DNA of 63,260 bases, counting the filler, from Stramenopiles sp. TOSAG23-3 (lineage: Eukaryota), in the NCBI GenBank assembly GCA_900128585.1. It is 9 parts of 9 records of this genome, joined end to end, with 100 filler letters (N's around TTAATTAATTAA, not from the genome) between each part and the next. Parts side by side here need not be neighbours in the genome. Positions count along the whole stretch, not along the records: positions 17,230 to 25,711 come from LT643011.1; 8 more parts are not named here. The stretch is one strand, 5' to 3'. Below the pieces are notes generated by a model. It saw only the letters and a list, made by a program, of their open reading frames with translations. It was not told the DNA's origin and ran no database searches. Every line of letters begins with the position of its first letter. The first letter of the stretch is position 1. Positions 1 to 63,260 of the stretch are shown here, in pieces. A program made the position numbers and the translations under genes.

Positions 1-456
1 GTTTGGCACGACGGCTTTGTTGATTTTTTGGACGGCCTTGTCCACGTTGGTCTGCGGGTACGCAATGTACTGGCGGTCCTTGAAAAAGCCATCGTACGAT
101 TCGTAGGGGAGCAACTTGCCGTACGTGTCGTCTTGCATTGTTTTCGCTTCTGGAAACTCGTACTTTTCCCACGTCGTACCTTTTGTTACGACAGGGGAAC
201 CGCAGGTGTTTCCAGTGTAGTCGATCCCGTGGACCAGCCGACCGGCGTCCCCATATTGGGCTGCTAGGGCCCAGACTACAATCCAAGCGATGCAAAAGAT
301 GACGTACACCACGCAGCACCCAATGTCCTTGCACTTGTTGTCCCTGATGCCAGCGCGCCGGACCCCAAGGTTTGTTTCTTTGTCGGCGGCCGTGTTGTCA
401 AGCGACGCACGGTCGGTCATCAGCACGGCGCCCGGGGCGACCAATTTGCTCGCCAT
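1..456 (-). CDS. Choline transporter-like (SLC44/CTL) protein, N-terminal part; runs off the window start
   Basis: Manual translation from ATG at 456: MASKLV...RDNKCKDIGCCVVYVIFCIAWIVVWALAAQYGDAGRLVHGIDYTGNTCG. This matches the SLC44 N-terminal signature (CxD-TM1-GDxxRLxxGxDxxGNxCG). Absent from the ORF track because there is no stop in the window. Confidence 0.85.
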   Translation of the reverse strand, partial: MASKLVAPGAVLMTDRASLDNTAADKETNLGVRRAGIRDNKCKDIGCCVVYVIFCIAWIVVWALAAQYGDAGRLVHGIDYTGNTCGSPVVTKGTTWEKYEFPEAKTMQDDTYGKLLPYESYDGFFKDRQYIAYPQTNVDKAVQKINKAVVPN

Positions 457-1324
457 AATTGTTGTCAATTGGGAAGATGGGTGGTCTTCGAAAAGTGTAT
501 CGATGTTTCGTTTGTTATGCGTCGGTCGACTGTAAAATTCTACAAAAATATATTATTGTTGTGTATCTTTACGCTCGTCTCGCACAACTGAACCTTTTTA
601 TTCACTTTCATCGGTTTGACCTGAGTTTTATTTCGCCATTTCGTTGATCTGTCATCATGCCCGCCTCGTACATTACATGGAATAAAAATAATAATATAAT
701 AATAATAATAATAATAAAAAAAATTCAAAAAAATATCTTCTTCTCTTTCTTCTTCTTCTATTTTTATTCTTCTCTGCTGTGCTATGTTTATGTTAATATA
801 ATAATAATCCGGGAGGGACAATCTATCCTGTCCTGTGTGAATATAAAAAATATCTAATAAAAAAAAAAGGATTTTTAAAATTTAAGCAAACAAATTGGTA
901 TTATTATTATAGATCGATCGATCTACATTTATTTAAATAGGAAAGAAGAGATAGTGTCCATAAGTCTATAAGTAGCAATAGGTAATAATTTTATTATTAT
1001 TTAAATTATTTAGGATATATTTACAGTATTCTAAAAAACCTTATATACAAGAAAGACACACAAAATTCGTGGGCACAAGAAGATACGCCGTAATTTATAA
1101 ATAATCAAAAATAAAATAATAATAATTAAATATAAAAATAATGGACTGTAAGGTAAATATAATATAAATAAAAAAATATCTTTTCTTTCTTTCTTTCTTT
1201 CTTTTTTTCTACGAGTAGTCTACGAGGTTTATTTCCTCGTATTCATTCTCCTTTATTAACCTTATTTATTTATATTTGGTATTTTTTTTTATTAAATAAT
1301 AATAATAATATTTTTTTCTTTCGA

Positions 1325-2026
1325 TCATGCGCATGCATTTGTTATTGATGAATCACCATCCAGGGCGCATTCTCTGAAGCACGAGCCGCTATTACATTGC
1401 TGGCAGCATTTCTTGAAAATTGCCTTTTTACATGTACTAGAGAAAGTGTTGCGGTGTGTCCTTGAGTTTGCCCCAGCTTCGTATCTTTCCCTACTGCACG
1501 CCCCCGACCTAGAAAATCCCCAACTTAAAAAGTTCCATTCACGTTGCATTTTTCTTTTCCATTGGCCGCCCCCTCGAAGTTTGCGTTTGTCGGCATATGT
1601 GTTGAAGGGTGCGTTGTTTCGGCCATACATGCTGCCAACCGGTTCTTCGTCAGCATATGTGTTGAAGGGTGCGTTGTTTCGGCCATACATGCTGCCAATT
1701 GATTCTTCGTCAGCATATCTGTTGAAGGGTGCGTTGTTTCGGCCATACATGCTGCCAACCGCTTCTTTCATATGTGTTACCCCACATAACATCTTCGGTA
1801 TGCACTCTCCACTTACTTCATCCCGAACATAACCTTTTTTACAGCCGCAGCCTATTCTGCACACCTGCCTGCAGCTCATCATTGGTGATGACGTGCATGT
1901 TTTTTCACAAGAAGAATGGCACGAACTAAAGACTTCCCCCTTTCCACAACTATGCTCTCGTGGTATTTTGGCGTTGGCGGTGAAAGCGCAGAAGAGAAGC
2001 GTGGCGACAATCGCTACAGATTTCAT
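1325..2026 (-). CDS. Secreted protein: TIL (trypsin inhibitor-like) domain, three 20-aa repeats and a C-terminal Cys-rich domain
   Basis: Signal peptide MKSVAIVATLLFCAFTANA. Ten-Cys TIL pattern CGKGEVFSSCHSSCEKTC...CRQVCRIGCGCKKGYVRD...CIPKMLC. Repeat GSMYGRNNAPFNxYADEE. Confidence 0.8.
   Translation of the reverse strand: MKSVAIVATLLFCAFTANAKIPREHSCGKGEVFSSCHSSCEKTCTSSPMMSCRQVCRIGCGCKKGYVRDEVSGECIPKMLCGVTHMKEAVGSMYGRNNAPFNRYADEESIGSMYGRNNAPFNTYADEEPVGSMYGRNNAPFNTYADKRKLRGGGQWKRKMQREWNFLSWGFSRSGACSRERYEAGANSRTHRNTFSSTCKKAIFKKCCQQCNSGSCFRECALDGDSSITNACA
1589..1767. repeat. 60-bp coding tandem repeat, 3 copies
   Basis: GCATATGTGTTGAAGGGTGCGTTGTTTCGGCCATACATGCTGCCAA recurs with period 60 (one substitution in the third copy). 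Confidence 0.95.
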
Positions 2027-2744
2027 TGGTAAATTCTTCAAAATTTAAAGAAAGAATACTAAGTATTGGTAACGATTCAGAAACGTAAACTGTATATTTT
2101 CAAGCCGTAGTTCACAAATTGGAATTGTGAAGTATGTATTATTTTCTTGGGACGTGAAAACACGAAATAATTAATAAACAAAAAATGTTGAAGTGGATGA
2201 ATGAATAAAATAATAATAAAAAAAAATGAAAAAAAAAAAAAAAAAAAGAAAAGAAGAAAAAGACTTTTTTCTTTATTAAAATGATGTGCTGAATCTTTTA
2301 GTAATGATATGTACCTGTAATGGAACTATGACATAAGCACACCACAACATTTAACACATAGGCATATCATAGGGCAGGTTCCCTTATTCGATGAATGGAT
2401 CCAAGTTTCTTGCTTCGTTAATTAAAAATGTCGTCGCATCATCCATTTTTTTACAATTACGAGGTAAAACAAAAAATGTTGAAGTGGATGAATGATGAAT
2501 GAATAATATAATAAAAACACCAAGAAGAAGAAAGAAAGAAGAAAGAAAGAGGAGAAGAAAAGAAGTATTATTCCAATTATGATATATAATATTATAGTAG
2601 TAATAGTATAGAAAAATAAAAAATGTCGTTGATGGGAAAGAAAAAAAGAAAAGAAGAAGAAGAAAACGAAAAAACGGTCTTACTTCTTCGGTACGAAGTA
2701 CCTGTAGGTATAATACACTGTATTAATAATACCTAGAAGTCGAA

Positions 2745-2900
2745 GAGAAGAAGAAGAAAAAAAAAGAAGAAGAATAGAAGAAGAAAAAAGAAGAAGAAGA
2801 AAAAAAAAGAAGAAGAAAGAAGAAGAAGAAAAAAGAAGAAGAAGAAAAAAATAGAAGAAGAAGAAAAAAATAGAAGAAGAAGAAAAAAGAAGAAGAAAGA
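2745..2900. repeat. (GAA)n / A-rich simple repeat
   Basis: Imperfect AGAAGAAGAAAAAA arrays. Confidence 0.9.
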
Positions 2901-3425
2901 ATTATTTATGGCTTCATCGTTTCTCGTTTCATCGTTGTTAGTCGTTCTAATATATATATTAAATAAGCCACAATTAAAGGATGATGTGTCTATATTAAAT
3001 TTGTTGGGCCAGCCATCATTTTCCCTAAAAAAAAGTTTAATATTTAATATTTTGATTTTGCATTCTTCATTTATTTACAATAATGAATAATTAGTATAAG
3101 GTAATAATAATTAGAGAAAAAAATGTCTCAAATAATCACTTCTTCTTCATGTAACTGACAGCAGACGAAAAGGGTTGGGGTTGGTACTACTATTGTATGG
3201 TATTATATCATCTTCTTCTCCTTTTTTTAATAATTATATATTCTTCATGATGATCTCGATTTCTACATATGTGTGTGCTCTCTTTTTACATTTGTTATAT
3301 ACAACTACATCACGATCAATAATAAGAAACAATCGAAAGAAACACAATCACATCTTTCAGAATACCTTTCGTCTATCATTCTATACGCAATCTTTTCTTC
3401 CACATTGACCGTTCGTATTCACACC

Positions 3426-4637
3426 ATGTCTTCCCATTATGGGAAGGAATACAAAACGCTGAATCCCAAGACGGATGCCCACCTCGACACCACGCTGGAG
3501 AAGCGAAATACGAGATGTAGACTAAGGGGGTCCACCCGCGAGTTTACACATTCGCACCGTCAACTTGAACAAGAGCGGCGGGAGCTGAGGAAAAAGTTCG
3601 ACGAAACCATAGGGGAAACCATGTGCCTTCACTCCCATTTGATAGAAAATGTTTACTCATCCCTTTGCAGCAAGTACCCGCGGGGCGGCGTAGAGGAATG
3701 GCGAGATAAGTTTTTTGGGGCACAAACCGACCACTATGTTCCGGGGAAAATGGTAACGAAAAAGTGGGTCGAAAGGTTTCTTGCCCCCCACCTGGGCGTG
3801 TCTCCGAAGGCTCACCCATACGAAGAGTTTGTCAGGGTGCTCGCAAAACCCCACGAACCGGCGGCCAACAAGGAGTCACTGCTGAAGCAGCGGGACATGG
3901 TCAGCCGGCTCGTCGAAAAATTAGAGGAGTGGCCGATCATTGCCGCCGAGTGCTCCTACTTTAGAAGAGAAATACACGGCATAGTCAACCACGCCCGGTT
4001 CGCTGTTTGGAGTTTTCCCTGCAACAAAGTCTCGCTCGGCAACGTACATAACATCGTGGGCGTCGCCTTTCGATGCCTTTGCAAACACATAGTCGCCTTT
4101 TTTGTAGGATTTGCCGACTTTGAATACCTTCAGGTGAAGGCCTACCCCAGCGATCCCTTGCTTTCCTTGCGCGCCCTGCATTCCTGTTGGGCCACGCAAC
4201 CCCGGTCTTCCAGTTTCTCCAACCTGTCCTTGTGGCCCAGCAACCCCCCTGATCCCAACACCATCGCGGCCTGGGCGGCCTTCCAGTCCGTCTTTGCCCG
4301 AGCGACCGGGAGAACCCCGTTCGCCCTCTCCTCCGTCCTTGCCAGGGCGCCCACGAGCACCTTCTTTCCCCGGTGCTCCACCTTTGCCAGGGAGCCCCGT
4401 TGGGCCTCTCAACACGCCGGTGGCAACTTTGCGCTCAAGGGATTCCACTTCACGCTTAAGCGCTTCCGTGCTGGCCTTGTTTGTGTTGATTTCCTTGTAC
4501 ACTTGGGCCGCGTCGATATCGTGGTTGATTTCCACAGCAACCGGGGACATGACCGTCTCAAGACATTTTTTCTGTGGTCCTTTCAAAATCAAACCGTGGC
4601 TCGGACTAGCCGAAGAAAACGTCAACGAAGACTTTGA
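3426..4637 (+). CDS. Hypothetical protein; only ~3426-3990 looks like genuine coding sequence, the rest is antisense to the collagen-like gene
   Basis: ATG at 3426 follows an AT-rich spacer. Protein-like helical sequence to ...FRREIHGIVNH, then the frame runs antisense through the Gly-X-Y gene. Confidence 0.5.
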   Translation: MSSHYGKEYKTLNPKTDAHLDTTLEKRNTRCRLRGSTREFTHSHRQLEQERRELRKKFDETIGETMCLHSHLIENVYSSLCSKYPRGGVEEWRDKFFGAQTDHYVPGKMVTKKWVERFLAPHLGVSPKAHPYEEFVRVLAKPHEPAANKESLLKQRDMVSRLVEKLEEWPIIAAECSYFRREIHGIVNHARFAVWSFPCNKVSLGNVHNIVGVAFRCLCKHIVAFFVGFADFEYLQVKAYPSDPLLSLRALHSCWATQPRSSSFSNLSLWPSNPPDPNTIAAWAAFQSVFARATGRTPFALSSVLARAPTSTFFPRCSTFAREPRWASQHAGGNFALKGFHFTLKRFRAGLVCVDFLVHLGRVDIVVDFHSNRGHDRLKTFFLWSFQNQTVARTSRRKRQRRL

Positions 4638-4853
4638 GTAGAGGACGGCCCGGCAGCCTTCAGGCACATATATTGCCTTTGGGACTGTCCCAGGCTCCAC
4701 GTGCTCAATTGTCGCCCCAGACGATACCTTCAGGGACTGGGAAGGGGCACCACTGAAGTCGCACGACGAGTACAGTGCCACAGGTTGGTCACACAGCTTT
4801 GCGGCGGCCGCCGCGGAGCTTGCCAGAGTCACTACTGCTATTGCACGTTTCAT
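3921..4853 (-). CDS. Secreted collagen-like protein (crystallin-like N-domain, coiled coil, Gly-X-Y repeats, CBM5/12-like C-domain)
   Basis: Signal peptide. About 25 Gly-X-Y triplets with one interruption (GPTGLPGKGGAPGKEGARGRPGKDG...). C-terminal FKVGKSYKKGDYVF...MYVA resembles ChtBD3/CBM5-12 modules. The 3' end may be chimeric. Confidence 0.8.
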   Translation of the reverse strand: MKRAIAVVTLASSAAAAAKLCDQPVALYSSCDFSGAPSQSLKVSSGATIEHVEPGTVPKAIYVPEGCRAVLYSKSSLTFSSASPSHGLILKGPQKKCLETVMSPVAVEINHDIDAAQVYKEINTNKASTEALKREVESLERKVATGVLRGPTGLPGKGGAPGKEGARGRPGKDGGEGERGSPGRSGKDGLEGRPGRDGVGIRGVAGPQGQVGETGRPGLRGPTGMQGAQGKQGIAGVGLHLKVFKVGKSYKKGDYVFAKASKGDAHDVMYVAERDFVAGKTPNSEPGVVDYAVYFSSKVGALGGNDRPLL

Positions 4854-5640
4854 GTTTCAGTAATTTAATAAAATTAAATTGAAGCTCTGCAAGGTATTTT
4901 AATTTGTCAACTTAGTATAAATCGTGTGTAAAGTCGGTAAAAGGTCGACATCAATTTCACCACCTTCTTCTCTTTTTGTTGGATTGATTAGAAGAATAGG
5001 TACAAGGAAGGAATTACAGATTTCCAAATTCCAAATTGCTGCTTCTTCTTTGTAGTTTAAACGGTACAACAAGGGAATAACACCACCACCATTCATCCAA
5101 TTTACGTACGAACCTCATTCCCACTGGATCGGATTAAATTAAAAAATAGGATAGATTTATAAGAACACAGTATGGAATTAATATATATTTAATAAGAAAA
5201 GCAGAATCACATATTTTATATAATAAATAAAATATTACATTTATTTATAGCTACTATATCTATAATAAGAACACAACAAACATAGAGTTGAGTAGGAGGA
5301 TATAAATATAATTTATCTCCTTCTGACGGATTCTCCCCTCCACTTTTTTTTAAAGAAGAAGGAAGGACCTTCCTTCCTCGTTTTAATTTCACCCAAATAG
5401 TTATTCAAGTTTTGTTAAAATAGACGAAGTGTATATATCTTTTATAGTTTTAGTTTTCAGATAAGTTTAAAAATATACACTTTTAAAAAAATAAAAGTTT
5501 TACAGAGAGGTTTTAACTCGAGCTCTCTTTGATAATTTAGGAAACCAATTGTACGTAATCCGTAAATTATGTCATTCACGTAAGACACCATTATTATTTT
5601 TGTGTTTAACTCAATAATAGCTTAATACATTTCTACGTTT

Positions 5641-8515
5641 CTACTGCAGGCCAAACCCGCTCGCATTTTCAATAGCAAGCAAGAGCTTTGCCCTCAGCTT
5701 TTCCCGAGATGAATATTCTGGAAGCAAAAGAGTAGAAAAACACGTTGCTGCGGAAGGAAGACTTTCCGAATCAGGCCCATTTCGCTGTAATTTAAACTTC
5801 GGCAGCAAATTTGATAACCCTCCAATGGGTGCCCTCCCACTCCCAGTTGCAAACCTCAACAGTTTCTGCTTCTGTTCGTACGAGAAAGTGTGCACGACGC
5901 TCCAAAACTCTAGTACGCTATGGTGCGACTCGGTAAACCCTTCGTACTCTGCTCCCTTTTCCAATTCGTAAAAATTGAGACGCGTCTCTCCCTCCACCAA
6001 CTGCTCTAACTCCAACGGGGTAAACAGGTGCAGGGCTCGCCCGTCTACAACTCTAAGAAACCCTGTTGCAAAGGCTTTAAATGATCCTTCGATGGAACGT
6101 TCAAAGAACCACTCCACGTACAAATCTACATACGTGCCTTTGTTCCCGCTAGTGACAGCAGTGCCTGCACCGTTGGCTCCTAGCAAGTCGTGTTTTAATT
6201 CCTCCCCGCCTATTCCACTGTAGGAAATTTCAAAGTCCAAACAGAACACGTCTTCTGCGTCATCTCCTGGGTACTCTTTGATCTGTTTCAAGCTCGAGTA
6301 GATCGTCTCGTCGATCTCTTTCAGGTCTTCCAGCGTGTTCTTAACACCCAGCAACCGCCGGTACAACGCCAAGGGGAAATGGAGGTCTAAAATGACATCG
6401 TTGTAAATTGCCAGCCCGGCTAACAAACCAACCAAGTAGTATATTTTGTCCCCGTCAAGACTTTGCGAGGAGAACCAATATGCATTATCACCGACAACTT
6501 TCCAATTTCCATAGTCAGGATTAAATAGTTCGACGACCAGCAAAGAAAAGTACTCTCTCTTGACTCCACCAGCGTCCACGCCATCTTCTTGGTGAAACCG
6601 CACCTTAAGAGGCTTTCTCAAGTCCCCGGGCCTTAATTTCCCCGCGATCGATATACTATCCGCGAGCAAGTTTGCGCGACGAATCGTAATGCCCAAATAC
6701 GGCGATTCTTGCGCGCCAAACGCGGTTCGGTACATTGCATTTTGCATGGATTGCTTCATTCGAATTGTAGACTCCAGGGCAAGTATACGGCGCTTTGCGC
6801 CCGCGCTCAAAAGAAAACTGTGCTTGCAAAAGGTAAATGTGGTCCCATGCCCCTCTTCTTCGGTGACCCAGGCCCAGTAGTCCTTAATAAAGTACTCATT
6901 GCTCATATTGCTCGCAAACCCGCAGTAAAAGCTCGAATCGCTAATTTCACCGGGCTCAAAGAATCTTGCACGCGCCGAATGAAGGCACTTCAAGAACTTG
7001 GCCAAAGCCAAACCAGTTCCGCCCTCCGCGGTGCTGGACCGACCTGCCAATTTCAACTCGTTGTCTAACAACCAAACAAGTGGCTCAACTATTTGAGCAA
7101 TAATCACTTCCTTCGGCACCGCTTCCATTACGAAACATGCTAACTTTTCCAGGGCCGGTTTCTTTAACAAAAGAAACAAATTGACAAGATCGATGTATTG
7201 GTTCAGCGTTCGCCCCGGGACTCGTGTCAAAAAAGCAGGGTTCAGAAGGAGGATAAGTACACATCGCAGCTCTTCTTGCGATTTCAACAGACTTGCGACA
7301 GAAGAAATCCTCAAGATGGCGTTGTGGGTACCATCGTAAAAGGCATCGTCCATCTCCGCGACCCCGGCGTAGCTTGTGTACAGCTCTGCAACTGCACTGT
7401 AACCCAAGCTTACTGATTGGGCCACCAATGCATTGTTTACAAACAGCACGTTCAAAGCGGCCGGGTTCGAAAACAAGATTAGAATCTGCTCTTCGGCAGG
7501 CTCGAAATTGCCGGTCAATTTACAATTTTCAAGCACCCCCCTAAATGTGCTCTTGGACAAAGGTTTTACCAGTTTGGATTTTGGGAACATCGACGCGGTC
7601 CGTTTGATGGAATTTGACCGTTCCGATTTTTCTACGATAGCATAGACGCTGTTCTCCCCGGCCGCGATGTCCTTGATTTGGCCGGGCCCTGCGAATTCGT
7701 TGTCCTGGTTCCATCCCTGTTCAAGCCCGTAGTATTTTATTTGTCTGCGCTCTGTAAGGACATAAGTGTGGTTTGTGCTGCGGGTTATGTGTTCGACTGC
7801 TGTGCCAAGGCTAGGGTGTACCATTTGGATGGGTGCTGCAATGTAGGCATTGCTGCCCGGAGAAATTTGTCCAAACGTGTTGGCCCCACAGCCGTACAGG
7901 CCACCCCGAAATGTTATGAAATAGGAACGGTCCGAACCATCGGCAACGACAGACAGCACATAATCGCCCAATTCCTTCAGCGAGTTCCTAAACGTGTCCA
8001 AGTACTGGGGATTCCCTTTCATGAGCACGTGCCCAAGCCCCTCGTCCCCTATCCCCAGCTGGCCCCAGTGGTTGCGACCCCACGAAAAGGGCCTACCACT
8101 TAACGACACGCAGACGACGTGGTCTTTCCCACAATCAATGTCGGAGATTGCATTCATTGTCAATGACTGCACGTGCTGTACGGTGTTTTTATTCTCTAGA
8201 TCCGACCCGAGCCCCAGCTGCCCCCCTGTGCCTTTCCCGCACGTCCAGACGAGGCCCAAGCTCGACAGTATTACCGTAAAATGCGCACCACAACGAACTT
8301 GAACTGGGCGACCATCGTGCACTTTCAATTTTATTGCCCGAGGAGATCTTCCAAATTTACAGTCGAAAGTCTCCTCGCTTGCGTTTGCATTCTCCAATTG
8401 AAGACATTCCCGACAAAGGTCGTACTCACAAATTTTGCAATGCCCCCCCCCCGGGCGACGACTCGTCGATGCGCTTTGAACATTTGTCGCAGTACCAGCA
8501 GAGTCCCGTTTTTCC
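5641..8515 (-). CDS. HERC-type E3 ubiquitin ligase (RCC1 repeats + HECT), 5'-truncated by the contig end
   Basis: RCC1 repeats (VRCGAHFT, GQLGLG, CGKDHV, WGRNHWGQLGIG). HECT motifs EDGVDAGGVKREYF, LRFATGSGRAPIGG and catalytic LPSAATCF. The frame is open to the gap. Confidence 0.95.
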
Positions 8516-8615
8516 NNNNNNNNNNNNNNNNNNNNNNNNNNNNNNNNNNNNNNNNNNNNTTAATTAATTAANNNNNNNNNNNNNNNNNNNNNNNNNNNNN
8601 NNNNNNNNNNNNNNN
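8516..8615. other. Artificial contig linker N44-TTAATTAATTAA-N44 (also at 17130-17229, 25712-25811, 34293-34392, 42864-42963, 51432-51531, 59999-60098, 61630-61729)
   Basis: Identical 100-bp spacer carrying stops in all six frames. A plain N gap also occurs at 20581-20623. Confidence 0.98.
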
Positions 8616-9025
8616 ATTAACTTTCGTGCTCGGGCGACGGTTTTCGTTTTTGGGTTTGGTTTCCGTGTTCGAGGCCCCTCCGCAAAATCGAGTTCATTCT
8701 GGGATAAAACTTTTCTTGCACGATGCCGCAAATCTTTTACGATATGAGACAACGAATCGAGCATGGAAGCAGTGCTATCTGACTTTTCTTTGTTCTGCTG
8801 GACCAGGTCTCTAATGCCTTTTAGCTCATTTCCTATGGCACCACTGATTAGTCTCTTCATCTTCGCCCTCTTCGCCATGGACCGTTCGCGCTTGCTCTCC
8901 ATCTCGCTGTCTGCCAGGTCTTCCATGTTCGGAAAACAACGTTCGCGCGTGCTCAAGCTATCGACTTTCTTTCCCAAATGCCCCATGGATAGGGACCGTA
9001 GCATTTTTTGAGCAACCTCACTCAT
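8616..9025 (-). CDS. Hypothetical coiled-coil protein, 3'-truncated by the linker
   Basis: ATG at 9025, charged helical sequence, open to the gap. Confidence 0.6.
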
Positions 9026-10100
9026 TGTTCCTAACGAAAATTACCCAACTGGCTATCGTTTCCAAACACCGCAATGCTCGTCTTGAACCTAAATCCCCGT
9101 TTTTGACCGATGGTTTCCTTCTCTCGCACACTTCCCAAACGACCAGTCGATAAAATTCCCAGTCCATTATTAACAAATCTATCTTGCGGGAGCACTCGTA
9201 TATATATAGACTATATGCAAGTTAATAAAGCACCGGGACCGTGCCGTACCGTGCCTTACTTTTATAGCCTATTTACATGATATACCATTTCTCAATGTAA
9301 ATACCAAGAAAAACCAACAACAACGACAAATCATTATTTGCAACAAAAGGATTAAAATGGATCTAACTAATTTTAGAGTATATATATAGATATAAATAAC
9401 TAATATAATTATGAACAAATTATGTAAAAATATGGTCTTTTTCGTATTTCGTCATCAATCGGAAAAAAAAAAGATTCTTTTCCTTTTTTCTTAATGCTAT
9501 TGAATGTAGTAATCCAACGTATAAAAATATAGAAAGTGGTCACACCACCTTTTTTTTCTAGCGTCCGTGGTGAGGCGTGGTGAGGAGCAAACAAACAAAA
9601 AAAAAACAAACAAAAAAAAACATCATCTTGAGACGAATTCAGTATACTTAAAAAAATGAGTCATAGACTATATGAATGAAGTTATACTTAAATTGAGATA
9701 TTTCATCTATTTATAAGCAATTGATTACTTTATTCTTATATTATTTAATATTAAAATAAAACGTTAATTTTCCTATTAAAAAATGAAAATATGTTGTTTA
9801 TAGTGATATCCTCCTCCGAGGTCCAAGGTCGGCGTGCGTAGTTACTACCAGTACCGTAGTTACTTGTAATTTTTTTTTATTAGAATAATAATATTATATT
9901 TTTTTATTATTTTTTTTTTAACAACCGTTATATATATTTTAGGTCGATGGATTCCTATATCTACTTTGTACATGTTGAATGAGACGAACGGTTATTCGCC
10001 CCAGTACTTTTTAAAATACGGCGCCCGTTCCTGTAAAATTCAGTGACATTGGTCCAACAGGGAAACCTTGGCTCTAAGTTCGTCCCTGCCAGTTGCTAGG

Positions 10101-11384
10101 ATGGGAAATTGTCTAGATTTGCGTACAAAGTCTCAAAAACTTTGGGATGAAATCATGGTCGATGGAAGCGCAGGAGGCTGTTGCTGTTTTTGTAAAGTTC
10201 CGAAGCCAAGATTAGAGTTTGTCATGGAAATGTTAGAAAGCGGTGGGAGCGCGGATTGGGTGGGTCGGGGTGGGGATAATATGATTCACCGTGCCGTACG
10301 TCTGCGTCACATGGACCTATTGAAAATGCTTGTAGGCAAAGCGTCCAATATTAGCAAAGTCTCAATTCCATTTCAGAGCTCACCCCTGCACTATGCAATC
10401 GAGCAAAATTTAGAAGAGTTTTATGTGTATCTAGCAAAAATGCAAGCCAATGTATCGGTTATTGCGCAGGGAGAAACAGTCTTGACGATGTGTGTTATGG
10501 AACCTCAGTACTACGAAGCATTGCGAACTGTCGTTCAAATTGTGGGGCGGAATCGCGACATGCTTAGAGGCACAAACGGCGACGGCCTATCCGTTGTACA
10601 TGTCGCGATCAGAGAGCGGAGATTCAAAATGCTAGACTGGCTGACAAAAGGCCAAAAAGTACCCCCGGATATTACAGACACGGAAGGTCGACCAGCACTC
10701 TTCTATGCCGTGGAATTGGATTGTGCAAAGTCTTGTGAAATCTTGTTGCGAAACGGTGCAAACTTGGCTGCCAGAGGACCGAGGCGAATGTCGAGCTTAA
10801 TCCAGGGTGCTATCCTTCGCCATACCAACCCAGTGAAGGCCTTACTCTGGGACATCAAGAAGTCTAGATCATTGGCCAGATTGAACGATTACGATAAAGA
10901 CGGAAACACTGCCGTTCATTATGCGGCGACTTCATCCAGAGGCGGGGTATTGAAAATCCTTTTAGACGCGGGGTGCAACCCCAATATACCCAATAGGAAA
11001 GGATTATTCCCGGTTCACATTGTTGCCACTCAGGGCGACCAAAATTTGATGAGAATTTTAATCTCTACGCAGAAAATTAAATGCCAGCTGGACGTAAAAG
11101 ATTCGCTTGGGAACACTCCGCTGCACCGAGCGTTGCAGCATGGCCACGAACGAATGAGTTTACAATTGCTTGAAGGAGGTGCAGATCCAGTTGGACAAGA
11201 AAATAGGGACGGTTGGAGTGCCCTTATGGCCGCCAAAAGAGAATTTTGGAATGGAAAAATAGACGACGTTACAATTAGAAGAATGCACCAGTTCGAGACT
11301 GTGCGGGACCTGAATGTTAAAATTGATCGTGCAGTGAAGAAATTAGAGGACAAAAAGCAGCACAGAAGTCTTCGTATCGATTAG
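10101..11384 (+). CDS. Ankyrin repeat protein, probably N-myristoylated/palmitoylated
   Basis: Multiple ANK repeats (GNTAVHYAA, GLFPVHIVA, GNTPLHRAL, GWSALMAA). The ATG at 10101 gives MGNC..., followed by a GGCCCFC cluster. Confidence 0.9.
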   Translation: MGNCLDLRTKSQKLWDEIMVDGSAGGCCCFCKVPKPRLEFVMEMLESGGSADWVGRGGDNMIHRAVRLRHMDLLKMLVGKASNISKVSIPFQSSPLHYAIEQNLEEFYVYLAKMQANVSVIAQGETVLTMCVMEPQYYEALRTVVQIVGRNRDMLRGTNGDGLSVVHVAIRERRFKMLDWLTKGQKVPPDITDTEGRPALFYAVELDCAKSCEILLRNGANLAARGPRRMSSLIQGAILRHTNPVKALLWDIKKSRSLARLNDYDKDGNTAVHYAATSSRGGVLKILLDAGCNPNIPNRKGLFPVHIVATQGDQNLMRILISTQKIKCQLDVKDSLGNTPLHRALQHGHERMSLQLLEGGADPVGQENRDGWSALMAAKREFWNGKIDDVTIRRMHQFETVRDLNVKIDRAVKKLEDKKQHRSLRID

Positions 11385-11624
11385 TAAATAAAAGTTGACG
11401 TAGTCTAAAGTAGTAGTTTACCTATCAATTAATTTAATAGAAAACAATTTGTTCCTACAGGTCCGTAGACCCGTAGACCCTTAGCTATATCATCAACACC
11501 ACCACCGCCACACTCTGAATATTCTACTAACTGCTATAAAGGACAAAAAGAAGGAAAGAAACAAAGAGAGCTTTTTTAACAGTGTACATTCATCTCACCT
11601 GTCATCGGTTTTTCCATCCAAACG

Positions 11625-12452
11625 ATGAAATATACTTTGGTGGCGATAGGAGTGGCTCTTCTGGGCTTTGTGGTGGCCTGGATTTACCCGTCTGTGCTTG
11701 GTATCTTTGGCCCAACGACCACGTCGACCTTGGCCTCTACTGCGCCTCTTGACATTGCAAAAGGCAAAACTCCTCTTCTGTTGACAAGGGATGGGCTGCA
11801 AAAGTTCAGTGGCAAGGGAAAGATGTACAACGGGACTGATAGTTTAAAGGATAGTCCAATCTACTTGGCAATCGTAGGGCTCGTTTTCGACGTTACAAAG
11901 GGTAGGCCGTATTATGGAGAGGGGGGAGGTTATTCCTTTTTTTCAGGAGTCGATGCCACCCGTGCATTTGTCTCTGGGAACTTTACGGCTGATGGGTTGA
12001 TTGATACGATCGACGATTTCGATGACGAGCAAATTGACGGTATTAATGGCTGGGTAGAGTTCTACAAAGAAAAGTCAGAAGGAAAGTACTTTCACGTTGG
12101 TTATTTGATTGGGACGTACTTTGATAGTGACGGGAAACCCACTGCGGCATACGAAGCGTATTTACGCCGTGTTGAGGAAGCAAAACGTAGTAAATTAGCG
12201 AAGGAAGAAGAGGAAAAGCTATGGCCAAGCTGCGATAGTCGGTGGGAGCAAGGGGAAGGTACAACATTTTCATGCATGAGTGGGAAACTACCTCGGATCC
12301 TGAAGTCACTAGAAGAAGCGGAAAGCGATAAGTCGTCGAGATGCGCTTGCGTGAAGGCAGACCAACCCCCTCCCGCAGGAAAAAAATACGAGTACTACGC
12401 AGATTGTAAGCCCAACGATTCTCTATGCCAGGTTCCAGAAAAAAAGGAATGA
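11625..12452 (+). CDS. CYB5D2: Cytochrome b5-like heme/steroid-binding (MAPR) protein, neuferricin/CYB5D2-like
   Basis: N-terminal anchor. IYLAIVGLVFDVTKGRPYYGEGGGYSFFSGVDATRAFVSGNF. Neuferricin-type Cys tail (WPSCDSRW...RCACV...YADC). Confidence 0.88.
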   Translation: MKYTLVAIGVALLGFVVAWIYPSVLGIFGPTTTSTLASTAPLDIAKGKTPLLLTRDGLQKFSGKGKMYNGTDSLKDSPIYLAIVGLVFDVTKGRPYYGEGGGYSFFSGVDATRAFVSGNFTADGLIDTIDDFDDEQIDGINGWVEFYKEKSEGKYFHVGYLIGTYFDSDGKPTAAYEAYLRRVEEAKRSKLAKEEEEKLWPSCDSRWEQGEGTTFSCMSGKLPRILKSLEEAESDKSSRCACVKADQPPPAGKKYEYYADCKPNDSLCQVPEKKE

Positions 12453-13402
12453 GAATATTATTTTCCATGAAGTTCTCTTTTGTCGAACAATTTTTGTTAT
12501 ACGTCGGAGAGGTTGAATTCTGTTTGTGTACTTAAAAAAGGCTCTGTGCTAGATCAGGAATATAAAAGCACATTCGGTTTAATTATTATCCATAGTCGTG
12601 TTACTTATTTATCCTACGACGAAATAATATAAAAATATCGTACGCGGTACCCCGTATTATAAATACTGTACCCTACTTCTTTATTTTTTGAGATTAAAGT
12701 ATTATATTGGAATAACAATAAAAAATAGAAGAAGAAAAAAGAAGAAAAGGGAGACATGATACCGGTACGAGGTAGTCAATTACAATTCCTATTATTACCA
12801 AGTTCATACCATATTATGTCCGAAAAAAATGATTTTTTTCCGGACAGAAACTTCCAATTTTTTTAAAAGGACGACGACGATGACGATGACGATGATGAGA
12901 TGATGATTTCAACTTTTTTATCGGCAGCAGCAGCAGCAGAAGGAGATGAAAGAAGAAGAAGGGCAAAAATAAAGAAGAAGGGTAAATAAATATTTATTAA
13001 TTAGACAATTCGTCCTCGTATTGTACATCATTATTATTAGTCGTTCTATTATTAGCTAATACCAACAATAATAAATCATCTTTTTTATTTTTAATTCATC
13101 ATATTATCATATAAATAACATTGTTGTTTTCTTCACAAAAAATAATTAAAGGAGGAGGAGGGAGGAGGAGCGAAGAAGAAGAAGAAAAAAGAAGAAAGAA
13201 AAAAAAGAACGCGTTGTTAGACGACTAGTAGCAGATGAGAATTTTCAAAACTCAGAAAAGTTGATTGAAACATTTCATAATATAAATGCTAGCGAAATTT
13301 GTTTGAATTCATTCTATACTTTTAAACCCTTAAATTGTTCAGCATCGATATTTATTTGAATGATAAAAAAAGAAATGGTACACCGCAGTCGAGGTAGCAC
13401 TC

Positions 13403-14077
13403 TTGTGCTTGATGCAAATCTCCGAAGGCGCTCGACTGAATGCGAACAAGGTTCTTTTTGGTAAAGTAGTTACACGTCTCGATAATACTGCCATGAAGTT
13501 TGTTAACATAACTGTGCGATACAGTCGAAAAACTGTTAAAGAAATGTACACTAACGAAAATGGAAATTTTTTCTGCGTACTTCCACGCAGAATTCAGTCA
13601 GCTTCTGTGAGAGTGTTGCATGCGCTGCACGGTGAAACAGTGTCCTTGTCCAACCAGACCTATGTCGAAAAAGTATTTTACATCAGCAACGCAGCAGCAT
13701 CGAAATATAACAAACCTGAAATTAAAGGCAAAAGCATACTTTCTCAATTGGCAACGCTATCGGCAGTCCTGTTGAGCTTCCTTTTAGTGCACTTCTTTGG
13801 GTTTACGAATCGTCTTACTCGGGCGCAGCCTCCCATCTCGAAGTACCACTGTTTTAAAATAACTTCGTTGGAAACCCCATACCGGCACAAAGCAAACGCT
13901 CAAGTGAAGAAACCCATGTTTTCGAAGGAGTACAGCATAAAATTAAGCACGGGTGCAGACCCCGATGCAGACGGTGCAAAAAGAATGTATTACAGAAAGG
14001 CTTCGCCTGATAATTTTTACAGTACGGTACGCAGTTCTGAAGACGTCATGATATTGGGAGTAGGCATTGTGGAATAA
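13403..14077 (+). CDS. Hypothetical single-pass membrane protein; start uncertain
   Basis: 224-aa ORF with a hydrophobic segment (LATLSAVLLSFLLVHFFGF). The true start may be ATG 13360 if the A7 run carries an extra base. Confidence 0.5.
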   Translation: MCLMQISEGARLNANKVLFGKVVTRLDNTAMKFVNITVRYSRKTVKEMYTNENGNFFCVLPRRIQSASVRVLHALHGETVSLSNQTYVEKVFYISNAAASKYNKPEIKGKSILSQLATLSAVLLSFLLVHFFGFTNRLTRAQPPISKYHCFKITSLETPYRHKANAQVKKPMFSKEYSIKLSTGADPDADGAKRMYYRKASPDNFYSTVRSSEDVMILGVGIVE

Positions 14078-14329
14078 AGAGAGCGCCAGGAAGTCTACTA
14101 CTGGGCGGCGGCCGCGTAATCTGTCTCTCTAAAAATAAGGAGCAGTTAAACATTTCCTAATTTAGAAACACAATAATGGCACACTTTTATTATGTTAAAG
14201 CATTTCATCACTAATGAGATATCTAATATTTCCGATATCAGACACACATAATGTAATTTTCTCCCTCTCTCTATCTCTCTATCGCCCGCCGCTAAAGCCC
14301 TACGCGCAGTACATTTCACGAAACACACA

Positions 14330-16903
14330 TCAGCGCTTCAACTTTCGCAGCTTAGCATCAAGCGCTTCTATTTCCAGTTGCAATTTAACAACCGCACCGT
14401 CATCGGCCCCTATTGGAGACAGTTGTTCAATCTTTAAACCGGTCGCCTTTTGTTCATTTTCTGCGACGATCCCACTTTCAGCATTTGTGCCGCCACGCAC
14501 TTGCGAAATTGGGGAATGTTTGTCTTCGGAAATTATTTCTGACCCTAAAGTGATACTCCCAATGCTCTCATCTATTAGCCCCGAGAGCTTTGCCGTGCTC
14601 TGGCGTAACGGGGATGTCTCCGATGCTCTCCCGACAACAGACATGTACCGATCGACTAGCGGGTGGGTGCGTTTATGCGGCGGCGTCATCGGCTCTACAA
14701 CATTATGAGTGTGATTGATCATCGATGCTGGCTTTGAGTATTGAACGGGGGCGGTGTACTCTGCCGGGTGAGCATACATGATACAACCTCCTTTTCTACC
14801 CAAAGTGCTGGACACATAAGCGTGCCTCGATGCGAGCACACTATCGCCGTAGTGCTACGGCAAAACACTATGTACCATGCTTTTGAGAATCCTCTGCTCG
14901 TTTTCTTTTTCTTCTTTCTGCGCTGCCACATTAAGTTGATCTTCATGATCTAATGTGCCGCTTAAGTGATTCGGGGAGACCACTGAGACTTGGTTTATTT
15001 TGGTACCGCGGCTGGGACTCTGAGTCCAATGAGCCCGCAGTATACTATCCAGTGAGGTGTGGGTGTGCGGGATGTAGGAGGACGAGTTCGCTTTCTCCTT
15101 TAGACCTGCCTTTTGGTACGCACGGCGTTCGGCAACCTCAAACTTTCGCAGTTCGCCGGGTCGCATCAATTCTACCGTTTTAGCATCCGTTCGCCAGCTG
15201 TTCACGCTTGCCGCAGTAATCGTTCGGCTCGCAGGGACACGCGCCTTTGATATCTGCTTACTGCGCTGCTTTCTTGCAGTAAACCGCTGGCTTTGAAAAA
15301 GAGGCTTGTGCTTCTTCACACTCCTCCGAACCGATGGCGGATCTACACGTGTATTTCGGACCCACGCCGCTTTCTGTTTCCGTTTATTAGCCCTCAATGT
15401 CTTCTTCTTTCTCTTTGTCACATTCTTCTTCTGTTCAGGTTCGGGTGAGTTAGAAACAATGCTGGCTAAATTTAGCACAACCCGGTCTGGGGAGTGCGCT
15501 AGCGGCGCCATAGGTCGAGGCACCTCTTCTTCCGAATCTTCTCGCTTGGTAAAGTACGACTGACGCGACGCCAAAGACCTGCCGGTGGTATTGCTTGAGT
15601 GTCTACTAGTTGTTCGCGACGGGGTTTTCTTCGGCTTCCTTGCAGATTTCGGGGCCATTGTCCTTGATTTATTTGCCTTGGAATAATCCCTCTCTGTCAT
15701 ATTCAACCCTATTCCAGACTTTTTGCCCAAGGCCGACATTGCTTTTTTCGGCCTTGTACTCCGAGAAACAGGTGTAAAAGGAGTGGAGGGTGGCGACGCG
15801 CTTCCTTTCTTCGCAGCGTACGCCTCCAGTAGTTCCAGTCGCTTGGCAAAGGCGTGCTTTCTCCATGCGCTTTTCCCAGTGGCTTTGATAACCGCTATTC
15901 TAAAATTATCATCGAACGATCGTACTTTCAGACGCAACGCTACTTCATCCTCGCTCAAGTGCACTTGCTTTTTTTCCTGCCAACTGTTTGAACGGGTCAC
16001 GGCAGGGCGTTGCTCGGACCCACTACCTCCTGAAGCAGGCGTGGACGGAGCTTCTTCGCTAATGCTCTTTCTTAGTTTGCTAGTCTCCGACGCAAGCTGC
16101 AGCTCTGCCAGCCCACCACCCGTTTCTTCTATACCTGAGGTGTGCCGTTCGAGGACTTTGTCTACTGAACCATGCTCAAGGCATCCGGCAAGTTTCAACA
16201 CATAGATCCAGTGTTCAAAGTGCTCTTTGTCGTTCGCGCGACACTTAATGGGCGGCGAGTCGTGGTCTAGTTTAATTTCCAAATAAAACTCATACTTACT
16301 GCTGGTGCCGATGGAAAGCTCAGCGCCCAAGATTTGCACCTCCGTCGTGCCATACTGGAACGATGCGTAGTCAACAGCAATGGGGTACTCACGCCACCGC
16401 TTAAACAGAGAATCGACTTTAATCTTTAGTACGCCCTTCTCCTTATGCTTCCACGACGGGTGCTGCTCCGTTTTGTCTTGGGCGGCGATGAGAGCAAGCC
16501 CTACGCCCGACTGCCCGCTTGTCGCCGCGACTTCCTTCCCGTTCCCCAAACTTTCCGCGTAGGCGCAGCCAGACTGTTCAAAAATGTCTATCCAGTGCTC
16601 GAAGTGGCCCTGGTCGTTTGCCCGAAACTGGTACGTAATTTCCGGACCCTCAGGCACTGTCACTTGAAACAAAAATTTATATTTTGGTTTTTTGCCCTTG
16701 CCTTCCCCGGCTTTATAGTTTCTCGGTATTTGAAGGATAGTCCCAAGCAGCAAAATTTCTCTGCCTTGTAACGTAAGCACAGAGTGATTAACAGATATGC
16801 TCCGTTTGTGCCACCGCCTTGGCCACGATTTGCCCTTTACTTTAAGGATGCCTGTCTTCGGGCTTCGCCACGATTTTCGCGGCGGCGGCGACGAGGACGA
16901 CAT
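14330..16903 (-). CDS. Tandem PH-like domain protein with a long low-complexity tail; interrupted near 14855 (intron or in-frame TAG)
   Basis: Two PH-like repeats (KTGILKVKGKSWPRRWHKR...FRANDQGHFEHWIDIFEQSGC and EKGVLKIKVDSLFKRWREY...CRANDKEHFEHWIYVLKLAGC). ORF 14330-14839 continues in the same frame after TAG 14855-14857. Confidence 0.75.
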
Positions 16904-17490
16904 GCGAGTTATCTATTAAAAATGCTTCGTGCAAGCGTCAGTTCTCTATAGTGTTGTCGTTCCATAAACGATGTATCATGTATGCCTGCGTCCCACAAGA
17001 ATGGTTTACAACCTATTCAAGTTGGTAATTGGAAACGATTCACATCATGTGTATTTTTTAAAATCATTGGTTAAAGATTATTACTTCTTTCAACACATTG
17101 TAATTAAGCTCAATAATTTGTGATTTAATNNNNNNNNNNNNNNNNNNNNNNNNNNNNNNNNNNNNNNNNNNNNTTAATTAATTAANNNNNNNNNNNNNNN
17201 NNNNNNNNNNNNNNNNNNNNNNNNNNNNNTTGTGGTTGTTTGGTTGTTTTTTTGTTTGTTTTTGTTTCTCTTCGCGTATATATATATAGTCTTAATAATA
17301 AATATATTTCAACGCAATTACAAACTAACTCTGTGTTGAAAGTTTTGAAATGGAAAGAAGAAAGATTGTTATGTACAGAAAGAAGTGGATGAAGATTTAG
17401 GCAGTGTTTGTTCGCACGCAAGTACGGAAGATTGTCATTGTCTAATACTATTAACGCATACATAGAGAGGAAGTTTCAACACGAGGGGAG

Positions 17491-18330
17491 ATGCCGTCGA
17501 ACTCTTCCTTTTCGGCGAAAAAGCGCTCTGTGACCGCAACTCGAAAGAAAACTAAGAAACGGATGCTTCAGAAGCAGAAAGGGTTGAGCGGGCAGTCAGA
17601 ATACGGCCTAAAAGCCCATGATTACAGCCAAGGGATGTATAAACGTAAAAAATTGTACGCTCATCAGAAAAAGCAGAAGGGTCCGTCGGACTTTGGCGGC
17701 GCACGGGTTCCAGACACAATTGCGGAAAAGGTAGTTCACGAATGCAGCACTTTTATGACGACCGAAGATAGGTTGCAGGCATTGTTGAAAAAGTTGGAAG
17801 AGGTGCGTGCGGTCTCTAGTGGAAAGAGACAGCGTGCTAAGACTGTAATATTCGTAAAGAACAAGAAAAGTGGGCTAATATTAGCCCCGAAGCTTGGCTG
17901 GGGAGGTAAGAGTGCGGAAGTTCTTTTGACCAAAAGGACGGCAAAGCACGGGACAGGATCTTTGGCTAGAATTAAAAGCGTCAAAGGCGTGGGCCTGCTT
18001 TCTGCAGCAGATGATGATGACGATGCCAGAGAGTTGGCGATAGACAAGTACAAAGCTGGAGCAATACACACCATGATCATTGCAGCACCAACCGAAGAGG
18101 ACCGTTTGGTCCAACTGTTGCTTCCTCAGGCAAACACAATAGCCGCATGCTTCGCATTGAACGCCCCTAGTTCAGAAACCAATTATATCGAGCGGTGTGC
18201 TTTGGTATCCCTCTCGAACGCCATTTCCAACCCTGGGATGCACACCCTTATGCTGAAGACAAAGCGTAATATTGAAGTTGGGGGGCCTATTTTTCAAAAA
18301 TTTAACGTAAAGATTGATGAATGTAGCTAG
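17491..18330 (+). CDS. Basic protein with a degenerate DEAD-box helicase C-terminal (RecA2) domain
   Basis: KTVIFVKNKK (motif IV-like), ARELAIDKYKAG, NAPSSETNYIER. Motifs V and VI are decayed. Lys/Arg-rich N-terminus. Confidence 0.65.
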   Translation: MPSNSSFSAKKRSVTATRKKTKKRMLQKQKGLSGQSEYGLKAHDYSQGMYKRKKLYAHQKKQKGPSDFGGARVPDTIAEKVVHECSTFMTTEDRLQALLKKLEEVRAVSSGKRQRAKTVIFVKNKKSGLILAPKLGWGGKSAEVLLTKRTAKHGTGSLARIKSVKGVGLLSAADDDDDARELAIDKYKAGAIHTMIIAAPTEEDRLVQLLLPQANTIAACFALNAPSSETNYIERCALVSLSNAISNPGMHTLMLKTKRNIEVGGPIFQKFNVKIDECS

Positions 18331-18468
18331 GCGCACTATTGGCGAGAGAGAGAGAGACAGTGTGCGTTAATTTTTTTAATTCCTAAATTTTACGAAAAGT
18401 ATGAAGGAAAAAAAACAAATTATGGAGAAAAAAAACAAAATAACAAATTATGATACCTTATAACTTAC

Positions 18469-20328
18469 TTACGATATGGTCAAGTCCTTGTGCTCGTCTT
18501 CGGCGTACTTGACCCATGACATAACGAGCCCATGGGCAGGCGCAGAAGGAGTGGGCGCCCCATCGGGGTGGTGGAGCAAGGCTTTTAATCGATCCAACGA
18601 CAGTTTTCCACGACTGACGTCCACTGCACAGGCAACCATTTTGCGCACCTGTTTGTGTCTAAACGATTTTCCCACAAATTCAATGGCAACCTCTCGGTTT
18701 CTGGTTCCGTTCTGTTCGGTGACCGCGATCCTAGTAATCTCCAAGTTGTTGTCTTTTCCCTTGCTGTTTTTCTTGTCGATAAACGACGTAAAGTCGTGCC
18801 TTCCAACAAAGCAATCCAATGCTGCCTTCAACAATTCTACATCAATTTTCCAAAACGAGACGTCCCAAACATACTGACGGCCCAACGCACAGCGTTTGCC
18901 AAGGGCTAACCGGTACGTGTACTGCTTCGATGCAGTGTTGCGGGGATTGAAGTCTCTCCCGACTTTCTTCAAATACCGGATAGAGATGTCCTTCCTCAGC
19001 CGCGAGTCGAGCCTGCGCGAAAACCCAGGAAGGTCTCCGGCGTCCTCCTTGGGAATCATGGCAGTTACCACCATTCCCAAACTATGCGTTCCTGAGTCGG
19101 TCCGGCCGGCGCTGTTAACGCGACCGTACAGTGTCGTTGTTCGGCGGACGGCGTCTTCGAGGGATTCCTGGACGGACAACAAGCCTTTCTTTTCCAGCGC
19201 CTGAAAACCGTGAAAGTCCGTCCCATCGTACTCTACAACAAACGCAACTTTTTCAAAATTTTCCAATACCATGGATTCGTCCACCTTAGCTTTCTTCGTT
19301 GCACAATCTTTGTCTTTCGGGCTAGGCTTCGGAACGCTGGCGTCTTGCATTTCACGAATTTTTCGTTTTGACAGCTTCCCTTGCGAGGGACGCTCGGAGG
19401 AGTACACGGTGGCGGCCAGTCGCCTTCTAACGAAAGGGAGGGGCGGGAGTCGCTCCCATGTTCCTTCCAGGACGTCGTACGAATAGAAATACCCGACCCA
19501 TTTCCCACTTGCGCTCCCCCCTACCAAATAAATTTTAGTTTCAAAAGCTGTCACTGCAAAGCCAAACCACCCCGTGCATGGCAAAGGCGACATATGCACA
19601 TACTTGTCGGCAACGGTGTCGTACCGAAAGACTCCAAACTTTTTTAACCCCCAAACTACAACGTACACTTGCCCCATCGCCGAGCAAGCACCGCAAGATG
19701 CTGATACTGGCAAATCGGCAATCCTCTTCCACTCGTCTTTTTCCTCGTCGTACACCTCTGAAGACGTCAGGGGTTTGTGGCTTCCCGCCGCCAGCCCCCC
19801 GAAGACGTAAATGCAATTGTCCACGGAGGCGGTGCCATGAAGCCTCCGTTCAGCCAGCATGGGAGCGCACTGAACCCACTTTTTGGACACGACGTTTTCC
19901 CCGTCTACCTTGTTCCCCAGGTCCATGCAGTCCACAGACGTGCATGCGACCGTTCCATACTTCCATCCCCCAATGCAATATATCTTTTTGCCTTGGTTGG
20001 TTGATGCGCCTGCCAGAGCGTGACGCGGGACTTCTACTGACTCAAAAAATTTCCACTCTTGCTCCTCCTCGGGTTGCCGAAGGTCCAAGTACTCGCACGT
20101 GCTTAAGTTCGAATCTACCCCTGACCCTGCAAGCGCAAACAAAATTCCCTCCGAGCTCGCCGCCACGCCCAGGCTGCCACGCGGTTCTTTCATTCTTGGA
20201 GCATGAGACCAAGAATTTTTTGCAAACGAAAAGCGGTCAACAAATCCTACTGTGTTCCCCCGCGAACGCCCGCCGACTGCGAACAAAAAAGTCCCCCCTT
20301 CCGCTGTATCGTTGGCTACTGCCGACAT
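18469..20328 (-). CDS. Kelch-repeat beta-propeller fused to a TruA-family tRNA pseudouridine synthase
   Basis: About six Kelch repeats (LFAVGG, IYCIGG, IYVFGG, IYLVGG). TruA motifs VEYDGTDFHGFQ, AGRTDSGTHS (catalytic Asp), GRHDFTSF, HKQVRKMV and APAHGL. Confidence 0.92.
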   Translation of the reverse strand: MSAVANDTAEGGTFLFAVGGRSRGNTVGFVDRFSFAKNSWSHAPRMKEPRGSLGVAASSEGILFALAGSGVDSNLSTCEYLDLRQPEEEQEWKFFESVEVPRHALAGASTNQGKKIYCIGGWKYGTVACTSVDCMDLGNKVDGENVVSKKWVQCAPMLAERRLHGTASVDNCIYVFGGLAAGSHKPLTSSEVYDEEKDEWKRIADLPVSASCGACSAMGQVYVVVWGLKKFGVFRYDTVADKYVHMSPLPCTGWFGFAVTAFETKIYLVGGSASGKWVGYFYSYDVLEGTWERLPPLPFVRRRLAATVYSSERPSQGKLSKRKIREMQDASVPKPSPKDKDCATKKAKVDESMVLENFEKVAFVVEYDGTDFHGFQALEKKGLLSVQESLEDAVRRTTTLYGRVNSAGRTDSGTHSLGMVVTAMIPKEDAGDLPGFSRRLDSRLRKDISIRYLKKVGRDFNPRNTASKQYTYRLALGKRCALGRQYVWDVSFWKIDVELLKAALDCFVGRHDFTSFIDKKNSKGKDNNLEITRIAVTEQNGTRNREVAIEFVGKSFRHKQVRKMVACAVDVSRGKLSLDRLKALLHHPDGAPTPSAPAHGLVMSWVKYAEDEHKDLTIS

Positions 20329-21038
20329 CGCTGTCAACTTTTTTCCCGTGGCGACAGGTGTGAAATAAAGTAGATTCAGACGACTATTCTTCTGTTAACT
20401 ATTTTTCGGGCTCCACTATTTTAGAGCTTATCGTTCAATTATTAAAAGTGACTGGTGACTGACGACTGCTGAAGCTACTATTTTTTATACTGAAGACCCA
20501 CCACCCACCACCAATTCATCCTATCTTCTATATTTTCTTCTTTTTTTTCTCTCCGTTTCTTCTTTTTCTTCTCTCCGATANNNNNNNNNNNNNNNNNNNN
20601 NNNNNNNNNNNNNNNNNNNNNNNAATAATAATTGAGAAGAATTACAAAGATACTATAAGTTACGGGTACTACCGATACCGTACTAGTCCCATAGGTAACC
20701 GTAGTAGCTAACTAGCAAGTTCAATTTTTAGATAGTACATTATTATTATTTTTTTTATTATTATTATATTATTGCGCGAAGAAGAAGAACACTTTTGTCT
20801 GTAGTATGGTGGAATTTGGAAATTGATCATGACAAAGAGTTTGTAATCAAGCACGTAATAAATGAGGGAACATCAAGAAAAGATTATTTATTTTACTAGT
20901 ATATACTGAATAGATGGTTGATCGGTTACGAGAAAAGTAAGGAAATTCTTCTTCGATTTTATTGAACCATATAGCGCTTGCAATTTGTCTATCGAACGGG
21001 GTGGGTAGGTGGGTGGGTTAGGGAGAATAGTTGTAAAT

Positions 21039-22535
21039 ATGAATATGCTTTGGTGCAAACTTTATGACCTTCCAGAGCTGAGGCTTGTGGAAACTGCGGA
21101 AATGTTAAACGAATACTGGCCTAAACCTTTGAAATGGCGTCTGCGGTGGCTGGGGCAATCGTCTGCGTCCGAAATGTCGCCTACCTCGTACGTGCTTATT
21201 GATCAGAGTGCAGACTGCGTCGCTGCACACGCCCGCCTATCGTCGCCCACGGTTTCTATTGGGGGCGTGGAAGAATTAGAAAAAGTTTCAGTTGTGGCCA
21301 CCTCCATTTTTGTTAAAAAGTCCTACCGTAAAAAGGGCATTGGAACGCGTGTTTTAAAGTACTTGGAAGAAGAGGCGTTCGAGAAAGGATTTGGCCGAAT
21401 AATTTTATGGACAAAAGACGCGTGCAAGTTCTATTCGAACAATGGGTTTTTGGAGTGTCGGCCGCTGAAGGTTACTCCCGTCGTAATAAAAAAGAGGCTG
21501 TCCGGATTGCAGGTAGGGCTATTGGAGAAAATGCTACAGCTCAAAAATGCTGCGAGAGGCGGCGAAGTCGTCAATGCTGCCGTTGAATTTGACACTGGGA
21601 ACGGTGATAATGCATCCGATGTTTGGTTCAGTAAGAGGGTCAGGGAACATTTCCCTAATGTTTTGTTAGAAAAACGTTGCTTAGAAGCCACGATAACGAA
21701 ACAAGCAGGGCGGTCGAAGCTCGTGCCTGGGGAAGCGTACTTTTGCAAAATGATACACGTCCCGTTCGAAAAGCAGATAGGGCCGATGTGTGGCATTTCT
21801 TTGCTTCGATGTGCACAAAAGTACTTCAAAAAAGCAAAGGTTGAGGGCACATGCACTGCCGAAACATTTTTGAAGTCATTCCCTATCCCCCTTGGTAGCA
21901 CTGTATACAAATCAAGAATGGCTGGGGAAAGGAATCATTTGTCCATTCTCGGGGAAGCCACGTCGCAACGAATGACTTACGATGGTGAAATTTTTGATAT
22001 CCAGGCGCTAGCAAAGCTGGCTTCGGGGGATGCGTGTGGTTTAGATGCGATTGTATTTTCTCCATTCTCCCTGGGGCTCATAGTCCAGGCTATCGTTCAC
22101 GAAAACCCACTTTTTTTGTGCTACGACCGGGGGATTGCAGGGGAGGAAGAAGTGTCCCTTTGTGGAGGAAAACATGCACATTGGGGCATGGTCGTGGGTG
22201 CAATGTTCCCCGATAGTCCCAAAGCAGACGTTGAAGTATCGTACGCGTGGGAAAATGCTGATTTCTCAGACCTAAGGAAAAAGAAACTAATGGAAACGGC
22301 GGGGGACGACCTAATCCTTGTGTTGCAACACACCATGTCGAAAAAGCCCGTGGCTGTACCATTCAACCAACTGAAAAAGAGCAACCAACAGTTACACGAA
22401 TCATTCTTGGAGATTTTTTCAGAAAACCATGGACAACCAATTCATCCATCACACGCCTATAAATTAAATTGGGTTGGAACAAAAGCACCCAATTTAGAAA
22501 ATGCTGCCATGGTATGTTGTCGACCACCATACTAA
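21039..22535 (+). CDS. NAA80-ACTMAP: Fusion of an NAA80-like actin N-terminal acetyltransferase (GNAT) and an ACTMAP/C19orf54-like actin maturation protease
   Basis: N-half: AEMLNEYWPK...RLRWLGQS...AHARLS...YRKKGIG...LWTKD...FYSNNGF...VWFSKRV. C-half: QIGPMCG, TYDGEIF, LCYD, GKHAHWGMVVG, LKKSNQQL. Confidence 0.85.
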   Translation: MNMLWCKLYDLPELRLVETAEMLNEYWPKPLKWRLRWLGQSSASEMSPTSYVLIDQSADCVAAHARLSSPTVSIGGVEELEKVSVVATSIFVKKSYRKKGIGTRVLKYLEEEAFEKGFGRIILWTKDACKFYSNNGFLECRPLKVTPVVIKKRLSGLQVGLLEKMLQLKNAARGGEVVNAAVEFDTGNGDNASDVWFSKRVREHFPNVLLEKRCLEATITKQAGRSKLVPGEAYFCKMIHVPFEKQIGPMCGISLLRCAQKYFKKAKVEGTCTAETFLKSFPIPLGSTVYKSRMAGERNHLSILGEATSQRMTYDGEIFDIQALAKLASGDACGLDAIVFSPFSLGLIVQAIVHENPLFLCYDRGIAGEEEVSLCGGKHAHWGMVVGAMFPDSPKADVEVSYAWENADFSDLRKKKLMETAGDDLILVLQHTMSKKPVAVPFNQLKKSNQQLHESFLEIFSENHGQPIHPSHAYKLNWVGTKAPNLENAAMVCCRPPY

Positions 22536-23131
22536 AATGCTATAAATAAACAGAGAAACAGAGAAACAAACAAACAACATTTGTGGAAACATTTACCGGT
22601 TACCGCGCCGTGCCTATTTTGGCAGGTGGGCGCTTCTTCTTTCTGCTTTCGCGAATCTTCTTTTTTTTATGAATGATGTTTCACCACCATAGAAAATACT
22701 ATTAATATTAATAATAAATGAAGAACAAATACCTTAATTTTATAAAATAGCTTCTTTTTTTTTATATTTTACCTTTTATTATTCTATCTTCGTCTTCATC
22801 ATTTATTTTTAATTATTAATATAATATTAAGGGGGAAAAGTGGCGTTGTTGCGACGACGGACGGTGGGGAGGACTGAGAAAGAAAAAAGAAACGAAGAAG
22901 AAGAAAAAAAGAAGAAGAAGAAAAGAAGAAGAAAGAGAAGAAGAAAGAAAAAAAAGAAAATTATTATTAGGAGACTAGAATATATCGTCTATCCAGATAA
23001 AAGTATTCTTTGAAAAATATTATTAAAGTAGAAGATGGTGCAGAGGAAGTGAGAAGGACAGGGAAATGTTATAGATTAAATTTGAGATTTCTGAATGAAA
23101 CTACAAATTGATTGTTTGTGGTAAAACTGTG

Positions 23132-24238
23132 ATGGCTACGTTGGAAGACCTGAATGAATACAAGGAGCAACTTGCAGGGGTTCGGGAGCTGCTGGCAAAT
23201 GACCCTGATAATGAAGAGTATAAAATGCTAGAGGCAAACTGCTTGGAAGTTATACAGTTAACGGAATCGGTGCTCGAAACGTCGATTCCTGAGGAAAAGG
23301 AAAAGAAAGCCGATCTTGAGTCCGAGCCAAAAGAGGCTGTCGCTGTCGAGCCTGCCCCCAAGCCGTCGCAGTCGGCAGGCGGTGCCCTTGCGCGATCCCA
23401 GCAGGTCGTGCCGTCTGCTGTGCCGCGCGTCCCTGACGTTCCGAAAGCATTAGAACGAGAGAAGAAGGCACTGTACGCTCGTGATGAACGGTGCGAAGTA
23501 CGCAGAAGAAAGGGTGTTGCCAGCGTCTGGTACCCTGCAGCAGTGCTCTCTGTGAACGTCGAGGGCAACAGTTGCAATTTGAAATTTCCTGACGCGCCAA
23601 ACAAACTTGTGGAAAACATAAAATTTAGTGATATGCGAAAGCTTCGGGCGGTAAAAAAGGTCGCAGAGGTGGCGGGGCTGAAAAAGGGGACGATGGCAAA
23701 GGCGTTTTACTTGGAGGATGGGCTGTGGTACAACGCCATGGTCGTTGGAACAGCGTATGAAATGGGGGGTGGCGGTGCCTGGTATTATGTAAAATTTTTG
23801 GAGTATGGCAACACGGAGATCTTGCCGGTCGAGTACATCGATGCCAGCGATCCAACCGCATCGGGGGACGGATCCGAAATGCGTCGAAAGAAACGGGCCG
23901 CGGTCGCTGCCCTCTCGGAGCGACCTGTGGACGAGAGTGTGCTGGAGGTGATTCCGCCGTCGTTGGAACTGTTGCCCTCCGACACGCCGGAAGAGCGCGA
24001 AAGTAAACTGAAGCGGCGAAAGGCAATCAAATCGAAGAACAGGTTTTTGAAGAAAGACATCGAGTCGAACAAAAAGCAGGCATCGTGGCAGTCGTTCCAG
24101 TCGAAAATATCGAAAAAGCGGAAGGTTGCGTCGGAGGGGGGGAAGAGGAAGAGGACTGGCGGCGGGTGGTCTGGCCCGAGCGGGGGCGGACTTATGAGCC
24201 GCCTGAAGAAGAAGGGGAGCCTGTTCAAGCGGAAGTAG
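23132..24238 (+). CDS. SMNDC1: Survival of motor neuron-related splicing factor 30 (SPF30/SMNDC1), with two Tudor domains
   Basis: N-terminal LNEYKEQLAGVRELLANDPDNEEY. Tudor AFYLEDGLWYNAMV...VKFLEYGNTEI. C-terminal IPPSLELLPSDTPEERE...KKQASWQSF. Confidence 0.9.
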   Translation: MATLEDLNEYKEQLAGVRELLANDPDNEEYKMLEANCLEVIQLTESVLETSIPEEKEKKADLESEPKEAVAVEPAPKPSQSAGGALARSQQVVPSAVPRVPDVPKALEREKKALYARDERCEVRRRKGVASVWYPAAVLSVNVEGNSCNLKFPDAPNKLVENIKFSDMRKLRAVKKVAEVAGLKKGTMAKAFYLEDGLWYNAMVVGTAYEMGGGGAWYYVKFLEYGNTEILPVEYIDASDPTASGDGSEMRRKKRAAVAALSERPVDESVLEVIPPSLELLPSDTPEERESKLKRRKAIKSKNRFLKKDIESNKKQASWQSFQSKISKKRKVASEGGKRKRTGGGWSGPSGGGLMSRLKKKGSLFKRK

Positions 24239-24352
24239 GCTGAGGGGCTTAAGGAAATTAAACATTTAAGCAAGTTCTTTAAATTCTTACTCTACTTCGA
24301 AAACCTCTTCGTAAGTATACGAAGAAGAGATTTTTTATTCTCGCCCGCTCTT

Positions 24353-25507
24353 TCAGTAGCGTACCGCCGTCTTGATGGCCTCGAACACCTTCAACGTGTC
24401 CGGCAAGTACACCTTCTCGAACACCAACGGGAACGGGGTGTCGTACCCACAGACGCGCTGAACTGGGGCCTCAAGACTAAGGAAGCAGCGCTGTTGAATC
24501 TCAGCAGCGACCTCTGCGGCGAAACCCCCCGTGCGGGGGGCCTCGTGGCTCACCACGCACCGTCCGGTCTTCTTGACGGACTCCGCGATCGTGTGCGCGT
24601 CCCACGGGACGATGGTCCTCAGGTCGATCAGTTCGCACGAGACGCCCAACTGCTCCTTCGCCATGTCACAGGCTTTTTTCAGCACGTGCACCTGCGCGCC
24701 CCACCCTACGACGGTGACGTCGCTCCCAGCTTCTACTATTTCTGCCTTGCTAAGGGGCAGCATGTAATCCTCCACGGGCACGTCCTCGACGGCGGCACGG
24801 TACAGCGCCTTCGGCTCCAAAAACACGACCGGGTTCTGGTCGCGAATGGACGCCAACAAGAGCCCTTTTGCCTGGACGGGGGACCGGGGCATGACTACTC
24901 TTAGGCCGGGGGTGTGTGCAAAGTACGCCTCTGGCGACTGCGAGTGGTAGTGGCCGCCGTGGCCGACGGCGCCGTACGGGGAGCGAATCGTCAGCTTCCC
25001 GCAGTCGAATATGTTCCCACTTCGGTACCTATATTTAGCAGCCTCGTTGACGATCTGGTCGAACGCGGGGAAAATGTAGTCCGCGAACTGAATCTCTGCG
25101 ATTGCCGTGTGCCCCATGGTGGCGTACCCGATGCCAAACCCGGCTATTCCCTGCTCGCACAGCGGCGTGTTGAAGACACGGTGCTCCCCAAACTCTTCCT
25201 GCAAGTCTACCGTGCACCGAAATACTCCCCCGAACCCGACGTCCTCCCCGAATATGACCGCCATGTCGTCGGTCTTCAAGGCAATCCTCATTGCGTCGTT
25301 GAGCGCGGTGAAAAGGTTCATCCGTTCCTTCGGGCCCGACGGCAGAACGTCCGACGGCTCTGGCAAGGACTGCGAAAAGTCCACAGCGTCCGCGGACGCC
25401 GCCGAGGAGAACGACGCGGCGACCGCTACGGGCCGCGTGCAGTGCTTCGTGGCCGCAGCAACCAACGAGGTCCGGCCAAGAACCGTTCTTGCTGTTGACG
25501 TGAGCAT
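24353..25507 (-). CDS. BCKDHB: Mitochondrial 2-oxoisovalerate dehydrogenase E1 beta subunit
   Basis: [67 protein letters not shown]. Arg/Thr-rich transit peptide from ATG 25507. Confidence 0.97.
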
Positions 25508-25813
25508 CTTTTTATTTCCTGTCTTTTCTTTCCTTAAAAATGAATGCAAGAACACACAAGAGACAGGGAAAAAACGGAACAAAATGGTATAGTATGTCTA
25601 CTTTGTTATTTAATTTCTTCAAGTTTCTACCGTGTTGCTTCGGTAGTACGAATTCTATATAAACCAAGAAGAAGGAAAGAGGTACGAACCATTTTTGGAA
25701 CCGCGGGTACTNNNNNNNNNNNNNNNNNNNNNNNNNNNNNNNNNNNNNNNNNNNNTTAATTAATTAANNNNNNNNNNNNNNNNNNNNNNNNNNNNNNNNN
25801 NNNNNNNNNNNAC

Positions 25814-28800
25814 AACAACGTTGCGGATCAAGTCGGTGACTGCATCGTTTGTGCAAAGGGTAAATTTCAAGACCAGCAAGGAAAGATCGAGTGCAAAGAG
25901 TGTCCTGCTGGACGATTCATACTGGAAGTAACAAATAATGCTACCAACCACGACGCATTAAACGACTGTGTCATGCCGGAGATTATCAGCGTTCACCCGA
26001 ACAACCATTCGACCAAAGGAGGAACTTTCACGGCATTCACTGGAAAAAACTTTGGAACTATAAGCTCTTCCGTAATAGAATTAACAACAAACGGCAACAA
26101 ATGGGCCAACGTGGCGTACGTAAACGACACGTGCATTACTGCAGTATCACCTGCCGGCGCAGGTTTTGGCCACCCAATAGTGATTGAAGTCAACGAAACG
26201 ACGCACCCTGGGTATTCATCAACCGCGGTGCTGTTCTCGTATCGTAGACCGAACATATCCCACGTAACACCACCTCCGTCTAATGGAGGCACACTACGGA
26301 TATACGGTACAGATTTTGGTCAGCTAAGTGATATTGACACTATCGTTGTGTTTGATGCAAACGGGTGCAATCAGGATTGCACTGGCCCAGAAATAATTGA
26401 TGGTGGGTTACAATGCCAGTACAATCAAGCTGGCATAAAGGGGGGTAATCGGACGATTGCAGTCACTGTTGCCGGGCAAACCAGCAATGTAGCGCAGTAT
26501 ACATATGACGTTAACAAAGGTGAAATCACCGGAGTTCCAGCAGGCGTTCGATCAGTGGCTGAAACACAGGACTTCGACTACAGCATCAGCTTAAGTATAC
26601 CCCCCGCCGAAATGGAACCACCGGCCGTGATGGTTATACATATTGAAGCATCTTCTTTAAACCCTGACTTCAACTGCACGGCAACACCCTCCAATATTAC
26701 CCTTCACGAGGACGACGATGGAACCCCACAGCCGGTGGTCATTAAAACAAGCGGTAATGCCATCGACGAGGGCACAGGGGCTGTAGCATTTACCTGCGAA
26801 GTTGTGCACACCTTGGGTGAAACCACTAACCTACAATACGCCGACTGCCCAGAACGAACAGTCACTATCAATGTGATAAACGACGACGAAGCCAACGTTC
26901 ACATGTGGACGATCTCAGACGTGGACGGTTCGTACGAGTATGACATCAAATTCCTGTCATTTTTTATCCCTGAGGGACAAAGTTTTCGGTACGGTGTCCG
27001 GCTGGACACAGAGCCGCTTTCACCGGTGCGTATTGAGCCGAACGTTTCACTTAGAAACAGTGGAAATATTCTATCACCACCGGTTCTATCCGTTGAGCCC
27101 AAGTACATCGTTTTTGGGGCATCAAATTGGAGCGTTCATCAGAGATTTATTTTTTCTAGCACCGCGGACGATGCGGACAACGACCTTCAGGTTTTTGAAG
27201 TTGTTCACGTTATACTCACGGACGACCCGGTATTTCTGGAAAAATCGACGCTACGAGAGATGAAAGTCGTTGTGAACGCAGCGGATGACGATACAGCAAA
27301 ACTCTTGGTTGAATTGGAAAAAATCTCGTTAAAAGAGGGGGGCAGCCCCGAAATGATCGTAATCAACGGCCTTTCCTCTAAGCCAGCCTATGATGTAAAC
27401 ATAATAATTGAAACTTCCGACGACTCGATACAAGCGAGCCCAAAGCTAACGGTGATTAAGAAAGAAGAATGGAACGATTTCACCCAAACGATCCGGTTAA
27501 CTGCCCTTACTGGGGCTTTACCAGCACCACGGACTGCTGTCATCCAATTTAAAACAAGGAGTCTTGAACCCAAGTACAATAGCAGCGCGACAGAATTGTC
27601 CATTAATGTAAATGTATTGCCGGCCAAGGTCCCCGGCCTGTCAGGGGTTCCCACGTTGGCAAATGTTAACGAAGGGGATGCATTTTCATACGAGATAAAA
27701 TTGTCGACAAAGCCTAGTTTACCGGTCAAGGTAGCAATAAGCTCTACGGGTACGTGCAATGTAGAGCCAACGTTCGATTTCGACATCGAAGATGATATTG
27801 CAAAGCAGGTGATTGTTACCATGAATGCTCGTACAATTGCAACCGCAAAGGATTCGGTAATTGGTTTGTGCAACGTCGTGCACCGAATTGAAAGCAGCGA
27901 TGATGAATATGCAACTATTCCGCCAGAAACACTGGCCATCGATATCATCAGCACGGGTTGCGGGATCGGCGAATATCGTGGTCCTTACAACCGTTCCAAT
28001 GGTACGGAATGCATCTGCGGTCCAAGGTACTACAAACCTCCGGCCGAGGATTGCTTACTGTGCCCCGAGAAAGGCCTCGTGTGCGACGACGCCGGGATCG
28101 AAACCCCTGCAGTCGCAAAAGATTATTGGAGGCACGACCCCACTTCCCCCGATTTCGGAGAATACCCACTGCACGAGTGCATTATTCCAGATTCTTGTGT
28201 TGGAGGAAGCTCGACGAAAGGAAGGTGTGCTGACGGGTACGACGATTCTGCTCCTATTTGCGCGGTCTGTGCCAAAGACTACGTATTTCAGCAAGGGCTT
28301 TGTACCCCTTGCGAAGGGTACATAGGCGGAGGCATTACATCTCCCAGTCCGCAAATGTTGGTGGCAGCCATTATGTGCCTCACTTTCAGCATGGTCCTCA
28401 CGTATTTTTACTTCACGTTACCAGCACTTACAACTGAGGAAGAAGACACCGTAAGGGTCAAGTTAAGCAAATTGGACATCGAGGACATGTTTGAGTACGG
28501 GGAAGAACTAAACATTAGAGTGTTCAGTACGCTAGTAGACAGTCTGCTAACAGACGACGAAATTTTGCATGTATTTCATGCGATCGACACAAGCAACAGT
28601 TCATCCATCACGAAGGATGAATTGATTGCCTACCTAAAAAACACAGGCCAAGACGGCGTTCATGACGAAGAAAAAAAAGCAAAGGATTCGGGCGAACGCA
28701 GCAAGCGAGGACTCTCTATTCTGGGCAGAACAATCATGAAAATAAAGATCCTGTTAACGTTCATTCAATGCATGAGCTTCTTACCTATAGTGTTTGACCT

Positions 28801-30130
28801 GTCTTTTCCTTATACAATGACCAAACTGATGAAAATTTTGGAGCTCTCCTCCCTGGACATCTATGTCTTTTTTGGAGAGGTTTCGTGTCATATGCAGACG
28901 ACGTTTGAGCAAAAGTTCCTTTTTCACATTCTTTTGATACCTGTACTATGTGTGTGCATTTGGTTGGTTTGGTGTATAGCAGTACTGCGTAGGAAGCATT
29001 TAAGCAAATACACGAAGCCAAGTTTTACTAAAGAGAGCATGGAAACACGCGCATACAACCTTGCATCGCTGCTTGCCTTTGCTCTGTATCCGGGATTATC
29101 TTCGAAAATATTCCGCGTTTTTAAATGCAGCGAAGTGCAGGGACGGTTCTATTTAGTGGCGGACTACAGCATTGAGTGCTTCGCGGGCAAATGGTGGACC
29201 TATGCGTTGATCGCCGTTCTTGGCATTCTTTTTTATGTAGTTGGGATTCCCACGGGGCAGTTCTACCCGCTATGGAAGAATCGGAAGAACCTCCACGAAA
29301 ATTCCGCGCTGGACCCACAGTCCCACCGGCTGGTAAAGAAACAATTCGGCTCGTTGTACGAGGATTACACAGACGATTGCTACTATTTTGAAATAGTAAA
29401 CATGGTTCGAAGATTGATACTGACAGGGGGCCTCATTCTTGTTGGCCAGGAGTCAGTAGTCCAAGCTCTGTTAGGCATACTCACTAGCGTAATTTGGCTC
29501 CTTTTGGTAACGGGAAAACTTCCGTACAAGGCATACTGGGACAACATGCTAGAGATATCTTTATCGTTTGGAATACTGATGTCTTTAATCTCTGGTTTTG
29601 CTCTGGAATTGTATAATTTAAAAAATGCGGATGGGTACGAACACGTCACGTTCGACATTTTGTTGGTCACGATGGTTATCCTGTGCATACTCGCCGGGGT
29701 ATTCGCTCTTGTTGTTTCACTCCCGTACTGTAGAGCTTACATGGTCGCTCACGTCATGAAAGGACGCGCCGAAACGAAACGACATTATCTGCACGGCTGG
29801 GTTAAGGACACCCTGCCGATAGTAAAGTATCTTTCGAACGAAGAAATGCGCCGTGTAATGAGATCTTGCCAGAAAAGGTTGAAGAAGAGATCGGGTGCAA
29901 AGTTTGAGCAATCCCAGAGGGATAGGAGGCTTTCAAAGATATTTCCGAAAGAATTGTACGGTGACGACGACGAAGAAGTGGAATCTCATTTTGCAGCCGT
30001 GCATGTAGAGAGCACAAGAACTCCTACAAGGCCTGCCAGGCCTGTCAGGCCTGTCGTTACCGGTTCGAATCGGAGGTTCCGTCGTGCCGTTCTGAGAGTA
30101 CAAGAAAGCAAGGGTCTCTTGTCGGCCTGA
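25814..30130 (+). CDS. Large cell-surface multi-pass protein (GCC2/3 Cys repeats, IPT/TIG, Ig/Calx-beta-like repeats, EF-hand, multi-TM C-terminus), 5'-truncated
   Basis: The frame is open from the linker (CIVCAKGKFQDQQGKIECKECPAGRF). IPT PEIISVHP...GKNFG. Repeated VxVxxxDDD ends. EF-hand FHAIDTSNSSSITKDEL. TM region with LVADYSIECF, FGSLYEDY, YYFEIVNMVRRLILTG. Confidence 0.85.
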   Translation, partial: NNVADQVGDCIVCAKGKFQDQQGKIECKECPAGRFILEVTNNATNHDALNDCVMPEIISVHPNNHSTKGGTFTAFTGKNFGTISSSVIELTTNGNKWANVAYVNDTCITAVSPAGAGFGHPIVIEVNETTHPGYSSTAVLFSYRRPNISHVTPPPSNGGTLRIYGTDFGQLSDIDTIVVFDANGCNQDCTGPEIIDGGLQCQYNQAGIKGGNRTIAVTVAGQTSNVAQYTYDVNKGEITGVPAGVRSVAETQDFDYSISLSIPPAEMEPPAVMVIHIEASSLNPDFNCTATPSNITLHEDDDGTPQPVVIKTSGNAIDEGTGAVAFTCEVVHTLGETTNLQYADCPERTVTINVINDDEANVHMWTISDVDGSYEYDIKFLSFFIPEGQSFRYGVRLDTEPLSPVRIEPNVSLRNSGNILSPPVLSVEPKYIVFGASNWSVHQRFIFSSTADDADNDLQVFEVVHVILTDDPVFLEKSTLREMKVVVNAADDDTAKLLVELEKISLKEGGSPEMIVINGLSSKPAYDVNIIIETSDDSIQASPKLTVIKKEEWNDFTQTIRLTALTGALPAPRTAVIQFKTRSLEPKYNSSATELSINVNVLPAKVPGLSGVPTLANVNEGDAFSYEIKLSTKPSLPVKVAISSTGTCNVEPTFDFDIEDDIAKQVIVTMNARTIATAKDSVIGLCNVVHRIESSDDEYATIPPETLAIDIISTGCGIGEYRGPYNRSNGTECICGPRYYKPPAEDCLLCPEKGLVCDDAGIETPAVAKDYWRHDPTSPDFGEYPLHECIIPDSCVGGSSTKGRCADGYDDSAPICAVCAKDYVFQQGLCTPCEGYIGGGITSPSPQMLVAAIMCLTFSMVLTYFYFTLPALTTEEEDTVRVKLSKLDIEDMFEYGEELNIRVFSTLVDSLLTDDEILHVFHAIDTSNSSSITKDELIAYLKNTGQDGVHDEEKKAKDSGERSKRGLSILGRTIMKIKILLTFIQCMSFLPIVFDLSFPYTMTKLMKILELSSLDIYVFFGEVSCHMQTTFEQKFLFHILLIPVLCVCIWLVWCIAVLRRKHLSKYTKPSFTKESMETRAYNLASLLAFALYPGLSSKIFRVFKCSEVQGRFYLVADYSIECFAGKWWTYALIAVLGILFYVVGIPTGQFYPLWKNRKNLHENSALDPQSHRLVKKQFGSLYEDYTDDCYYFEIVNMVRRLILTGGLILVGQESVVQALLGILTSVIWLLLVTGKLPYKAYWDNMLEISLSFGILMSLISGFALELYNLKNADGYEHVTFDILLVTMVILCILAGVFALVVSLPYCRAYMVAHVMKGRAETKRHYLHGWVKDTLPIVKYLSNEEMRRVMRSCQKRLKKRSGAKFEQSQRDRRLSKIFPKELYGDDDEEVESHFAAVHVESTRTPTRPARPVRPVVTGSNRRFRRAVLRVQESKGLLSA

Positions 30131-30674
30131 ACAAGTTTTTATACACACAGTACATATTTATATATTATAATATTTAAGACCCTATATAAAGTAAATAGAA
30201 TACCCTAATTATACTATATATAAAAATATTGTACCTATGTAATAAAACTGTTTTTCTATCTAGCGGTTACTCTGACTGTTTGTTCCCTCTTCTTCTCTTC
30301 TCTTTTTCTCCTTTGCTATTCAATGTAATTGACCAAGAAGTCCAGACGAAGGAATGACTGCTTAGGAAAGGGGGAGAGCTTTTATTAAGATCCTGATGAA
30401 GAGCCGAACCCATTTAGAGAATTAACAACAAGGCCACACCACCCCACCACCACAATAATAATATTATTTATTATTATTATTATTTAATAAATGAATTTTA
30501 TACCATCAACTAAACCAACAACTACTTGTTCAAGATTGTGGGTTGTAAACGATTCATACAACATAGCTACCTGAAAAGAAAATGGGAAACTTTACGAAAA
30601 GAACCAACTGGTTTGTAACTTAACGCAGCAACAGGTAAGGCAAATTTGAAGTAACACGAACCTTTGAAAGGAAA

Positions 30675-31427
30675 ATGTTCTTTAGTTGCGATGAAATAGC
30701 GGTTCGGCCGAAAAGGAAGGTGTTTGCACGTCCGAAAACGGACGTTGCGATGAGCTTAGAACACTCCAGCAACAGTCCGTCAGCAAACAGTGGGAGGAGG
30801 TCCTCCGTCAGGGTTAATTATAGCAAATACGAAGACAAAATTCACAGCGCCAAGAGTCACGAGGCCTTTGCCGTCCTGTCCAACAACAAAAAGGGAGACC
30901 CCGTGCTACGCCAGGAGATTAAAGCAAGCATGCCCCGCGCCAAAATTAGGAAGACCCCGCAGAAGGATATTTTGTACGACAAGACGGTCGCTGGAGGCCG
31001 CCCGTCACGGTTACTTCGAGGCGACGCCGATACGGCCTGGAGGCCATCGATGAAAAGGGTCCCGTACGGCGTAGATTATGGCCCGGAGACAGCAGGAAAA
31101 AAATCTGTAGACCAACCAAGCGACGAAATTGCCCGGGACGTCCCTGGGTCGGTAGGAAAAAAAATCAACAAACTGTCTCAGCTTGCCCGCGGTTGGGACG
31201 GTAGAAATGCCATAATAGACAACACCCACCCCCAGCCAAAGCCTTTAAAATTGAAGAAGCACTTCAACATGAAGTACACAGACAATCTTGGGGCGGACAT
31301 GATGGTATCGTCAGAGACGGCGAGCATTGCTTCCCCGTCTCCCCAGAGCAGACGGCTGAGTTCAAACGTAGAGTTTTTCGACAATGTCTCTCCCGCCAAC
31401 ACTAGACAGCGTCTCTTTGGGGTCTGA
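30675..31427 (+). CDS. Hypothetical basic low-complexity protein
   Basis: 250-aa ATG-initiated ORF in a GC-richer island flanked by AT-rich DNA. No recognised domain. Confidence 0.65.
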   Translation: MFFSCDEIAVRPKRKVFARPKTDVAMSLEHSSNSPSANSGRRSSVRVNYSKYEDKIHSAKSHEAFAVLSNNKKGDPVLRQEIKASMPRAKIRKTPQKDILYDKTVAGGRPSRLLRGDADTAWRPSMKRVPYGVDYGPETAGKKSVDQPSDEIARDVPGSVGKKINKLSQLARGWDGRNAIIDNTHPQPKPLKLKKHFNMKYTDNLGADMMVSSETASIASPSPQSRRLSSNVEFFDNVSPANTRQRLFGV

Positions 31428-32229
31428 AGCCCTACAGAGTGAAAATATAGGAGAGAAAAGAGTTTTTCTAATAAAAAAAAATTGAGATTTGTTTTTAATT
31501 TGAAAAAAGACTTGACGCGTCACCACTTTTAGGCAATGCAAAAGTCCACATTTTCGATTTTTTGCATAGACATCCGGCGAAATATGAAAGCTTGCCCTAA
31601 TACCTTCCATTCTCGATAAAAGAAAAAAGGTGTAAAAACAACCGTCAGTGCGGTGCAAGCCCATCGACGACAACCGCCGCCAGCAGCAGCGCCGTAACCA
31701 CCGTGGCGGACGAGTTGGACGCCGCCGGAAGAACCATCCCGGCGGGTGGGTTTTTGTTGTTGGAATTTCTGACCTTGCTTGTGGCAGTGTTTTGTCTATA
31801 AAAAAAGTATTTTGATACTCTTTTATATGATACACTCTACCAGCACAACGCAAACATGGGCAAGCCAAATGCATGAAGACAGAAACCATTTTAGGATTTT
31901 ATGGCACTGTCAAATTACAAACATCACTCAAGACCGCAATATATTGCTTGCAAACCAATACGTTAATTTTCCTGTTGTTAAAAAAATCTCAGTGTTATTA
32001 TCAATTACGATTTCAGTTCCAACCCTAATCTTAAAATGGATTTTTTTATTTGATTTTTTTATTTCGTTAGTAGTTGTGTCAATAATCACTGATCACTGAG
32101 GAATTTATAATTGTTTATATTTTTTTCCAATGATGAACAGTTAATTAATTTAAATAACGAACAGCCAATTTTTTGTTTTATGATATAACAGGTAAGGGTA
32201 ATATATATAACGTTTTTTGTTACGTCCTT

Positions 32230-32417
32230 TTCCCTTTTTCATGTTTCCTTTTTCGTGTTTCCTTTTTCGTGTTTCCTTTTTCTCCTTTATCCTTTTTCGT
32301 GTTTCCGTTTTCGTGTTTCCTTTTTCGTGTTTCCTTTTTCGTGTTTCCTTTTTCGTGATTCCTTTTTCTCCTTTATCCTTTTTCGTGTTTCCGTTTTCGT
32401 GTTTCCTTTTTCGTGTT
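32230..32417. repeat. ~15-bp pyrimidine-rich tandem repeat (TTTTTCGTGTTTCCT) with a higher-order duplication
   Basis: About ten copies. The block TTTTTCTCCTTTATCCTTTTTCGTGTTTCCGTTTTCGTGTTTCC occurs twice. Confidence 0.9.
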
Positions 32418-32454
32418 TGACGCGCCGGTCAGTCCATTGTAAATATATAGAGTT

Positions 32455-34292
32455 ATGGCCGTCCCGAGTAGTGTAATGAAGCGTTCCAACAGTGTATTTG
32501 GAGCCTCGATGTTCACTCGCAGGGATCGGGACCGTCAGCCTCACTACAGCTCGTTCAGGCGGGGAAGTTTGTACACGCTGCAGATGAATCAAAAGAGAGG
32601 CGAGGGAAGGGGAAATTTGCAACAGCTCGTAAACGGGATGTCGGCGGGAACGGGCAGGGCGGAGGGAAAGCCCAGGGGTCGAGCAATTCAAAAGCGGAAA
32701 AGCAACAAGCGCCATACCACCTTCAACTCAATCAATATCCCCAGACGATCCAAATGGATGTCGGTGAAGTCCAAAATACAGAGGGAGAAGGAGCAGAAGC
32801 GTGAAATGCTGCTGAAGAATTCTACGTCGTTGTGGGAGCGCATCCGCCTTAAAATATTGGCCACGCCCTCCCTTTTGAACTCGAAATTGAAAGAATCGGC
32901 TGTCGCACTTGGCATCGTTTTGATGAAAAATTCCCAGGCTCTTCGGGCATTGGTAATAAACGTGTTCAGGAAAGACTACGAAGAGCGCTCGGAATGGGAA
33001 AAACAGATCATCAACGTATTATGCGCCGAGATAGACACGCTAAAAGCGCTGAGGCAGTTCGTCTCTCCAGAGGCGTACGTCTATCTTTGCCAACGTTTGA
33101 GGATTGAAACATACCTTGAAGGTGATACGATTTACAGGAGCGGAGGCACGTCCGCGTGCAGCTATGTGGTCTTGCAGGGAGAGGTGGAGGAGAAAACGAT
33201 AAAGTCGTTGACGAACAATCTGCTCAAAGAGGTGGAAGGCTGGGAAAGGGCAAAAATGTTCGCGAGCTCCGCGGCTACCCGAGATTCGGCGCTTGCGCAA
33301 GCCTATAATTTAGGCGACGAAGAGAACGAGCTGGGTTTTTCTTTAGATGGGTACGAAAAGTATACGAGCAGCCTCGCTCATTCGACAGTTAAAACGTTCA
33401 AGCATAACAGTTCCTTTGGCAGCAGGAGCCGGGGAGAAAATCTGTTCTGCAGGTCTGGGACCGCAACGGCAATAAAGGGGTTTGGAAAGACGCGGTGCGT
33501 GGATCTGCTTGTGATCGATTTTAAATTCTTCGATAAGGCCGTGCCTATCGAACGAAAATCAACAATAAAAGAGTATAAGCTGAGCTTGAAGCAGGAAGAA
33601 GGCTGGGAGCAGCTGCTGCAGATAGTTTTAAGGGATTGTGCACTGCTGAACAAAGTGCACCCCATATCGCTACTGAAATTCGTGCAAATGTGCAAATTCA
33701 AAAAAGTCCCCAAAGGGGCGTATTTCTACAAGAAAGGGAACACGGCACCGTGCATGTACATTATCATCGAAGGCCACGCCAGAGTGCTCGAGGAAGGGGC
33801 GAACCTGTCGGCATCCCCGCATCCATCTCCACCCGTGCAGGTGTTGACAAATCATGGAGAAGAAAATTTTCAAATTAACATTAACGATATTTTCAGAGGC
33901 GGGGTTGTCGGAGAGAGTTTTATTATGAACAAACTTAGCGATCCTCGCACCGAACGATTTATAAGAAAACGACTGCGGCATTTGAAAAGAAAAGGGTTGA
34001 AGTTTTCGATGGAGCCCAACACCGATTTCGGGATGCTGAAGACGGAACCCTTTGTGGCCCAGGCAGTCAGTGATTGCCACTGCATAACTCTCGAAAATTG
34101 CCCCGAGATACGCCTGAACAAGGGCGACAAGAGTTTGAAGCACCAGTTGCACGACGTTTTGAGAGTCATTGTTGTGTTATGGTTTTCAATCAATTATGCG
34201 CTCTTCTTCTTCTGTAACTTTTCTGACTACTATTCCCTTCCTTTTGTTGTTCATTGGGCAATGGTTCTTTTCATACACAGTTTAAATAAGCA
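32455..34292 (+). CDS. Cyclic-nucleotide-binding (cNMP) domain protein with two CNB-like domains; 3' end probably intronic and truncated
   Basis: YLEGDTIYRSGGTSACSYVVLQGEV...SFG...RSGTATA and PKGAYFYKKGNTAPCMYIIIEGHA. Pyrimidine-rich stretch ending ...CATACACAG at 34280. Confidence 0.8.
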
Positions 34293-34392
34293 NNNNNNNN
34301 NNNNNNNNNNNNNNNNNNNNNNNNNNNNNNNNNNNNTTAATTAATTAANNNNNNNNNNNNNNNNNNNNNNNNNNNNNNNNNNNNNNNNNNNN

Positions 34393-34467
<75 letters not shown>
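34393..34467. repeat. (CTTT)n microsatellite
   Basis: Direct reading. A similar tract lies at 51533-51610. Confidence 0.95.
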
Positions 34468-34798
34468 TGTTGGAAAATTGCAGATGCTACTTTTATGTTA
34501 TTTTTTCATGGAGGATGGATGGCTCTATTATAAAACCAACCTAATCTTATAATCTTCTAACCTTTTAAACTAAACAACTCCATCCAAAGAAACCAAATTG
34601 GATATATTTAATGTTATTAATTATACAAATCAAACCAAACACCTTCTCCAAAGAAACCAAAGGAATTTAGTTTCCCCCAAATACGGTGATTTAGTTATTG
34701 CTTTTTCAGGAAAACGTTTCGTTTTTATATTTTGTGCATTTAGTACTCTTCCGTCAAATTTCCAACACCGGCAGCCCCCGGTTGGTTGTTCCACAATC

Positions 34799-37700
34799 TC
34801 AACGTCCAAAATCATCATCTACATCTGAAAATGGCAAGATTACGTTTACCGCCCCCTCCTCCTCGCGGTTGTCGTTCCCCGCGTTATTTGTGCCGTCTCG
34901 CTGTAAATTTGGTAATTCCAAAGAAATTTCATGGGGGGCTGAAGAGATCCCACCTGACCTTGCGCCAGAGTGGTTTGCCATTTGCACCTCCAGCTTATTG
35001 ATTATTTTGGCCTTCTTCACGGCTCTTTGAAATGCTTTTTGACGATGCTTTTGCCGTGAATTGTAACTGCGAAAAATCTTTTGTAGCTGAATTGCCGAGT
35101 GGTGACTATGCGGTCGTCTGCCATGGCTTTCGAGCCAAACCGCGTCTAACTTATTGATCAGCTTGATTTTATTGACAGCTTTGTTGAAGGCCTTGTGCCG
35201 ATGTTTTAACCGCAAGCTGTACCCTCGAAATATTCTTTGCAAGTGCACGGCCGACTCATGACTGCGTTTTTTAACGCGATGGCTATGAAGCCATTCCATG
35301 TCCGCGATGCTGGGGTGCGCTGACAGTCTTACTTTCAGCTGGTACGACTCAAAGTTGACTTTGGAAGGGTGCTTCTCAAAATGCTCTACCATTTCTGAGC
35401 CAAGCGTGGATTTTTCTCGGAAAATGAGAAGGGTGCCACCGAACGTGGGAAGAAAGTACATGATAGAATAAACCAACTGAAAAAGTGCGGACATGGTCAT
35501 CCGTGATTGAACAAACGACGCCAAAGCCTCTCGACACCGAAAATTTCCTGGGCAGTTATGTGCCGTGCCCCATATACTCATACTGGCTGCTTCTACATCT
35601 TTTTCTGACCAATTGTCCCGTACCGAATCTCCTGCCGATTGCGCCGCAAAACTGAAAATGATCACTCCTGTGGAAAAGGACACCAGCATGCAAGCAATTG
35701 CCGTTGTTGTAAAAACCATCATCGTCCTTTTATTCCGAGACAGAAGTCCATGCATGCCAAGAATGGAGTTCAAAGTCAAAAAACACCCTGGCAGCACAGC
35801 GATTAGGTCGTACAATATTCCAAACCTTCCAATCCACGAAAAACCTAGCCCTGAGCCAATCATTCCAGTTAGGAGCAGAAGCAAGTTGCCCACAAGCAGG
35901 TTTGTGTGCGATGTAGCTTTGGATCCAAGGATTATTGCAGATCCAATGTAACCTGCACCAGAAATAATAGAAAGCAGCACAAAATACACCCCTGCGACGA
36001 TCATTTTACCGCGAAGGCTGAACGGCAATATGTCGTTCGACAAGCGGCCGATGTACGATGCCAAAATATCAGGGAGCCAAAAGCACGAGCACCCAAACAC
36101 CAATGCATACAATGACACTAATACCTGCGAGTAGGCGTACACGAGCAAAGACGCCCCGGGCACCCCAATACGCTTTGCATCAAAGCCCTTGGCACCCAGG
36201 CTGTGCAGTGCCGCTGACCAAAATAATAGTGAAGGTCTCAGCGACCAGAACCCCAGGACAAGGATGGCCAGGGCAAACAGTGTTTGAAATACCGACGTCA
36301 CCTTAATGATTACGTACCCAACATTTCGGTTTCTATGCTCTTTAAACTCATGGTCGTGGACGTCGCCCAAAGCAATTTTCCACAGTCGATTGATGTCACC
36401 GTACCCATGATGTGATTCAAGGAAGGCAATGGCAGACTTTCGCTTGCTGTGGTTAAACTTACAACACAAGATCGATGTAACTATAAGTATCAACAGGGTT
36501 GACCAAATCACCCATTCTGCTACCGGGGAACTAACGGCCATAAAACGGCCTGAGACGTTTTCCTGTTTGCAGAATTGGACAGGCTCGGGACATTCCACAG
36601 ACCCACTAAAGCCGGGGATATTCAACTCACCGCCTGGACTAGGGCAGTCGTACCAATACATACCGTAGAAACCTTCAATGCCAATTTGCAGGTCGCTTGG
36701 GGTAGCGCAATTAGTGCGATAGCAGAGTCCTAACTTCCCTTTCGCCAGAAAGAGCACAGACGCCTCTCGGAGATCGGATCGTAGGCAACGGCACGTGGGG
36801 CAAATGGATTGTCCCCCAAAAGCACCGATGGACTTGCGGGTATCACTGGACAATAAATCGGTAGCACTCACTCCGCCCATTCCTCCTTCAGAAAAGTCGG
36901 TGGTTGAAAATTTTGTATATGCACAATTCCAAACACCAACTGACACAGGGGCATAGTCCATGGCCGGGTTCCACCCTCCAAGATTCGTTTTCCCCAGCCA
37001 CCGGTAAGGTTTGGGGATGTTTGGTCTTGCTGAAACCGAACTGCTCCCTGATATACGGCATGTCTTGGGCCCAGTAGGCGGCGCTGTGCATGTATCGCGC
37101 CCAAGCGTGTCAAAAACTGCTGGGTGCTTTGCAGTATAGGATTTGTGGACACAGTCGGCAGACATCCTGTTGTCAGGGGCACAACCGCTTATGCCGTTTT
37201 CGGCGCACTGGTAAATACTAGGCCATGCGCTGACAAGCCCATCGAAAAACGCGCACCCTTCTTCGCGGCCCCACCGAAGGTATCCTTTCGAACGTTTCTT
37301 ATTCACCTTCAACTCGTCCTCTGTTGCGTCTCGGGGTGGTGATCCAAAGAGAGAAATTTCTGCACCTGCCTGCCCATCCGTCGAAGGCCTGACAAGACTG
37401 CCGGCCTCGTCATAATTTACCCCATAGTGACCAGTGTCTGCCAAAAACGCCAGCGTTATGTCTGACAAATAAGACTCCCCACTCCTAGTACCATAGGACA
37501 TCATTTCTGGACCGAATTGCCTTGCTTCCCAGTGCGTCCCAGTTCCTCGCGGTAAATCCTCCAGCGCGGGGCCTTCGGACGTTTCGCATGAAGTCTGCTC
37601 TTTCCACAGTTGCGTGACGGTCGGTAATTTAATGTGCATCACATCTTTCTTCAATTCAGGGCTGTACTTAATTTGCCAAGTATTGTCTCCCGAAGGCACG

Positions 37701-38491
37701 TTGATGTTGCTGGACTTGCTAGGGTGAAAATGGTCCATTTTGACAGCACCGAGGACGTGAAACAGTTCGTGGAGTGTGGTTCGGCGTTCCAGCTCTACAA
37801 CGTTTGAGGCATTTTGACCCTTCGGCTTCAATTTTCTAGGGCAGAGATTAAAATATCCCAGTATGCACCTGTTGTTGCTATCGTGCATGATGCAACCCGC
37901 ATACCCTGCCACATTATCGCTGTCGTGTTTCCTCAGAGTCGCAATAATAACCAGGTCCGTTCCGTTCAGCAGCTGGTTCTGGGCGTTTAACTCATCGACG
38001 TAAGCTGTCCACGACCCAGACAGGGCCGCCTTATCGACGCGTATCCCTGCCGTCCGTTGGTTTACACTAATCAATTTGCTCAGCTTTGAGCTTGCCCAAG
38101 CTAGTCGTTTCCTTGCTAATTTCTTGATTTCAGGAGAGACCACGTCTGGATCCTTGCATACAACTGGGCAGCTACTTGCCTCGAGTCGTCCTTGGCAAGG
38201 GTCGACAGTCGCCCCTGCGCTAGCACAGGAAAACTGATCACCATCAAACAAATCCCACAAAATTTTTATTCTAATAGGTTCCTTGGTATTGTTAACTGCG
38301 CTTAGCTTTCTACTAGTCGAATATCCTGCCTCATCCTCCGGCAGTTCATATATTTTCTTTTTGTCCAAAGCGTCATGATCTAGCAGCCCGGTTCCACAGA
38401 TCGTGCCGTCAGAGAAGCCATGTTCGTGGGATTCCGCGGCTGCAAACAGCAATAGGAAGAAGCAAGCTAAATGCAACGGTGGAAAAACCAT
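34799..38491 (-). CDS. Leishmanolysin/GP63 (peptidase M8) with a multi-TM region and two IQ motifs
   Basis: Signal peptide from ATG 38491. HELFHVLG zinc motif, GTHWEAR third ligand, EMMSY Met-turn. About nine hydrophobic segments. IQ-like LQRIFRGYSLR and LQKIFRSYNSR. Confidence 0.92.
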   Translation of the reverse strand: MVFPPLHLACFFLLLFAAAESHEHGFSDGTICGTGLLDHDALDKKKIYELPEDEAGYSTSRKLSAVNNTKEPIRIKILWDLFDGDQFSCASAGATVDPCQGRLEASSCPVVCKDPDVVSPEIKKLARKRLAWASSKLSKLISVNQRTAGIRVDKAALSGSWTAYVDELNAQNQLLNGTDLVIIATLRKHDSDNVAGYAGCIMHDSNNRCILGYFNLCPRKLKPKGQNASNVVELERRTTLHELFHVLGAVKMDHFHPSKSSNINVPSGDNTWQIKYSPELKKDVMHIKLPTVTQLWKEQTSCETSEGPALEDLPRGTGTHWEARQFGPEMMSYGTRSGESYLSDITLAFLADTGHYGVNYDEAGSLVRPSTDGQAGAEISLFGSPPRDATEDELKVNKKRSKGYLRWGREEGCAFFDGLVSAWPSIYQCAENGISGCAPDNRMSADCVHKSYTAKHPAVFDTLGRDTCTAPPTGPKTCRISGSSSVSARPNIPKPYRWLGKTNLGGWNPAMDYAPVSVGVWNCAYTKFSTTDFSEGGMGGVSATDLLSSDTRKSIGAFGGQSICPTCRCLRSDLREASVLFLAKGKLGLCYRTNCATPSDLQIGIEGFYGMYWYDCPSPGGELNIPGFSGSVECPEPVQFCKQENVSGRFMAVSSPVAEWVIWSTLLILIVTSILCCKFNHSKRKSAIAFLESHHGYGDINRLWKIALGDVHDHEFKEHRNRNVGYVIIKVTSVFQTLFALAILVLGFWSLRPSLLFWSAALHSLGAKGFDAKRIGVPGASLLVYAYSQVLVSLYALVFGCSCFWLPDILASYIGRLSNDILPFSLRGKMIVAGVYFVLLSIISGAGYIGSAIILGSKATSHTNLLVGNLLLLLTGMIGSGLGFSWIGRFGILYDLIAVLPGCFLTLNSILGMHGLLSRNKRTMMVFTTTAIACMLVSFSTGVIIFSFAAQSAGDSVRDNWSEKDVEAASMSIWGTAHNCPGNFRCREALASFVQSRMTMSALFQLVYSIMYFLPTFGGTLLIFREKSTLGSEMVEHFEKHPSKVNFESYQLKVRLSAHPSIADMEWLHSHRVKKRSHESAVHLQRIFRGYSLRLKHRHKAFNKAVNKIKLINKLDAVWLESHGRRPHSHHSAIQLQKIFRSYNSRQKHRQKAFQRAVKKAKIINKLEVQMANHSGARSGGISSAPHEISLELPNLQRDGTNNAGNDNREEEGAVNVILPFSDVDDDFGR

Positions 38492-38902
38492 CGCATATGC
38501 ATATGGTGCATGCGGACTAAAAAACACTAGAGTTTCCAGTTGCAATTGCAAGTAAAGTGGCGAAAACTTTTCAGAGACATTACTGTACAGGTACATTGCA
38601 TTTGTTTACGGCAGCGTTTTGGTTTGACTCTGTATATAGTCATTTGAAACATTATTATCAATATGATACCCAAGAGAGTTTACTTCTTCTTCTTCTTTCT
38701 TCTTCTTCTTTATTGTTCCGTTTTTTTAGTAAATGATGATGTTTGTATCATCCTCTTCCTCTTCCTCTTCCTCCTCCCCTCCTTTTATTATTATTATTTT
38801 AATCCTTATATCATATGATATTTTATTATATTTCTTATTATAGGTTTTATTATATTAATCTCACAACTAAAATGCTAGCCCCCCCCGCTCTAAACGCACA
38901 GC

Positions 38903-41900
38903 TCACTTTTGACCCGCCATCTCTTTCGTGTCTACACTGTCACCGTGGCAACTGAGACTGATTCGTGGGCGACGGTTCGCCCGTGGGTCAAGGTAGCTCA
39001 CGAACGACAACAAATCGTCGCCGTTCGGGATGAATGTGAGCCCGTAGTTTGTCTCTGGGCTGGTAATCCACTCACGGAGCCAGTCGCTGATGTCTATTGC
39101 AAGCCACTCGTTCTTTCGCTCACCCTTTACCTTCACGCAGTTCTTTGCCACTGGGCCGTTGAACGCCGGCTTTGACCTCCACGTCACTTCCGCCGCCTTC
39201 CACGGGCGAATGATTTTGCACACGGTGACGTCGTTGACGCTCTCGTCCAGGACGAACAGCCTCAGCCATGCCGTCTTCAGCATCTGGCCCTCCACACTTT
39301 GCGACAGAAAATTGTTCAGGCGAATCTTCATCAGCACCCTGGTTTCCGTGCCAGCCTTGGAGTCCTTCCCCGTGGTCAGGACGGATGAAGGAGAGAAGTG
39401 CTCTTCTGCGTCGTCGTCGCCATTTTTTACCTCCACGGCCGAGAGCGCGTCCGAGTTCAGCTGGATCGACTTTGGTGCAATCCGGTTCTCGCTGCCAACC
39501 TTGCAGCTCCAACGGCTCGACTCCGGCTCCTCCTTCTCGAAGCTGTGGGTGGCCTCGCCCACCCGGACCCGGCAGAACACTTCCTGCCCTCTCATCCGGT
39601 AATCGTCATGCGTGAAGATCCAGAACGCGTCCTTTCGGATCCCTGGGACAAGGCCCCACGGCAAAATCCCATTTTGGCCCTCCTCCACCGCAGTCGGCCA
39701 TTCCTCTTTTGGCTTGAAGTCCTTCTTCGCCCAGTCGTGGATGTCTTTGTTCGTTGCGGTGCAGCGCCACGACGAGCTCGTCACAAGGTCTTTCCCAAAC
39801 GTTCCAAGGATCCCAGAGCGCGCATCGTCCCCACCCTTGGCTTTGATGGCGTACGTTTCCGTTCCCAGGGGGGCCCTGAACCGGAACGTATCCTTTGCTG
39901 GCTCGAACCACTCCCCCTTGCCCAAAGACTTCCCGTCCGCAAAGAGTTCGAAGTCTTTGTCCGCCACCAGTGCAACTGGGATGCCCCCTGCCTCCAGCTT
40001 CACGTTGTCCACGAACCAATTGTTGCAGCAGTAGCACGTGTGGTTGGCCTGGAAGAAGCGGAGCTGGGTCTGCTTGGACAGGGCATGCTTTGGCAGCCTG
40101 GCCGTCATCGTTTTGAACTTTCCCCCGTTGTCCTGGAACAGCGTGCCGTAGACCTTTTCTGGGTACGCCTTCAACTGCTTCCAATGGGACTGGTTTCGCT
40201 CGCACTCCAGCTGCCCAGCAGTGCAGTACTGGACAAGCGGGTCGAACGCATCCGCAACCTTCAGCGTCTCTGCAGCGATCAGCTCCGTCTTCTCCTCCTC
40301 CATGCTCTCCTTCAGGTTTTCCTTGGCCTCCTCCTGCTCTTCTTCCGACTCTTGGGCAGCGACCTTTTCGACCTTTTCGTCCCCCGTCGCTGTCATGTCA
40401 TTGACGCAGTTCGACAACGCTTCCTCCGTCTGGATCTCCGGCTTGCTCTTGCACATCTTGATCGCCTGCGCTTGGGACATCTTGTCCTTTTTCTCGTCGC
40501 CCAGGGTCTTCTCGTTCAGGACACGGTCCCTTGCAAACTCTCGGGCGATCGTCGCCTCGGCATCCACCATTGCAGCCATCGCCATCTTTTGCTTGGACTG
40601 CGCTGTGCTCTTCAACGACTTGAAGTACGGCGAGTACCGGAACCCTGGTTTCCACGCCCCGCACTTGAAGTAGGAGTCCTTGGCACCGACCTGGAACTTG
40701 TTCCTGGCCTCGCGCGAAATCTGGTGGTGGTGCCGTTTCCCCCTGCCATAGATCAGGGCCCGGGCGTCGTTGTTCCGGTTCCCATCGAAACTCCCGCAGA
40801 GGCCGTCGGATTTTCCATCCTTTGGGGCAGTGACGCGAATGTACACGTTCAGCCAGTACGCCGAGCCACACTGCCCTCTCCACCACCGGTACCGCCACCA
40901 GCCCCCAAGGTAAATGTTTCCGACCCCCCGCATGTAAATGTAGCGCCCGCCGTTGTAGCGCAGGGCACCGTCGGGCGAGCTCCAGGCCCTGCCCCACCCA
41001 ATGTTCTGGCAGCCCCCGTTGCCAGTGTTGACACGGACCTGAAAGCGGTTCCCGTTCCCACAGTGGGGCTGCTCAATGCTGAGCACAAAGTTCTTGTACT
41101 TGACGGCGACCCCTGCGGTGGCAGAGATGCGAGGGTGCGCCATGCGCGTCAGCTCGTGGACTTCAAAGCCAAGCTTTGGGTGCTTGAACATGAGGAACTC
41201 CCCAGCGTCGTAAATGTTGTACCGCATCCCATCGAGGGTCAGCGGGTGGGGGTCCCCCACGCTCTGGCACTCTGCGGACGCCAGGTGGACCTCGCACTTC
41301 TTGCCAACGTACCCAGGGTTGCACCGGCAGGTGCAAGTCCTGCTGTCGGCCTCCCAAAAACTGTTGTAGTACGGTTTCTTCTTGGTGTAGGTGCTCTTGT
41401 AGATGCCCTTGCCATGGCCGCTGCAGGGCGGGTTGTTCTCGCACCGGCGGCGCTGGTTCAGCTCCTCCTTCTGCAGGTCTCTAAACTTGTCCTTGAGCAT
41501 TTTCACCCGCGCCTTTTCCGCCTGCTCCTTCTTCTTCTTCTTTAAGTCCTGCTCTGCCTTTCTTTTCCTGTCCTCCTCGGACTTTACAAGCTTCAAGTGG
41601 TTCTTCAAGCAGCCGTCTTCGCCGTTCTCCTCCCCCAGTTTCAGGTCGAAGGTAAGGAGGACGCCCGTCTTGCTTGTCGACATGTCCATGGGCCACGTCG
41701 TCAGGTGCCTGCTGCCGTCGAAGAGGTGGCTCTCCCCCCTTGCGTTCCCGTCAAAGTTCATCCCTTTGTTCCCTTTCAGGTCGACAATGTGGGAGAGGCC
41801 CGCCTTCTCCGTTTCGACCCAGTTCTCTTTCTTCCAGCCCTCCTTGAAGTCGTCCTCCAGCAGGACGTTCAGGGGCTCGTCGAAGCGCACTTCCTCCTCC

Positions 41901-42298
41901 TCCTTCTCCTGCGTGTTGTTCTTTGCCGCCTCCGCCTTTGCCCGTTCGGTAAGGCAGGTCTTGAAGACGGACTTGACGACGGCGTTTGGGACTTTGACGT
42001 TTGCCCGGCGGGCCGCGTGGAAGAGTTCCTTGATCCTCGTCGCGTTGCAGTCGATCTTCTTCACGTAGTCCACCACGAACGAGCCTGCCTTGTCGCTCTC
42101 GCTCTTCCCGTCGGCTTTCTCCTCGTCCTTGTCGTTTCTCCCCCTATGCCCCCTGCCCTTCCCATGCCCACTCTTTGCTTTCAGCAACCGTACCCCATGG
42201 TGAACCCGGCCTTCCACGTGGATAACTTCGGCACCTACAAGCAACACTACCAGCAAGAGCCCAAGCGTTGTCGTTGACGTTCGTCCTTGCCTTGCCAT
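38903..42298 (-). CDS. Secreted mosaic protein: reelin-like repeat, EGF, VWD, lectin-like beta-sandwich and C-terminal DNRLRE/CBM96-like domain
   Basis: Signal peptide. EGF CSGHG...CTCRCNPGYVGKKCE. VWD CQSVGDPHPLTLDG and GLCGSFDGN. Reelin-like TQLRFFQ...WFVDNVKL. C-terminal VTWRSKP...IDISDWLREWITSPETNYGL...RRPRISL. Confidence 0.85.
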   Translation of the reverse strand: MARQGRTSTTTLGLLLVVLLVGAEVIHVEGRVHHGVRLLKAKSGHGKGRGHRGRNDKDEEKADGKSESDKAGSFVVDYVKKIDCNATRIKELFHAARRANVKVPNAVVKSVFKTCLTERAKAEAAKNNTQEKEEEEVRFDEPLNVLLEDDFKEGWKKENWVETEKAGLSHIVDLKGNKGMNFDGNARGESHLFDGSRHLTTWPMDMSTSKTGVLLTFDLKLGEENGEDGCLKNHLKLVKSEEDRKRKAEQDLKKKKKEQAEKARVKMLKDKFRDLQKEELNQRRRCENNPPCSGHGKGIYKSTYTKKKPYYNSFWEADSRTCTCRCNPGYVGKKCEVHLASAECQSVGDPHPLTLDGMRYNIYDAGEFLMFKHPKLGFEVHELTRMAHPRISATAGVAVKYKNFVLSIEQPHCGNGNRFQVRVNTGNGGCQNIGWGRAWSSPDGALRYNGGRYIYMRGVGNIYLGGWWRYRWWRGQCGSAYWLNVYIRVTAPKDGKSDGLCGSFDGNRNNDARALIYGRGKRHHHQISREARNKFQVGAKDSYFKCGAWKPGFRYSPYFKSLKSTAQSKQKMAMAAMVDAEATIAREFARDRVLNEKTLGDEKKDKMSQAQAIKMCKSKPEIQTEEALSNCVNDMTATGDEKVEKVAAQESEEEQEEAKENLKESMEEEKTELIAAETLKVADAFDPLVQYCTAGQLECERNQSHWKQLKAYPEKVYGTLFQDNGGKFKTMTARLPKHALSKQTQLRFFQANHTCYCCNNWFVDNVKLEAGGIPVALVADKDFELFADGKSLGKGEWFEPAKDTFRFRAPLGTETYAIKAKGGDDARSGILGTFGKDLVTSSSWRCTATNKDIHDWAKKDFKPKEEWPTAVEEGQNGILPWGLVPGIRKDAFWIFTHDDYRMRGQEVFCRVRVGEATHSFEKEEPESSRWSCKVGSENRIAPKSIQLNSDALSAVEVKNGDDDAEEHFSPSSVLTTGKDSKAGTETRVLMKIRLNNFLSQSVEGQMLKTAWLRLFVLDESVNDVTVCKIIRPWKAAEVTWRSKPAFNGPVAKNCVKVKGERKNEWLAIDISDWLREWITSPETNYGLTFIPNGDDLLSFVSYLDPRANRRPRISLSCHGDSVDTKEMAGQK

Positions 42299-42464
42299 TG
42301 TTGTACTACTATAACACTCAAACAGCTACGCAGACAATCGTTCCTTCCCCCTCTGTTTCACGTGAGGCGTGTTTTTGATCTTGTCCTTCTTCTATACCAT
42401 TCACTCAATGCAATGCTTTTCATTGAGAATTCGGAAATGCCAATTTGGCCTTTAATTGATAAAT

Positions 42465-42624
42465 AATTAGAAGGAAGATAGGTAAGGGAATTAAATTGAC
42501 TTTCATACTGTTCCTATGATAATACACAATTAGAAGGAAGATAGGTAAGGGAATGGAATTGACTTTCATACTGTTCCTATGATAATACACAATTAGAAGG
42601 AAGATAGGTAAGGGAATTAAATTG
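42465..42624. repeat. 63-bp tandem repeat, ~2.5 copies
   Basis: AATTAGAAGGAAGATAGGTAAGGGAAT... starts at 42465, 42528 and 42591, with near-identical intervening sequence. Confidence 0.95.
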
Positions 42625-42711
42625 TATTTCATATTTCTAGTACTATTCGTATGTATTGTTATACTCCCCCCCCCTCCTTTCTTCTTTTTTATTTTAGGAA
42701 TTCCTTTCTTC

Positions 42712-55263: not shown

Positions 55264-57285
55264 ATGGCCCGGCGACCTGGTGGACCAAAAGGCTTCGGGG
55301 GGGTTCCTATGGACAGTCTTCGCCCTCTCCGGGAATCGAAATTTAGACCCAACCGCTCCCCGAGAGACCCAAACCACGGGGGATCTCGCGGCAGGCAGCC
55401 CGTAGACAGCGGGGGTAGACACGCCCGAAGGGCACTGGGCACCAGCAACGTAAGACTTCTGAACGCCCCAGTGGGGGGCGGCGCAGCAACCCAGGTCGCC
55501 GTGGATAGTGACTACGAGGCCCCACCAATAAACCCTTTTCCGCAACGGCGTGCTGGAGTGTCTTGGGCGTACGGGCTAAAGCCCCCGAACGAAGGGGAGG
55601 GCCGGTCATCGTATTTAAAAGGACCGGGAATAGGGAGTCTGCTCTTGACAGTGCACAGCCCGAAGAGCCCCCACAGCCTAAGCTTGCGGCGGCACTCGCA
55701 GGGTAGTCCAAGGCGGAGGAACATCGGGATAAAACGTTCTGATCTGATAAGTCGAGGGGGCGACGAAATGCCCACGGACGACAGCAACGTCGCCGGGCGA
55801 ACCGCGCTGCTTCGAAAAAAGGCACAGGCCGACATTTGGAGGAACAGGGTGCGCAACGCTTTGAAATTGTTGCACGAGAAAATGGCAGCGCACCCGTCCC
55901 TCGCCCGTGCGTTCAACTTCTGGGACAACGACGAGAACGGAACGCTGAGCCGTGAGGAAATGAGGAGGGCGCTGGGGATGATGAACGTTCACCTGAACGA
56001 TATCGAAATGGAGGCTATATTTATGTACTTTGACGAGGACCAGAGTGGCGAGGTCAGCTCCAAAGAGTTCCTCGAAGCAATACGGGACCACGAGCCCGAG
56101 CACGAGCTTGGTGAGGGTAGGGGGAAGTTGCCGGGCCAGGGGGAAGAAATGAGCGAGGTTTCAAGCGTCGACGTCCTCGGGGGCCGCAGCGAAGAAGATG
56201 TCAGTGCGGAGAAATTGAGCCATGCCATGAATTTTTTACGAAAAAAGTTTCAAAACGCCAAGACGAGCCAGCTGTACAGCCTCCTTCGGCAGTACGACGT
56301 GGACAACGACGGCTTCATAGACCCAGACGAGTTGCGCTCCATCCTGACCATGCTGAGCATCCCCTTGACCAAAGCGGAAGTCCTGGTCTTGATGAACACC
56401 GAATTCCAAACGGACCAGGAAAACCGGATAAAGTATGACACGTTAATAAACCGACTGCAAGACGAAAAAATCAGGGAGTGGGACAACACATTTTTGAAGT
56501 TTGAACGACTGTACAAAGAAAGGACGGCTGGTAGGGACGCAAATGCGCTTCAAGACGAGCGGGACAGGATCCAAAAGAGAAGCATCCTTCGCATCGGGAC
56601 CAAGGACTTGGCGCCTCGGTTGGTTGCAGTCTTGAAGAAAAATATGGGGCGGATAATGCACGCCTTCAAAAGGTACGATACAAACGGGGACGGGGTGCTT
56701 GACAAGCAAGAGTTCGCGGACATGCTGTCAAAATTTGCGGTGACAGAGGAGGGCCATGAAATTACGAGGCAGGACATCGACATGATGTTTTATTTCTTTG
56801 ACAAAGACGAGGGTGGCACCCTGGAGATGGACGAAATGGTCCGCGCCGTGTTTGAGCTTCGCAGCGCGTCAACAAACGACAACGGGTACAACACGAACCC
56901 GAACCAGCAGAGTCATGGCGAAGCAGCCGTACAAAATGCAATGGGATCAGCTAGAAGCATTACCAACAGTTCTTGGAACCGAGACAAGGGTGGTCGAACA
57001 GGCGGGGGCTCTGCGTCCCAAGTGACCATTTTTGCTCCGTCCGCAAACAAGCTCAACGTTGGTGTGGCCGACCCCGTCAACCACATACATTCGTATCGAG
57101 ATCGCCGGGAGCATTTGAAGAATTGGCGGCCGACGGACAAAGAAGTGGAATATATTCAACAAGCTGTTGTTTACAACCCTCAAAATGTCGGGCGACAGCA
57201 GAATCTGATTCGACGGAACGAAATGCGCAACACTGGGAGGGGGGACGGCCGAGGAGGCAGCAGCCCCCGAACCCATCAATTTTAA
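55264..57285 (+). CDS. Multi-EF-hand calcium-binding protein
   Basis: EF loops DNDENGTLSREE, DEDQSGEVSSKE, DVDNDGFIDPDE, DTNGDGVLDKQE, DKDEGGTLEMDE. Confidence 0.92.
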   Translation: MARRPGGPKGFGGVPMDSLRPLRESKFRPNRSPRDPNHGGSRGRQPVDSGGRHARRALGTSNVRLLNAPVGGGAATQVAVDSDYEAPPINPFPQRRAGVSWAYGLKPPNEGEGRSSYLKGPGIGSLLLTVHSPKSPHSLSLRRHSQGSPRRRNIGIKRSDLISRGGDEMPTDDSNVAGRTALLRKKAQADIWRNRVRNALKLLHEKMAAHPSLARAFNFWDNDENGTLSREEMRRALGMMNVHLNDIEMEAIFMYFDEDQSGEVSSKEFLEAIRDHEPEHELGEGRGKLPGQGEEMSEVSSVDVLGGRSEEDVSAEKLSHAMNFLRKKFQNAKTSQLYSLLRQYDVDNDGFIDPDELRSILTMLSIPLTKAEVLVLMNTEFQTDQENRIKYDTLINRLQDEKIREWDNTFLKFERLYKERTAGRDANALQDERDRIQKRSILRIGTKDLAPRLVAVLKKNMGRIMHAFKRYDTNGDGVLDKQEFADMLSKFAVTEEGHEITRQDIDMMFYFFDKDEGGTLEMDEMVRAVFELRSASTNDNGYNTNPNQQSHGEAAVQNAMGSARSITNSSWNRDKGGRTGGGSASQVTIFAPSANKLNVGVADPVNHIHSYRDRREHLKNWRPTDKEVEYIQQAVVYNPQNVGRQQNLIRRNEMRNTGRGDGRGGSSPRTHQF

Positions 57286-58093
57286 GGGTATTTAGTAGAG
57301 ATACACATACACACCATTCCGTTTAGGCAAGAAAATTGGCTGTTATTAAAAACAAGAAAATTGGCTGTTATTTAAAAGTAATTAAAATTAAATGCACTGC
57401 GAACTGAAATCTATCTTTGCTTTTTTGGTCTGACTAATCGATACACCCTTGTCACTTAGTATTGACTATCATTCTCAGATGTACTCCATTTATGGTCTGA
57501 ATCAGTCTAGATGGATTAACACTGCTTCCACATGACCCATAATCAACTTCCTCATCCGGTGTTCCACTCGTAGATAAGTAATTAAAATTTATGTACCGTT
57601 TAGACTTAATACGAAGTACATCTTCCATTTTTACTGCTACACTAATACTCATATAAAAAATTAATAAACACCAGGATTTAGCAGCGTCGTGCTCTGGTCC
57701 ATCATCACGACACTTGTTCCCATTCGCCTGGTGTACCGGCAGAGCCTCCGTCTGCAGCGCATCGAGCATCCAAGTGACGCTTTGGTCATAAATATGCACA
57801 TATGAATTTCTTAAATTTATTTATTGCGCCTTCAAAGGAGAGACGGTTTCTTTGGGCCAGAAGATGAGTTACATGTTGAAGGTTTGTAGAAAGCAAAGTA
57901 CCTCCCTTGGCTTTAAGATCTAAACCAAATGCAAACCAGCGCACTACCAGCGAGGTCAACACTAAGCCTGTTAAAATACAAAGAAGAAAAAACCTGAAAA
58001 AATATATAAAAAAGCGCATTTTACTCATTTTTTATAAAAAAGAAATAATTTTAGCCTCTTCTCTCGACGACCAGAGTGCGAACAGCGGGCTGT

Positions 58094-58924
58094 TTAGTTC
58101 CTCTTTCTCACCGACTTGCGAGGAGACGAAGATCCCCTCTTTTTCGTTTGGGAAAGGTGGCTGGCGTCAATCCAGTCTTGGGCGCTGCCTTTGCCGCTGG
58201 AGTCGGAGTTAATGGCCCTTCGCTTTCCACCGACAACACAGTTAAAGAGGACGTACGTCAACGTGAGTGCGAAACCAACGCCGACCGTCATGGTGAACAC
58301 AGATTGCGCATCCATTTCCGATGCTGGTTCGTAGAACTTTACGGTTTGGTTAAAGAAGTGAGAGCTAAAAGTTTCTTCGTCGTCCTCGTAAAATACAGTC
58401 AGACAAAGTACGAAATCAACGGGCTCGATGTCTTCACGTGGGGTGAACGAGAACTCGATGGAGCGCTCTTCGCCCGCTGGGATTTCAACTTGTGGTTGGT
58501 ATACGCGTCCGCCTTGTTGGTCTGGCCCCGTGGTGAAGTTTTGCACGTAGAACCCAAAGTTGAAAGGGGAGTTCAGGGATCCCATGGCACGGGTCACGTT
58601 GATGGAGTGTTCCCCGTTGTTGATAAGGCCAACAACAACACTCGCTTCTTCGCCAACTGGAAGGCCGCTTTCAATACCTTTGGTGAAAAAGTACGAGGTG
58701 ATAACGTCTGGGGAAGCTTCAGGCATATCTGTAAGCGGGTGCAAGTTCACTTGGTCGGGTTCGTAAGCGTTGTCGTAATCTTCTTCTTCCGCAGCCTCCT
58801 CCGTGGTTTCTGCGGCTGCATCATCGTAATCATCTTCCTCTTCCGCCGCGCGAACGGTTGGGAAAACGACCATTGTCGCAATCAAGGCGCACAAAAGCGC
58901 AATCAAAAGTACACGGGTGTTCAT
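58094..58924 (-). CDS. SSR1: Translocon-associated protein alpha (TRAP-alpha)
   Basis: Signal peptide, acidic N-terminus, SPDV, GSLNSPFNFGFYVQNFT, FFNQTVKFYE, TM, then DWI. Confidence 0.9.
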   Translation of the reverse strand: MNTRVLLIALLCALIATMVVFPTVRAAEEEDDYDDAAAETTEEAAEEEDYDNAYEPDQVNLHPLTDMPEASPDVITSYFFTKGIESGLPVGEEASVVVGLINNGEHSINVTRAMGSLNSPFNFGFYVQNFTTGPDQQGGRVYQPQVEIPAGEERSIEFSFTPREDIEPVDFVLCLTVFYEDDEETFSSHFFNQTVKFYEPASEMDAQSVFTMTVGVGFALTLTYVLFNCVVGGKRRAINSDSSGKGSAQDWIDASHLSQTKKRGSSSPRKSVRKRN

Positions 58925-60215
58925 ACTGTTCCTGGTCTTTGTATATAGTGTTTCGATAAATCTTCAATTCTTAAGTCCTCGGTATGTTACTGTTTGTGCG
59001 CGTATGCGTCTGTGAGCCGATTGTGAAAAAATTAGCGATACCATCCATACGTAGAAAGAAGTATGTTAATGTATACATCACTAGTCATGGATGGTCGGGT
59101 ACTGCAATTGGATTGGATTCGAGAATATTAATTACAGTGTATTATATAATATTTTTTTTATTTCTTCTTCTTTTCTTCTTCTTCTTCTTCTTCTTTCTTC
59201 TATTTTTTTTATTATTATTATTATTTATTATATTTTTTTTTGTTGGGGTAGGGGTAGGGAGGAAGAGGATGGGCGGCCGGCATCGTTTGTCGTGTGTTTT
59301 AGATCAATAATATAGATTATTATTTTTTCCTCTTTCTTTTATTTTTTTTATCGAAGAAGAGTTTATTGTACAGGTTATAGGCAGTAGTCGTTCTACTATC
59401 GCTTTATTACGTACAATATTCTCTTCGCTCTTTTCGCCCTCTTTCTTCCTTGTAAGAAATATTGTATCTTCTTTCGATCTCTTCTTTACTTTAATCTCTT
59501 TTGTAGTTTTATTAATTATAGTATATATATTTTAAATAGGTAATTTATGTTTTTTATCCGATTTGAGATTCCTTCTCAACCACACACACCACCGAATTAA
59601 ATGTTGTCTCTTCAATAATTAAGGTATACATATATATATCATGTAATGATTAATATAATTATATACATTCTATAGAATATAGAAACATAATAAATATTAT
59701 TTGATTATGTATATAGTTTTACTTAATTTATGAAGGGAACAAGAGATGGTGATTTTATAAAATAATACAGTTGAGGAAAAAGATCTTTCATAAATAATTA
59801 ATATTGAAGCAAATAGTATGGCATAGCATGGATCCTTTTGCTACTCACGCTCCTTTTTCGCTACTTTTATAATAAGCGAGACGACTGTTTCTATTTCTAT
59901 GTTAATTCTCTATTTATACCACTTGACATCCATGCTGTTCTACTGACTACACTTTTAAAATTATGAACGGAACTACGAAAACTCTGCTGTGCTGTGCTNN
60001 NNNNNNNNNNNNNNNNNNNNNNNNNNNNNNNNNNNNNNNNNNTTAATTAATTAANNNNNNNNNNNNNNNNNNNNNNNNNNNNNNNNNNNNNNNNNNNNAT
60101 ACCGCGAAAATGAATCTACTCATTTTGTCCATCAAAGGTTTGTTTACGTTCCTTCATGTACTGCGAACATATCTTTGATTTTTTTCTTCGGGAAGATAAG
60201 CTCTTGGCCAGTATT

Positions 60216-61589
60216 TTACATTGCGTCGCTACTAAGCATGGAATCTGCAAATGTGGCCACTGCCTCTTTCGTACCAGATGTCCAAATATTCACACCGTCT
60301 CCACCGGGGCTTCGTGTAATTACAGAGACGAATGGGACAAAACAGGCATGGTCAAAACAGAGAGGTTTCTCGCCAAAGTTGGCATCAGACCAGTCAAGGT
60401 TCGAGAAACACCACGAGCTTACAATAAACGTGAGTGCGTTTGAATCAAATTTGGTCACAGCCTTTCCCCCCATTTTCTGTTGCTCTCTCATCCAGAGGAC
60501 CCGCGCGGCTAGTTGTTTTGGGCCATATTCAAGGATTTTTTGTCGCAAATGCAACGAAATATCTTTAATACTCATTGAAAACAATTCTACAACAGATACT
60601 GTGACAGAAAGTTGGGCAATGGCATTTCCAAAGTACCCTAAGGCTAATGGAGGGTCCATTCTCCGCCGGATGTTCACCGCCCGCACGATCGTTGTGGGTG
60701 CATCGCTATCAAGTGGCAGGTTCAACTGAACACATCGAGCCTTGGCCATAGACCTCCATATTTTTGCTGTAATTACATCGTCACTCGAGATGTACGTGCC
60801 ACCACTCAAACCTACGCTAATGGCACTTTTCCACTGCTTTACAGTTGCACTATTTATAGAAACCACGCACGCCTCTTTGCCGAGAATTTTTCCCATCACC
60901 GGCAAAAACTCCGGGACATTTTTTTCCCCGGCAGGCACCAGTTTAAATTTATCTAAATCTTTCAGATTTTCTACATCGGGCTCTGCCAGCGGGTCGTCGA
61001 TTTCGAAGTGCATGTATCTTTCATAGTTCAGGACGTTGGGCACTATGGCCTCTCCCCGAAAAACTGTCGACCAACCATGCACGAAAGAAAAAATTGCTTC
61101 CATGTCACAAACCCCGTGTTGAATCAAAATGCCAATAGCCGTGCCACCCCCTTTGTACATGGTAACTTTTATCGCCATGACCGGCGCTTCAACCTTTGCT
61201 GTGTCCGGATCCATAACTGTTCTCGAGGTGTGGAAAAATCCTTCCGTTTTGGACGTTTCAAAACGGTTTTTCCCTGTGTCTGAACGGGCACAGTGAGCAA
61301 CGTCGTCCATAACGTTACCACCCTTTTCTACTACGCTCCAAGGCACACCATTGTTTGAAAGGTCTACCGACTTTCCACTCACATTGTATTGCCCACACAA
61401 GACTTGGTAACTTTCTAAAGTTTTCTTTAAGGAGGAAACCAGAGCAAAAGGGTCCAAAGATTTCTTAAAGTACCATATAGATGGCACACTTCTGCCACGC
61501 GTACTTAAATCGAGTGGCGATAACGCCACCTTACCACTTGCAACAGACTCTTCGGCGACTGTGACTGTAAAAGAAGAAGAGACCGACAT
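60216..61589 (-). CDS. BAHD/transferase-family acyl-CoA acyltransferase
   Basis: LSPLD N-terminus, HxxxD motif (QHGVCD), GYFGNA, and a DFGWG-like DANFGEKP. Confidence 0.88.
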   Translation of the reverse strand: MSVSSSFTVTVAEESVASGKVALSPLDLSTRGRSVPSIWYFKKSLDPFALVSSLKKTLESYQVLCGQYNVSGKSVDLSNNGVPWSVVEKGGNVMDDVAHCARSDTGKNRFETSKTEGFFHTSRTVMDPDTAKVEAPVMAIKVTMYKGGGTAIGILIQHGVCDMEAIFSFVHGWSTVFRGEAIVPNVLNYERYMHFEIDDPLAEPDVENLKDLDKFKLVPAGEKNVPEFLPVMGKILGKEACVVSINSATVKQWKSAISVGLSGGTYISSDDVITAKIWRSMAKARCVQLNLPLDSDAPTTIVRAVNIRRRMDPPLALGYFGNAIAQLSVTVSVVELFSMSIKDISLHLRQKILEYGPKQLAARVLWMREQQKMGGKAVTKFDSNALTFIVSSWCFSNLDWSDANFGEKPLCFDHACFVPFVSVITRSPGGDGVNIWTSGTKEAVATFADSMLSSDAM

Positions 61590-62038
61590 CCCCAACTGTG
61601 AGTTTTTTAAGTTAAAGAAAGAGAACAGCNNNNNNNNNNNNNNNNNNNNNNNNNNNNNNNNNNNNNNNNNNNNTTAATTAATTAANNNNNNNNNNNNNNN
61701 NNNNNNNNNNNNNNNNNNNNNNNNNNNNNCAATTTTTTTTCTCTCTTTCGTCTCTTTTAGTTGTGCGTTTGTTATTTATATTCTAATTAGTAGTTTGTTG
61801 TTATTAGAGAATTTTTATTATTTTATTTAACCGTCCACACTCTTGGAATGCTACCGGTACCTGGTACGTACACTTTAATCAGAGAAATAATTAACTAGTT
61901 AGAAACATGATCGTTATCTGTTTGTTTTTCTGTAGTTATCGTCTGGTACAATTAAATTTGAAGTTGTTTTGCATCTGAAATCACGAAGGCTAGTCGGCTC
62001 TTTCTTATTATTATTCTTTATTTTTTTTCGACACTGCC

Positions 62039-62839
62039 ATGGCCTCTATTGTCGGCGGCGAACAAAACAATAATGGAATAGACGCTGAAGGTATCGTGAA
62101 TAAATTACAGGTCGGTGGAAAAGGTAAGCACGATTACGTGTGGCACTATACGGGTCATCTGAAATATGACTACAAAGCGAAGGATGATAGCGACAATGTT
62201 GCAAATACCCTGGGGAACCGGTTTTTGTGCCACCAGTGCCTCTCTGCGACGGGGAAATTATTGAAGTGTCCCAAGTGTGGAATAGGGTTTTGCAGCCAAA
62301 CTTGTTTTAAACAAGCGTGGAAAAAGCACAAGAAGAAGTGCCCTGCGTTTTTGGCCGTAAGAAAAGATCGGTTCTCCGAAGAGTCCATGACGTTCTACAA
62401 AGAATCAATTGTGGTGTATTTTCAGTCGTTAAGAATATACTGGTGCCCGTACGCTGTTAATCGTAGCCAGGTGTTGGGGAGTGATGGGTTTTTACTTGTT
62501 CAGGCCAAGACCCCTATCGACGAATTTATTCACGACGTCCCGGTAAGTTTTGACGGGAAGCCATTGAACAGGTCGTTTGTAGTAGAATACTTGCCCATCA
62601 ACGAATTTACGGAAAGGTTGAAAACGAATTTCGAGCTCGGTGTAGTCCTAGATGATTTGATTGCAGCTGTGAATAATTGTGATAAGAAAAAATACATGGT
62701 CGTTCTCGTCATGGCGCCCTGCGGGTTCATGACGGTAGTGTCCGTTCCCTTGGTCCCGGACTATGGCATTTGTGCGAAACTAGGCGTTGAGCACCGAGAG
62801 CTGCCAATTATGGTGTTTAATATTGATAGCACGGATTAG
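62039..62839 (+). CDS. MYND-type zinc finger protein
   Basis: CHQC...LLKCPKCGIGFCSQTCFKQAWKKHKKKC. Confidence 0.85.
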   Translation: MASIVGGEQNNNGIDAEGIVNKLQVGGKGKHDYVWHYTGHLKYDYKAKDDSDNVANTLGNRFLCHQCLSATGKLLKCPKCGIGFCSQTCFKQAWKKHKKKCPAFLAVRKDRFSEESMTFYKESIVVYFQSLRIYWCPYAVNRSQVLGSDGFLLVQAKTPIDEFIHDVPVSFDGKPLNRSFVVEYLPINEFTERLKTNFELGVVLDDLIAAVNNCDKKKYMVVLVMAPCGFMTVVSVPLVPDYGICAKLGVEHRELPIMVFNIDSTD

Positions 62840-63025
62840 GTGCAGAAGTTGCGAGTTGTGTTTTTTTAAAGAAATAACAGCCATTTGCTTGTTTTTAAAT
62901 AAGGGCCATTTTTCTGTGTTTTTAAATAAGATTCTTACAATAAGAAATTATTCTCTCTCTGTTTTCTTAAATGATACAAATGTTTTTTTGTTTTTAAAAA
63001 GAAAAGAAATTCGTCGCCCCGACAA

Positions 63026-63260
63026 TCACTTCTTCAGTATCCTCGACAGGCATTTCCGGACAAGTTTTTCTATCGTATCTTCTCGTGCGTATCCCCTCCA
63101 GCACACATGCCCATCCGGCCTTACTAACACGGCCAAATTCTTTAACGTTGCCGTATGAAACCCGTGCGCACCGTCATCGCGTTGGCAAACAAAGTGGGTG
63201 GATGCAATACCCTCAATGTCTTGGTCTAAATAGGTGTCCAACTCACCAATGTCGGTCCCG
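63026..63260 (-). CDS. C-terminus of an FAD-dependent monooxygenase (aromatic-ring hydroxylase C-domain), partial
   Basis: AVLVRPDGHVCWR matches the LVRPDGHVAWR signature. The frame is open to the window end. Confidence 0.75.
   Translation of the reverse strand, partial: GTDIGELDTYLDQDIEGIASTHFVCQRDDGAHGFHTATLKNLAVLVRPDGHVCWRGYAREDTIEKLVRKCLSRILKK

Follow-up and report, generated by a model that had tools for sequence, protein, structure and literature searches.

The open reading frame at positions 21039 to 22535 in the DNA of Stramenopiles sp. TOSAG23-3 raises the question of whether one protist gene encodes counterparts of both ACTMAP and NAA80, which act on the N-terminus of actin and in animals are not joined to each other. 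The window analysed here is a stretch of 63,260 nucleotides, filler included, composed of nine joined parts, and the locus lies in the part derived from LT643011.1 (positions 17,230 to 25,711). A first-pass annotation, made from the sequence alone, had read the frame as an NAA80-like acetyltransferase fused to an ACTMAP-like peptidase.

A single unbroken reading frame encodes both halves

By ORF listing and translation, positions 21039..22535 (+) were found to form one unbroken frame of 498 codons followed by TAA, 1497 bases free of internal stops and Ns and lying inside one contig, as had been stated at first pass. An intron is unnecessary, and the product can be aligned over its whole length with P0003, a fused homologue. 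A longer version of the frame runs from a GTG start at 21009 to 22535 (+) and gives 508 aa, with an in-frame TAG upstream at 21006; the ATG at 21039 is backed as the start by P0003, in which the aligned Met falls in the same column. The N-free stretch surrounding the frame extends over 20624..25711, and a run of 43 Ns occupies 20581-20623, 416 bp 5′ of the ATG. All the motifs by which the two halves had been recognized were present in the translation, namely MLNEYWPK..WRLRWLGQS, AHARLS, RKKGIG and VWFSKR in the acetyltransferase half and QIGPMCG, TYDGEIF, CYD, GKHAHW and SNQQL in the peptidase half, and the Cys and His codons singled out by the annotation proved to be TGT at 21789-21791 (Cys251) and CAT at 22179-22181 (His381). 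The full-length structure model reached a pLDDT of 85.9 and a pTM of 0.87. Eukaryotic domains (HECT, RCC1, ankyrin, Kelch, SUN and anoctamin) were found elsewhere in the window, and no actin gene was present among the 17 other window ORFs of at least 300 aa that were scanned (20 ORFs being listed). The source organism is a compact-genome eukaryote that occurs in marine metagenomes.

The N-terminal half is a GNAT closest to NAA80

The GNAT core, residues 1-142 (21039..21464, +), carries a Pfam Acetyltransf_1 match at residues 22-137 (E = 8.1e-12), and the secondary structure of a GNAT was seen in the full-length model. When the single sequence was searched against the PDB, the best matches were NAA80 entries (6nas_N, 5.6e-8; 5wjd, 9.4e-6), well ahead of another GNAT, the next in rank, at 3.3e-4, and with the family profile they were again NAA80 (5wjd, 2.7e-30; 6nas_N, 2e-28), with the next match at 1.3e-11. 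Supportively, the top five rows of a Foldseek search with the N-half were all NAA80 entries, and the VIA structure search returned NAA80 at Z 21.3 (rmsd 2.4, 157 aligned) and Z 20.6 (rmsd 1.6, 145 aligned), followed by a next match at 16.9; identity in the NAA80 structural alignments was about 24-28%. Among solved proteins, the N-half is by a wide margin a GNAT closest to NAA80 of Drosophila and human, and no other GNAT family scored better by either sequence or structure, which upholds the assignment made at first pass.

The residues known to matter in NAA80 were then located, with conservation counted in a 75-sequence family alignment made by MAFFT. The α1-α2 substrate-recognition segment, W27 to R34 (21117..21140, +), corresponds through the PDB-search alignment to W36 and R43 of DmNAA80, the alanine mutants of which had undetectable activity according to Goris 2018. 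The further acidic-peptide contacts K73 and S88 of DmNAA80 correspond to R66 and S89, and the positions that differ are S46, here Trp37, and E87, here Thr88. W27 is kept in 68/75 family members, position 34 is R in 37/75 and Y in 28/75, and S89 is present in 40/75, the MAFFT columns of this loop possibly being imprecise. The acetyl-CoA loop R97-K-K-G100-I-G102 (21327..21344, +) fits the NAA80/NatH pattern R/Q-x-x-G-x-G/A and is conserved in the family at R97 (66/75), G100 (64/75) and G102 (72/75). In human NAA80, the catalytic-dead form carries mutations of W105, R170, G173 and Y205 (Rebowski 2020), and these four residues align to W27, R97, G100 and Y132, respectively. The last GNAT β-strand with VWFSKR (21621..21653, +) was modelled as a strand at 195-200 with W196 in 69/75, K199 in 69/75 and R200 in 71/75 sequences, and the structural match to NAA80 extends to model residue 201. 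The fused protein shares with NAA80/NatH (human NAA80 and Drosophila CG8481), its best match in sequence and structure, the GNAT fold, the aligned residues R97, G100 and Y132 and, in this protein, the probable peptide contacts W27, R34, R66 and S89; it differs from NAA80 in being joined to a peptidase and in having Trp and Thr at the positions of DmNAA80 S46 and E87.

The fused protein and human NAA80 also both carry an insert before the last β-strand, and in human NAA80 this site is occupied by a Pro-rich loop (Rebowski 2020). The insert of the fused protein, residues 143-194 (21465..21620, +), contains one Pro and was modelled with low confidence, at pLDDT 41-60 across the 10-residue blocks of 141-190, with a helix at 156-172 that is conserved in the family. 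The profilin-binding polyproline tract is missing, as had been pointed out at first pass: the longest Pro run in the whole protein is 2, and runs of at least 5 were found in 4/151 family proteins and nowhere in this insert. Judging by the lengths of the solved NAA80 chains, 159 against 235 residues, the Drosophila enzyme seemingly lacks the long loop as well. The Pro-rich profilin-binding loop may be a mark of vertebrate NAA80 and not of the whole NAA80 family.

The C-terminal half is an ACTMAP-type papain-like peptidase

Between the half-profile matches at 15-205 and 237-495 lies an interdomain segment of residues 206-235 (21654..21743, +), the median gap in the family being 39 residues. The domain that follows, residues 236-498 (21744..22532, +), was assigned as an ACTMAP-type papain-like cysteine peptidase by Pfam, Atlas clusters and fold. 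Pfam PF21646 ACTMAP-like_C matched residues 299-388 at 2.3e-11 with 44.6 bits, the curated cut-off being 27, DUF3335 gave no match, and the nearest Atlas clusters of the C-half were ACTMAP-like_C clusters, chordate ones included, with a score of 0.96; the earlier attribution of this half to the ACTMAP family is borne out by these results. The C-half was modelled at pLDDT 83.2, and the VIA wide search returned 3erv (Z 13.9, rmsd 2.9, 154 aligned), 8z4h (13.8), 2btw (13.5) and PCAT1 (12.9), with 50/50 of the matches listed being cysteine peptidases or papain-like proteins; Foldseek with the C-half alone gave no match at E ≤ 0.001 (best E 7.9e-3). As modelled, the C-half folds as a papain/C39-like cysteine peptidase.

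The candidate catalytic residues are nearly invariant. Gln246 and Cys251 belong to the motif QIGPMC (21774..21791, +), which sets Cys251 at the N-terminus of helix 251-265, and each is kept in 74/75 sequences; from papain-like enzymes, we take Gln246 to be the likely oxyanion-hole residue and Cys251 the likely nucleophile. Asp363 of the YD motif (22125..22127, +) is near-invariant (74/75), and His381 (22179..22181, +), the likely general base, is kept in 73/75 and stands at the start of strand 380-394, within the ACTMAP-like_C match. For human ACTMAP, a JACS 2026 paper gives C132 as the catalytic Cys and describes an AlphaFold model with a papain/C39-like fold holding Cys and His. The likeness to ACTMAP (C19orf54) was drawn through the Pfam model, the Atlas clusters and this fold; no solved ACTMAP structure was among the matches of the PDB sequence searches, and when a word index was queried with the whole protein, with the 75-sequence alignment and with the peptidase-only alignment, 2, 2 and 4 matches were returned, respectively, with no animal ACTMAP or NAA80 among them. 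ACTMAP is free-standing in animals, whereas here it forms the C-terminal part of a polypeptide that carries two enzymes.

The fusion recurs across distant protists

The reality of the fusion was assessed in independent assemblies, transcripts and relatives. The cluster at 90% identity comprises 13 near-identical full-length copies, each 498 or 508 aa long, which come from ENA, JGI/IMG and Logan assemblies. A profile search gave 1246 hits, and nearly all of the top 150 were GNAT-then-ACTMAP proteins. Domains were counted in 151 family proteins: ACTMAP-like_C was found in 145/151 and Acetyltransf_1 in 138/151, and the order GNAT-then-ACTMAP in 147/151 relatives. The misjoin between the domains that the first-pass annotation had considered left no sign in the 13 independent full-length copies or in the shared domain order. 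No sign was found, either, of the two halves being transcribed separately, on evidence weaker than that bearing on a misjoin or on a better match to other families: the fraction of sampled words of 20900-22700 found in metatranscriptome run X5 was 1.00, counted as words shared with assembled contigs of this one run, and two fused homologues are complete MMETSP transcript ORFs. Named carriers of the fusion include Diplonema papillatum, the haptophyte Chrysotila carterae and MMETSP transcripts, so that the architecture, which the annotation had proposed to look for in other protists, is present in a diplonemid and a haptophyte as well. Apparent standalone forms (P0101, P0161 and P0163), which lie on contigs of 947-1794 bases and may be cut-off genes, were not scored as unfused. 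The two halves co-vary across the family (r = 0.78 over 2145 pairs, with 0/999 permutations as high), which is consistent with one old fusion and would also be expected of separate genes with a common species history. Judged from sequence comparison, the fusion is a large and old protist family that recurs in distant lineages and not a one-off. No description of an NAA80-ACTMAP fusion was found in the literature searched, from which Haahr 2022 was absent.

A predicted two-step enzyme for the actin N-terminus

We infer, with a probability of roughly two in three, that the protein is bifunctional and matures the N-terminus of actin; both activities, the choice of actin, the order in which the steps occur and any channelling between the sites are predicted. 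The ACTMAP-type peptidase, with Cys251, His381 and Gln246, would take off the first residue of actin, which is acetylated during translation, and leave an acidic residue exposed at the N-terminus, and the NAA80-type GNAT would then re-acetylate the new amine through its R97..G100.G102 loop, with W27, R34, R66 and S89 as putative contacts of the acidic peptide. The fusion would bring both activities to each actin monomer in a 1:1 ratio, and it may substitute for the profilin-binding polyproline loop by which human NAA80 is recruited.

The protein might instead be bifunctional with a substrate other than actin, or not actin alone, and trim and re-acetylate other acidic N-termini. Such a range would fit the in vitro acetylation by DmNAA80, with higher activity, of non-actin-type peptides such as MDEL, as given in Goris 2018; it would also fit the change of the peptide contact S46 to W37, the alternation of R and Y at family position 34 and the absence of the loop that recruits actin-profilin. 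Yet W27, R34, R66 and S89 are retained in the fused protein, NAA80 presence is reported to track actin N-terminal processing (Drazic 2018), and in animals actin is described as the sole cellular substrate of NAA80 (Rebowski 2020 and Goris 2018), and we consider a different or wider substrate range rather unlikely. It is very improbable that one half is a non-catalytic docking module and the protein performs a single step: Thr88 does replace DmE87, a residue formerly put forward as the general base, but E87A and E87Q of DmNAA80 are still active according to Goris 2018, the acetyl-CoA loop is retained together with all four residues (W, R, G and Y) changed in the catalytic-dead mutant, and Cys251 and His381 are as conserved as described above.

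A relationship to actin would be lost altogether if the protein were a member of the bacterial GNAT + DUF3335/C39-like fusions, whose presumed role is peptide modification and which are mentioned in a JBC 2023 paper. These have the same order, acetyltransferase then papain-like peptidase; the nearest large Atlas clusters of the whole protein are bacterial Acetyltransf_1 + DUF3335 clusters with a score of 0.92, and the closest solved folds to the C-half are bacterial C39-like peptidases. However, by Pfam the bacterial fusions carry another peptidase family: DUF3335 (PF11814) was found in 0/151 family members at E ≤ 0.001 and did not match the present protein at E ≤ 1, and the C-half alone goes to the ACTMAP-like_C clusters. 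Moreover, the GNAT half of the protist fusion is specifically NAA80-like and the window is eukaryotic by domain content, and a bacterial-type peptide-modifying fusion is accordingly given a very slim chance. When prokaryotic genomes were scanned with the peptidase-only alignment, 54 pattern matches and 0 confirmed relatives were obtained, by a method of limited sensitivity that may miss true relatives. Finally, two neighbouring genes might have been joined artificially by assembly or gene calling, and the 43-N run upstream of the ATG could be taken as a hint of this; the uninterrupted 1497 bases, the 13 independent copies, the presence of all sampled words in X5, the same order in 147/151 relatives with complete transcripts among them, and the confidence of the full-length model argue against an artefact so strongly that its probability is close to nil.

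The pathway outside animals

The reading of the protein as a two-step actin maturation enzyme bears on how widely this pathway is distributed. Recent reviews and papers describe NatH/NAA80 and ACTMAP-dependent actin maturation as exclusive to animals, and the statement at first pass that NAA80 is usually called animal-restricted holds for these reviews but not for Drazic 2018, in which an NAA80 orthologue is named in some Amoebozoa, Dictyostelium having one, and in which the unique processing of Dictyostelium actin is dated to its discovery in 1981. In Paulinella, one actin is N-terminally acetylated at Glu3, and NAA80 has been inferred for Cercozoa. The annotation's proposal that the pathway extends beyond animals gains from the occurrence of the fusion in distant protists, but it had already been in print for Dictyostelium and Paulinella. 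The Dictyostelium processing with its NAA80 orthologue and the Glu3 acetylation of Paulinella make the pathway plausible in protists, and the fused family adds independent 'Rosetta-stone' genomic evidence of a functional coupling between the two steps, suggesting for the machinery a far greater age and a wider distribution than it is usually given. Many protist actins would be predicted to bear acetylation on an acidic residue in position 2 or 3, as observed once in Paulinella.

A more tentative possibility, which we hold to be less probable than its negation, is that a fused NAA80-ACTMAP gene is ancestral and dates to early eukaryotes together with acetyl-acidic actin N-termini, the separate genes of animals and Amoebozoa having arisen by fission. 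An ancestral fusion would account for its presence in diplonemids, haptophytes and Stramenopiles sp. TOSAG23-3; if it were true, human NAA80 and ACTMAP would be predicted still to form a physical pair on actin, and the textbook view of the pathway as an animal invention would be overturned. On the practical side, one small gene for both steps could make it easier to obtain recombinant actin with its native processing from hosts without the pathway.

In plants, the Rubisco large subunit is matured by the same logic: this one very abundant protein has its own aminopeptidase and then its own N-acetyltransferase, in the form of AMPP2 and GNAT7; the authors of that work draw the comparison with ACTMAP and NAA80 and call the enzymes analogues. 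The plant pair differs from the protist fusion in being encoded by separate genes and in acting on another substrate in another compartment.

A single open frame joins a GNAT to an ACTMAP-type peptidase

The ORF listing and translation of the window revealed a single open frame of 498 codons followed by TAA at 21039..22535 (+), which, as the first-pass annotation had claimed, is uninterrupted and inside one contig; it is also free of N. The closest N run, at 20581-20623, is 416 bp upstream within an AT-rich intergenic region. The longest frame reaches back to GTG 21009, just after an in-frame TAG at 21006; the alignment with P0003, a fused homologue whose Met falls at this codon, makes ATG 21039 the likely start. 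All motifs quoted in that annotation were found in the translation, and the codons it gave for Cys at 21789 (TGT, Cys251) and His at 22179 (CAT, His381) were correct. The window is eukaryotic and gene-dense, with 20 ATG-started ORFs of at least 300 aa in 63 kb, and the domain scan found HECT/RCC1, ankyrin, Kelch, SUN, anoctamin and leishmanolysin domains on its ORFs.

The N-terminal half is an NAA80-type acetyltransferase

Pfam Acetyltransf_1 matched residues 22-137 (8.1e-12). Among all PDB chains, the top two sequence matches were human NAA80 (6nas_N, 5.6e-8) and Drosophila NAA80 (5wjd, 9.4e-6), followed by other GNATs at 3.3e-4, and a 75-member family profile widened this lead (NAA80s, 2.7e-30 and 2e-28; next, 1.3e-11). 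AlphaFold modelled the full-length protein confidently (pLDDT 85.9, pTM 0.87), and NAA80 entries filled the best five places when this model was searched with Foldseek. The two NAA80s led the exhaustive structural comparison at Z 21.3 (rmsd 2.4 over 157 aligned residues) and Z 20.6 (rmsd 1.6 over 145), with the next GNAT at Z 16.9. The NAA80 identity proposed for this half was thus borne out by PDB sequence, family profile and structure, NAA80 ranking first in each. The best solved match after NAA80 was 9y12, a Bacteroides fragilis GNAT with no assigned function (family profile 1.3e-11, Foldseek 1.1e-7), possibly a bacterial relative of NAA80.

In the PDB-search sequence alignment, the residues changed in the catalytic-dead human mutant, W105, R170, G173 and Y205 (Rebowski 2020), correspond to W27, R97, G100 and Y132. 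The Drosophila residues reported to hold the acidic peptide include W36, R43, S46, K73, E87 and S88 (Goris 2018); W36, R43, K73 and S88 align with W27, R34, R66 and S89, while S46 and E87 are replaced by Trp37 and Thr88, and the fly enzyme with E87 mutated was described as still active (Goris 2018). A poorly modelled insert (approximately residues 143-194) precedes the last beta-strand (195-200, VWFSKR) in the AlphaFold model, the position at which human NAA80 carries its Pro-rich profilin-binding loop (Rebowski 2020). Unlike that loop, the insert has one Pro and no Pro run, in agreement with the earlier claim that a polyproline tract is absent; among 151 fused-family proteins, runs of at least five prolines occurred in no GNAT insert and in only four proteins at any position. 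A helix in the insert (21504-21554, residues 156-172), a region of low model confidence, carries the pattern L..L....V..LE.ML..R, which is conserved across the fused family, with E163 nearly invariant.

The C-terminal half is an ACTMAP-type peptidase

Pfam ACTMAP-like_C matched residues 299-388 (2.3e-11; 44.6 bits vs. a curated cut-off of 27), and an ESM Atlas query with residues 236-498 returned ACTMAP-like_C clusters at 0.96, including chordate and one Verrucomicrobiota, both supporting the ACTMAP assignment of the first-pass annotation. No PDB-sequence match to this half was obtained with the single sequence or the family profile, and Foldseek with the half folded alone (pLDDT 83.2) gave nothing at E ≤ 0.001. 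The 50 matches listed by exhaustive structural comparison were all cysteine peptidases or papain-like proteins, headed by the C39-like peptidase 3erv (Z 13.9, rmsd 2.9, 154 aligned) and including PeiR (Z 13.8), Alr0975 (Z 13.5) and the PCAT1 peptidase domain (Z 12.9). In the AlphaFold model, Cys251 sits at the N-terminus of helix 251-265 with Gln246 five residues earlier, and strand 380-394 opens with His381, a layout that we take to be the papain-type arrangement. The fold agrees with the published likeness of the human ACTMAP model, whose nucleophile is given as C132, to bacterial cysteine proteases.

The fusion is shared by a large protist family

By BLASTP, P0003 showed 25% identity over 89% of the query and the same architecture. 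A profile of the two proteins, searched against 1.84 billion representatives, gave 1246 matches at E ≤ 1e-3, of which 307 reached ≤ 1e-10 and 113 reached ≤ 1e-30. In the best 150 of the 1246 plus the query, ACTMAP-like_C was found in 145/151, Acetyltransf_1 in 138 and Acetyltransf_7 in 139. Half-profiles placed the GNAT before ACTMAP in 147/151, a partly circular count, since these profiles derive from family members and starting from a fused protein biases the matches towards fused ones; the four exceptions were a 115-residue fragment of the subject protein and three proteins on contigs <1.8 kb. The same architecture, which was to be sought in other protists, was present in Diplonema papillatum (hypothetical protein DIPPA_16051), Chrysotila carterae (UniRef A0A7S4C3U6, 'N-acetyltransferase domain-containing protein') and two MMETSP transcripts flagged as complete ORFs; the fused proteins can already be found in public databases, where they carry generic names.

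Over 75 aligned members, the peptidase residues Q246, C251 and D363 were each kept in 74 and H381 in 73, and the GNAT residues W27 in 68, R97 in 66, G102 in 72, Y132 in 74, W196 and K199 in 69 each and R200 in 71; position R34 was less constant (R 37/75, Y 28/75). Pairwise identities of the two halves were correlated (r = 0.78, 2145 pairs, from the 66/75 sequences with good cover of both; 0/999 permutations as high). These results place the protein in a large fused NAA80-ACTMAP protist family.

Alternative explanations and proposed function

A misjoin between the halves, which would make the fusion an assembly artefact, is very unlikely. The 90%-identity cluster comprises 13 full-length copies, each 498 or 508 residues long, taken from assemblies of ENA, JGI/IMG and Logan, and the GNAT-then-ACTMAP order recurs in 147/151 relatives, including the complete-ORF MMETSP transcripts; 20 of the 24 sequencing runs listed, from 13 studies, contain the locus stretch or part of it. 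Every sampled word of 20900-22700 (1.00) was present in metatranscriptome run X5, which is supportive but not conclusive as RNA evidence for a continuous fused gene, because an RNA library can carry DNA. The ORF is a real gene. The closest alternative identity, a bacterial-type GNAT plus DUF3335/C39-like fusion of the kind mentioned in a JBC 2023 classification paper, is suggested by the whole-protein Atlas query, for which such fusions were nearest (0.92). It fails: Pfam found DUF3335 in 0/151 (best 150 of 1246 plus query), the GNAT half is NAA80-specific, and the C-half alone led to ACTMAP-like_C in the Atlas.

In the animal pathway as published, actin is acetylated co-translationally, ACTMAP removes the first residue and NAA80 acetylates the acidic residue. 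By analogy, we infer both activities, actin as substrate and any channelling between the sites for the NAA80-ACTMAP protein: actin made as Met-Asp/Glu or Met-X-Asp/Glu would be acetylated co-translationally, its acetylated first residue would be taken off by the ACTMAP domain, and the acidic residue newly exposed would be acetylated by the NAA80 domain, the fusion keeping both activities on the same monomer. It might also replace profilin-mediated recruitment, given the scarcity of Pro runs in the family and their absence from the GNAT insert. This prediction of actin N-terminal maturation is well-founded; the substrate may nevertheless be other or broader than actin, or one half may be inactive.

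NatH and the NAA80/ACTMAP pathway are termed animal-exclusive in reviews and papers, a usual description that the first-pass annotation cited for NAA80 while inferring that the pathway extends beyond animals. However, Drazic 2018 reported that some Amoebozoa have an NAA80 orthologue, among them Dictyostelium, in which actin has long been known to undergo processing of the animal-pathway kind, and a 2022 letter inferred NatH in Cercozoa from Paulinella actin acetylated at Glu3. The pathway outside animals is therefore not new. No description of an NAA80-ACTMAP fusion was found in the literature on ACTMAP, C19orf54 and NAA80, including protists (Haahr 2022 and Drazic 2018 Table S2 were outside this scope and might bear on priority), and the fused protist family is apparently undescribed, a variant of the known system that appears new in joining both enzymes.

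Other features of the window

The upstream neighbour (18469-20328, -; 619 aa) unusually pairs Kelch repeats (Kelch_1, 2e-32, N-terminal half) with a TruA-type pseudouridine synthase domain (PseudoU_synth_1, 1.4e-25, residues 506-608). A 1131-aa ORF at 38903-42298 (-) with CBM96 and reelin-subrepeat matches sits where the GC content of the window peaks (0.589 at 40001-42000) and is overlapped on the opposite strand by a 645-aa, probably spurious ORF at 39608-41545 (+). The domain scan also identified a leishmanolysin-like M8 peptidase of 1265 aa (34799-38596, -), a SUN-domain protein (45458-47593, -) and an anoctamin (48732-50870, +). A pair of 44-N runs appears roughly every 8.58 kb (8516-8615, 17130-17229, 25712-25811, 34293-34392, 42864-42963, 51432-51531, 59999-60098 and 61630-61729), the run at 20581-20623 being a lone one of 43 N, and spacing this regular suggests masking or formatting more than it does ordinary gaps in a scaffold.
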